DNA of 32,000 bases from Candidatus Peribacter riflensis (GTDB lineage Bacteria > Patescibacteriota > Gracilibacteria > Peribacterales > Peribacteraceae), in contig CP013062.1 in the NCBI GenBank assembly GCA_001430755.1, forward strand, positions 120,001 through 152,000. The letters run 5' to 3'. Position 1 is the stretch's first letter. Each line of letters begins with the position of its first letter. The translations under genes were made by a program, and so were the position numbers. The notes beneath the pieces were generated by a model. That model was not told the DNA's origin. It ran no database searches and saw only the letters and a list, made by a program, of their open reading frames with translations. Of this stretch, positions 1 through 32,000 are shown piece after piece.

Positions 1-600
1 GCTTTGGAAGAGGTGCGTGCGGGTGATGGGGGAGGTGCAGAGGAGCGGCCCCCAAAAGAAGTTGATGCTGTAGGCCTTGAGTCCATCGAAGATCCAGAAG
101 CACCGAATCGATTCGATTACTTTCTCCCCAATGCTCCATCCGCTGAGTTCGATAGTGTGGAAGATGACGTCGGAGCCGGGCGGTATCTGAAAGCCAATCG
201 AGACAGTGTGAGGATCCCATCCTCCTACCGCACTCAGGTCCACGATGATCGATGTGGGTGCCAGACTCGGCTGGAGTGTGACAGGAATTTGCATGTAGTT
301 GTTTGTTGCGCTCCCTTTTTTTCGCCACATGAATGAGATGGAAGCTCCCCGTGGACTGGTGTACAGGATCTCGACCACGTCGATGCGGTGCGAAAGCCCG
401 ATGGGCCGCGAGAGGATGCCGGGGACGGATGTCGTGATATGAATGCCATCGGGCACCAGGCCGACGTTCTTGAGTCCGATGGTCTGCCACTGGGCCTGTT
501 CCGCAGAGTCGCCCAAGCGCAGCGTCGTCTGTTCCTCGGCCGAGGCGGCCATCGGCAGGGCGAGTATGAGTGCAGCGAAGAGGAGTAAGCGCAGACGCAT
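1..600 (-). CDS. Hypothetical exported/membrane protein, N-terminal 200 codons only (gene runs off the left edge)
   Basis: Absent from the ORF track because it has no stop in the window. The reverse-strand ATG at 600..598 opens a frame that stays open for exactly 200 codons to position 1: MRLRLLLFAALILALPMAASAEEQTTLRLGDSAEQAQWQTIGLKNVGLVPDG... The N-terminus looks like a classical signal peptide (basic n-region, hydrophobic core, A-S-A). The antisense ORF 4..336 (+) is rejected in its favour. Confidence 0.6.
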   Translation of the reverse strand, partial: MRLRLLLFAALILALPMAASAEEQTTLRLGDSAEQAQWQTIGLKNVGLVPDGIHITTSVPGILSRPIGLSHRIDVVEILYTSPRGASISFMWRKKGSATNNYMQIPVTLQPSLAPTSIIVDLSAVGGWDPHTVSIGFQIPPGSDVIFHTIELSGWSIGEKVIESIRCFWIFDGLKAYSINFFWGPLLCTSPITRTHLFQS

Positions 601-672
601 GAGAAAGTCGGCGATATGGTACATCAACTCGATGTTGGTTTTTCGGATATTCCGCATAACCAGTGTCACTCT

Positions 673-716
673 GAGCTCTGTCGAAGGGCGACACATGCCA
701 TGGTTCGACAGAGCTC
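673..716 (-). terminator. Perfect 13-bp inverted repeat (GAGCTCTGTCGAA / TTCGACAGAGCTC, 18-nt loop) just downstream of the alaS stop
   Basis: Arms at 673-685 and 704-716, read directly from the sequence. It lies 17 nt after the alaS stop (733) on the minus strand. No U-tract follows on either strand, so it could be an atypical terminator or a protein-binding palindrome. Confidence 0.3.
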
Positions 717-732
717 ACCATGACATTCTTCC

Positions 733-2583
733 TCACTCTTCCTGAGCCACCGTGATCTCTGCCGGGCCTCCTTCGATCACCGCCTTGATGCGCCGCACAC
801 CTGCAGAAGAGCTCTCTTCTTTCTGGATCGTGAGGGAGCCGAGCATACCGGTACGGGCCACGTGCGGGCCGCCGCAGATTTCTTTGCTGAAGATTCCTTT
901 TTTGTCGTCCCCGACCACGTACACCTTCACCTCAGCGCCGTACTTGGCATCGAAGACCCCGATCGCCCCCTCCTTCTTCGCGCCCTCCACGCTCGTGACG
1001 TGGTAGGCCACGGGCAGGTCGGCGGCGATGGTCTCGTTCACCAGTCGCTGCACCTCTTTCAGCTGCTCCGGCGTCATTTTGTCTACGTGACTGAAGTCGA
1101 AGCGCAGCCGCTCCGCTGTGATGTTCGAGCCCTTCTGGTACACATGATCGCCCAGCACTTTCCGCAGTGCGGCATTGAGCAGATGCGTGGCTGTGTGGAG
1201 CTTGGTGGTTTCGCTGCTGTGATCCTGCAGGCCGCCCTTGAACTTCTGCTCGGCGCCCGCCCGCGACAGGGCCTGGTGCTCCTCGAATTTTTCTTTGAAC
1301 CCCTTCTCATCCACGGTGAGCCCTTTTTCCAGGGCCAGCTCCTTCGTGAGCTCCAGGGGAAAGCCGTACGTGTCGTACAGGTGAAAGACCACGGTGCCAT
1401 CCATCTGTGTTCCCGCATGTTCCGTTGCCCGTTCGAACTGTTTCATTCCTTCTTTCAGCGTCTTGCCGAACTGCTGCTCTTCCCGGCTCAGGGCTTCGAG
1501 AATTTCAGTTCTCCGGTCCTTCAGCCTTCCGTACACGTGCCCGTACTGGGCGATCACTGCCTCGGCGACTGCGGGCGTGAACGTGCCATCGTGCTCGATC
1601 TTCAGCTGGCGTGCGGAGCGGATGGCCCGCCGGATGAGGCGGCGCAGGATGTAGCCCTGATCCACATTCGAGGGGAGGACGCCATCCGCGATGATGAACG
1701 TGGCGGCCTTGAGGTGATCCACGATGATGCGCAGGTGTCGCTCATCCCTCTGGTCGGCCATTTCCATCACACAATCCATAATCGGTTTCATCCGGTCCGT
1801 CTCGTACACGCTCGCGACGTTCTGCAGCACCTTGGCGACGCGCTCCAATCCCATGCCCGTATCCACGTTCTGCTGCGCGAGGGGCTCGAAGGTCCCTCCC
1901 TCGCTCGGTCTCTCCCCGGAGGGGAGAGAAGGATCGGAAGGGACGAGTTTTTTGTTGTACTGCATAAAAACATCATTCCAAATCTCGAGCCATTCCTTTT
2001 CATGCGTCGCGGGATTGCCCTGCGGTTTGCCTTTTCCAATCCAGAAGAACATCTCGGTATCGGGTCCGCACGGGCCGGTCTGCCCTGCCGGGCCCCACCA
2101 GTTCTTGGCCTTGGGCAGAAAGCCGATGCGCTCGCGGGGGATGCCCAGCTTCTCCCAGATCTTCGCCGACTCCTCATCCTTCGGCGCATCTTTGTCCCCT
2201 TCAAAGCACGTCACTGCCAGCATGTCGACGGGAATCTGCAGCACCTCGGTGAGAAATTTGAAGCTCATCTCGATCGCTCCTTCCTTGAAGTAATCGCCCA
2301 GACTCCAGTTGCCCAGCATCTCGAAGAAGGTGAGGTGGCTCAAATCACCCACTTCGTCGATGTCCTGCGTGCGGATGCAGCGCTGCACGTCGGTGAGCCT
2401 CTTGCCCGCCGGGTGTTTCTCGCCCATGAGGTACGGCACCAGCGGATGCATGCCGGCCGTGGTGAAGAGCACGGTGGGATCATTCTCAGGCACGAGCGAG
2501 GCGCCCGGAATCACGGCGTGCCCTTCCTTTTTGAAGAAATCCAAGTATTGCTGCCGGATGTCATCGGTACTCATGGGGCGCAT
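733..2583 (-). CDS. alaS: Alanyl-tRNA synthetase, short form (catalytic, tRNA-recognition and editing domains; no C-Ala domain)
   Basis: From ORF 733..2670 (-). MSTDDIRQQYLDFFKKEGHAVIPGASLVPENDPTVLFTTAGMHPLVPYLMGEKHP...FFEMLGNWSLGDYFK is the class II AlaRS core. The editing-domain metal motifs HTATHLLNAALRKVLG and CGGPHV lie near the C-terminus. Start set at ATG 2583 (MRPMSTDD), 10 nt downstream of a TACACT hexamer (2599..2594). ATG 2574 (MSTDD) is an equally plausible alternative. The Pro/Cys-rich extension to 2670 is rejected. Confidence 0.93.
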   Translation of the reverse strand: MRPMSTDDIRQQYLDFFKKEGHAVIPGASLVPENDPTVLFTTAGMHPLVPYLMGEKHPAGKRLTDVQRCIRTQDIDEVGDLSHLTFFEMLGNWSLGDYFKEGAIEMSFKFLTEVLQIPVDMLAVTCFEGDKDAPKDEESAKIWEKLGIPRERIGFLPKAKNWWGPAGQTGPCGPDTEMFFWIGKGKPQGNPATHEKEWLEIWNDVFMQYNKKLVPSDPSLPSGERPSEGGTFEPLAQQNVDTGMGLERVAKVLQNVASVYETDRMKPIMDCVMEMADQRDERHLRIIVDHLKAATFIIADGVLPSNVDQGYILRRLIRRAIRSARQLKIEHDGTFTPAVAEAVIAQYGHVYGRLKDRRTEILEALSREEQQFGKTLKEGMKQFERATEHAGTQMDGTVVFHLYDTYGFPLELTKELALEKGLTVDEKGFKEKFEEHQALSRAGAEQKFKGGLQDHSSETTKLHTATHLLNAALRKVLGDHVYQKGSNITAERLRFDFSHVDKMTPEQLKEVQRLVNETIAADLPVAYHVTSVEGAKKEGAIGVFDAKYGAEVKVYVVGDDKKGIFSKEICGGPHVARTGMLGSLTIQKEESSSAGVRRIKAVIEGGPAEITVAQEE

Positions 2584-2603
2584 GCAGGGGCGCAGTGTAG
2601 CAA

Positions 2604-2626
2604 GGGGGGGTGGGGTGGGGATAGGG
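2604..2626 (+). other. G-quadruplex-type tract GGGGGGG-T-GGGG-T-GGGG-ATA-GGG in the alaS/kinase divergent intergenic region
   Basis: Four G-runs of at least 3 with 1-3 nt loops, read directly. On the minus strand the C-rich complement abuts the alaS -10-like hexamer and covers the -35 position. Confidence 0.5.
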
Positions 2627-2696
2627 CAGGCCCGCCGGAATGGTTCAAACATGGCAGACGCAGAACACAACGAATGTGGCTTTAGAAGCCAAAATC

Positions 2697-2705
2697 TGGT
2701 ACAAT
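2697..2705 (+). promoter_or_regulatory. Extended -10 promoter candidate TGgTACAAT for the sensor kinase gene
   Basis: TG at 2697-2698 and TACAAT at 2700-2705. The ATG at 2720 lies 14 nt downstream with no purine-rich Shine-Dalgarno between them, so the leader would be very short. Confidence 0.4.
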
Positions 2706-2719
2706 AGGGTTAAACACAC

Positions 2720-4162
2720 ATGATTCCTACGACATCCCCATCACCGTGGAGGAAAAGCTTCTTCTCCTGGAAGACGATTGTGTTGCTTGGCATTGCATTC
2801 GCCACGGTCGCGTGCGCCTGCGTGTTCTTCTTCCTCCGCAGTCGCGAGGTGATTGACCGGCTGGTGAAGGACCGTCTGCGCAACGAAGCGGCGATTGCCG
2901 CGCTCTCCTTCGCCGGCGAGGAGCTCGATGCGATCCGTTCGACATCCGAGATGCAGTCGACGAAATTCGGCGAACTTGTCTGGCGGCTCAATGATATCCG
3001 TGCGCGGTCGCCGCAGATCCGCTTTGCATACATCATGCGCCGGACCGCAGATCCGCTGACGCTCGAATTTGTGGTGGATGCCGATGCGCTCAATACGCCG
3101 GAGCAGCTCGATAGCAACGGCAACGGCATTGTGGAGTTATCCGAAGGGCCGGGTCTGCCTGGTGAACCGTACGATATCTCGACCATTCCGGCCCTGCAGG
3201 ATGCCGCGTTCCAGGGTCCTGCCACCGACGAAGACGTCACTCTCGACCAGTGGGGGTACGCCCTGTCCGGCTACGCGCCCATCCGTTACGCCGACGGACG
3301 CGTGGCAGCCGTACTCGGCATCGACATGACGGCCGAAAACTATGCACAGATCCGTCAGAGCATCTTCTCGATGCAGTCGCTCCTGCTCGTGCTCTTCGGC
3401 GGCATGCTCGTCATCTTCGCGGTCATCGCGATCATCTGGCGCCGTCGGGTGCAGGAAATGGGTCATCTCGATGACGAACGCCGATGGCTTCTGCAGCTCA
3501 TTCTGCACCAGGTGGGTACGCCGCTCACCATCTTCCGCTGGGGGGTGGAATCGCTCCGTGAGGCACTGCCCCGCCTGCCCGATGCGGCGCGCGCAGAGAT
3601 GGAGGAGAACATTCTCATCATGGAAGACGGCGTCTCGCGCCTCGGTCATGTGTCGGAGGTGCTCCTGGCCGCTGATCGTATTCAGGAGGGGAATGTGCGT
3701 GTTGCCGACGAACAAGTCTCTCTGCAGAGCGTACTCGATGAGACGAAGGAGGGTATCGCGCAGCAGCTGGCCAAACGGGGACAGAAGCTCGAGGTGGATG
3801 TATCCGCAGACTGCACACTCCATCTGGATCGACGCCTGCTCGCCGGTGTTCTGCGCGAGCTCCTGGATAACGCCATGGTCTACTCGCCCAAAGACGGCGT
3901 GATCACGGTGCGTGTGCTCCGGCACAACCGGTCTGTGGAGGTGAGCGTGCAGGACCGCGGGGCGGGCATTCCGCGCGAAGACCTGTCACGCATGTTCGAG
4001 CGGTTCAGCCGCGGATCCAATGCGGGAAAATTCGATCCCAACGGGACGGGTGTGGGTCTGTACATTGCCAAGGGCATCATCGAACGCTTCGGCGGAAAAA
4101 TCTCCATGTACTCCACGGAGGGGGAGGGGACGACGATCACGTTTACGCTCCCTTTGGTGTAG
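2720..4162 (+). CDS. Membrane sensor histidine kinase with a periplasmic Cache/PDC-like domain
   Basis: 480 aa. TM1 is WKTIVLLGIAFATVACACVFFFL and the extracytoplasmic segment ends ...GYAPIRYADGRVAAVLGIDM. TM2 is LLLVLFGGMLVIFAVIAIIW and the H-box is LILHQVGTPLTIF. HATPase_c motifs are LRELLDNAMVYS, VQDRGAGIP and GTGVGLYIAKGIIERFGG. No response regulator gene is present in the window. Confidence 0.9.
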   Translation: MIPTTSPSPWRKSFFSWKTIVLLGIAFATVACACVFFFLRSREVIDRLVKDRLRNEAAIAALSFAGEELDAIRSTSEMQSTKFGELVWRLNDIRARSPQIRFAYIMRRTADPLTLEFVVDADALNTPEQLDSNGNGIVELSEGPGLPGEPYDISTIPALQDAAFQGPATDEDVTLDQWGYALSGYAPIRYADGRVAAVLGIDMTAENYAQIRQSIFSMQSLLLVLFGGMLVIFAVIAIIWRRRVQEMGHLDDERRWLLQLILHQVGTPLTIFRWGVESLREALPRLPDAARAEMEENILIMEDGVSRLGHVSEVLLAADRIQEGNVRVADEQVSLQSVLDETKEGIAQQLAKRGQKLEVDVSADCTLHLDRRLLAGVLRELLDNAMVYSPKDGVITVRVLRHNRSVEVSVQDRGAGIPREDLSRMFERFSRGSNAGKFDPNGTGVGLYIAKGIIERFGGKISMYSTEGEGTTITFTLPLV

Positions 4163-4895
4163 GGGATGCAAGGTTCGTGCGCTGTGCCCCGTGGCCGTTC
4201 TTATGGCTGTGTGAAGATCCATTCCTGTGGATGCGGTGCAGGGGCTTTGGTGGTTCTGTCGGCAGGAGAGTTGTCTGTTCGAGTGCGGTCAGCAATGAGC
4301 GGAATGGCGTGAGTTGCGCGTCGATCTGGTTTGCCGTTTCGGTGTGTGTGCGGGGATGTTTGTGGGCGAGAGTGGTGATCTGCAGGCGCGTGCTCTCCAT
4401 CTCTGCCCGGATTTTTTCCGCGATTGCAGAGGCCTGCTGCCGTGTTTCAGAGAGTGCATCGGACATCGTTCGCATGGCGTGCTCTTCTAATTGTGCAAAA
4501 GAATTTCCTGTCTGCTGCAATTGCTGTTCCAGTGCAGCGATATCTTCGGGCGGGAGCGTTTCGAGGCAGAAATCCACGAGCAAATTATGGGTCAGGGTGT
4601 CGCGTTTTTGAAACAGGCGCATGATTCTCGCAATGCGGCGCTTCGGTTGCTGGGCCCTGCGGATCTGTTCCATGAAGACCTCAATATCGTGGGCATCCGT
4701 CATCGCCTGCGCCTGTCCGTACTTGGCCAGCACCACGAAACGGCTGGTCCGCTCGAATGCGGCATAGGCAGCACGAAACAAATCTCTCACCTGAGAGACC
4801 TCCGCACTCAGGGTAGCAAGGGTGGATGATGGGCCGGCTTCGTGACGTGTGACGGGGGTACTCTCTCTCGTTTCAGACATCGCAACCTTTGACAT
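4143..4895 (-). CDS. Hypothetical all-helical/coiled-coil protein
   Basis: 250-aa ORF with Q/E/A/L-rich heptad-like composition and no motif I recognise. Supported by its own promoter-like element (next feature), whose -10 lies 8 nt upstream of the ATG at 4895. Its 3' end overlaps the convergent kinase gene by 20 nt. Confidence 0.6.
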   Translation of the reverse strand: MSKVAMSETRESTPVTRHEAGPSSTLATLSAEVSQVRDLFRAAYAAFERTSRFVVLAKYGQAQAMTDAHDIEVFMEQIRRAQQPKRRIARIMRLFQKRDTLTHNLLVDFCLETLPPEDIAALEQQLQQTGNSFAQLEEHAMRTMSDALSETRQQASAIAEKIRAEMESTRLQITTLAHKHPRTHTETANQIDAQLTPFRSLLTALEQTTLLPTEPPKPLHRIHRNGSSHSHKNGHGAQRTNLASPTPKGA

Positions 4896-4903
4896 ACGTT
4901 AGA

Positions 4904-4934
4904 ATTATGCTACCCGTATTTTGAGTTCTGTCAA
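4904..4934 (-). promoter_or_regulatory. Sigma70-like promoter TTGACA-N19-CATAAT, with the -10 lying 8 nt from the ATG (leaderless layout)
   Basis: Minus strand: TTGACA at 4934..4929, CATAAT at 4909..4904, then tctaacgt, then ATG at 4895. Confidence 0.45.
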
Positions 4935-4962
4935 TGCTCCCCGGCAGGCCCAGATTGACGGT

Positions 4963-6492
4963 TTACCCCAGGCTACAGCGGATCTTTCCGGCCTCGACGA
5001 TATCGGCCGTGAGGGCGGCGGGATCAGTGTTCGCCATGAGCCGATGGAAAATGTTTGAGGTGATATTGCGGTGGATGATGTGATGCGGTTTTTCGGGCTG
5101 CAGAGCGATGCCGAGAATTTCCTCGATGGCGGCGATGTCTTCGCGGATTCCCTCGAATGCCGTGTCGCGCCGTGCGAGAAGATCTAGGTTCTCGCGGTTC
5201 AGGTACTTGCCCGCATGTTTCAGATCTTCGCGCAGGGCGGGGTAGTGCGCTTCGAGCAGGGGCAGAAGATTCCGTTCATGCGCGATCTTGAGTCCCCGCC
5301 CCGTGGTGATGAGTTCGGGAGGGATGCCGAGGGAGTAGAACGCCGCCGTGAAGGTGATGGCCCGGGGGAGTTTGACGGCACCGATGCCGCGGCTGTAGCC
5401 GAAGAGCCCGATGTGCAGCAGGCGTTCGCGGCGCGAGGGCACGTACGGCGCGATGCGATTCACCATCGGCGCCAGTGCTTCGATCGCGGGTTTCCAGATG
5501 GTGACGAAAATTTCGGCGAGCGCGCGCAGCTTTTGGCGGTCTGCGTCAGAGATGCGCTTCACGGTGCGCTTGGGGGCTTCGGCCTTGATCGTCGCGAGCG
5601 CCCGCTCCACTTCCGGCAGCGGGTAGTCGTAGCGGAAGGCCGACTGGATGGAGTACGTGCGCGTGCCCGCGTACTGATCCAGAAATGTTTCGGTGTAGGC
5701 GGGGTTCACACTGCCGCGGAAGGGGAGCGAGCCCGTGCCGAGAATCGGGTGGACGGGGAATCCCAGTTGCTCCCCCAGCAGATCAGCTGCGCTCAGGGCG
5801 GCGCGCACGGCGAGCACGGCGGGGATGAGGCCGGAATTCATGGCCGGATCGGAACGCGCCAAAAACACGCGCTGGCCGCGGGTCTTGAGATCCTTCTTCT
5901 CCTTCAAAAGCTCCTGCCAGTAGGGCTCCAGAATGTTCTCGATCGCGAAGAGCGAATCGATATCCTCCACCAGCGGTGTGACGTGAATCAGGTCGAGCAG
6001 GTGATGCTCGTCCTCCTGGCTCCGGTGAAAGATCGCACGGTGGTAATCGGCGATTTCGCGAAAGGCGCGGCGCGCCCCGATGGGCTGCTCCGCCGATGTG
6101 GTGAGCGGCAGGAACATTTCGGTCACCGGCGGCCGCCTGAGTCCGATTTCCTTGGCTAGGTCCGCGAGCGAGAGGATGTTCATGAAGGCGCGTGCCGCGC
6201 GGTGCGTCTTGCCCTCCTGCCACGAGGGGATGCGGAAGGTCAGGTGGATATCCTCCCCCAGGGTTTTCTGCTGAAAGAAATCCTGTGCCCGCGAGAAGAG
6301 CTTTTCCCCCACAGCCTCATCCACGTACTTGCCCTCCCAGTCCCACATGTACTCGTCGATGGGGAGTTCTTTGAAGAGCAGCAGCAGTTCCTCGATTTCG
6401 TCCTGCGTCGGGATGAACGCATCTTTCCGCCACCACGGGACGGATGCGTTGTCCGGGTGCTGCGTTGCCATGGTGACGGGCGGCCAAATCAT
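4963..6492 (-). CDS. ppcA: Archaeal-type phosphoenolpyruvate carboxylase (PepcA family, about 500 aa)
   Basis: 509 aa. The N-terminal MATQHPDNASVPWW matches the hallmark (M/S)TQHPDN start of the short archaeal-type PEPC family. The size fits that family and not the roughly 900-aa bacterial Ppc. Start at ATG 6492 is supported by a TAGGAT hexamer (6504..6499) 6 nt upstream. ATG 6471 is an alternative. Confidence 0.82.
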   Translation of the reverse strand: MIWPPVTMATQHPDNASVPWWRKDAFIPTQDEIEELLLLFKELPIDEYMWDWEGKYVDEAVGEKLFSRAQDFFQQKTLGEDIHLTFRIPSWQEGKTHRAARAFMNILSLADLAKEIGLRRPPVTEMFLPLTTSAEQPIGARRAFREIADYHRAIFHRSQEDEHHLLDLIHVTPLVEDIDSLFAIENILEPYWQELLKEKKDLKTRGQRVFLARSDPAMNSGLIPAVLAVRAALSAADLLGEQLGFPVHPILGTGSLPFRGSVNPAYTETFLDQYAGTRTYSIQSAFRYDYPLPEVERALATIKAEAPKRTVKRISDADRQKLRALAEIFVTIWKPAIEALAPMVNRIAPYVPSRRERLLHIGLFGYSRGIGAVKLPRAITFTAAFYSLGIPPELITTGRGLKIAHERNLLPLLEAHYPALREDLKHAGKYLNRENLDLLARRDTAFEGIREDIAAIEEILGIALQPEKPHHIIHRNITSNIFHRLMANTDPAALTADIVEAGKIRCSLG

Positions 6493-6498
6493 GGCGAC

Positions 6499-6531
6499 AT
6501 CCTACCGTGATTGTCTGAGGCGGAATATGAT
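6499..6531. promoter_or_regulatory. Back-to-back divergent -10 elements: TAGGAT on the minus strand for ppcA and TATGAT on the plus strand for the aminotransferase
   Basis: TAGGAT at 6504..6499 lies 6 nt from ATG 6492 (-). TATGAT at 6526-6531 lies 9 nt from ATG 6541 (+). The two start codons are only 48 nt apart and neither has a Shine-Dalgarno sequence. Confidence 0.4.
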
Positions 6532-6540
6532 TTCCCCCGC

Positions 6541-7698
6541 ATGACCCCCTCCCCGTTTTCAGCGCTTGGCCCTGCGCCGATTGATCCCATCTTCGCCATT
6601 GCGGCCGAGGCGAAGGCCGCGGGGGCCGCGGCCATCGATGCCACGGTGGGCATGATACTCGATGAGGCGGGCAAGCCGCTCGTGCTGCCGTGCGTGCGGC
6701 AGGCGGCAGCCGCTCTGGCGGAAGGGGACTTTGCGTATCCGCCACTCCTCGGTCTGCCGGCGTTCCGCTCCTGCGTCACGCAGCTCATCTTCGGCGACCG
6801 GTCCGGAGCCATCGCTTCGATCGCGGCCACGGGGGGCACGGGGGCCGTGGCGTTGAACCTCAAGCTGCTGAAACTCCTCGGTATTACTGAAGTGATCCTG
6901 CCGGTTCCGTCGTGGCCCAATCATCGCCGGCTGCTCACCGGGCTCGGGTTTTCGGTGCAGGAAGTTTCGTATCTGCAGGAGGGAAGGCCCACGCTGCGTT
7001 CGCTCCAAGAGAAACTGGCTTCCATGCGCTCCCCATGCGGAGTGCTGCTGCAGGGCGGCGGCCACAATCCGACGGGGGTGGATTTCTCGCCTGAACAATG
7101 GAAGGAACTCTCCCAACTCCTCGGCGCTACGCAACACGTGGTCCTGCTCGATCTGGCGTACCAGGGTCTGGCGCGTGGAGTCGAGGAAGATGCCGGGCCC
7201 GCCCGTCTGTTCGTAGAGAGCGGCGCTCCGCTGCTCGTTGCATGGTCGGCCTCCAAGAACCATTCGATCTACGGACTCAGAACGGGGCTGGCCTGCGTCA
7301 TCGCGGATGACCCGGCGATGCATCAAAATCTGGAACGCCACTTCATGATCCTGGCGCGCGAAATGCACTCCGCGGCGCCCGTGCCCGGGCAGTCTATTGT
7401 GGCGCTTGTCCAGGAGCGGCACGGCGATGCGTGGCGCAGAGAGATCGCAGAGGTCCGCACACACATTGATCGCAAGCGCCGTCTATTGCAGGAGGCATTT
7501 CCATCCTTTGCGGTGGCGCTGGCCGGCAGGGGGCTCTACGCGCTGCTGCCGCTCTCATCCGCTCAGGTGGATGCACTCAAGCGGCAGAACATCTTCCTCG
7601 GGCAAGACGGGCGCGTGAACATCGCGGGCATCCCCGATGCGCGGATGGACGAGTTCGTCACGCGCGCCCGATCCATCACCGCATCATTGCCCCGGTGA
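6541..7698 (+). CDS. Class I (AspC/TyrB-like) aspartate/aromatic aminotransferase
   Basis: From ORF 6511..7698. FSALGPAPIDPIFAIAAEAK...VGMILDE aligns with the AspC N-terminus (AAPADPILGL...GVYKDE). Further matches are HNPTGVDF, the PLP-lysine motif SASKNHSIYGLRTG (compare SFSKNFGLYGERVG) and GRVNIAGI. Start moved to ATG 6541 because TATGAT lies inside the 6511 extension, 9 nt upstream of 6541. 6511 remains possible. Confidence 0.88.
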   Translation: MTPSPFSALGPAPIDPIFAIAAEAKAAGAAAIDATVGMILDEAGKPLVLPCVRQAAAALAEGDFAYPPLLGLPAFRSCVTQLIFGDRSGAIASIAATGGTGAVALNLKLLKLLGITEVILPVPSWPNHRRLLTGLGFSVQEVSYLQEGRPTLRSLQEKLASMRSPCGVLLQGGGHNPTGVDFSPEQWKELSQLLGATQHVVLLDLAYQGLARGVEEDAGPARLFVESGAPLLVAWSASKNHSIYGLRTGLACVIADDPAMHQNLERHFMILAREMHSAAPVPGQSIVALVQERHGDAWRREIAEVRTHIDRKRRLLQEAFPSFAVALAGRGLYALLPLSSAQVDALKRQNIFLGQDGRVNIAGIPDARMDEFVTRARSITASLPR

Positions 7699-7894
7699 TC
7701 CGCAACATGTAAGCGGGGCAAACAGCCGTGTGAAGTTTGGCAGATGCTCACTCGTTTCCGCATGCAGAAGGGCTGAGCGAACCACGCTGTCTGTTGTCAA
7801 AAAATTGAACAGTACCGTGCAGCCGACCCGGAGGCTGATTGACTGCTCCACTCACCGTGACTACAAGGGGGCATCCCTTTCCCCCTCCTCTCCC

Positions 7895-8203
7895 ATGCCG
7901 ACCGTCGAAGCACTCCATGATTCCGAGGCAGACATCCATCAAGCCAGCCAGGCGGATACCTGGCCCGAAGATTTGCCCGCAGATGCGATGGAGCTTGCAC
8001 GCGAACTCGACAAGTTGCAGCGGCCCCATTACGAGCCCGGCAAAGGCCTGGGACCGAGCAGTCCTGTTCCTGCAGAGATCGAGGCGACCGAAGCAGAAGT
8101 CCGAAAACTCCTCTTCGCATCCGGGCCCTTTCCTCAGGCGATTGCCCAGGATCTTGCTGCGGATATGAGAAAATTGCGTCAATTTCATAGAGCGGGAGCC
8201 TGA
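7895..8203 (+). CDS. Hypothetical small acidic protein (102 aa)
   Basis: Internal ATG of ORF 7637..8203. The upstream part of that ORF is Arg/Cys/Ser-rich junk. From MPTVEALHDSEADIHQASQ the composition looks protein-like. It is preceded by a 21-nt pure pyrimidine leader (7874-7894). No recognisable motif. Confidence 0.4.
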   Translation: MPTVEALHDSEADIHQASQADTWPEDLPADAMELARELDKLQRPHYEPGKGLGPSSPVPAEIEATEAEVRKLLFASGPFPQAIAQDLAADMRKLRQFHRAGA

Positions 8204-8291
8204 GGTCATCATCGCGCGCCCGAAGCGGTACAGGGGGATACTCGTCACAGTGGTCCGAGAGTGAGGAGTGGTCGCGCAGATGAGGCCAATC

Positions 8292-8300
8292 TGCTATAAT
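8292..8300 (+). promoter_or_regulatory. Extended -10 promoter candidate TGcTATAAT, 9 nt upstream of ATG 8310
   Basis: ctgcTATAATgagtgacctATG read directly. This is the consensus -10 with a TGn extension. The spacing implies a leaderless or near-leaderless transcript. Confidence 0.5.
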
Positions 8301-8309
8301 GAGTGACCT

Positions 8310-8525
8310 ATGGCGGAAATCTCTCTACCGTGCGGCCCGGTACCTCTCCCCGAAGGATCGATTGTGCCGGATGAGGAAGTGCAGGCGCTCCAGACGGCGC
8401 TGGAACTTGCTGCTGCCACCATGACTCAACGTCCGGGAAGTGCCATCGTGCACGAGCTGCACCGTACTGCCGCTGCAAAATACCGTGATGCACTTGCTGC
8501 GCGTGGGCTGGCGATGCCGGAGTAG
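8310..8525 (+). CDS. Hypothetical small protein (71 aa)
   Basis: The ORF sits immediately behind a consensus extended -10. It has helical, Ala-rich composition (EEVQALQTALELAAATM...AAAKYRDALAARGL). The GHKL gene follows 21 nt later, so the two are probably co-transcribed. Confidence 0.45.
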   Translation: MAEISLPCGPVPLPEGSIVPDEEVQALQTALELAAATMTQRPGSAIVHELHRTAAAKYRDALAARGLAMPE

Positions 8526-8546
8526 TTCGCCTTTTTCTCTGTCTTC

Positions 8547-9710
8547 ATGCCTGACGAACATCCACATACACCAGAGATTCCCGGGTCTACGCTCCCTGAA
8601 GCCGGACAGGATCAACAGATCGCACAGAAGCGTGCGGATACGCAGGTCTCTTCACGCATGACCACGTTCGCGCAGCAACCCGACGAAAGCGCCGAGAAGC
8701 TGCAGGAACGCTTCATCAGTGAAGTGTTGGTTCCGGCTATCGAGTGGGCGATCCTGCCGGATGCACGCGATCTCGTGGCAGATATCACTGCGCAACTCGA
8801 ACAGGGGCTTCCTGATTCTTCGCGGGCGAACGACTGGGGCACGCGGGCCTCGGCCATTGTCGAGCGCATGAGCCGCCTCTTGATGCAGATGGAGCAGGTT
8901 GCGAGCAGGCACCTGGGTCCTGTGGGTGCTTTTGCCATGGGGGAGATCGCGCACCACTGCCCCAAATTCATGCATATGTTGATCGCACCGACCTGCCGGG
9001 AACTGGCGCTTGCATTGGAGCGCGGAGACACCGAAGCTGCCGAAAACTGCCGTCGGATCATCCTGCAGGAAATCGGCGGGACCGGAGTGCATGCTGCAGA
9101 GCAACGGCTCCAGTTTCTTCTCGAAAAATACTTCATAACCAAACTGGCCTTCGCCAACCGCTTTCAGAAAGCGAAGAAGGGGATCAGCGCCTCCGGAAAT
9201 TTCAGTCGCATCATGGCACAATCGGAGCGCCGGATGGGGGAAATTCTGCACAATGTACTGAGACTGGAGCACCATTCCTACGAAGTGGAATTCGTCACAA
9301 ATATTCCTGAAGAGCAGCAGGAACAGGATCTGATTCCCCGGGCAGGACTCATCGGAGAAGTGCTTGCAGAATTGATGCTGAACGCGTTTAAAGTGATGGA
9401 GCAGACAAAGAAGGGATCCAAACTCATCGTCACGATCAACCTACGAAAAGACGGCAGTATGCTGCTCAAGGTGCATGATGATGGGCCGGGAATCGGCAAT
9501 CGCGATCCCGAAGAGCTCTTTAGAGCGGGCGAAACGACAACGCAGCGTTTCGGGGGGACGGGGATGGGGCTCACGTATCTGCGCCAGAACATTCAGGAGC
9601 ACTTTCAGGGATTTCTCACTGCGCAGAAGAATACCAGTGAACCGGGGATGACTGTTTCATGTATCCTGCCGCCGGCGGAGGGATGGCCGCAGCAGGAGGG
9701 CGATGAGTGA
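8547..9710 (+). CDS. Soluble GHKL/HATPase_c-domain protein (atypical histidine-kinase-like ATPase with no TM segment and no canonical H-box)
   Basis: 387 aa. The C-terminal ATPase motifs are N-box LAELMLNAFKV, G1 VHDDGPGIG and G2 FGGTGMGLTYLRQNI. The N-terminal ~270 aa are helical. I could not find an H-E-x-x-T/R-P-type phosphoacceptor box. The nearest candidate, GEILHNVLRLEHH, is weak. Confidence 0.75.
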   Translation: MPDEHPHTPEIPGSTLPEAGQDQQIAQKRADTQVSSRMTTFAQQPDESAEKLQERFISEVLVPAIEWAILPDARDLVADITAQLEQGLPDSSRANDWGTRASAIVERMSRLLMQMEQVASRHLGPVGAFAMGEIAHHCPKFMHMLIAPTCRELALALERGDTEAAENCRRIILQEIGGTGVHAAEQRLQFLLEKYFITKLAFANRFQKAKKGISASGNFSRIMAQSERRMGEILHNVLRLEHHSYEVEFVTNIPEEQQEQDLIPRAGLIGEVLAELMLNAFKVMEQTKKGSKLIVTINLRKDGSMLLKVHDDGPGIGNRDPEELFRAGETTTQRFGGTGMGLTYLRQNIQEHFQGFLTAQKNTSEPGMTVSCILPPAEGWPQQEGDE

Positions 9711-9717
9711 GGGCACA

Positions 9718-10725
9718 TCACGTCCCGAAGTACTTCTGAAACTTCTCTGCTTTCAGCAGCTTGGCCCCCAGCGTGAGCATCTGAGTCTGAAGGCGCGGGT
9801 GGGCCCGCAGGCGCTTGAGCATGCCCTCGCGGCGCTGCTTTAAGGCGAGCATGCGCTCCAGTTCCGGCATGGGATATGCGGGATCTAAAATGCGCTTCGC
9901 CACCTCCTGCCCCGATGCGAGCGCGAAGGCGATACCCTCGCCGGTGAAGGCCTCGGTGAGTCCCGCGGCATCCCCTGCGAGAAAGACGTTGCCGAATAGA
10001 GCGCCCTTGTACAGCACGCCGAGGGGTGCGCCCCGTACGGCTTCGGGATCGAACGGGAACCCCTCATCCGCCATGAATTCTTTGAATGCCTCGATGACCT
10101 TCTCGTACGGAATTTCGTCCGGATCGTAGTACGCGCCCACGTTGGTGATGCCCTCCCGCTTCGGAAAAGCCCACATGTACCCGGTCGCAATGCGTGCGGG
10201 ATCAAAGAACCACAGCACCCGTTCTGTCTTCACCGGCACGTCGATGGCGAAGCCAAGCGTGATTTTGCGCGGCAACTTCAAAAAGCGGCGCACCATGGAG
10301 TCGGCTCCGTCCGCGCCCACGAGGGAGGTGAAACCGAAAGTTCCCTGCGTCGTCACGACGCTGTCTTTCTGTATTTCGGTGACTTTCGTATCGGTGAGCA
10401 CGGTGATGTTCGCAGTGCCAGAGATCTCCTTCAGAAGAAACTGACCCAGGTCCAAGCGGGTGATGGAGCGAAGCCCGTGCTTCAGGTGGATCACGGTGTC
10501 GTGCCCGCCCACGCGGATGGTGTGTGTCGGCGCGGGGTGCGAAAGGGATTCTGGTATCCCAAAGCCTTCATCCTGGTGCGTGAGGCCCCCGCCGCAGGTT
10601 TTGGGCCCGATCACCTTTTTCCGGTCCACAATCAGCACGGATTTGTTTGATCCTTTCAGCGTCCGCGCGCACTGCAGCCCCGCGGGTCCTGCACCGACGA
10701 TGATGACGTCGAAGCGAGTTTCCAT
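9718..10725 (-). CDS. Geranylgeranyl reductase family FAD-dependent oxidoreductase
   Basis: From ORF 9718..10875. METRFDVIIVGAGPAGLQCARTLKG...VLIVDRKKVIGPKTCGGGLT contains the GxGxxG dinucleotide fold plus the xKxCGGG motif typical of geranylgeranyl/digeranylgeranylglycerophospholipid reductases. The distal FLAGDAAG motif is also present. Start set at ATG 10725; the upstream extension is low complexity. Confidence 0.82.
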   Translation of the reverse strand: METRFDVIIVGAGPAGLQCARTLKGSNKSVLIVDRKKVIGPKTCGGGLTHQDEGFGIPESLSHPAPTHTIRVGGHDTVIHLKHGLRSITRLDLGQFLLKEISGTANITVLTDTKVTEIQKDSVVTTQGTFGFTSLVGADGADSMVRRFLKLPRKITLGFAIDVPVKTERVLWFFDPARIATGYMWAFPKREGITNVGAYYDPDEIPYEKVIEAFKEFMADEGFPFDPEAVRGAPLGVLYKGALFGNVFLAGDAAGLTEAFTGEGIAFALASGQEVAKRILDPAYPMPELERMLALKQRREGMLKRLRAHPRLQTQMLTLGAKLLKAEKFQKYFGT

Positions 10726-10892
10726 CTGTTGGGCACTGGTATACCACAAATGGAGTGAGGGAGAGTGGTGGACCAAGTGCGGAAATATTGGAACCGCTTG
10801 GAGGAGCTGATTTATGTGTGGCATGGGCAATGGATGACCAGTGCGGCAACGTGAATTCGAGATTACATGTATCATGGGACAAAGTTTTTCTC

Positions 10893-12254
10893 ATGACAGC
10901 CACCCCTCTCGATTATTTCATCGAAGCGACGACGGGCTTGTGTCCGCAGTGTATGAAGTCAGTGCCTGCAAAACTTCTGCGCAAACAAAACTCAGTCTAT
11001 TTGGAGAAATACTGCCCAACGCATGGTCCCCAAACGGAGCTTTTTGAGGAAGATGCAGACTACTTCATCAGACGAAGAGACTTCGACAAACCCGGGACCG
11101 ATTGCAGGAGGCAGACAGAAACCAAGAAAGGCTGCCCTTTTGATTGCGGTCTCTGCCCTCAGCACGCCCAGCACACCTGCATCGGACTCATCGAAGTGAC
11201 GAATGCCTGTAACCTTGGTTGTCCCATGTGCTACGCGGCATCGGGGAGTGGTGAGTTTCTTCCACTCGAAGTCATCGAAAAAATGATGGATACCTACATT
11301 CAGTCCGAGCTCGAGCCGCCTGAAATCCTCCAGATCAGCGGCGGCGAACCGACGCTCCACCCGAATATTCTTGAAATTATCACACTGGGAAAGCGCAAGG
11401 GTTTCAAGTATGTCATGCTTAATACGAATGGACTACGCTTGGCGAACGACGAAGCATTTGTCCGGAAGCTCGCGGAGTTCAAAGGGGGATTTGAAGTCTA
11501 CCTGCAGTTCGATGGGTTGAACCCCGCAGCACTTCTTTTGCTGCGCGGGAAAGATGTAAGTTCCATCAAGAGAAAAGCAATTGAACATCTTGAGCGCCAC
11601 CGTGTGCCAACGACGCTCGTTGCGACGATTGTGCAGGGAGTGAACGACGGCGACATCGGAGCGATCGTAAAATTCGGGCTCGATACCCCGGGCATCCGTG
11701 GTGTGAATTTCCAGCCCATGGCGTTCTTCGGCAGAATTCCTGAGGGCATGAGCACGAAGGGCCGTATAACATTGACCGGCATTATTCGGTGCATTGAGGA
11801 GCAAACGGACGGCTTGCTCTCCCGAAATGATTTTGTGCCTCTGCCCTGCGATGTTGACCGCGTTTCACTCACGTATCTGCACAAAGACAAGAAGGGAAAA
11901 TGGATTCCGCTGCCACGTGAAATTGATCTGAAGCAGTTCGTTCCGGCAATCAAGAATACCTTCGCTTTTTCCCTTGATGATGCAATCGATATGAAAGCGG
12001 CACAGGGGTGTGATTGCTTCAGGGGACCGTTCAAGCTTATCGATCTCCTTGCCGATGCAGCCCTGCTGCGCTCCTTGCACAAGCGTGCGCAATACCTCAA
12101 TGAAAACCTGTTCCGTATTAGCATTACGTCGTTTGTGGATCCCTACAATTTTGATCTGCGCTCCATGCAGAAGGAATGTGTGCATATCATTACGCCCGAT
12201 GGACGGAAAATACCCTTCTCCGCGTACAATATGATTCATCGAAAAACCGAATGA
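10893..12254 (+). CDS. Radical SAM enzyme with an N-terminal rubredoxin/zinc-ribbon-like CxxC...CxxH and an extra CX3CX2C cluster; architecture resembles the archaeal tetraether lipid synthase (Tes/GDGT-MAS) family
   Basis: From ORF 10755..12254, start set at ATG 10893 (MTATPLDYFIE). Motifs in order: CPQCMKSVPAKLL...YCPTHG, then GCPFDCGLCPQHAQHTC, then the radical SAM motif VTNACNLGCPMCYA, then ISGGEPTLHP, YLQFDG, VATIVQGVNDGDIGAIVKF and GVNFQPMAFFGR. The order and wording match my memory of the MJ0619-type family. The radical SAM call is firm. The Tes assignment is an inference. Confidence 0.8.
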   Translation: MTATPLDYFIEATTGLCPQCMKSVPAKLLRKQNSVYLEKYCPTHGPQTELFEEDADYFIRRRDFDKPGTDCRRQTETKKGCPFDCGLCPQHAQHTCIGLIEVTNACNLGCPMCYAASGSGEFLPLEVIEKMMDTYIQSELEPPEILQISGGEPTLHPNILEIITLGKRKGFKYVMLNTNGLRLANDEAFVRKLAEFKGGFEVYLQFDGLNPAALLLLRGKDVSSIKRKAIEHLERHRVPTTLVATIVQGVNDGDIGAIVKFGLDTPGIRGVNFQPMAFFGRIPEGMSTKGRITLTGIIRCIEEQTDGLLSRNDFVPLPCDVDRVSLTYLHKDKKGKWIPLPREIDLKQFVPAIKNTFAFSLDDAIDMKAAQGCDCFRGPFKLIDLLADAALLRSLHKRAQYLNENLFRISITSFVDPYNFDLRSMQKECVHIITPDGRKIPFSAYNMIHRKTE

Positions 12255-12886
12255 CGCAGATGGCACTCCTCCGTCGGCTCGCCGCTACCCCCCTCGGAAT
12301 TTTTGACATCGTCATGACAACGATTGTTCTTCTCTGTGTCGTCGCCATCTTCGTGGCAGTTATTTTGAACTTTGCAGGATCCAATACTCAGCATGTACGA
12401 AAAGAGCGGCGGAGTATTGTGGAAACCGGAACAATGACGGCATTCTTCCTTGTCTACTATCTCTGTGCGAGATTCCAGGTCGGCGCCCTCCCACCGCCAC
12501 CTGTTGCACTTCATATTTCCATTGCTTGTCTCTCTCTCGTCGTCATTGTCGGCGGGACACTCGTGAATATTTGGGGAAGGGTGGCACTGGGGCACAATTG
12601 GGCAAATCAGATCAAAATGTACGAGAATCAGACATTCATTCACTCGGGACCATACTCATTTGTCCGGCATCCACTCTACGCATCGCTCGTTTGGATGTTT
12701 TTTGCGGGGAGCTTTCTTTACTTCAACTGGCTTCTTTTCCTACTCACGGTCGTTATCTTCCTTCCTTTCATGACATGGCGCGCACGGCAAGAGGAAATGC
12801 TGCTTGAGGAGCAATTCCCTGGGTACTCTAAATACCGGAAGATCACTGGCATGTTTTTTCCCAAACTCTTACGCTTTCACCTATGA
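12251..12886 (+). CDS. ICMT/PEMT-family integral membrane methyltransferase (isoprenylcysteine carboxyl / phospholipid methyltransferase-like)
   Basis: The start ATG at 12251 overlaps the radical SAM stop (ATGA). Polytopic membrane protein. The C-terminal signature is HSGPYSFVRHPLYASLVWMFFAGSFLY...RARQEEMLLEEQFPGYSKYRK (RHPxY...EE..L...FG..Y..Y). Confidence 0.82.
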   Translation: MTQMALLRRLAATPLGIFDIVMTTIVLLCVVAIFVAVILNFAGSNTQHVRKERRSIVETGTMTAFFLVYYLCARFQVGALPPPPVALHISIACLSLVVIVGGTLVNIWGRVALGHNWANQIKMYENQTFIHSGPYSFVRHPLYASLVWMFFAGSFLYFNWLLFLLTVVIFLPFMTWRARQEEMLLEEQFPGYSKYRKITGMFFPKLLRFHL

Positions 12887-13347
12887 AGACGCATCATCCT
12901 GTCTCTGTCCAGCGTGCAGCTTTTCTCTTCTGTCGTGTGAGTATTACGGTGATTCTCTGGGCTGCTTTTTTCCTGCATTCCATTGTCGTACTGTGGCTGG
13001 CATTCATTCTCTTGGGGCTTTCGGCCGTTCTTGGGGTGGATCGCGCGCCGATGATCGTTCTCTATACGCAGACGGTTGGGCGCTTTCTGCCTTCGTTCAC
13101 CGAGACTCTGGATCGCTCTGCCATGCGTTTTGCACACACGCTGGGTACGTTGTGGAGCGGGGCCTGCCTCTTTTGTTTGTACGTATTTCCACTCTCTCCG
13201 ATCGGCTGGCGTCTGCTTCTCCTTCTTTCAATTATGAAGACGATCTCAGCCTCCGGCTACTGTCCGGCTTCCAAGCTCTATACATGCGCGACGGGAGGCT
13301 GTTGTCCGCTCTCGCGACGTCTTTTCGGAGAGCAACATCATGACTGA
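12883..13347 (+). CDS. Small 4-TM membrane protein, DUF4395-like (tentative)
   Basis: 154 aa. The ATG at 12883 overlaps the previous stop (ATGA). It has four hydrophobic segments and a Cys-rich C-terminal tail, SASGYCPASKLYTCATGGCCP, reminiscent of DUF4395. The family assignment comes from memory only. Confidence 0.55.
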   Translation: MKTHHPVSVQRAAFLFCRVSITVILWAAFFLHSIVVLWLAFILLGLSAVLGVDRAPMIVLYTQTVGRFLPSFTETLDRSAMRFAHTLGTLWSGACLFCLYVFPLSPIGWRLLLLLSIMKTISASGYCPASKLYTCATGGCCPLSRRLFGEQHHD

Positions 13348-14122
13348 TTTTCTTCCTTCGGCGTCATCCTCTTCTTCTTGGGGCATCCGCCCTGTCTTGT
13401 TTTTTGTTGGGGCATTGCCGGTGGAGTCCTATCCCTTTTTCATGTTGCTCGCACTCGCGGTAGGCATACTCGTTTTTCTCTATTACCTGAAGAAGCTGAA
13501 AAAACAACATAGCCATTCCCTCTCCATTCTCGTTGCTGCTTTGGTGGGGGGAGTGCTCGGCGCGAAAATCCCGATCTGGCTCACTCAATATCCACATATT
13601 GCGGAAGGAGGATGGAACATTGATACCATTCTCTCAGGACGAACCATTGTGGGGGGCTTGATTGGCGGCACGATTGCGGTGCAGCTCATCAAACGGAAAT
13701 TACATATCCAACAACGCATTGGTAATGCCATTGCCCCTGCGCTCGCTGCCGGTATTGCGGTGGGGAGGTGGGGGTGTTTTCTCCGTGGTTGCTGCTTCGG
13801 AATGCCAACGAATTTACCGTGGGGCGTTGATTTCGGCGATGGTGTTTTCCGGCATCCGACACAACTCTACGAGTCACTCTTCGGAGTTATTGCATTTCTC
13901 ATGCTGGCGCTTCTCCTGAAAAAGAAACAGCCGGACGGATCGCTCTTTGCCGGGTTCATGATCGCGTACTTTCTCTTTCGCTTCTTCCTCGAATTCATCC
14001 GCGTCGAGCCGCGCGTTCTCTTTGGGCTCACCGGGTACCAGTATGCCGCGATGGTGGTGCTGGTATACTATGCAGTAAGGCTCTTCCATTCCCCATATAT
14101 GTATGGACACATCGCAGGGTAA
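13340..14122 (+). CDS. lgt: Prolipoprotein diacylglyceryl transferase (Lgt) family protein with a divergent Cys-substituted signature motif
   Basis: 260 aa, overlapping the previous gene by 8 nt. Lgt landmarks present: GRTIVGGLIGGTIAV (HGGLIGG region), GRWGCFLRGCCFGMPTNLPWGVDF (compare GRLGNFINGELWG...PW) and RHPTQLYESLFG (RHPSQLYE). In a hand alignment the conserved Asn and Glu of the GNFINGE motif are replaced by Cys. Confidence 0.78.
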   Translation: MTDFLPSASSSSSWGIRPVLFFVGALPVESYPFFMLLALAVGILVFLYYLKKLKKQHSHSLSILVAALVGGVLGAKIPIWLTQYPHIAEGGWNIDTILSGRTIVGGLIGGTIAVQLIKRKLHIQQRIGNAIAPALAAGIAVGRWGCFLRGCCFGMPTNLPWGVDFGDGVFRHPTQLYESLFGVIAFLMLALLLKKKQPDGSLFAGFMIAYFLFRFFLEFIRVEPRVLFGLTGYQYAAMVVLVYYAVRLFHSPYMYGHIAG

Positions 14123-14609
14123 AAGGGACTTTTACAGCGATACCGGCAAATCGAGCGCCTCCTTCCTTCTGGGGATTGCCCTGATGGTATTCCTTTCGCT
14201 CGGAGGTCTCCTGTTGGTTACCAGCACGAACAGTATGCCGGCAGTTCTGGCCCTCGTGGCGACGACCTGTGTTCTCATCGCATATCTGCATTACCAATTC
14301 GGCCGCAAGGGAGGGGATGGTGTCATTCGCATGGTCTTTGATTTCATTCTTGGGGTACTGTTGACCGTTATCGGAGGGATGGGCGTCAACTTCTTCATCG
14401 GTCTTTTTGCCATTTCTGTCGGCAATGCATTCGGAGGCCAAATTGCAGGCATCATCATCGGGATCGGCTGTGCCGTGGGGCTTCTGTATCTCTGTGTTCG
14501 TTTATTCTTGAGGAGAGGGAGGAAATATATTGCTTTTGGAATGCTTGGGAGCGCTATTATCCCACTCTTCATCTTTGGGGCTTGTTTGTATTCATTGAAC
14601 GGGCTCTGA
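14103..14609 (+). CDS. Hypothetical polytopic membrane protein (Gly-rich TM helices)
   Basis: 168 aa, overlapping lgt by 20 nt, and the last gene of the operon. It has 5-6 hydrophobic segments (LLGIALMVFLSLGGLLLV, AVLALVATTCVLIAYL, FILGVLLTVIGGMGVNFFIGLFAISVG...). Confidence 0.6.
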   Translation: MDTSQGKRDFYSDTGKSSASFLLGIALMVFLSLGGLLLVTSTNSMPAVLALVATTCVLIAYLHYQFGRKGGDGVIRMVFDFILGVLLTVIGGMGVNFFIGLFAISVGNAFGGQIAGIIIGIGCAVGLLYLCVRLFLRRGRKYIAFGMLGSAIIPLFIFGACLYSLNGL

Positions 14610-14653
14610 TTCATCAGTGATTGCAGATATTGAATTTTGGCTTACAGAAGCCA

Positions 14654-14797
14654 GTGGTGGAGATGCCCCTCCTTCGTTCGCCTCCGCCCTCGGCTCTGGC
14701 GAACTACGGCGGGCAGGCGGGAGGCCCAACATCTTGCAACAGCATATTCGCCAAAACGCACACGAGGTGCGTTTGCCGAATATGTGGTGGAGATGCC
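14654..14797. repeat. 14-nt perfect direct repeat GTGGTGGAGATGCC (14654-14667 and 14784-14797); the second copy is the 3' end of ssrA
   Basis: Read directly. On the minus strand both copies read GGCATCTCCACCAC, which is the acceptor 3' strand plus CCA of the tmRNA. Each copy is followed by a small hairpin. Confidence 0.75.
14754..14774 (-). terminator. Hairpin AAACGCAC-ctcgt-GTGCGTTT followed by T, 10 nt past the ssrA 3' end
   Basis: An 8-bp stem read on the minus strand (14774..14754). The stem runs into TTTTGG. This is a plausible weak intrinsic terminator for ssrA. Confidence 0.4.
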
Positions 14798-15187
14798 GGG
14801 AATCGAACCCGGGTCCAACGTGTAGTGCAGCTGCTTGTACTGTCGTGCTCCTCTCGTACTCACACCCCTAAGAGAGAAGCAGAGAAAGGGTGTGAGGGAT
14901 GATGCCTGATTGACCACAGGGCCGCGACATCAGACGGCTCTGCTGCCTCGCTGATTACGCCTCATCCCTGTAGCGAGAATCGAGGGTGAGACGTGTCCGC
15001 GTAGAGCGGACTTAGGCAGCCAGTGCGAATGCGGGCGCAAACGTGAAGTTCGCGAACGCCTTCTTAAAGACCGCCGGTACATCTGCAGTGGCAGATATTG
15101 TTTGCAACAGTGGGTGCGGGAACCGTTGCCCTCCCGAACAGAAGCGAAACTTCACCAGTATCACGCTGTCGAAACCAAATCATCCCC
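14785..15187 (-). ncRNA. ssrA: tmRNA (SsrA), about 403 nt
   Basis: The minus-strand 5' end, GGGGATGATTTGGTTTCGACAGCG, parallels E. coli GGGGCUGAUUCUGGAUUCGACGGG. The 3' end, GGACCCGGGTTCGATTCCCGGCATCTCCACCA, parallels GGACGCGGGUUCAACUCCCGCCAGCUCCACCA. The acceptor strands GGGGATG/CATCTCC pair with a G3:U wobble (alanine identity). An internal frame, GCG TTC GCG AAC TTC ACG TTT GCG CCC GCA TTC GCA CTG GCT GCC TAA (15059..15012), encodes AFANFTFAPAFALAA-stop with a canonical ...ALAA tag end. The exact resume codon is uncertain. The ORF-track entries at 14617-14917 are therefore non-coding. Confidence 0.92.
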
Positions 15188-15211
15188 ATGCTGTGAACGA
15201 TCAAGGGCACC

Positions 15212-15217
15212 ATTGTA
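15212..15217 (-). promoter_or_regulatory. TACAAT -10-like hexamer 24 nt upstream of the mature tmRNA 5' end (precursor promoter candidate)
   Basis: The minus strand reads gtgTACAATggtgcccttgatcgttcacagcat|GGGGATG. A short 5' leader removed by RNase P would be expected. Confidence 0.3.
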
Positions 15218-15332
15218 CACTTTCGGCGTATCCACGCATGTCTTTTCCTGATTCTTCTGCGGTTTCTATCACTTCAAAAACACCACCCGTTTCTTTCGAT
15301 TCGGGTGGCATTGAACGTATAGAGAACAATCC

Positions 15333-15956
15333 TCACTCTCGTGCCTTCGCCATCGCACGCACCGCCCACAGCATCGTCGAGAGTTCCCCGCGGGTGATGG
15401 GTCCATCCAGGTCGGCATCCGCCGAGAGCGCGCCGCCAGCAATGAGGGCATCCACGTAATGATCGGACCAGAATTCCTTTGGATCCGTGGTGTCTGTAGC
15501 CAAGTGGAAGGCCTTGGCCAGCGCTTTGGCCGCTTGGGCACGTGTCACGAGGGCGTTCGGGCGGAAGGTGCCGTCCGTCAAGCCGCGCATGACTCCCGCG
15601 CGCATGGCCGTGCAGAGGTCGATGCCGTACGAGGCATCTTTCTCCACATCACGTGCCAACAGAGAGTAATCGGATTCCGAAAGCTTGGGGAAACACCGTT
15701 CCGTGGGCCTGAAGAGCCGGCGCACGATCGCAGCCACGAAGGTGGAGCGCCTGATCGTCGCATCAGAATCCCATGTGTAGGCAACGGACCCCACGGCGGG
15801 CAGGGGAGGAGGCAGGGGCAGGAGAACCGGCTCCTCCATCATGATGATGGCGGGAGCTTTGGGCGGCAGCATCACGTCTTCGGGAAAGTACGCAGACGCC
15901 AGCTGCGGCAGGAGCAGGGAACAGGTGAGCAGAGCGGAGATGGAGCGTGTACGCAT
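15333..15956 (-). CDS. SLH (S-layer homology) domain envelope protein with signal peptide
   Basis: From ORF 15333..16022, start set at ATG 15956 (MRTRSISALLTCSLLLPQLASA, a signal peptide). SLH-type repeats are present: GVMRGLTDGTFRPNALVTRAQAAKALAKAF and HYVDALIAGGAL...GPITRGELSTMLWAV. Confidence 0.8.
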   Translation of the reverse strand: MRTRSISALLTCSLLLPQLASAYFPEDVMLPPKAPAIIMMEEPVLLPLPPPLPAVGSVAYTWDSDATIRRSTFVAAIVRRLFRPTERCFPKLSESDYSLLARDVEKDASYGIDLCTAMRAGVMRGLTDGTFRPNALVTRAQAAKALAKAFHLATDTTDPKEFWSDHYVDALIAGGALSADADLDGPITRGELSTMLWAVRAMAKARE

Positions 15957-16031
15957 GGAGATAAGGGGAAAAGGGGACGATTGTGAACCTCCCTTGTCTT
16001 CGGTGCAATTGCCTTTGAACACTCGAGGTGC

Positions 16032-17186
16032 TCAGTCCTCGCTCACCTTCAGCTTGGCCAGCATCCGCATGAATGCCGTTTCAGGATTATGGAGCGTACT
16101 GCCGCAGTGTAACGAGAAGCGCTGGAAGTGGCGGGGTGTGAGAATGAGGGCATTGCGTGTCGTACAGGCCATCTGTTCCTCAAAGAGAATGGTGCGGGTA
16201 CGCCCCACTGTCTGATCGGAGAGAATGTAGACATTGCTGGCTTCTTCCAGCTCGGCGATTGCATCGCGTGCATGAAGGCGGTCGAAGGCCGTGAGCGAGA
16301 AATCCGTCTCGACGCAGGCATTCCAGCCCCAGCACTCGCGCTGCGGGCCGATGTACAGTTTCCAGAGCGACGGCAGTTGCGGCTGTGTTTCTCTGTCAAA
16401 CACGCTGCGGCTGAGCAGACGGGGCTTGGGCCACACGTTGGGGTAGGAGAGCGAGAAGCCCAGGTCCGGCTGCTCCTCCGTTTTCCAGGTGACGGGATTC
16501 GACACTTCCACCTCATCGAGTGAGATACGCTGAACGGGAGGGAGCTCTGAAGGAAGCTTCAAGAGACGTGCGAGCATCTCGGCCACCTCTCCGCGCGTGA
16601 GGATGTGGGCGTGATCCTGTACCGAGGGCGGAATTGCCTCCGCCATGTCCATGTAGTGGAGGTAGGGCTTGTACCACTCCTTCCCCAGCAGATCCAGGTC
16701 GGGAATTTTGACGGGGGCGAGCCTGAAGGCGATCGACAGGATTTTCGCCCCTTCATCGAGAGAGATGGACCGGTCCGGACGGAAGCTGCCGTCTCCGTAG
16801 CCCGAGATGAAACCGTACGACCACGCCACGCACACCACCGGCGCAAACCATGCATCCGGCGGCACATCCGAGAATTGCATGCCCAGGCCGTACTTCTCGA
16901 GCGAGGAGGCGTCGCTCAGGCAGCCCTCGATGAGGGTCTGCGGTGCGAGGGCACTGATGATCATCTTCGTGAATTCCGCGCGGGTCACCGATGATTCCGG
17001 CCAGAAGACGCGGCGTTCCCCGGGCACGATGAACCCCTGTATGATCTCGCGCTGACGCAGGAGATCGATGGATTCGGCATACGGGTGCGTGTCGGGCACG
17101 TCCGCAAAGAACATCGCCCCCGCGATGGATGGAGTGAATCCGAGGACAACGAGTGCGAGCGGGACGATCCGGCGGAGAGGATGCAT
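16032..17186 (-). CDS. SLH-domain envelope protein with signal peptide and a C-terminal domain of unknown function
   Basis: From ORF 16032..17729. The start is set at ATG 17186 (MHPLRRIVPLALVVLGFTPSIAGA), 7 nt downstream of an extended -10, TGgTACAAT. Three SLH-like repeats are present: FADVPDTHPYAESIDLLRQREIIQGF, FSDVPPDAWFAPVVCVAWSYGFISGYGDGSFRPDRSISLDEGAKIL and WYKPYLHYMDMAEAI...ILTRGEVAEMLARLL. The upstream Arg/His-rich 180 codons are rejected because they overlap the DUF360 gene. Confidence 0.8.
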   Translation of the reverse strand: MHPLRRIVPLALVVLGFTPSIAGAMFFADVPDTHPYAESIDLLRQREIIQGFIVPGERRVFWPESSVTRAEFTKMIISALAPQTLIEGCLSDASSLEKYGLGMQFSDVPPDAWFAPVVCVAWSYGFISGYGDGSFRPDRSISLDEGAKILSIAFRLAPVKIPDLDLLGKEWYKPYLHYMDMAEAIPPSVQDHAHILTRGEVAEMLARLLKLPSELPPVQRISLDEVEVSNPVTWKTEEQPDLGFSLSYPNVWPKPRLLSRSVFDRETQPQLPSLWKLYIGPQRECWGWNACVETDFSLTAFDRLHARDAIAELEEASNVYILSDQTVGRTRTILFEEQMACTTRNALILTPRHFQRFSLHCGSTLHNPETAFMRMLAKLKVSED

Positions 17187-17193
17187 GGAGGGC

Positions 17194-17202
17194 ATTGTAC
17201 CA
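17194..17202 (-). promoter_or_regulatory. Extended -10 promoter candidate TGgTACAAT, 7 nt upstream of ATG 17186 (leaderless layout)
   Basis: The minus strand reads gaaTGgTACAATgccctccATGcatcct. Confidence 0.45.
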
Positions 17203-17255
17203 TTCGACACGGAGTCCATCGACCATCTACGCTGGGGGCACTTTTCCCCTCCACT

Positions 17256-17450
17256 ATGGATCAGCCAGAACTTCAGAAGCGCGTCGAGGCCTTTCTCAAA
17301 GATCTCGGGATCCCGAGCTTCATCGTCTTCGGATTCCAGAAGAGTGAAAAAGAGTTCGGCTTCATCTGGTCCCACCACCAGGCTCCGTCGAATGTGGTCA
17401 TCAAAGGGCTCTCCTGGGCGCTGCATGATTTCGTGCAGAAGAAGCTCTGA
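17256..17450 (+). CDS. Hypothetical small protein (64 aa)
   Basis: Internal ATG of ORF 17085..17450: MDQPELQKRVEAFLKDLGIPSFIVFGFQKSEKEFGFIWSHHQAPSNVVIKGLSWALHDFVQKKL. The composition is natural-looking. It fits exactly between the divergent SLH gene start and the convergent DUF360 stop, and is preceded by a pyrimidine-rich leader. The competing antisense frame has no credible start. Confidence 0.4.
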   Translation: MDQPELQKRVEAFLKDLGIPSFIVFGFQKSEKEFGFIWSHHQAPSNVVIKGLSWALHDFVQKKL

Positions 17451-17452
17451 AT

Positions 17453-17845
17453 TCACTTCAGGATTTCTTTCATCACCCAGTTCGCGAACCCGATGACTGC
17501 GGCGACCACGATCCAGCCCCACACGCCGCCGAAAATCTCCAGCCCCACGATGGCGGGGTCCATCCTGAGCACGAGCAGGTGCACCAGCCACACGAAGACG
17601 CCGTTCGAAATGATCACGGCGAGAATGGTGGCGAAGAGCCGCAGAGGCATCGTGATGATGGCGAGGATCGGGCGCACGAGGATATTGAGCAGTGTCAGGA
17701 GCGCACCCACGATGATGATGGCGCGCCAACCGCCGGTGAGCTCGAAGTACTGACTGAGGTACGTCGCCATTCCCCAGACGAGGGCGATATTCAAAATCGC
17801 CTTCATCGTAATCTTGAGCGGCAATGAACCCGAAGAGTCGGCCAT
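17453..17845 (-). CDS. DUF360 / phage-holin-family 4-TM membrane protein (YvlD-like)
   Basis: 130 aa with four TM helices. The sequence style, ...LLTLLNILVRPILAIITMPLRLFATILAVIISNGVFVWLVHLL...GGVWGWIVVAAVIGFANW, matches that family. The ATG at 17845 lies 10 nt after the ileS stop, so it is probably co-transcribed. ATG 17806 is an alternative start. Confidence 0.72.
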   Translation of the reverse strand: MADSSGSLPLKITMKAILNIALVWGMATYLSQYFELTGGWRAIIIVGALLTLLNILVRPILAIITMPLRLFATILAVIISNGVFVWLVHLLVLRMDPAIVGLEIFGGVWGWIVVAAVIGFANWVMKEILK

Positions 17846-17855
17846 GGCGGGCAGT

Positions 17856-20800
17856 CTACCTCTTCTGCAGCCTCACCGTCACGTCGGTTCCGTCGATGGT
17901 GACGGACTGGGCCTCGCCGTCATTCTGCTCCCAGAGGGCATTCGTTTCCTGGGCAATGGCGGCCCCGTGCTCCTTCTGCACGTCCGCCAGGCCATCCATG
18001 CTGAGTGCGATGCGATCGGTGAAGTGCAGCCCCGCCTCCTTGCGGAGCTTCTGCACCGCGCGGATCACGTCGCGGGCCAGCCCTTCGCGCTTGAGCTCTT
18101 CCGTGATGGCGGTCTCCATGCAGACGACGATGCCCTGATCGACCGCAGCATCCTGCCCCTCCTTTCCGCGGTAGACGATCGCCACTTCATCCGGCGCCAG
18201 CACTTCGTCGAGGATCAGCACAGAGCCATCCTCCTTCACGGTGAATGCGCCGCTCTTGCCGGCGCGAATGATCTCCTGCACGCGGGCGCCCAGACGTGGG
18301 CCCACTTTGCGCGCGTCCACCTGTGCGATGCGGCAGGCGAGCGTGCCCGGATCATCGGTGAATTCCAGATCTTTCACATTGAGTTCGTTCTTGAGCAGAT
18401 CGCGGTCTTCTTCGGTGAGCCTGAGAGCGGCAAGCGAGGGGGGGAGGGCAACCGTTGCGCGCGCGAGCGGCTGGCGCACTTTGATCTTCTTGCCGGAGCG
18501 GATGGCGTGTCCGAGCGAAACGATGTGGCGCATCAGGCGGTTGCGTTTCAGGAGTTCCCATTCCTCGGCGGTGAGGGCGCGCGGCTCGGGCCAATCGCTC
18601 AGGTGGATCGAGGTGTGAGCCTCCGGTACCAGGTTTAAGTAGATGGCCTCCGTGAGGAAAGGACAGAACGGAGCGAGTGTCTGGCACAGGGTCAGGAGCG
18701 CATCGTAGAGCGTACCCAGCGCGGCTGCCTGCTCCGCGTCATGTTCACTCAGCTCTGCAGACGGGCTCGTATCTTCCTCATCGGCTGCCCCCTTGCCGGC
18801 GAAGATCCTGCGCGACAGGCGCACGTACCAGTTGGTCAGGGCATCGATGGTTTCGTGGATTTCGGCACACGCCGCAGAGAGGTCATAGCCGTCGAGTTGC
18901 TTGGTCATGCGATTCACCAGGTCCTGCACCTCGGCGCGCAGGTACCGGTCGAGCGGATGGCCGGAGTGTCCGCGCGATCCTGTGGGCTCGAACCCGGCGG
19001 CATTCGCGTAGGTCACGAAGAAACTGTAGACATTCCAGAGGGGGAGCAGCACGGAGCGCACCGTCTCCTCCACCAGTTTCTCAGAGAAGCGCAGATCCTC
19101 GCCGCGCACGGCGGGCGAGCTCATGAATGTGAAGCGCACGGCATCCGCGCCGTGACGATTGACGACCTCGGTCGGTTCCGGGTAGTTCTTGAGCCGCTTG
19201 CTCATCTTCTTGCCGTCCTCCGCCAGCACGATGCCGTTGACGATGCAGTTGAAGAACGCCGGTTTCTTGAAGAGCGCGGAAGAGAGAATCATGAGCGTGT
19301 AGAACCATCCGCGTGTCTGGTCGATGCCCTCGGCGATGAAGTCCGCCGGAAAGCCCGGCGGGGATTTTTTGCCCTTGCCGGCCTGTGCGAAGTCGAACGG
19401 GAAGTGCGATTGTGCGTAGGGCATCGAGCCGCTCTCGAACCAGCAGTCGAGCACCTCGGGGATGCGGTGCATGAGAGCGGGGAGGGCGAGGTCGGTCGTC
19501 TCTGCATTCTTCGGATCGATGACGGCCGCTTCTGCGAAGGAAAGATTGTCCACGATCGCCTGCAGGCCCCTGAGCGGACCCGAATGACAGGCGACGAGCA
19601 CGCGCTTGCCGGGGAATTCCGCGCGGATCTTCTCCAGCACGGTTTCGAGCCGCTGCAGGAATGCCTGCAGGCTTTCCCCACCGGGGGGCGTGCCCGGGTG
19701 GAGAGCGGGGCTTGCCGTGATGCTGCGGGGGAGCAGCGTGATGAAGTCCTTCACGGGCTTTCCCGTCCAGTCTCCCGTATCGCGTTCGCGCAATTCTTTC
19801 CACCGGGCTGTGTGCGGCACCTTGAGTTCTGCGGAGAGAATTTCCGCAGTCTCCACGGCGCGCTTGAGATCCGATGAGATGATCACGTCGAACTTCCGCT
19901 TCTTTAATTTCTTCGCGAGTGCATGCACCTGTTCGCGTCCCGTCTCGTTGAGGAGGGTATCGATGTTGCCGCCGTTCACCAGATCCTGTTTGTTGTAATC
20001 CGTCTGCCCGTGGCGGACGACGGTGAGAAGCGTGTCGGTTTTCTTGGAACCCGCATTCCACGTGATCTCGTCCACGATGTGCTTGTGCAGGTCCAGCTCC
20101 TTTCCCGCCTCGTGATCCCAGTAGAACGTGTAGGGAGTGGCGAAGAAGGGGTAGGGCTGGTGGCTCAGCTTCACGGGATCTTCGTTGCTGAAGAAGTGGC
20201 GGATATTCTGGATGGGGTCGGCATGCGTGACGAGGACGATATGGCCGCCGCGGTGGAGCGGCAGAACATCCTCCATGAACGCACGCATGCGCTGTGCAAC
20301 ATCGCTCCATTTCTCCATGCCCGGAAAGTGATAGATGCTCTCGGGCGTTGCCGTCGAAAGCTTGTGGGCGCGCCGCGCCTTCACGAAGGTCAGGTCCGAG
20401 AAGTCGACGGTTTTTCCCTCGTAGTCCCCGAAGCACACCTCGCACAGGCGCGGATCCACGATCACGGGAGCCCCCGTCTTCTTGGCGATTGCCTCGGCAG
20501 TCTGCCGCGTGCGGGCGAGCGGGGAGCAGTAGATCGCAGTGACTTCTGCGGTGTTCAGGTAGTCGGCTGCCTTGCGTGCCTGCTCTTTTCCTTTGGCCGT
20601 CAGGTTCGTTCCGGGCTCCTTGCCCTGATAGACAGGGACCAGATTGCCTTCGCTCTCGCCGTGGCGCAGCGCCGTGACTTTGGTGAAGCGCAATTTCTTC
20701 TGCGCCGTGAGCTCCTCTCTGCTGGCGATCACGGTCATGTCCTTCGTCTCCGGGCAGCGCCAGATCGGCAAAGGCGTGCCCCAGTAGCGGTTGCGACTGA

Positions 20801-22265
20801 TCGCCCAGTCTCGTGCCCCTTCCAGCCACTTGCCGAACCGTCCGTCGCGGATGTGCGCGGGCACCCACTCCGTTTCCGCATTCGCGGCGAGTACGTCTTC
20901 TTTGATCTTCTCCACCGAAACGAACCATGAGCTCGTAGCGTAGTTCAGGAGAGGGGAGTCGCAGCGCCAGCAGTGCGGGTAGCTGTGCGTGTAGGGTTTT
21001 GCGTCGAAGAGCTTGCCGTGTTCCTTGAGCCACTTGGTCACCAGACGGTCGGTCTTGCCCGGATCGGCGATGGGCTTCACTTCCATGCCCGCAAAGTCCG
21101 TCACCTCCGAAACGAATTTCCCTTCCATGTTCACGTGCTGCAGCACGGGGAGCTTCTCCTTCTTTCCCAGGTTGTAGTCGTCCTCACCGAACCCCGGCGC
21201 AATGTGCACGATACCGGTGCCCTCGTCCGCAGTCACAAAGTCCGCCCCCACGATCCGGTAGGCGTTCGCATATTCTTTCTGGTTCTGGAAGTAGGGGAAG
21301 AGCGGAATGTACCGCTTGCCCAGAAGGGTTTTGATTGAAATATCTTCGACGCTTTCCGGATTTTCTTCAATCTCCTCACCTTCCCTTTTCGCTTTTGCAT
21401 ACAACAGAGGATGCAGCAAATTCTTCGGATCCTTTCTCTGATCAAATATTTTTTTGGCGAGAATATAGCGTTCACAACCATACTGGTATTTCACATATTT
21501 TATGTGAGGATCCACGGCGAGGAGCAAATTCCCCGGCAGTGTCCACGGGGTCGTGGTCCATGCGAGGATGAACGTGCCCGGCTCGTCGGCGAGTTCGAAC
21601 TTCACCGTCACGGACGTATCTGTGATGTCTTTGTAGCCCTGTGTCACCTCGAAGTTCGAGAGTGGTGTGACGCACCGTGGACAGATATGCATGGGCTTGT
21701 GGCCTTCATAGATCAAATCCTTCTTCGCCAGCTCGCTGAACACCCACCAGATCGATTCCATGTACTCCGGATCCATGGTGCGGTAATCCCAGTCCATGTC
21801 CACCCAGCGTCCCATGCGCTCCACCACCGTCCTCCATTCCTTGGCATAGCGCTGCACTGCCGTGCGGCAGAGCCCGTTGAACGCTGCGATTCCCATCTCT
21901 TCGATCTCCTTATGGGACTTGATGCCCTTCTCCTGTTCGATGATGTTCTCGACGGGGAGCCCGTGACAGTCCCAGCCGAAGCGCCGTTCCACATACTTGC
22001 CGCGCATCGTCTGGTAGCGTGGGATCACATCCTTGATCGTTCCCGCCAGCAGGTGGCCGTAGTGGGGGAGCCCCGTGGCGAACGGGGGTCCGTCGTAGAA
22101 ACTGTAGGTCTCCTGTTTCTGGCCCATCGGTCCATCCAGCAGGTCACCCGTGCCGGTGGAGCGTTGTTTGAGGCTGCGCTTGAAGGTGTCTTCCTCTTTC
22201 CAGTAGCGGAGGATGCCTTCCTCAAGGGCCGGCAGGGATTGTTTCGGATCAACGGGATCGAACAT
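17856..22265 (-). CDS. ileS: Isoleucyl-tRNA synthetase (type 2 / eukaryote-like) with two inserted histidine-phosphatase (PGM-type) domains
   Basis: From ORF 17856..22304. Start set at ATG 22265 (MFDPVDPKQSLPALEEGILRYWKEEDTF), 7 nt downstream of a TACACT hexamer. IleRS motifs present: PPFATGLPHYGH (HIGH), CP1 editing TTPWTLPGNL, WAISRNRYWGTPLPIW, EVLDCWFESGSMPYAQ, GIDQTRGWFYTL and KMSKR (KMSKS). About 420 extra residues between PLPIW and EVLDCWFESG carry two RHG...SPL/DLxR...E...H phosphatase signatures (see findings). Confidence 0.95.
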   Translation of the reverse strand: MFDPVDPKQSLPALEEGILRYWKEEDTFKRSLKQRSTGTGDLLDGPMGQKQETYSFYDGPPFATGLPHYGHLLAGTIKDVIPRYQTMRGKYVERRFGWDCHGLPVENIIEQEKGIKSHKEIEEMGIAAFNGLCRTAVQRYAKEWRTVVERMGRWVDMDWDYRTMDPEYMESIWWVFSELAKKDLIYEGHKPMHICPRCVTPLSNFEVTQGYKDITDTSVTVKFELADEPGTFILAWTTTPWTLPGNLLLAVDPHIKYVKYQYGCERYILAKKIFDQRKDPKNLLHPLLYAKAKREGEEIEENPESVEDISIKTLLGKRYIPLFPYFQNQKEYANAYRIVGADFVTADEGTGIVHIAPGFGEDDYNLGKKEKLPVLQHVNMEGKFVSEVTDFAGMEVKPIADPGKTDRLVTKWLKEHGKLFDAKPYTHSYPHCWRCDSPLLNYATSSWFVSVEKIKEDVLAANAETEWVPAHIRDGRFGKWLEGARDWAISRNRYWGTPLPIWRCPETKDMTVIASREELTAQKKLRFTKVTALRHGESEGNLVPVYQGKEPGTNLTAKGKEQARKAADYLNTAEVTAIYCSPLARTRQTAEAIAKKTGAPVIVDPRLCEVCFGDYEGKTVDFSDLTFVKARRAHKLSTATPESIYHFPGMEKWSDVAQRMRAFMEDVLPLHRGGHIVLVTHADPIQNIRHFFSNEDPVKLSHQPYPFFATPYTFYWDHEAGKELDLHKHIVDEITWNAGSKKTDTLLTVVRHGQTDYNKQDLVNGGNIDTLLNETGREQVHALAKKLKKRKFDVIISSDLKRAVETAEILSAELKVPHTARWKELRERDTGDWTGKPVKDFITLLPRSITASPALHPGTPPGGESLQAFLQRLETVLEKIRAEFPGKRVLVACHSGPLRGLQAIVDNLSFAEAAVIDPKNAETTDLALPALMHRIPEVLDCWFESGSMPYAQSHFPFDFAQAGKGKKSPPGFPADFIAEGIDQTRGWFYTLMILSSALFKKPAFFNCIVNGIVLAEDGKKMSKRLKNYPEPTEVVNRHGADAVRFTFMSSPAVRGEDLRFSEKLVEETVRSVLLPLWNVYSFFVTYANAAGFEPTGSRGHSGHPLDRYLRAEVQDLVNRMTKQLDGYDLSAACAEIHETIDALTNWYVRLSRRIFAGKGAADEEDTSPSAELSEHDAEQAAALGTLYDALLTLCQTLAPFCPFLTEAIYLNLVPEAHTSIHLSDWPEPRALTAEEWELLKRNRLMRHIVSLGHAIRSGKKIKVRQPLARATVALPPSLAALRLTEEDRDLLKNELNVKDLEFTDDPGTLACRIAQVDARKVGPRLGARVQEIIRAGKSGAFTVKEDGSVLILDEVLAPDEVAIVYRGKEGQDAAVDQGIVVCMETAITEELKREGLARDVIRAVQKLRKEAGLHFTDRIALSMDGLADVQKEHGAAIAQETNALWEQNDGEAQSVTIDGTDVTVRLQKR

Positions 22266-22272
22266 CACTGGC

Positions 22273-22278
22273 AGTGTA
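22273..22278 (-). promoter_or_regulatory. TACACT -10-like hexamer 7 nt upstream of the ileS ATG 22265
   Basis: The minus strand reads ctttgcTGTACACTgccagtgATGttc. There is no Shine-Dalgarno sequence and no room for a T-box leader. Confidence 0.35.
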
Positions 22279-22347
22279 CAGCAAAGGGTGTGGGGTGGCG
22301 TCATCCTGCACGCGCAGAATCGATGTCAAATATTGGTGTGAAAGTTT

Positions 22348-22376
22348 TTGACAGCACGGCGGTTCCTTGCGAAAAT
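22348..22376 (+). promoter_or_regulatory. Sigma70-like promoter TTGACA-N17-GAAAAT upstream of the small ORF starting at 22388
   Basis: TTGACA at 22348-22353, an exact 17-nt spacer, GAAAAT at 22371-22376, and ATG 11 nt further on. Confidence 0.45.
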
Positions 22377-22387
22377 TCGCGCCTATT

Positions 22388-22675
22388 ATGGATCCGCTAT
22401 ACCATCTGAAGGGCGAAGTTACAGCTGCTGTGCCGGTAAAAGGCGTCGTTGCTGTACCCTCTGCCGAAAGGGGGGCGGCTTCGGAAAGGGGGCAGGCTAT
22501 TACGGAGATGGTTGAGACCCGCTTGCGGTCGCTGGGCATAGGGGGCGTTACTGATACACAGGCAACGCAGGAGGCCCTGCATGCAGAAATGACGCGCAAT
22601 CCCCATCGTGAAGTTTCGCAAATTGCCGGTGCGATTCTCGGGGCTCTGGTGGCTATCGTGCGTTCCCGCTCGTAA
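22388..22675 (+). CDS. Hypothetical small protein (95 aa) with a hydrophobic C-terminal tail
   Basis: The ORF-track entry 22367..22675 begins at a TTG codon. The first ATG (22388, MDPLYHLKG...) sits just after the promoter above. The C-terminus, VSQIAGAILGALVAIVRSRS, could be a tail anchor. No recognisable motif. Confidence 0.45.
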   Translation: MDPLYHLKGEVTAAVPVKGVVAVPSAERGAASERGQAITEMVETRLRSLGIGGVTDTQATQEALHAEMTRNPHREVSQIAGAILGALVAIVRSRS

Positions 22676-22716
22676 GACAGGCACGGCGCAAAAATCCGCG
22701 CGCAGGGCATTTTTCG

Positions 22717-22725
22717 TGGTATGAT
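22717..22725 (+). promoter_or_regulatory. Extended -10 promoter candidate TGgTATGAT, 8 nt upstream of ATG 22734 (leaderless layout)
   Basis: Read directly: cgTGgTATGATagccaaccATGgcgg. Confidence 0.45.
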
Positions 22726-22733
22726 AGCCAACC

Positions 22734-24668
22734 ATGGCGGACCATGAGCGCCAGTTCCGCGAGTCACTCGCGTACCTTCGGGTGCGTGACCGCGCCGACG
22801 TGGAGCGCGCTTTAGCTCGCGCCGTCGAGTATCACGCCGGGCAGAAGCGGGTGACGGGTGACGATTATGTGACGCACCCCATCGCGACAGCGCTGTATCT
22901 GGCCCAATTGGAGGCGCAGAAAGACATGCTCATCGCAGCACTTCTGCACGATACCGTCGAAGACGGCCACGCGACATTCGACCAGATTGAGAGTGAGTTC
23001 GGACAGACGGTGGCTCGTCTGGTGGAGGGAGTGACGAAGATGAGCAAGCGTCTGTATGAGGGCAGGATCTCGGACCGGCAAGTTGCCTCGCTCCGGAAGA
23101 TGCTGCTCATGGCGAATGACGACTTGCGCGTCATTCTCATCAAGCTCGCCGACCGTCTGCACAACATCGAGACGCTCTCGGCCCTGCGGTCGCAGAAGCA
23201 GGAGCGCATCGCGCTCGAGACGCTCGATATCTACGTGCCGTTCGCCCGGCTCGTGGGATGGTGGGAGGCGAAAGAGCGGTTCGAGAACGTGTGCTTTCCC
23301 ATCGCGTACCCGCAGGAGAGTGCGGAGTGGCGGCAGGCGGTTGAGCGCGTGCGCGCCGAGGTGCGCGCCGAGCGCACACAGTTCATCCGGCAGGTGGACC
23401 AGGAGACCGGTGCCGAGGTCCGTGCCGAGATGTCGCTCATGACCGACTATGAGATTTTTGTGAAGATGCACCGCATCGTGAGTCGCCTCACGAATGCCAA
23501 TGCCATCGATTCGGGCCTGGTGGTGGTGCAGCGTCCCTCGCCCTTCGAGTGTTACTGGGTGCTGGGTGAAATACACGAGCACCATCAGGCACGTCCGGCC
23601 TCCTTTCGCGACTACATCTCGACGCCGCAGCCCAATGGGTACCGCGCCCTGCACACGACGGTATTCCTCTCGCGCAACCACGAGTTCCGCCTGCGCATTC
23701 AGACATCGTCCATGCATGAGTACTCGTTCAAGCGCAAGATTTCGTCCTGGGAACCCGAGAAGGAGGGCGACGTCTGCCACGCGCTGGGCGCACTACACGC
23801 GTTCGCATTCGATGACCGGCAGTACCTGCAGGATCTGCAGCAGACGATACTGGCCGAGCGCATCAACGTCTTCACCAGTTCGGGCGAAGTCATCACGCTC
23901 CCCGCCGGCGCGACCGGTGTGGATTTTGCCTATGAAGTTGATCCGGATTGCATCCGCGAACTCGCGGGTATCCGGGTGGATGGCAGCGAGGTATCGGAGG
24001 CCACGCGTGAGCTGAAGGAGGGGGAGACCGTGGAGCTTGTGCTCCTCAACGGCGGCAAGTCCGACCGGAGATCGGTGTGGGTGGACAAAGTGAAGTCCGT
24101 GCGCGCGCGCGAGCGGTTGCGGCAGACGTTGAAGCGGCACCCCAAATCGGAGCGCCGGCGCGAGGGGGCCAGCCTGCTCAAGGCCGAGTGCGTCAAATAC
24201 CGCCTGCCGATCTGGTGGCTGTTCCACTTCAGCCCTCTGCAGGCGCGCCTGGCGCAGAAGTGCGGATTCGATTCTTTCGATGCGCTCCTCGAATCGGTGG
24301 GCAGCGGGCTGGTGGCAGTCAGTACGGTCATTGAGGCATACCGTCTCCTGCTCATCACGCCGACCAGCTGGCCCATCCGCATTCTGAAGTGGCTGCACCT
24401 GCTCCCTCGCACCCGCGTGCTCAACAAAGAAGCTTCCCTCATTGATATCGAGATCTATTCCCAGGACCAGCCCGGCATGATCTACAGCATTTCCAAATGT
24501 TTTGCGGAGCGCAGTATCAACATCTCGAATTTCTCGGTTTATGCTATTCCGCCTCTGGATGCCCTCTACAAAATCCGCCTGGAGGTCAAAAATTTCAAGC
24601 AATTCAGCGATCTGTACGATACACTCCTCGAAGTGCCGGGGGTGAGGCGCATCTTGCGTAAACGTTGA
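22734..24668 (+). CDS. Long RelA/SpoT homolog (HD hydrolase, synthetase-like, TGS and ACT domains); the synthetase motifs look degenerate
   Basis: 644 aa. The HD domain is very well conserved (YVTHPIATALYL...ALLHDTVEDGHATFDQIESEFG...VEGVTKMSK...IKLADRLHNIETL). The synthetase-fold core DYISTPQPNGYRALHTTVF is present. The TGS domain reads VFTSSGEVITLPAGATGVDFAYEV. The C-terminal ACT-like segment reads IDIEIYSQDQPGMIYSISKCFAERSINISNFSV. Confidence 0.9.
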   Translation: MADHERQFRESLAYLRVRDRADVERALARAVEYHAGQKRVTGDDYVTHPIATALYLAQLEAQKDMLIAALLHDTVEDGHATFDQIESEFGQTVARLVEGVTKMSKRLYEGRISDRQVASLRKMLLMANDDLRVILIKLADRLHNIETLSALRSQKQERIALETLDIYVPFARLVGWWEAKERFENVCFPIAYPQESAEWRQAVERVRAEVRAERTQFIRQVDQETGAEVRAEMSLMTDYEIFVKMHRIVSRLTNANAIDSGLVVVQRPSPFECYWVLGEIHEHHQARPASFRDYISTPQPNGYRALHTTVFLSRNHEFRLRIQTSSMHEYSFKRKISSWEPEKEGDVCHALGALHAFAFDDRQYLQDLQQTILAERINVFTSSGEVITLPAGATGVDFAYEVDPDCIRELAGIRVDGSEVSEATRELKEGETVELVLLNGGKSDRRSVWVDKVKSVRARERLRQTLKRHPKSERRREGASLLKAECVKYRLPIWWLFHFSPLQARLAQKCGFDSFDALLESVGSGLVAVSTVIEAYRLLLITPTSWPIRILKWLHLLPRTRVLNKEASLIDIEIYSQDQPGMIYSISKCFAERSINISNFSVYAIPPLDALYKIRLEVKNFKQFSDLYDTLLEVPGVRRILRKR

Positions 24669-24700
24669 AATTGTGTCAGTATTTGCTCCTTCTCCCCACT

Positions 24701-25870
24701 ATGGAGGAACGTTTCGTTGACGCCCCCATCGATCCTATCGCCGTGTTCTTCCAAGATACGGCTGATGCCTATGATGACTATTTGCATGAAGGAGCGTGGG
24801 GCAAGAACATGCAGTTGTACGCCGCGCAGTGGGCCCAACACTACAAGTGGATGGACAGCATCATCGCGAACAGAATCCTTGAAGTGTCGGAGATGACGGG
24901 CCGTCCACTCGGCAAGATGAATCTGGGGCTGGCGGGACCGGGGTTCAAGCCCGTGGGGCATGACATCAGCGAGCACACGGCGACAGTGATCCTGAATCGT
25001 CTTCATCGGATCATCGTCATCGATTTCTCGCTCCAGGCTGTCCGTTCTGCCGTAAAGGATCTCATCCAGGCCGGGGTGCATCCCGACCGTGTGTTCGGCA
25101 TGCAGTTCGACCTCACGCGGGGATTGAGCACGATGTTCCGCACACACATTGATACACTTCTGCAGAACGTGGAGACAGAACAGCAGTTCTGTGATGTGGC
25201 CACGAACGAGTTCCCGAAGGTCACCGTCGATGAGCTGCAACAGCAACTGGGTTCCGCGCTCATCGAAATCGCCGACAACCCGCGTTCGATGGTGGGGGAA
25301 GTTGTGGGAGCCAAGAGTGCGGGAGACCTGCGCATCAAAGTGAATCAGGGCGAGGAGGTTCCGTTGCATCTCACGGTTCTGCCGATGGTGATCGCGGGGA
25401 CGAACGCCGCCACCGAGTCCCACCTGTACGAGCGTTGGCACGAGGCGACATCAGACGAAGCGCGCGCGGCCCGGAGCCCGAGTGCGCGCAGGGAGCATGA
25501 CCGCCACAGCGTGTACCGCCACATTCACCAGATGGTCGCCCAGAATAACTCCGAAATCGGCGCACGCATCGTTTCACGCTTCATCAAGGACAACATCACG
25601 CCCGACAATCCCCAGCCCGTTGTCTGCGCACTCACAGATATCGCGACGAGCTTCAACGATCCCCCGTACGGGCTCATGCCCCGTCTGCACCCCGATGTCT
25701 TCGAGTGGCGCGTGGGCGAGATGGGGGGCATGTCCACCATGCGGCATCCGCACACATTCAAAGAGGCTCCCGACCATGATCACATTGTGGCCGAAGTGCA
25801 GGTGACGCCCTCGCCCGAATCACTGGAGAGAGAGCAGCAATCATCTACATTGCCTCCGTCCGCCACCTGA
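24701..25870 (+). CDS. Hypothetical protein (389 aa); weak resemblance to a Rossmann/class I methyltransferase fold
   Basis: From ORF 24665..25870; the track start is a TTG overlapping the RSH stop. The first ATG, 24701, is preceded by a pyrimidine-rich leader (ctccttctccccact). NLGLAGPG...IIVIDFSLQAV...GMQFDLT is only vaguely reminiscent of SAM-MTase motifs I-III. There is no firm assignment. Confidence 0.6.
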   Translation: MEERFVDAPIDPIAVFFQDTADAYDDYLHEGAWGKNMQLYAAQWAQHYKWMDSIIANRILEVSEMTGRPLGKMNLGLAGPGFKPVGHDISEHTATVILNRLHRIIVIDFSLQAVRSAVKDLIQAGVHPDRVFGMQFDLTRGLSTMFRTHIDTLLQNVETEQQFCDVATNEFPKVTVDELQQQLGSALIEIADNPRSMVGEVVGAKSAGDLRIKVNQGEEVPLHLTVLPMVIAGTNAATESHLYERWHEATSDEARAARSPSARREHDRHSVYRHIHQMVAQNNSEIGARIVSRFIKDNITPDNPQPVVCALTDIATSFNDPPYGLMPRLHPDVFEWRVGEMGGMSTMRHPHTFKEAPDHDHIVAEVQVTPSPESLEREQQSSTLPPSAT

Positions 25871-25903
25871 TCGTGCAGCCAAAGTGGCATGCCCCCACTC
25901 CTT

Positions 25904-26042
25904 TTGGAGCTTTGGATGGCAAGTGCTTCTACGCTTTCCATTTGATGCTGCACCCGATGGCATTCCCACCTTCGCTCCTCTTGGAGCTTCGGCGGGCAGG
26001 GGCTTCTAGTTTTTCCATTTAATACTGCATCCAATTGCATTC
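25904..26042. repeat. Imperfect tandem duplication (period 77 nt, 62-nt alignable core) of the 3' end and 3' flank of the thioredoxin-fold gene
   Basis: Copy A at 25904-25965 and copy B at 25981-26042 were aligned by eye, with about 12 mismatches in 62 nt. Copy B encodes the real C-terminus, ANAIGCSIKWKN-TAG. Copy A encodes NAIGCSIKWKA-TAG on the minus strand. Confidence 0.75.
25929..25973 (-). pseudogene. Orphan relic of the thioredoxin-fold gene C-terminus (…EGGNAIGCSIKWKA-stop)
   Basis: The minus strand reads gaa ggt ggg aat gcc atc ggg tgc agc atc aaa tgg aaa gcg tag. Ten consecutive residues are identical to the functional C-terminus, with no upstream coding continuation. Confidence 0.6.
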
Positions 26043-26560
26043 GCTTCCGGAACAGGGGGTTCGCGGTTCTCGACCAGCGCATCAATGGCATTCCAGAGAT
26101 CGCGATGCTTCACCTGATCCGGATGTTCCCAGTTATCGTCCACACGGCCCTTGTACTGGAGCGTTCTGTCGCGTCCGAAGACGAAGCAGTGCGGGGTACA
26201 GAGCGCGCCGAAGGAACGGGCGACCTCCTGCGTTTCGTCGAAGCAGTACGGACAGGGATAGCCCTTTTCCTGATAGCGCTCCTTCATGGCTTCGAAAGAA
26301 TCTTGCGGATAATCCGTCGGGTCATTGCTGTTCACCAGAATGAATTGCACGCCCTCCTGATCGAAATGCTCGGCCATGGTGAGGATCCGGTCTTCGTAGG
26401 CCTGGGCGTACGGACAGTGATTGCAGGTGAAGATCACGACGAGGAACGGATCTTTGATGCCGCGCGTATCCACCGTGAGCCCATCGACGGCGGGGAGCCT
26501 GAAGTGCGGGAGCAGATCGCCGATTGCGAGGGCGGAGGAGTTTGAATTGATGAGTGTCAT
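26006..26560 (-). CDS. Thioredoxin-fold (AhpC/TSA-redoxin-like) protein with a CxxC motif
   Basis: C-terminal 184 codons of ORF 26006..26983, starting at ATG 26560 (MTLINSNSSALAIGDLLPHF). Motifs: FLVVIFTCNHCPYAQAYEDR, VNSNDPTDYPQDSFEAMK, PYCFDETQEVARSFGALCTPHCFVF and the terminal GCSIKWK. The upstream part of the ORF is antisense to the NUDIX gene and is rejected. Confidence 0.85.
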   Translation of the reverse strand: MTLINSNSSALAIGDLLPHFRLPAVDGLTVDTRGIKDPFLVVIFTCNHCPYAQAYEDRILTMAEHFDQEGVQFILVNSNDPTDYPQDSFEAMKERYQEKGYPCPYCFDETQEVARSFGALCTPHCFVFGRDRTLQYKGRVDDNWEHPDQVKHRDLWNAIDALVENREPPVPEANAIGCSIKWKN

Positions 26561-26603
26561 GGGATAGGGGGTAGGGTTAGGGGGGAGGGTTAGGGGGGAG
26601 GGG
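26561..26603 (+). other. G-quadruplex-type tract of seven G-runs, including a tandem GAGGGTTAGGGGG unit
   Basis: GGG ATA GGGGG TA GGG TTA GGGGGG A GGG TTA GGGGGG A GGGG, read directly. The tract lies between the divergent thioredoxin-fold and NUDIX genes. Its C-rich complement forms the whole 5' leader of the thioredoxin-fold gene, right up to the ATG. Confidence 0.55.
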
Positions 26604-26617
26604 AAGCGAACCTTCAG

Positions 26618-26623
26618 TATACT
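26618..26623. promoter_or_regulatory. Palindromic -10 element aGTATACt usable on both strands
   Basis: On the plus strand TATACT lies 9 nt upstream of the NUDIX ATG at 26633. The octamer AGTATACT is its own reverse complement, so the minus strand also reads TATACT. That would start a C-rich leader of about 50 nt for the thioredoxin-fold gene. Confidence 0.45.
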
Positions 26624-26632
26624 CCAAGCCTC

Positions 26633-27154
26633 ATGGAACGACATTTCACCGCTTCGGCCTTCGTGGTGGATTCCCACAGTCGCACGCTCCTGCTCTGGCA
26701 TAAGCGCCTCAAGCGCTGGATGCCGCCGGGCGGCCACGTGGATCCCGGCGAGTTGCCGGAAGAGACAGCCCGGCGCGAGTGCAAGGAGGAAATGGGACTC
26801 GATGTGGAGATCATCGGAGAGGAGCAGGCCGATGTCTTTGCGGGGAATCCGGAGGAGGGGAGCATCCTCAAAAAGCCGATCGCGCTCCTGCTCGAACATA
26901 TCCCCGCTTCCAAAGAGCGCAACGAACCCGCTCACCAGCACATGGATTTTGTCTTCTTGGCGCGTCCCCTCGATGAGGCGCAAGCCCTCTGCCTGGCTCG
27001 GGACGAGGGGGAGCGGCTCTGCTGGTTCACCAGCGATGAAATCGCCGCTCTAGACGAAAGAACAGAGATCTTCGCGAATGTGAAGCGATACATCCTCTCG
27101 ATCCTCACTTCTTCTTCGGCTTCGCCAGCATCCCGCCCAGGTACTCGCCGGTGA
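26633..27154 (+). CDS. NUDIX hydrolase
   Basis: 173 aa. The Nudix box GGHVDPGELPEETARRECKEEMGLDV matches GX5EX7REUXEEXGU. The last 50 nt overlap the convergent uvrA 3' end. Confidence 0.85.
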   Translation: MERHFTASAFVVDSHSRTLLLWHKRLKRWMPPGGHVDPGELPEETARRECKEEMGLDVEIIGEEQADVFAGNPEEGSILKKPIALLLEHIPASKERNEPAHQHMDFVFLARPLDEAQALCLARDEGERLCWFTSDEIAALDERTEIFANVKRYILSILTSSSASPASRPGTRR

Positions 27155-30032
27155 AGCTGCCCTTTGCCTTCGCCACCTCCTCCGGCGTCCCCTGCGCGAC
27201 GATTTTTCCGCCGGCATCGCCGCCCTCCGGTCCCAGGTCCAGCACGTAATCCACCGATTTGATCACATCCAGGTTATGCTCGATCACGAGGACGGAGTTC
27301 CCCTTGTCCACGAGCCGTTGGAGCACGTCTAAGAGCCGTGCGATGTCGTCGAAGTGCAGGCCCGTCGTGGGTTCATCCAGAATGTAGAAGGTCTTGCCCG
27401 TCGCGCGCTTGGTGAGCTCGGTCGCCAGCTTCACGCGCTGCGCCTCTCCGCCCGAGAGGGTGGTGGCGCTCTGCCCCAGGTGCAGGTAGCCCAGCCCCAC
27501 GTCTTCGAGGGTCTGCAGCTTCTTCTTGATGCCCGGGATCGCCGAGAAGAACTCCAGCGCCTCGCGCACCGTCATGTCGAGCGCATCGGCGATATTCTTT
27601 CCTTTATAGGTGATCTCCAGCGTCTCGCGGTTGTAGCGCTGGCCTTTGCACGTCTCGCACGTCACGAACACATCGGGCAGAAAGTGCATCTCGATGCGCT
27701 TCATGCCGTCCCCTTCGCAGTCCTCGCAGCGTCCGCCTTTGACGTTAAAACTGAAGCGGCCGGTCTTGTACCCGCGCAGCTTGGATTCGGGAAGCGAGGA
27801 GTACACATCACGGATTTCGGTGAAGAGTCCGGTGTAGGTGGCGGGGTTAGAGCGCGGTGTTCGCCCGATGGGCGACTGGTCGATGACGATGGCCTTGTCG
27901 AGGTGTTCCAGCCCCTCGATCGCACCGCAGTCCTGGGCGCGCGACTTGGCGCCATTCAGCACCCGCTGCAGCTCCGGCCCGAGGATGCCGTGGATGAGGC
28001 TCGATTTTCCCGAGCCCGAAATGCCCGTCACGCCGATGAAGGTTCCGAGCGGGAGGGTGACATCGATGTGCTGCAGGTTGTGATGGTGTGCGTCGCGGAT
28101 GGTGAGCGATTTTCCGTTGCCCTTGCGGCGCTTGTCCGGCACGGGAATCGCCTTCTTGCCGCTCAAGTACTGGCCGGTCACGGATGCAGGATTCTTCACG
28201 ATCTCCTCTGGCGTGCCCTGCGCCACGATCTCGCCGCCGTACTTTCCCGCACCGGGTCCGATCTCGAGCAGAAAATCCGCCGCACGCATCGTCTCTTCGT
28301 CGTGCTCCACCACAATGACGGTGTTACCCAGTTCACGCAGCCGTGTGAGGGTCGCAATGAGACGGGCGTTGTCGCGCTGGTGCAGACCGATACTGGGTTC
28401 ATCCAGGACGTAGAGCACGCCCTGCAGCGCGGAGCCGATCTGCGTGGCCAGGCGGATGCGCTGTGCCTCGCCGCCCGAGAGCGTTGCGGCCGAGCGCGAG
28501 AGGGTTAAGTACGTGAGCCCCACGTTCTCGAGAAAGCTCAAGCGCGCGATGATCTCGCGCAGGATCTTGTTTACCACGGCATACGCGTAGTCCGAGAGCG
28601 GCGTGATGGCGGGCAGATGCGTAACGGTTGCGATGCCGGGTATCGTTTTGCGCTTGGCTTCCGGCACGAGCGCGACGAAGAAAGCCTTGGCCTGCGCCAC
28701 GCTCAGGTCCGTCACGTCTACGATGTTTCGGTCGCCCACGGTCACGCCGAGGATCTCTTTCTTCAGGCGTCTGCCCTGACACGAGGGGCAGGGGAGCTCG
28801 AGCATGTACTCCTCGATCTGCTGGCGCACGTAGCTCGAGTCGGTCTCGCGGTGGCGCCGCTCGAGATTGGGGATCACCCCCTCGAAACTCGTTTCGTAGT
28901 TCCCGTCAAATTTCTCGCTCTCGAAGGCGACCATGAGCTTTTCGGCCGATCCATGGAGGATGGCCTCCCGTTCTTCGGGTGCGAGCTTCTCCCAAGGCGT
29001 ATCCATGCTGAATCCCAGGCGCTCTGCAAGCGCTTCCAAGAGGCGCGTGGTGAAACCCATGCGCGAAACGGATGTGGCCCACGGATGCACGGCACCCTCC
29101 GACAGCGAGAGACGGGGGTTGGGGATGAGCACCGCTTCATCCACCTGCAGAATCGCCCCGAGTCCGTGGCAGACTTCGCAGGCGCCGTGCGGGGAATTGA
29201 ACGAGAAGTTCCGCGGTTCGAGCTGCGCGACGGCCTCGTTGGGATGATCAGGGCAGACGAACTGTTCCGAGAAGCGCGTTTCTTTGTTCGTGTCGCTCTC
29301 GAGCACGATGATCGAGTTTTCGCCCTTCTTGAGCGCAAGCTCCACGGAATCCGCAAGGCGCGTGCGATTGGGATTGCTCTGTCCCTCCTTTACTTCGAGA
29401 TCGCGGACGATGAGGCGGTCCACGACGATTTCGATGGTGTGCGACTTCTTCGGATCGAGTTCTGTCTCTTCATCCGTCGTGACGATCTGACCATCCACCC
29501 GCATGCGCACAAATCCCTCGCGGCGGATCAGGTCGAGGATCTTCACGTGCGATCCTTTGCGTCCCTCGACGAGGGGGGATAAGAGGAAAATTTTCGTCCC
29601 CTCCGGCATCTGCGCGATGGTCTCGATGATCTGCGTTGAAGACTGCTGGGTGAGCTGGCGACCGCAGACGGTGCAGTGCACGCTGCCCGCTTTTGCCCAG
29701 AGCAGACGCATGTAGTCGTAGATCTCGGTCACCGTTCCCACGGTGGAGCGGGGGTTTCGGGGCGAGGTCTTCTGATCAATCGAGATGGCCGGCGACAGGC
29801 CCTCGATCGACTCCACCTCCGGCTTTTCCATCTGCGCGATGAACTGGCGCGCGTAGGCGGAAAGGCTCTCGACGTAGCGGCGCTGCCCTTCGGCGAAGAT
29901 CGTGTCGAAGGCGAGCGACGACTTGCCCGAGCCGGATAACCCCGTGATGACCGTCAGCTTGTTCCTCGGAATCGTCACATCCACGTTCTTGAGGTTGTGC
30001 ATCCTCGCGCCTTTGACGATGATTGCATCCAT
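27105..30032 (-). CDS. uvrA: Excinuclease ABC subunit A
   Basis: From ORF 27105..30149, start set at ATG 30032 ([64 protein letters not shown]). Zinc-finger Cys clusters, both ABC modules (second Walker [14 protein letters not shown]; signatures LSGGEAQR twice) and the length (975 aa) are all canonical. Confidence 0.97.
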
Positions 30033-30056
30033 CAGAAATTGTGGAATAACATAAAA

Positions 30057-30072
30057 CCCCGCGCGTGCGGGG
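30057..30072 (-). terminator. GC-rich hairpin CCCCGC-acgc-GCGGGG followed by TTTTATGTTATT on the minus strand, located upstream of the uvrA start
   Basis: A 6-bp all-GC stem with a 4-nt loop and a T-run on the minus strand only. It sits 24 nt upstream of the uvrA ATG in a divergent intergenic region, with no minus-strand gene feeding into it. Confidence 0.45.
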
Positions 30073-30197
30073 CTGAGAGCCCAGCGTAGCAAAAATTTCG
30101 AGTCCTGTCTAGGGTCTAGGGGCAATCTCGGAGGAGAAAGCCCATGCACTCATCGCTTCTTTACTGCGGAAAATCAGCGCATTCTCCCGCCGCCGGG

Positions 30198-30203
30198 TAC
30201 AAT
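30198..30203 (+). promoter_or_regulatory. TACAAT -10 hexamer 8 nt upstream of the ribE ATG 30212 (leaderless layout)
   Basis: Read directly: ccgggTACAATacgctccc-ATGttcacg. No FMN riboswitch can fit between this promoter and the start codon. Confidence 0.45.
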
Positions 30204-30211
30204 ACGCTCCC

Positions 30212-30781
30212 ATGTTCACGGGCATCATCGAAACGACGGCCAAGGTCCTGGATCGGCAGGATGACCGGCTCACCGTGAGCCGGCCGACATCATTTGATGA
30301 CCTGAAAAAGGGAGCGAGCATCGCCATCTCGGGCGTGTGCCTGACGGTTGTAGAAATGGATGCGCACACACTCGCGTTCGACGTGATGCCAGAGACGATG
30401 CACAAGACCACGATTGGCGATTTGGCGATTGGCGATAGCGTCAATCTCGAACGCGCGCTTCCCGCACACGGCCGTTTCGAGGGGCATGTGGTGCAGGGGC
30501 ATGTGGAGGGGGTGGGCGAGGTGACCGGCCTGCAAACACAGGGAGGAGATGTGCGTCTGGCGGTCCGTGTTCCGAAGGAACTCATGCACGTCATTGTCCC
30601 CAAAGGATCGATCTGCCTGGACGGTGTTTCGCTCACCATTACCGATGTGGGGCCGGAATCCTGCACGGTCGCGCTCATCCCGATGACGCTTGCATCCACG
30701 ACACTCGGTACAAAGAGGATGGGGGATGCGGTGAACATCGAAACGGATATTCTCGTCCGCACGCTCCTCGCGCTGCGGTAA
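30212..30781 (+). CDS. ribE: Riboflavin synthase (alpha chain)
   Basis: 189 aa. It has the canonical MFTGIIE N-terminus and two internal lumazine-binding repeats (GASIAISGVCLTVV... and GSICLDGVSLTITDV...). Confidence 0.9.
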   Translation: MFTGIIETTAKVLDRQDDRLTVSRPTSFDDLKKGASIAISGVCLTVVEMDAHTLAFDVMPETMHKTTIGDLAIGDSVNLERALPAHGRFEGHVVQGHVEGVGEVTGLQTQGGDVRLAVRVPKELMHVIVPKGSICLDGVSLTITDVGPESCTVALIPMTLASTTLGTKRMGDAVNIETDILVRTLLALR

Positions 30782-30782
30782 C

Positions 30783-31268
30783 ATGCTCCTGATGCAGTCG
30801 CACACTCCTCTTCCGCTGCCCGCCCGCATTTCCTCCTCGTGGAGGATCGGCATCGTGCATGCGCTCTTTCATGATGAAGCGGTGTCATCGATGGTGCAGG
30901 GGGCGCGGCAGGTCCTTGCACAGGCGGGGATCGCAGCAGGTAACGTGCGGACGTTCCCGGTGGCAGGATCGTTCGAGATCCCACTCATCGGTGCAGCCCT
31001 CATCGCCGCCAAAGAGGTCGATGCGCTCATCGGTCTCGGCATTGTGGTGGAGGGCGAAACCCACCATGCACGCCTGATCGCCGAGAACGCCACGCGCGCC
31101 ATCATGGATCTGCAGGTGCGTCATACCGTCCCGTTCGCATTCGAGATCCTGTACGTGAAGGATAGTGCGCAGGTGCAGGGGCGCGTGACGGGGGAGGGAA
31201 ACCGGGGAGCCGAGGCGGCGCGCGCCGTCCTCCACTCGCTTGCGCAGCTCAAAGCCCTGCACTCATGA
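30783..31268 (+). CDS. ribH: 6,7-dimethyl-8-ribityllumazine synthase
   Basis: 161 aa, starting 1 nt after the ribE stop. Matches: IGIVHALFHDE (compare aIVvsrFN), VAGSFEIPL (VPGAFELP), GIVVEGETHHARLIAENATRAIMDLQ (GaViRGaT.HfdyV) and PFAFEILYV (P..fGvLT). Confidence 0.88.
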   Translation: MLLMQSHTPLPLPARISSSWRIGIVHALFHDEAVSSMVQGARQVLAQAGIAAGNVRTFPVAGSFEIPLIGAALIAAKEVDALIGLGIVVEGETHHARLIAENATRAIMDLQVRHTVPFAFEILYVKDSAQVQGRVTGEGNRGAEAARAVLHSLAQLKALHS

Positions 31269-31367
31269 ATTGTAGGAAATGGGTAGCGTGAGGGGCGCGA
31301 AATGGTGTGGCATCTTGTAGAGCATGCAGAAATGCTTGTACGATGACGAATACTCCCTCTCCTCCGT

Positions 31368-32000
31368 ATGCGCTCCCGCGTTTGGATTTCTCTGCTCACT
31401 TCCTTTGCGCTCCTCGGTCCGGCCCTGCCGGCCGGTGCGGCGGCTTTCCCTGATGTTCCTGCAGAGCATCGCTTCAAGGAACCGGTCGATGCGCTCGTGA
31501 ACGCCGGGGTTCTCACAGGGAATCCGGACGGGTACTTCTACCCGGACCGGCAGGTGAATCGCGCCGAGATGCTCAAGATGCTCTATAAGGCCACGGGCAA
31601 AACACCCGACTCCACCAGTCGCGCATGTTTTTCTGACGTGGAGCGGTTGAGCTGGTACGAATCCTACGTGTGCGATGCGGCCGCCCACCATTACGTGGAA
31701 GGATATTCCAACGGCACGTTCCGTCCCGCGAATCCTGTGAACCGCGTCGAAGCACTGAAGATGATCACGCAGGTCATCGGCATTCCGGTGGAGGAGATCG
31801 GCGAAGAGGCGCGTCAGGTGGTGAAGTTCGTGGATGTCTCGATCTCGGCGTGGTACACGCGGTACCTGTACACGGCGTACACCAAGGGGATTCTGCCGAT
31901 CGCGGGGCAGGATGCCTCACGCTTCTACCCCGACTGGCCGCTCCTCCGCGGCGAGGCGGCAGCCATGATCTACAACGCGCTCCATGCCGATCTCACGCAG
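31368..32000 (+). CDS. SLH-domain envelope protein with signal peptide, N-terminal 211 codons (runs off the right edge)
   Basis: Absent from the ORF track because it has no stop in the window. The ATG at 31368 opens a frame that stays open to 32000: MRSRVWISLLTSFALLGPALPAGAAAFPDVPAEHRFKEPVDALVNAGVLTGNPDGYFYPDRQVNRAEMLKMLYKA...FSDVERLSWYESYVCDAAAHHYVEGYSNGTFRPANPVNRVEALKMI...FVDVSISAWYTRYLYTAYTKGILP. That is three SLH repeats. Confidence 0.8.
   Translation, partial: MRSRVWISLLTSFALLGPALPAGAAAFPDVPAEHRFKEPVDALVNAGVLTGNPDGYFYPDRQVNRAEMLKMLYKATGKTPDSTSRACFSDVERLSWYESYVCDAAAHHYVEGYSNGTFRPANPVNRVEALKMITQVIGIPVEEIGEEARQVVKFVDVSISAWYTRYLYTAYTKGILPIAGQDASRFYPDWPLLRGEAAAMIYNALHADLTQ

Follow-up and report, generated by a model that had tools for sequence, protein, structure and literature searches.

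The window analyzed here is a 32,000-nucleotide (nt) stretch of the genome of Candidatus Peribacter riflensis, a Candidate Phyla Radiation (CPR) bacterium from groundwater. Five of its plus-strand genes overlap end to start: a Tes-fold radical SAM protein (rSAM; 453 amino acids [aa], positions 10893 to 12254), an integral-membrane methyltransferase of the ICMT/PEMT type (211 aa, 12251 to 12886), a DUF4395 membrane protein (154 aa, 12883 to 13347), a divergent Lgt-family transferase (260 aa, 13340 to 14122), and a small polytopic membrane protein (168 aa, 14103 to 14609). The overlaps reported in the first-pass annotation agree with the coordinates: ATGA at 12251 to 12254 contains both the stop of rSAM and the start of the methyltransferase gene, ATGA at 12883 to 12886 is common to the methyltransferase and DUF4395 genes, and the next two overlaps span 8 nt (13340 to 13347) and 20 nt (14103 to 14122). 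The same is true of the divergent minus-strand gene for a geranylgeranyl-reductase-family flavoprotein (335 aa, 9718 to 10725), which is separated by 167 nt from the start codon of rSAM (ATG at 10893). We presume that the cassette promoter lies in this 167-nt intergenic region (10726 to 10892), a presumptive placement because a sigma-70-like site was looked for there and not found. Database gene calls start elsewhere, giving an rSAM of 474 aa (P0001) and an Lgt-like protein of 226 aa (P0121); family alignments favor the starts used here.

The radical SAM and Lgt-like proteins

Profile searches identified Radical_SAM and Zn_ribbon_HMPTM domains in rSAM, and every motif previously quoted for this protein was found. 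The rubredoxin-like site (C17xxC20...C41xxH44), an N-terminal auxiliary site (C81x3C85x2C88...H91), and the radical SAM cluster site (C106x3C110x2C113) are kept; the C-terminal cluster region is remodelled (C319, C373, C375, and C429). Comparison with GDGT-MAS (7TOL) by phmmer gave an E value of 1e-87, and the AlphaFold model (pLDDT 85.4) matched 7TOL and 7TOM in Foldseek with TM scores of 0.84 to 0.85, the next match being below 0.4. Judging from this predicted structure, rSAM is a full-length relative of Tes/GDGT-MAS that shares the whole fold.

The first-pass annotation had placed rSAM in the Tes/GDGT-MAS family, a reading that holds as structural kinship and fails as orthology. We rejected a Tes orthologue because the score against the Tes model (331.7 bits) is under the cutoff of 450, only the N-terminal two thirds are matched with the C-terminal third of the model left over, and Met439 and Tyr459, which are invariant in Tes, are Thr and Ile here. 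The best curated match, TrsS, also fell short (369.9 bits; cutoff, 490). The protein falls in a clade, so far without a name, with linkage to Lgt-like genes. Lipid tails bound by GDGT-MAS are acted on at their terminal carbons (PMC9433317). Because the C-terminal cluster region, which in Tes is the site of the lipid-sulfur intermediate, is remodelled in rSAM, its chemistry may differ from C-C coupling.

The Lgt-like protein matched Pfam LGT (E 5e-40) and scored 101.5 bits against TIGR00544, under the cutoff of 118.9. Alignment to E. coli Lgt (5AZB) bore out the altered signature motif noticed earlier (13763 to 13801, plus strand), which reads GRWGCFLRGCCFG here versus GRLGNFINGELWG in E. coli. 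The substitutions are H103V, N146C, and E151C, while Y26, R143, G145, G154, Y235, R239, and E243 are retained; the periplasmic "head" is 47 residues long in E. coli Lgt but 23 in the Lgt-like protein. Residue roles in Lgt have been described (PMC4728403 and PMC13251419), and the diacylglyceryl-binding residues (PMC4728403) are kept. Of the six residues "absolutely required" in E. coli Lgt, the protein lacks two (H103 and N146), so it might be inactive or do different chemistry. N146C and E151C/D are nevertheless natural variants, and a Leptospira variant partly complements (PMC13251419). Among cassette-linked Lgt-like proteins, GRxGC is present in 14 of 15, and GCC is confined to those of the anaerobe-type cassette. 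It had been asked whether this protein is the sole Lgt or keeps all essential residues; it does neither, and the Peribacter genome contains four or more copies of Lgt (PMC4736985).

Conservation of the cassette and its accessory genes

Our neighbourhood survey recovered the order rSAM-ICMT-DUF4395-Lgt-small protein, tightly spaced, from a Peribacteraceae relative, other CPR bacteria, a Clostridia-like genome, Chlorobaculum, Elusimicrobia, and Bacteroidales, as well as from archaeal MAGs (the DPANN groups Woesearchaeota and Pacearchaeota, and Methanosarcinales). Order and spacing are shared across a dozen or more phyla from both Bacteria and Archaea. Since they recur in unrelated lineages, the clustering is more than chance, which supports the proposal that the five plus-strand genes form one functional unit. 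We found no description of the five-gene combination in the literature searched.

A same-strand Lgt-like gene adjoins rSAM in 69 of the 80 loci from GTDB species. Of the 11 exceptions, seven are cut short by the end of the contig on the side where the gene would be expected, and an eighth (L024) contains no more than a fragment of rSAM; the remaining three (L067, L074, and L077) have adequate flanks yet no Lgt-like gene, which counts against the module proposed below. The strict pairing of rSAM with an Lgt-like gene was absent from the first-pass annotation. In the sister family TrsS, used as a control, Lgt, ICMT, or DUF4395 neighbours occurred in 0 of 80 loci. The two partners also co-vary: Lgt "GC..GCC" goes with rSAM "CxC" (type A), and Lgt "GC..GLDDH" plus Y26H goes with rSAM "LLCC" (type B). 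Two independent Lgt-like::rSAM fusion proteins were detected (P0246, present on three contigs, and P0327). The C-terminus of Lgt is reportedly cytoplasmic, and the domain order of the fusions agrees with that orientation.

The conserved core consists of rSAM, the Lgt-like transferase, and a small membrane protein with one invariant cysteine; most lineages can do without the methyltransferase and DUF4395 genes. The ICMT/PEMT assignment proposed earlier for the methyltransferase was upheld (Pfam ICMT, E 1.5e-12; PEMT, E 7e-9), with 66 bits against the NCBIfam isoprenylcysteine methyltransferase model (cutoff, 160). Its RHPLY motif and E181 are each kept in 23 of 25 cassette copies, and its gene occurs in 18 of the 69 loci with an Lgt-like gene. 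The DUF4395 protein (Pfam DUF4395, E 7e-11) has cysteines C17, C127, C135, C140, and C141 conserved in 18 to 19 of 19 cassette copies; the mentions of DUF4395 that we found were made in passing within unrelated studies. Both are accessory genes of the anaerobe-type cassette.

The flavoprotein is a neighbour only and lies outside the conserved system. It scored 139.8 bits against GG-red-SF TIGR02032 (cutoff, 158.8) and matched 3OZ2 with an E value of 8e-11. Its adjacency, from which a role in the system had been proposed, is real in the window, but a reductase homologue was found within 6 to 8 kb of rSAM in 0 of 87 other loci, among them one from Peribacteraceae in which rSAM shares 79% identity.

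The small membrane protein

The small protein, with the lipobox-like cysteine that the first-pass annotation missed, probably holds the key to how the system works. It has no Pfam family, all its relatives are annotated "hypothetical," and it is longer here (168 aa) than elsewhere (about 60 to 120 aa). Its last segment runs from RRGRK through a 19-residue hydrophobic helix to FGAC161 and a 7-residue tail; besides the initiator Met, only G84, G159, and C161 (codon at 14583 to 14585, plus strand) are invariant in the alignment. The C-terminus resembles a lipoprotein signal peptide plus lipobox, but at the opposite end of the protein from the classical N-terminal SGGC[ST] lipobox that proteobacterial small proteins carry instead.

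An equivalent open reading frame (ORF), defined by a positive patch, 12 to 26 hydrophobic residues, and [GAST]-C, lies 3' of the cassette at 53 of the 76 loci versus 80 of 755 control ORFs (11%); the other 23 loci failed this strict filter, which counts against the substrate role proposed below. The cysteine is 3 to 16 residues from the C-terminus in 59 of 65 cases, and the short hydrophobic tails beyond it show no conservation. The equivalent 64-aa gene of Chondrinema litorale is annotated in RefSeq, and tandem duplicate small genes occur at several loci (L010, L016, L045, L053, L055, L061, L068, and L080).

Proposed mechanism and competing explanations

We propose, from sequence comparison, that the small protein is the private substrate of the cassette. 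The cassette would then be a self-contained, horizontally mobile membrane module for dedicated lipid attachment and radical lipid remodelling on its own small protein, a tentative reading to which we assign a probability of about 0.45. The small protein would be inserted so that its last helix crosses the membrane in the in-to-out direction, placing its cysteine at the outer-leaflet interface like the lipobox cysteine of a prolipoprotein. The Lgt-like enzyme, with its binding and transfer residues (R143, Y235, R239, and E243) kept, its head-group filter changed (E151C and N146C), and its head domain nearly gone, would take a glyceryl-lipid from membrane phospholipid and attach it to this cysteine as a thioether. 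At the cytoplasmic face, beside the C-terminus of the transferase or fused to it, rSAM could direct 5'-deoxyadenosyl radical chemistry at an unactivated lipid-tail carbon, as in Tes, and the new C-C (or C-S) bond would cross-link or cyclise the anchor lipid. In the anaerobe-type version, to which the present window belongs, we guess that the ICMT-like enzyme adds a methyl group to a carboxylate on the product and that the cysteine-rich DUF4395 protein gives a redox or metal function. The ICMT-type reaction would need a protease to expose the C-terminal lipidated cysteine, and none is conserved, which counts against that role.

The small protein could instead be a subunit; its likeness across lineages is confined to architecture plus one cysteine. 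It would then anchor a complex in which the Lgt-like protein, transferase-active or not, presents phospholipid to rSAM, yielding a modified free lipid. The fusions fit this arrangement, the lack of conservation of H103 and N146 favors it, and E151C and the near-absent head domain suggest changed substrate handling. We nonetheless consider it unlikely, given that the invariant cysteine sits exactly where a lipobox cysteine would, that proteobacterial versions have textbook lipoboxes, and that R143, R239, and Y235 are kept. A lipopeptide (RiPP-like) product, in which a small precursor is lipidated at its cysteine and cleaved to a short lipidated peptide or lipid-capped fragment tailored by rSAM and the methyltransferase, would account for the precursor-plus-tailoring-enzymes layout, the tandem duplicates, the signal-peptide-like stretch immediately before the cysteine, and an ICMT-type enzyme, which would require a free carboxyl on the lipidated cysteine. 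It is distinctly improbable: the survey found neither a protease nor an exporter conserved in the cassette, the tails show no conservation, and rSAM has the fold of a lipid enzyme rather than a SPASM/RiPP-recognition architecture.

The first-pass annotation had itself favored a bacterial Tes orthologue acting with the reductase, methyltransferase, and Lgt-like protein to saturate, cross-link (as membrane-spanning lipids), and methylate isoprenoid lipids. The full-length Tes fold and close match to GDGT-MAS, the adjoining GGR-family gene, a Peribacter mevalonate pathway without fatty-acid synthesis (PMC4736985), and the proposal that bacterial Tes homologues make membrane-spanning lipids (PMC8941075) all speak for it. 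However, this pathway misfits the distribution: the cassette is common in bacteria with fatty-acid lipids (Clostridia, Bacilli, and Bacteroidota), the reductase is missing from all 87 other loci, and the methyltransferase and DUF4395 genes are mostly dispensable. The sub-cutoff, partial match to the Tes model and the two replaced invariant residues also argue against it, the distribution of Tes homologues does not follow that of the bacteria known to produce membrane-spanning lipids (PMC13159169), and the obligatory Lgt-like partner and cysteine-bearing small protein would go unexplained, so we regard it as quite unlikely. That lgt, a generic rSAM, and a generic methyltransferase are merely neighbours in a compact genome is very hard to credit. 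CPR genomes are gene-dense and the public annotation of the Lgt-like protein is "prolipoprotein diacylglyceryl transferase," but the neighbourhood survey contradicts this explanation through the recurrence of order and spacing, the occasional fusion of core genes, and the lack of such linkage around TrsS. The additional Lgt copies in the genome count against it as well, as does the GC3 of the cassette (0.56 to 0.60), which is set apart from that of the neighbouring flavoprotein gene (0.77).

Organization and conservation of the cassette

The window comes from Candidatus Peribacter riflensis, a member of the Candidate Phyla Radiation (CPR), and matches a database protein of this organism at 100% identity. 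The cassette consists of five plus-strand genes encoding a Tes-fold radical SAM protein (rSAM; 10893-12254, 453 aa; Tes is the archaeal tetraether lipid synthase GDGT-MAS), an ICMT/PEMT-type methyltransferase (12251-12886), a DUF4395 protein (12883-13347), an Lgt-family protein (13340-14122), and a small membrane protein of 168 aa (14103-14609). The first two were assigned by both Pfam and NCBIfam, the DUF4395 protein by Pfam, and the Lgt-family protein by the Pfam model LGT; the small protein had no Pfam or NCBIfam match. A reductase-like flavoprotein gene on the minus strand (9718-10725) diverges from the cassette across a 167-nt spacer. The first-pass annotation had described these six gene positions, two ATGA overlaps, and further overlaps of 8 and 20 nt, all of which were confirmed in the sequence, while Pfam and NCBIfam bore out its family calls. 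The cysteine motifs it quoted are real, as is the altered Lgt signature (GRWGCFLRGCCFG versus GRLGNFINGELWG in E. coli). Two deposited starts differ from ours: the deposited Lgt-like protein (226 aa) is without the conserved WGIRPVLF N terminus, and the family alignment backs the longer start, while the deposited rSAM (474 aa) does not begin at the family-supported position, 10893. A scan for promoters and terminators, which is uninformative for a CPR genome, returned no sigma-70-like site and terminator-like hairpins only at chance level.

A tmRNA gene (14785-15187, minus; tag peptide ATADVPAVFKKAFANFTFAPAFALAA) is convergent to the cassette and lies 175 nt past its last gene. Just beyond it are two large secreted-looking proteins (15333-17729, minus), of which only the 229-aa one (15333-16022) has an SLH domain by Pfam. 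They are followed by a 1,482-aa isoleucyl-tRNA synthetase (17856-22304, minus) with two inserted segments resembling histidine phosphatases (motifs RHGESEGN and RHGQTDYN); in a Peribacteraceae orthologue of this enzyme (1,437 aa), Pfam likewise places His_Phos_1 within tRNA-synt_1.

Contigs encoding close and distant rSAM relatives were inspected for gene order. The order rSAM, ICMT/PEMT, DUF4395, LGT, and then an unannotated protein of 100 to 120 aa recurs with equally tight spacing in several lineages, including a Clostridia-like genome (3.7 Mb), Chlorobaculum, a Falkowbacteria CPR genome, another Patescibacteria genome, and a Peribacteraceae relative. The last of these is the closest, with an rSAM 79% identical to that of the window; other genes lie upstream there, and the reductase is absent. 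We then took one genome per GTDB species, giving 80 loci, and searched the ORFs called in them with the six window proteins. An Lgt-like gene adjoins the rSAM gene on the same strand in 69 of the 80. Among the 11 loci without this neighbor, 7 end at a contig edge on the expected side and 1 (L024) holds only an rSAM fragment, leaving 3 true exceptions in 80.

Two architectures were distinguished. Type A (rSAM-ICMT-DUF4395-Lgt; rSAM 48 to 59% identical to the window protein) occurs in anaerobe-type lineages: Clostridia, Bacteroidales, Elusimicrobia, Holophaga, one Actinobacteria MAG, and also archaeal MAGs assigned to Woesearchaeota, Pacearchaeota, and Methanosarcinales. In type B (rSAM 39 to 45% identical), the Lgt-like gene lies directly upstream of the rSAM gene, and the ICMT and DUF4395 genes are missing. 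This form was found in Paenibacillus, Brevibacillus, Heyndrickxia, Fictibacillus, Aeribacillus, and Neobacillus, in many Chitinophagaceae and Saprospiraceae, in Planctomycetota and Gammaproteobacteria, and in one Halobacteriales MAG and one Thalassarchaeaceae MAG. Pontiella has an intermediate architecture, rSAM-ICMT-Lgt. Clustering of ORFs in type B flanks for further conserved neighbors yielded nothing beyond ABC ATPase and SDR genes of sporadic occurrence.

The conserved core is therefore the rSAM gene plus the Lgt-like gene; a single branch adds ICMT and DUF4395 as accessory genes, and the reductase gene just happens to lie next to the cassette. The six-gene context pointed out in the first-pass annotation therefore shrinks: its five plus-strand genes recur together, but no homologue of the reductase was found in any related locus, including all 80 GTDB species loci. 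By its profile scores the reductase protein itself appears only GGR (geranylgeranyl-reductase) family-like, falling below threshold for both TIGR02032 (139.8 bits versus a cutoff of 158.8) and the Pfam GGR_cat model (20.8 versus 27). Convergent with its gene is one for a histidine-kinase-like ATPase (8547-9710, plus), which ends 8 nt before the reductase stop and has HATPase_c only, with no recognizable sensor or HisKA domain. The cassette genes have a GC content of 0.50 to 0.54 and a GC3 of 0.56 to 0.60. The corresponding values for the reductase gene are 0.61 and 0.77, and the flanks, at about 0.57 to 0.64 GC, also exceed the cassette, a contrast that hints at horizontal acquisition.

Gene fusions tie the two core components together still more closely. 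When 1.84 billion cluster representatives were searched exhaustively with HMMER, at least 626 clusters reached an E value of 1e-30 or better. Among their representatives, two proteins, P0246 (733 aa) and P0327 (671 aa), each join an Lgt-like N-terminal half to an rSAM C-terminal half. The P0246 cluster has three members on three different contigs, so this fusion is not a lone assembly error. The C terminus of Lgt is cytoplasmic; the domain order of the fusions fits this topology, and the rSAM would therefore be cytoplasmic. As a control, we examined 80 metagenome loci encoding TrsS, a related radical SAM (seleno)protein family, and none had a gene for an Lgt-like, an ICMT-like, or a DUF4395 protein within 6 kb, so the Lgt linkage is specific to the clade of the window protein and not an artifact of the method. 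The cassette is a conserved, mobile module in which a Tes-fold radical SAM protein is physically or functionally coupled to an Lgt-family transferase.

A radical SAM clade distinct from Tes and TrsS

The first-pass annotation had recognized the rSAM as Tes-like. The resemblance is extensive: phmmer matched the rSAM to GDGT-MAS (MJ0619, PDB 7TOL) at an E value of 1e-87 in two pieces spanning the whole protein, and a Foldseek search with its AlphaFold model (pLDDT 85.4, pTM 0.89) aligned it to 7TOL/7TOM with a TM score of 0.84 to 0.85 over 485 columns at about 33% identity, the next match scoring below 0.4. The model predicts that the four-domain fold of Tes, including the C-terminal lipid-pocket domain, is shared over the full length. 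Three of the four metal sites are identical residue for residue, namely, the rubredoxin-like C-X2-C-X20-C-X2-H site (C17/C20/C41/H44), the N-terminal auxiliary CX3CX2C-plus-His site (C81/C85/C88/H91), and the radical SAM CX3CX2C motif (C106/C110/C113), and all three are invariant in our rSAM alignment.

The fold and the three sites thus stand, but orthology to Tes was rejected on score and on hallmark residues. Against the Tes equivalog model NF045702, the rSAM scored 331.7 bits, short of the cutoff of 450, and the match covered only protein residues 13 to 326 and model positions 2 to 318 of 486; a true Tes representative (P0300) matched over its full length with 480.6 bits. Met439, a labile ligand of the C-terminal [4Fe-4S] cluster in Tes, and Tyr459 are completely conserved among 1000 archaeal homologues (PMC9433317). 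In the window protein, these positions are occupied by Thr (T412) and Ile (I432), and the cysteine of the Tes "PFC" motif is replaced by Ser (S443). In the window clade, C319 and C429 are invariant instead, and two more cysteines form a pair, which reads CxC in type A (373/375) and lies about ten residues further on in type B, where it reads "LLCC". Judging from the alignment, these cysteines could be ligands of a differently built C-terminal cluster; the C373/C375 loop is the sole internal low-confidence part of the AlphaFold model. Tes is also archaeal, whereas the window clade is mostly bacterial, and the partnership of that clade with an Lgt-like gene and a small Cys protein has no known counterpart for Tes (the loci surveyed were those of the window clade and TrsS).

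The TrsS family was reportedly defined by Haft and Tolstoy in 2025. Its model, NF045646, is the best-scoring curated model for the rSAM, which falls in a like length class and matches from end to end (residues 12 to 450 of 453). The score of 369.9 bits is nevertheless below the cutoff of 490, as are those of eight other Lgt-linked proteins (308 to 381), compared with 545 and 595 bits for the true TrsS members P0273 and P0289. TrsS proteins keep Met439 and the "PFC" cysteine, which the window rSAM does not, and none of their 80 loci has an Lgt, ICMT, or DUF4395 neighbor, so that membership in TrsS was rejected on both score and context. Since the rSAM fails the Tes and TrsS cutoffs alike, its clade appears from these comparisons to be a third, unnamed clade of the Tes/TrsS/"HMPTM" family.

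Lipid-tail coupling by a radical SAM enzyme has a bacterial precedent in Mss of Thermotoga and Thermoanaerobacter (PMC13159169, PMC13459092). Mss, which we compared with the window rSAM by description only, is remotely related to Tes and has no reported Lgt partner. A further context for this rSAM family, different and uncharacterized, is found on a Mycolicibacterium vanbaalenii plasmid (NZ_CP126902.1; locus L168). The one plasmid homologue inspected there (527 aa, 37% identity) belongs to a different clade; beside it are a methyltransferase-domain gene and, in divergent orientation, genes for a protein disulfide oxidoreductase and CcdA, and Lgt is absent.

The Lgt-like protein, the small protein, and the accessory genes

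The Lgt-like protein has a seven-TM body and matches PF01790 over residues 18 to 245 (E value of 5.4e-40). It falls below the cutoffs for the Lgt models TIGR00544 (101.5 bits versus 118.9) and NF000778 (128.2 versus 334), and, unlike E. coli Lgt, it is genetically tied to an rSAM. Alignment to E. coli Lgt (5AZB, 5AZC) showed that Y26, G142, R143, G145, G154, H196-P197, Y235, R239, and E243 are kept, upheld the altered signature noted earlier (N146C, N149R, and E151C), and revealed H103V. The periplasmic head is shorter, at 23 residues (C151-P173) versus 47 in E. coli (E151-P197). In the E. coli enzyme, R143, Y235, and R239 hold the diacylglyceryl moiety, and the head group of phosphatidylglycerol is bound by E151, which is described as a "substrate-selection filter" (PMC4728403). 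Six residues, Y26, H103, R143, N146, G154, and R239, are absolutely required (PMC13251419). Four of these (Y26, R143, G154, and R239) are kept in the Lgt-like protein, with Val at H103 and Cys at N146. According to its genome paper, Peribacter has four or more copies of Lgt, whose function is unclear (PMC4736985), so the Lgt-like protein is one paralogue among several; the window itself holds no other copy.

Among 15 aligned cassette-linked Lgt-like proteins, N146C occurs in all but that of Ktedonosporobacter, which has the canonical GRLGN, carries its canonical-type Lgt upstream, and fails our small-protein filter. Distant Lgt proteins with N146C and E151C/D are already on record, including the second mycobacterial Lgt homologue, M. 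smegmatis MSMEG_5408 (Y26H and N146C), and Leptospira Lgt (N146C), with no genomic context stated for either (PMC13251419). In our alignment, the MSMEG_5408 pair is the type B cassette signature; in Leptospira Lgt, N146C is accompanied by a second cysteine nearby. Both are leads as putative rSAM-linked cassette members.

The Lgt family also extends to contigs assigned to archaea. PF01790 genes were found on such contigs from Woesearchaeota, Pacearchaeota, Methanosarcinales, Halobacteriales, Thalassarchaeaceae, and Methanobacteriota (L007, L009, L010, L015, L033, L072, and L085), although archaeal homologues of Lgt are said in a 2025 paper not to be known. On the L010 contig, the archaeal/eukaryotic gene pelota is 1.7 kb away.

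The remaining constant element is a small protein of 60 to 170 aa, hydrophobic, whose gene directly follows the Lgt gene in type A and the rSAM gene in type B. Alignment of eight diverse type A examples left, apart from the initiator Met, two glycines and a single cysteine as the only invariant positions. The common architecture is a Lys/Arg patch, about 20 uncharged hydrophobic residues, a small residue plus Cys, and a tail of 3 to 16 residues; the window protein ends in ...LRRGRKYIAFGMLGSAIIPLFIFGAC-LYSLNGL. This end resembles a lipoprotein signal peptide moved to the C terminus, with n-region, h-region, and lipobox in order, and the positive-inside rule predicts that the cysteine sits at the outer-leaflet interface, where the active site of Lgt is also located. 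By a strict motif filter, and counting only loci with enough room downstream, a motif-bearing ORF was found within 700 nt in 53 of 76 loci, compared with 80 of the 755 other small hydrophobic ORFs at the same loci. The cysteine lies 3 to 16 residues from the C terminus in 59 of 65 motif-bearing ORFs downstream of cassettes. Alpha- and gammaproteobacterial small proteins have a textbook lipobox at the N terminus (LFSGGCS, LVSGGCS, and LLSGGCT) followed by a second helix, and they look like a permuted form of the same design. At eight loci, the small gene is duplicated in tandem downstream of the cassette (L010, L016, L045, L053, L055, L061, L068, and L080). No Pfam model covers the family, and all its database relatives are labeled "hypothetical"; in cultured Chondrinema litorale, RefSeq independently annotates an equivalent of 64 aa (...KKSKPKAAKVLFIIAGIYFVIGAGVCGSFF), whose gene follows those of the Lgt-family protein and the rSAM on plasmid NZ_CP111057.1 (three core genes, WP_284688998/997/996). 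The module thus also encodes a small protein bearing a lipobox-like cysteine, and it is distinct from Tes, TrsS, and housekeeping Lgt.

The accessory ICMT-like protein scored above the Pfam cutoffs for ICMT (48.2 bits) and PEMT (36.4 bits) and below that of the curated model NF040696 (66 versus 160). It appears to belong to the same methyltransferase family as eukaryotic and archaeal ICMT and keeps the RHPLY...E motif of the catalytic region (RHPxY...E). As in CaaX processing, it would work beside the S-lipidation of a cysteine near a protein C terminus. The cassette cysteine, however, is followed by 5 to 14 residues rather than 3, there is no conserved Rce1-type protease, and the ICMT gene is absent from most cassette loci, which are of type B. 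An Rce1-like (CPBP) protease gene lies directly downstream of the cassette in a Patescibacteria genome (L087, 10600-11292). It occurs at no other locus, so a conserved CaaX-type protease partner was ruled out, and no protease able to expose a C-terminal lipidated cysteine is conserved among cassette loci. The DUF4395 protein has five near-invariant cysteines (C17, C127, C135, and C140-C141), and conserved cysteines are more numerous across the type A proteins generally (GC..GCC in Lgt, CxC in the rSAM, and CC in DUF4395).

Possible functions and their ramifications

We consider it probable (about 0.85) that the cassette is a dedicated lipid-directed module distinct from known families. How it works can be sketched only conditionally. 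We postulate that the Lgt-like enzyme would transfer diacylglyceryl to the lipobox-like cysteine of the small protein, linking a membrane glycerolipid to it through a thioether; that the rSAM, on the cytoplasmic face, would then apply Tes-like radical chemistry to a lipid-tail carbon and cross-link or cyclize the anchor lipid; and that in type A, ICMT would methylate a carboxylate of the product, with a redox or metal role for DUF4395. We give this scheme as a whole slightly less than an even chance. A stronger version is decidedly more speculative: an unrecognized protein-lipidation pathway of bacteria and archaea, in which a private Lgt paralogue lipidates the small protein and the rSAM couples a tail of the anchor C-C to a second tail, giving a macrocyclic or membrane-spanning protein anchor.

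Other readings of the same genes were weighed. The small protein may be a mere subunit, which we regard as rather unlikely; its invariant cysteine, at the place of a lipobox cysteine, speaks more for a lipidation substrate. Synthesis of free lipids by a true Tes-type enzyme seems unlikely to us: the full-length Tes fold points in that direction, and the altered C-terminal residues and the Lgt partner point away from it. That the small protein is the precursor of a lipopeptide would fit its signal-peptide-like architecture and the tandem copies of its gene, and we judge it quite unlikely, with no protease to release the lipidated cysteine conserved among the cassettes. Given the recurrent linkage, the fusions, and the empty TrsS control, it is hardly credible that these are housekeeping genes lying side by side by coincidence. 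The parts of the module belong to known families, and their combination appears to be new, with a substantial chance that it represents something more. Within the literature open to searching, no description of this gene combination was found, in agreement with the earlier remark that the six-gene context was not recognized as a described system.

The module bears on how bacterial lipid genes are surveyed. Bacterial homologues of Tes have been used as markers of possible brGDGT or membrane-spanning lipids at BLAST E values below 1e-50 and identities above 20 to 30% (PMC8941075, PMC11868695), they do not track the known producers (PMC13159169), and the literature discusses them solely as candidate makers of branched tetraethers. 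The window rSAM (phmmer E value of 1e-87, about 33% identity to GDGT-MAS) would pass such thresholds. Its large clade has a different C-terminal cofactor region and an Lgt-like partner, and therefore surveys may over-count lipid producers; if the protein-anchor pathway were true, many surveyed "bacterial Tes homologues" would not make free tetraether lipids. The N146C/E151C "divergent Lgt" proteins, noted but unexplained by lipoprotein researchers, gain a genomic context.

Carriers of the module include CPR bacteria and DPANN archaea that are unable to make their own lipids, which points to the remodeling of acquired membrane lipids or to the anchoring of a protein in them. Cultured carriers exist in Chondrinema litorale, Paenibacillus, Heyndrickxia, Niabella, and Ktedonosporobacter, making the hypothesis directly testable.

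Follow-up and report, generated by a model that had tools for sequence, protein, structure and literature searches.

Two branch-1 histidine phosphatases nested in the CP3 loops of an isoleucyl-tRNA synthetase from Candidatus Peribacter riflensis

The isoleucyl-tRNA synthetase (IleRS) of Candidatus Peribacter riflensis carries two different, complete branch-1 histidine phosphatases in two separate surface loops of CP3, a peripheral connective-polypeptide subdomain whose topology differs among IleRSs (PMC7955072, PMC7191050). The gene lies in a 32,000-nucleotide stretch of the genome (CP013062.1:120001-152000, hereafter the window), and its product is most simply read as a bifunctional enzyme combining aminoacylation with one or two predicted active phosphomonoesterase sites, because the IleRS landmarks are all in place, folding is predicted for both modules and the full catalytic set is kept family-wide. 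Since the architecture is widespread in CPR and present in ValRS, the window gene belongs to a large class of uncharacterised genes and is not a one-off.

The synthetase body

The ORF found at 17856-22304 on the minus strand includes a 1469-aa ileS that the first-pass annotation had placed, with an uninterrupted frame, behind an ATG at 22265; the database protein begins at the same ATG with the same length, and the protein of the closed 1.25-Mb Ca. Peribacter riflensis genome is 100% identical to the product of 17856-22265. The genome's gene table, which reaches gene 1080 (1.18 of 1.25 Mb), has one row for ileS (1470 codons), the genome's sole IleRS gene, and the whole protein scores 808.8 bits with TIGR00392 (ileS) against an equivalog cutoff of 621.4. 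The product is the organism's single housekeeping type-2 IleRS, and it probably charges tRNA(Ile) with isoleucine, as it comes from the sole ileS in the near-complete gene table of a closed genome. The other aminoacyl-tRNA synthetases (aaRSs) of this 1.25-Mb genome are ordinary or compact; a 1.26 kb insert is nevertheless kept in ileS. The features are as follows (all on the minus strand).

17856..22265, minus: ileS coding sequence, 1469 codons plus the stop at 17856-17858
21651..22118, minus: Rossmann fold, N-terminal half (aa 50-205), with HYGH at aa 68-71 (nt 22053-22064)
20976..21650, minus: CP core and CP1 editing domain (aa 206-430), WTTTPWTLPGN and GTGIVHIAP intact
20757..20975, minus: CP2 and CP2-3 linker (aa 431-503), with ARDWAISRNRYWGTPLPIW; mean pairwise identity 0.82
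20688..20756, minus: N-terminal part of native CP3 (aa 504-526), a beta-hairpin and short helix, ...CPETKDMTVIASREELTAQKKL (AF2, alignment)
20106..20687, minus: module 1 (M1, aa 527-720), His_Phos_1 at site A; mean pairwise identity 0.63
20037..20105, minus: native CP3 helix between the modules (aa 721-743), LDLHKHIVDEITW at nt 20058-20096 (alignment)
19482..20036, minus: module 2 (M2, aa 744-928), His_Phos_1 at site B, in place of the CP3 hairpin turn
19086..19481, minus: CP3 return strand and second Rossmann half (aa 929-1060), with HRIPEVLDCWFESG, DQTRGWFY and KMSKR; identity 0.77
18465..18950, minus: anticodon-binding domain (aa 1106-1267), Pfam Anticodon_1, E 2e-23
17862..18401, minus: C-terminal DUF5915, typical of type-2 IleRS (aa 1289-1468), Pfam PF19302, E 5.5e-27

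Catalytic, editing and tRNA-binding landmarks of IleRS are all intact, and HYGH, TTPWTLPGN, DQTRGWFY and KMSKR were located in the colinear order first proposed for them. On the N-terminal side lie HYGH (aa 68), TTPWTLPGN (aa 238), WAISRNRYWG (aa 487) and PIWRC (aa 500), followed from module 1 to the linker by RHGES (aa 534, nt 20652-20666), THADP (aa 680) and LDLHKH (aa 724, nt 20079-20096), in module 2 by RHGQT (aa 751, nt 20001-20015) and CHSGP (aa 893), and C-terminal to it by EVLDCWFESG (aa 937), DQTRGWFY (aa 982) and KMSKR in the second Rossmann half (aa 1020-1024, nt 19194-19208). Both class I signatures, HIGH and KMSKS, are present in the forms HYGH (aa 68) and KMSKR (aa 1020); HYGH is found in 119 of 120 homologues and KMSK in all 120, and the N-terminal Rossmann half has a mean pairwise identity of 0.80 among homologues. 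The CP1 editing domain matches that of PDB 1wk8, and its residues T237, T238, W241, G349, T350 and V353 are invariant in the homologue alignment, with H354 nearly so.

The AF2 body resembles yeast, Candida and Thermus IleRS (Foldseek TMt up to 0.72), and the best matches in sequence and fold are type-2 (eukaryote/archaeal-like) enzymes, namely those of Thermus thermophilus (1ILE) and yeast (7D5C/8WND) and IleRS2 of Priestia megaterium (8C8U). Domain order, motifs, editing domain, anticodon-binding domain and the DUF5915 C-terminus are shared with these enzymes, whereas their CP3 of 55-80 aa is here enlarged by ~385 residues that make up the two phosphatase domains. PGAP names such essential enzymes only 'class I tRNA ligase family protein'.

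Two phosphatase modules and their insertion sites

Pfam divides the ORF product as the first-pass annotation had expected, with tRNA-synt_1 split into two stretches (aa 19-528 and the rest), His_Phos_1 twice (E 6e-81), Anticodon_1 and DUF5915, and its claim of two complete branch-1 histidine-phosphatase domains is one on which Pfam, AF2 and Foldseek agree. His_Phos_1 passes the PF00300 gathering threshold (271 bits over two stretches), and M1 and M2 each alone match many His_Phos_1 NCBIfam models (E 1e-26 to 1e-31). The AF2 models, which had been suggested as a check, give pLDDT values of 95-98 for M1 and 96-99 for M2, and the pTM is 0.89 when aa 1-1100 are modelled and 0.91 when only the insert is. 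Foldseek places the modules at TMt 0.79-0.82 to PhoE, 0.80 to PspA and ~0.8 to GpgP and a riboflavin-pathway histidine phosphatase. On these models, M1 and M2 are predicted to fold like PhoE and PspA and to occupy fixed positions on the synthetase. They are full-size PhoE-like domains with cap regions, unlike the minimal open SixA type, and a segment of the M1 cap (aa about 617-653) is strongly conserved. Fold (TMt about 0.8), size and catalytic hexad are thus shared with branch-1 phosphatases of the PhoE/PspA/CobC/GpgP type (PF00300); those enzymes, however, are free-standing and usually dimeric, whereas two divergent copies are here nested in another enzyme.

The catalytic residues, earlier read as retained in both modules, are R534, H535 (nt 20661-20663), N541, R585, E609 and H681 in M1, and R751, H752 (nt 20010-20012), N758, R802, E827 and H894 in M2. 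This hexad (the Arg-His nucleophile, then Asn, Arg, Glu and the distal His) occurs complete in 136/136 M1 and 134/136 M2 homologues and in 160/175 free-standing relatives, i.e. embedded modules retain it equally or more often, and its retention is near-total in ~385 embedded modules from different hosts and sites. M1 is conserved on a par with the anticodon-binding domain (mean pairwise identity 0.63 versus 0.67), and M2 has a value of 0.43 among homologues.

Since neither module reaches any subfamily cutoff, no substrate can be transferred from the known subfamilies. M1 scores at best 99.8 bits against 225 (dPGM_arch) and M2 109.1 against 162.9 (CobC), and no per-domain cutoff is reached among the equivalogs CobC (TIGR03162), dPGM (NF038349, TIGR01258) and PspA (NF045917). 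Identity with CobC was rejected, because the whole protein (190 bits) exceeds the cutoff solely by summing two modules that each fail alone. A missing glycolytic PGM is likewise no explanation, as the genome table holds a separate gpmA (223 aa, K01834, E 1e-83). A phosphoserine phosphatase for serine synthesis is unsupported: the table, to gene 1080, has no 'phosphoserine' entry, and it lists two serA-like genes. Among the best NCBIfam matches of both modules is the bifunctional RNase H/acid phosphatase (Rv2228c/RnhC type, NF005567), in which a nucleic-acid enzyme is joined to a CobC-like His_Phos_1 for an unclear purpose, yet the scores are 95-99 bits against a cutoff of 326, and that protein is a terminal fusion to another partner enzyme, in contrast to the nested insertion found here.

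The stretch from W.ISR to ESG spans 460 aa in this protein versus 74-83 aa in insert-free relatives. Insert-free IleRS relatives that are 57-65% identical over the aligned stretch exist in Peregrinibacteria and Gracilibacteria. The native N-terminal part of CP3 can be aligned with insert-free relatives (AF2 strands at 501-504 and 509-512, helix at 516-522), and the native helix between the modules, whose D725, L726 and H727 are invariant, lines up with DLHRDVID in yeast IleRS and with DLHKHFVD in insert-free Peregrinibacteria. M1 sits directly before this DLHK helix and M2 replaces the hairpin turn after it. A single insertion of a tandem two-domain phosphatase is excluded, since the linker is the native DLHK helix and relatives with only site A or only site B exist; free tandem His_Phos proteins have a linker without an IleRS remnant. 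Recent duplication is excluded as the origin of M1 and M2, which are 27% identical, and holds only for the third module of three relatives (P0002, P0005 and P0006), a site-B copy that resembles M2 and is 50% identical to M2 of another protein.

The first-pass annotation had described two independent insertions flanking a native element, and both points stand on the low M1/M2 identity, the single-site relatives and the alignment with yeast and insert-free enzymes. Its nucleotide positions for the modules were accurate, while its amino-acid numbers were shifted by ~4-13 residues, and its placement of the modules inside the catalytic core is right for the primary sequence but not structurally, both modules lying in peripheral CP3. 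The modules are dispensable for aminoacylation itself, given that insert-free IleRS relatives exist.

Spread across CPR synthetases

The proposed search for the same arrangement in relatives recovered it in >120 protein clusters and ~30 GTDB species. IleRSs with one to three modules occur across CPR, including Peregrinibacteria, Gracilibacteria, Absconditabacterales, Saccharibacteria, Adlerbacteria and Paceibacterota; the insertion sites number at least four and lie around the second half of the Rossmann fold. The 242 IleRS sequences gathered in three protein searches comprise A+B, A, B, A+D, A+B+B, B+C, C/D and insert-free forms, with a B+C+D form in L040. Site-A modules are found in Adlerbacteria, Saccharibacteria, Paceibacterota and Absconditabacterales. 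The four insertion sites all border the KMSKR-bearing second half of the Rossmann fold. In ValRS, 31 of 119 relatives bear a module, placed either inside the Zn knuckle of CP3 or behind DTWFSS, and one ValRS has at least four modules. Lineages with module-bearing ValRS are Falkow-, Kuenen-, Moran- and Uhrbacteria. An archaeal example (L080, Micrarchaeia) was rejected as a free-standing phosphatase only.

Embedded modules from different sites and hosts are ~30-40% identical to one another and to free enzymes, and modules of an IleRS-ValRS pair (P0230 and P0304) share 48% identity; several recruitments, with some exchange between IleRS and ValRS, are therefore indicated. No free-standing orthologue of M1 or M2 above ~40% identity was found among 1.84 billion representatives, and six candidates (P0127, P0134, P0139, P0141, P0151 and P0191) proved to be IleRS gene fragments. 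Free-standing tandem two-domain His_Phos proteins are common.

Other enzymes are also inserted in CPR IleRS and ValRS, namely GNAT (P0125 and NF040702) and an alpha/beta-hydrolase (ValRS P0355). The family NF040702, 'isoleucine--tRNA ligase, N-acetyltransferase domain-containing' (ileS_w_GNAT), is a precedent for an IleRS with an inserted foreign enzyme, and P0125 combines a GNAT (aa 265-374, upstream of CP2/CP3) with a His_Phos_1 insert, the GNAT being a different enzyme at a different site from those of the window protein. The latter has no acetyltransferase match in Pfam and, at 255 bits against a cutoff of 1999, is not a member of NF040702. The first-pass annotation knew of no aaRS with embedded phosphatases, and our literature search likewise found no description of a phosphatase-bearing IleRS or ValRS; in databases such proteins are only automatically labelled.

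Possible functions and their implications

The best explanation overall, to which we give an even chance, is a bifunctional IleRS whose phosphatase is coupled to aminoacylation and possibly removes a phosphate that blocks charging. Functional coupling of the phosphatase activity to class Ia aminoacylation, as opposed to a passenger role, is slightly favoured; it is suggested by repeated recruitment (between one and four copies, spread over at least four loops, in IleRS and ValRS) and the lack of free-standing M1/M2 orthologues. That the modules strip a phosphate that would block charging is our leading guess, a weakly supported one that we consider unlikely. Candidate targets on A76 of the cognate tRNA would be a 2'/3'-phosphate or the terminal phosphate of a 3'-pyrophosphate, put there by toxSAS-type enzymes or remaining after RNase action; another would be the phosphate on an adenine nucleotide bound nearby, and removal might be timed just before or during binding of the acceptor end. 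In its broadest and most tentative form, which we think probably goes too far, CPR class Ia synthetases would time and again have recruited active histidine phosphatases as a third activity beside synthesis and editing, de-blocking their own tRNA acceptor end by removing a 2'/3'-phosphate or toxSAS-type 3'-pyrophosphate, or by clearing a phosphorylated adenine nucleotide, before charging.

Location speaks for action at the tRNA end, since immediately upstream of the M1/M2 region lies the CP2-3 linker, which in yeast IleRS lines the tRNA-CCA/reveromycin pocket (PMC7955072), and tRNA 3'-end blocking by pyrophosphorylation is an established, tRNA-specific mechanism (PMC11559606; bioRxiv preprint). 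In toxSAS/SAH systems (FaRel2, CapRel), phosphorylation of A76 blocks aminoacylation and dedicated hydrolases reverse the block, which is the activity speculatively given to the modules; those proteins, however, belong to the unrelated RSH/HD families and have no sequence similarity to the modules, and PADLOC gave no defence match for the modules and neighbouring genes. Against action at the tRNA end, the closest characterised relatives (PhoE, PspA, CobC, TIGAR and GpgP) are small-molecule phosphatases, and general tRNA repair would not obviously be limited to IleRS and ValRS. We know of no branch-1 histidine phosphatase with RNA ends as its substrate. Embedded modules are no more basic than their free counterparts (pI ~6.8-7.0, net charge ~-1 to -2), so they show no sign of nucleic-acid-binding adaptation.

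A serious alternative, though one we rate as rather unlikely, is that the modules are ordinary phosphomonoesterases of the PhoE/PspA/CobC/ARPP-phosphatase type lodged in permissive loops of a highly expressed essential protein, working apart from IleRS, with assured co-expression or a saving of genes in a reduced genome as the only gain. Every one of the nearest relatives with a solved structure is a metabolite phosphatase, module charge equals that of free enzymes, insert-free IleRSs exist and tandem His_Phos proteins are common as free proteins. CP3 topology varies among IleRSs and human IARS1 uses CP3 as a docking surface; this permissiveness, together with the GNAT and alpha/beta-hydrolase inserts of CPR class Ia synthetases, is compatible with mere tolerance of insertions. 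Yet nearly every host found is an IleRS or a ValRS, even with several separate recruitment events and at least four sites. In addition, no free-standing M1/M2 orthologue turned up in insert-free or other genomes, neither module attains a curated equivalog cutoff, gpmA is already in the genome and phosphoserine-pathway entries were not found in the gene table, and gene economy poorly explains at least four copies in one synthetase.

It is improbable that the modules act in cis as protein phosphatases that free their own synthetase of an inhibitory phosphate, for instance one on a KMSKS-loop serine. Serine of a KMSKS-type loop is the target of HipA-family kinases, and some members of His_Phos_1, for example SixA, PGAM5 and Sts, are protein phosphatases. 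The idea draws on analogy with GltX and TrpS, phosphorylated on serine by the HipA/HipT toxin kinases, a family that inactivates class I aaRSs (PMC6581861, PMC8262856), and on the position of all four insertion sites bordering the KMSKR-bearing Rossmann half. However, the near-complete genome table contains no hipA, neither IleRS nor ValRS is known to be targeted by HipA, full-size capped domains are not of the SixA type, and self-dephosphorylation would need no multiple copies.

Very improbable, in our judgement, is detoxification embedded in the target, in which the modules would act hydrolytically on a phosphorylated inhibitor or antimetabolite whose target is IleRS or ValRS and the GNAT and hydrolase inserts would be analogous. 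Three small-molecule-modifying classes (phosphatase, GNAT and alpha/beta-hydrolase) are indeed inserted in CPR IleRS/ValRS, and resistance to aminoacyl-adenylate mimics uses acetylation, hydrolysis and phosphoramidate cleavage (MccE, MccF and HinT). But histidine phosphatases attack terminal phosphoryl groups and not the diester or phosphoramidate of adenylate mimics, we know of no natural IleRS or ValRS inhibitor that bears a phosphomonoester, and genomic context, with no PADLOC match, lends no support. Equally slight is the chance that the modules are structural spacers, tRNA-binding lobes or ligand sensors for which hydrolysis is irrelevant: the high AF2 pTM suggests rigid integration with the IleRS body and the conserved M1 cap segment could be an interface, but near-total retention of the six catalytic residues in ~385 embedded modules is not expected of a pseudo-enzyme. 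A chimeric assembly, a frameshifted fusion, or an intein or other mobile element that the mature product would lack can be practically dismissed, and we regard the arrangement as neither chance nor assembly artefact, because the identical protein comes from a closed, curated genome, the architecture recurs in >120 clusters from independent assemblies (~30 GTDB species) and GC is uniform across a region of uninterrupted frame; in addition, Pfam gave no Hint/intein domain, Rfam no intron, and the module borders no meaningful repeats.

Few known enzymes are as conserved as aminoacyl-tRNA synthetases, and to our knowledge bacterial ones with entire foreign enzymes inside the catalytic domain have hardly been described. 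Accessory domains of eukaryotic aaRSs, and the CP3 docking of human IARS1-LARS1, show that new functions arise on aaRS surfaces and that CP3 is evolvable, but those additions are mostly non-catalytic and terminal, whereas complete enzymes are here nested internally, and in bacteria. The design is strongly conserved and lineage-wide within a major part of the bacterial tree that is uncultivated; copy number and site vary, but the active sites are almost always intact. For annotation, summed module scores can mislabel such synthetases as alpha-ribazole phosphatase or PGM. If the phosphatases are passengers, CP3 and neighbouring class Ia loops would be natural, highly permissive insertion sites useful in protein engineering. 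If they act on tRNA ends or nucleotides at the synthetase, they would represent a new kind of translation quality control or repair that could illuminate how episymbiotic CPR cope with toxins or RNases, and tRNA de-blocking, if true, would be a synthetase-embedded end-repair or counter-defence function as yet known from no organism.

The ileS gene and the position of its insertions

The ileS gene encodes a type-2 isoleucyl-tRNA synthetase (IleRS) carrying two modules of histidine-phosphatase branch 1 (His_Phos_1), M1 and M2:

17856-22265, minus strand: ileS, 1469 aa counted from the ATG at 22265, within ORF 17856..22304
aa 527-720, minus strand: M1, between ...ELTAQKKL and LDLHK
aa 744-928, minus strand: M2, taking the place of the hairpin turn that joins DEITW to HRIPEV

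Pfam splits tRNA-synt_1 around two His_Phos_1 matches (E 6e-81), as the first-pass annotation had expected, and adds Anticodon_1 and DUF5915, while the protein passes the NCBIfam ileS equivalog TIGR00392 with 808.8 bits (cutoff 621.4). The motifs quoted by that annotation are all present at the nucleotides it named, and only its residue numbers were off, by about 4-13. It was also right in describing two nested insertions with a native element between them, M1 preceding LDLHK and M2 following DEITW; its placement of both in the catalytic core is refined here to a peripheral connective-polypeptide subdomain. Alignment with solved IleRSs stops at query 533/549 and picks up again at 931, a break over which the yeast enzyme reads ...GSIKELEELTGVRNITDLHRDVIDKLTIPSKQGK..LKRIEEVFDCWFESG. 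This stretch is the CP3 subdomain of the yeast (Sc 459-526) and Candida (Ca 473-534) structures, and CP3 topology differs among the Candida, Thermus and Staphylococcus enzymes (PMC7955072, PMC7191050). Just before it, the CP2-3 linker ARDWNVSRNRYWG lines the pocket for tRNA CCA and reveromycin (PMC7955072); in human IARS1, CP3 serves as a protein-docking surface. The span from W.ISR to ESG is 460 aa in the window protein versus 76 aa in insert-free Peregrinibacteria (WCISRNRFWGAPLPVWIAEDDENDMICIGSIKELEDFTEQKVTDLHKHFVDNIIIIKNGKKYHRIPEVLDCWFESG).

The window IleRS is 100% identical to a Candidatus Peribacter riflensis protein on a 1,248,181-bp contig, the closed genome of PMC4736985. The gene table of that genome holds a single ileS row (1470 codons), a normal ValRS (934 aa) and otherwise ordinary or compact synthetases (LeuRS 821, MetRS 506, AlaRS 617 and CysRS 494 aa; PMC4736985 supplement). 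An assembly artefact is ruled out by the same architecture in 120/120 best homologues (57-78% identity), by its presence in some 30 species representatives of GTDB, and by even GC content over the ileS region; an intein, intron or mobile element is ruled out or made less likely, none appearing in Pfam, Rfam or repeat checks. On sequence grounds, the ileS product is established as the sole, intact IleRS of the organism, bearing two phosphatase domains with preserved active sites. Several long ORFs (332-650 aa) cross ileS in alternative reading frames or on the opposite strand (18741-19877, plus; 19081-21033, minus; 19923-20930, plus; 21411-22409, plus); these are stop-poor artefacts typical of DNA of about 60% GC, not genes.

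Divergent from ileS lies a long RelA/SpoT homologue (RSH; 22734-24668, plus; HD_4, RelA_SpoT, TGS, ACT). An RSH gene adjoins ileS or lies within about 3 kb of it in relatives whose IleRS is 70% (locus L002, 3550-5484) and 61% identical (L001, 341-3076), the latter RSH being 911 aa long with a weak EamA match. This neighbourhood may reflect synteny alone, or it may tie uncharged tRNA functionally to the stringent response. Beside the RSH gene is a 401-aa ORF (24665-25870, plus) with no Pfam or PADLOC match, and a 387-aa gene without Pfam match holds the equivalent position in L002 (2353-3516). Directly downstream of ileS is a 130-aa membrane protein matching Phage_holin_4_2 (17453-17845, minus), kept in the 70%-identical relative (L002, 10511-10906), followed by SLH-domain proteins (15333-17729). 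Elsewhere in the genome, a CCA-adding enzyme may be missing, because the only 'cca' entry is 131 aa long with E 0.0016; the table also lists a 133-aa LigT-like (2H phosphoesterase) gene (PMC4736985 supplement).

State of the modules as enzymes

The two modules share just 27% identity. Across 120 homologues aligned with MAFFT, R534, H535, N541, R585, E609 and H681 of M1 are invariant, as are R751, H752, G753, N758 and R802 of M2, with E827 and H894 kept in 119/120. The full hexad (Arg-His nucleophile, Asn, second Arg, Glu, distal His) is retained across nearly all modules collected, bearing out the earlier reading that both kept their catalytic residues, and the modules look like working enzymes.

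Hexad retention in all modules collected, and mean pairwise identity within the family
M1: hexad intact in 136/136; identity 0.63
M2: hexad intact in 134/136; identity 0.43
Other IleRS-embedded modules: hexad intact in 75/78
ValRS-embedded modules: hexad intact in 31/35
Free-standing relatives: hexad intact in 160/175
CP1 editing domain: identity 0.54
Anticodon-binding domain: identity 0.67

AlphaFold2 modelled residues 1-1100 with mean pLDDT 89.7 and pTM 0.89, and the insert alone with pLDDT 94.4 and pTM 0.91. Each module reaches pLDDT of about 95-99, and both are therefore predicted to fold well and to hold a defined position relative to each other. In Foldseek the synthetase body matches yeast, Candida and Thermus IleRS, and each module matches PhoE (TMt 0.79-0.82), PspA (0.80), GpgP and a riboflavin-pathway histidine phosphatase; PDB sequence searches are in agreement. 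Taken singly, the modules fall short of every curated NCBIfam equivalog cutoff, the top matches being dPGM_arch for M1 (99.8 versus 225) and CobC for M2 (109.1 versus 162.9), so the substrate is not transferable by homology. Membership of the CobC, dPGM or PspA families is ruled out or made less likely by the per-module scores. CobC presents a pitfall, as the summed two-module score (190 bits) exceeds the cutoff of 162.9 that each module alone fails.

A cap segment of M1 (aa ~617-653, nt ~20307-20417; GKTVDFSDLxFVKARRAHKLxxxxPESIYHFPGMExW) stands out for its conservation, R632, K635, E642, S643, Y645, H646, G649, M650, E651 and W653 each reaching 90% or more. Its basic cluster is found again in site-A modules of distant relatives, and the segment may serve in substrate binding or as an interface. 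Among the closest relatives that are not embedded, free-standing tandem His_Phos_1 proteins (about 405-430 aa) are common (P0131, P0135, P0149, P0150, P0173, P0178 and many others), a hint that such domains act in pairs, perhaps as a pseudo-dimer. A further relative, P0163 (579 aa), joins a weak QueC-like N-terminal region to a C-terminal His_Phos_1 close to the embedded modules; QueC belongs to the queuosine precursor pathway.

Spread among IleRS and ValRS

When the insert by itself was searched exhaustively against 1.84 billion representatives, few two-module representatives came back, together with long proteins matching one module only. Domain and motif mapping placed the modules of type-2 IleRS at four sites.

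Insertion sites, and architectures of 242 IleRS sequences gathered in three protein searches
Site A: N-terminal to DLHK
Site B: C-terminal to DLHK
Site C: in the interval separating DxWFxSG from KMSK
Site D: about 75 aa past KMSK, ahead of the anticodon-binding domain
A+B: 105, plus 17 with two CP3 modules not assignable to A/B by motif search
A only: 10, plus 19 partial
B only: 11
A+D: 13, plus 2 partial
A+B+B: 3
B+C: 1
C alone: 2
D alone: 1
No module: 34, plus 10 partial

By the names given by depositors of the metagenome-assembled genomes, the A+D forms come from Gracilibacteria/Altimarinota, and the one-module and insert-free forms from Peregrinibacteria and Gracilibacteria. A GTDB scan added complete site-A one-module enzymes in Adlerbacteria, Saccharibacteria, Paceibacterota and Absconditabacterales, and a B+C+D form (L040). 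IleRS with embedded phosphatase modules is real and widespread in CPR bacteria.

Two matches of the insert search proved to be valyl-tRNA synthetases, and a follow-up found the module in 31/119 ValRS relatives, assigned, where the organism is named, to Falkowbacteria, Kuenenbacteria, Moranbacteria, Uhrbacteria and unclassified Patescibacteria; close relatives from Magasanikbacteria and Buchananbacteria have none. Module-bearing ValRS proteins occur among P0270-P0357 and include P0216 and P0130. The module lies mostly inside the CP3 zinc knuckle, and after DTWFSS in two (P0303, P0304). The ValRS fragment P0130 carries at least four modules, one upstream of the WCISRQ motif.

All-against-all BLAST recovered one M1 clade (Peribacter M1, P0125 and P0126; 50-54% identity). 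The remaining embedded modules share about 30-40% identity with anything else, free enzymes among them, apart from one IleRS-ValRS pair (P0230-P0304) at 48%; these identities imply several recruitments and some exchange of modules. Candidates for free-standing M1 or M2 orthologues were gene fragments with IleRS flanks.

Possible roles and significance

In our judgement, coupling of the phosphatase activity to class Ia aminoacylation is somewhat favoured. The grounds are that one enzyme family recurs each time, that it is hosted almost exclusively by IleRS and ValRS (in a census that leans towards the kin of the modules studied here), that the insertions occupy four or more loops, all of them around the second half of the Rossmann fold, and that a single synthetase may hold as many as four modules or more. 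In the most concrete model, the modules would strip a blocking phosphate off the acceptor end or off a bound adenine nucleotide. This model draws on the position of the CP2-3 linker at the CCA pocket (PMC7955072) and on tRNA-specific 3'-pyrophosphorylation as an established stop to charging (PMC11559606, bioRxiv preprint); we nevertheless regard it as improbable, because the nearest relatives are metabolite phosphatases, the modules are no more basic than free ones and insert-free relatives exist.

The main rival, in which the modules would be metabolite phosphatases carried as passengers in a loop that readily accepts insertions, we rate as possible, though on the unlikely side. Other foreign inserts are compatible with it: the IleRS relative P0125 carries a GNAT acetyltransferase (aa 265-374) besides a site-A module, and the 1075-aa CPR ValRS P0355 has alpha/beta-hydrolase domains (PF00561, PF06821) in place of the phosphatase. 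Self-dephosphorylation of a HipA-type mark is a minor alternative, the near-complete gene table holding no hipA, as is detoxification of an inhibitor; a non-catalytic role, also minor, is contradicted by hexad retention. A substitute for a missing glycolytic PGM is ruled out by a separate gpmA, a phosphoserine-pathway role is weakened by the lack of such entries in the near-complete gene table, and defence-system membership is ruled out or weakened by the lack of a PADLOC hit.

The first-pass annotation knew of no aminoacyl-tRNA synthetase with embedded phosphatase domains, and full-text literature searches found no description of one with histidine-phosphatase modules; the Peribacter genome paper (PMC4736985) is silent on them. 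The architecture is widespread in the CPR but uncharacterised in that literature. Already known are both component families and IleRS with an inserted GNAT domain (NF040702 in NCBIfam). The sequences are public and auto-labelled, PGAP giving enzymes with the insert no closer name than 'class I tRNA ligase family protein' and calling insert-free relatives 'isoleucine--tRNA ligase', and JGI naming some 'isoleucyl-tRNA synthetase/bisphosphoglycerate-dependent phosphoglycerate mutase'. The phosphatase-bearing IleRS is experimentally tractable.
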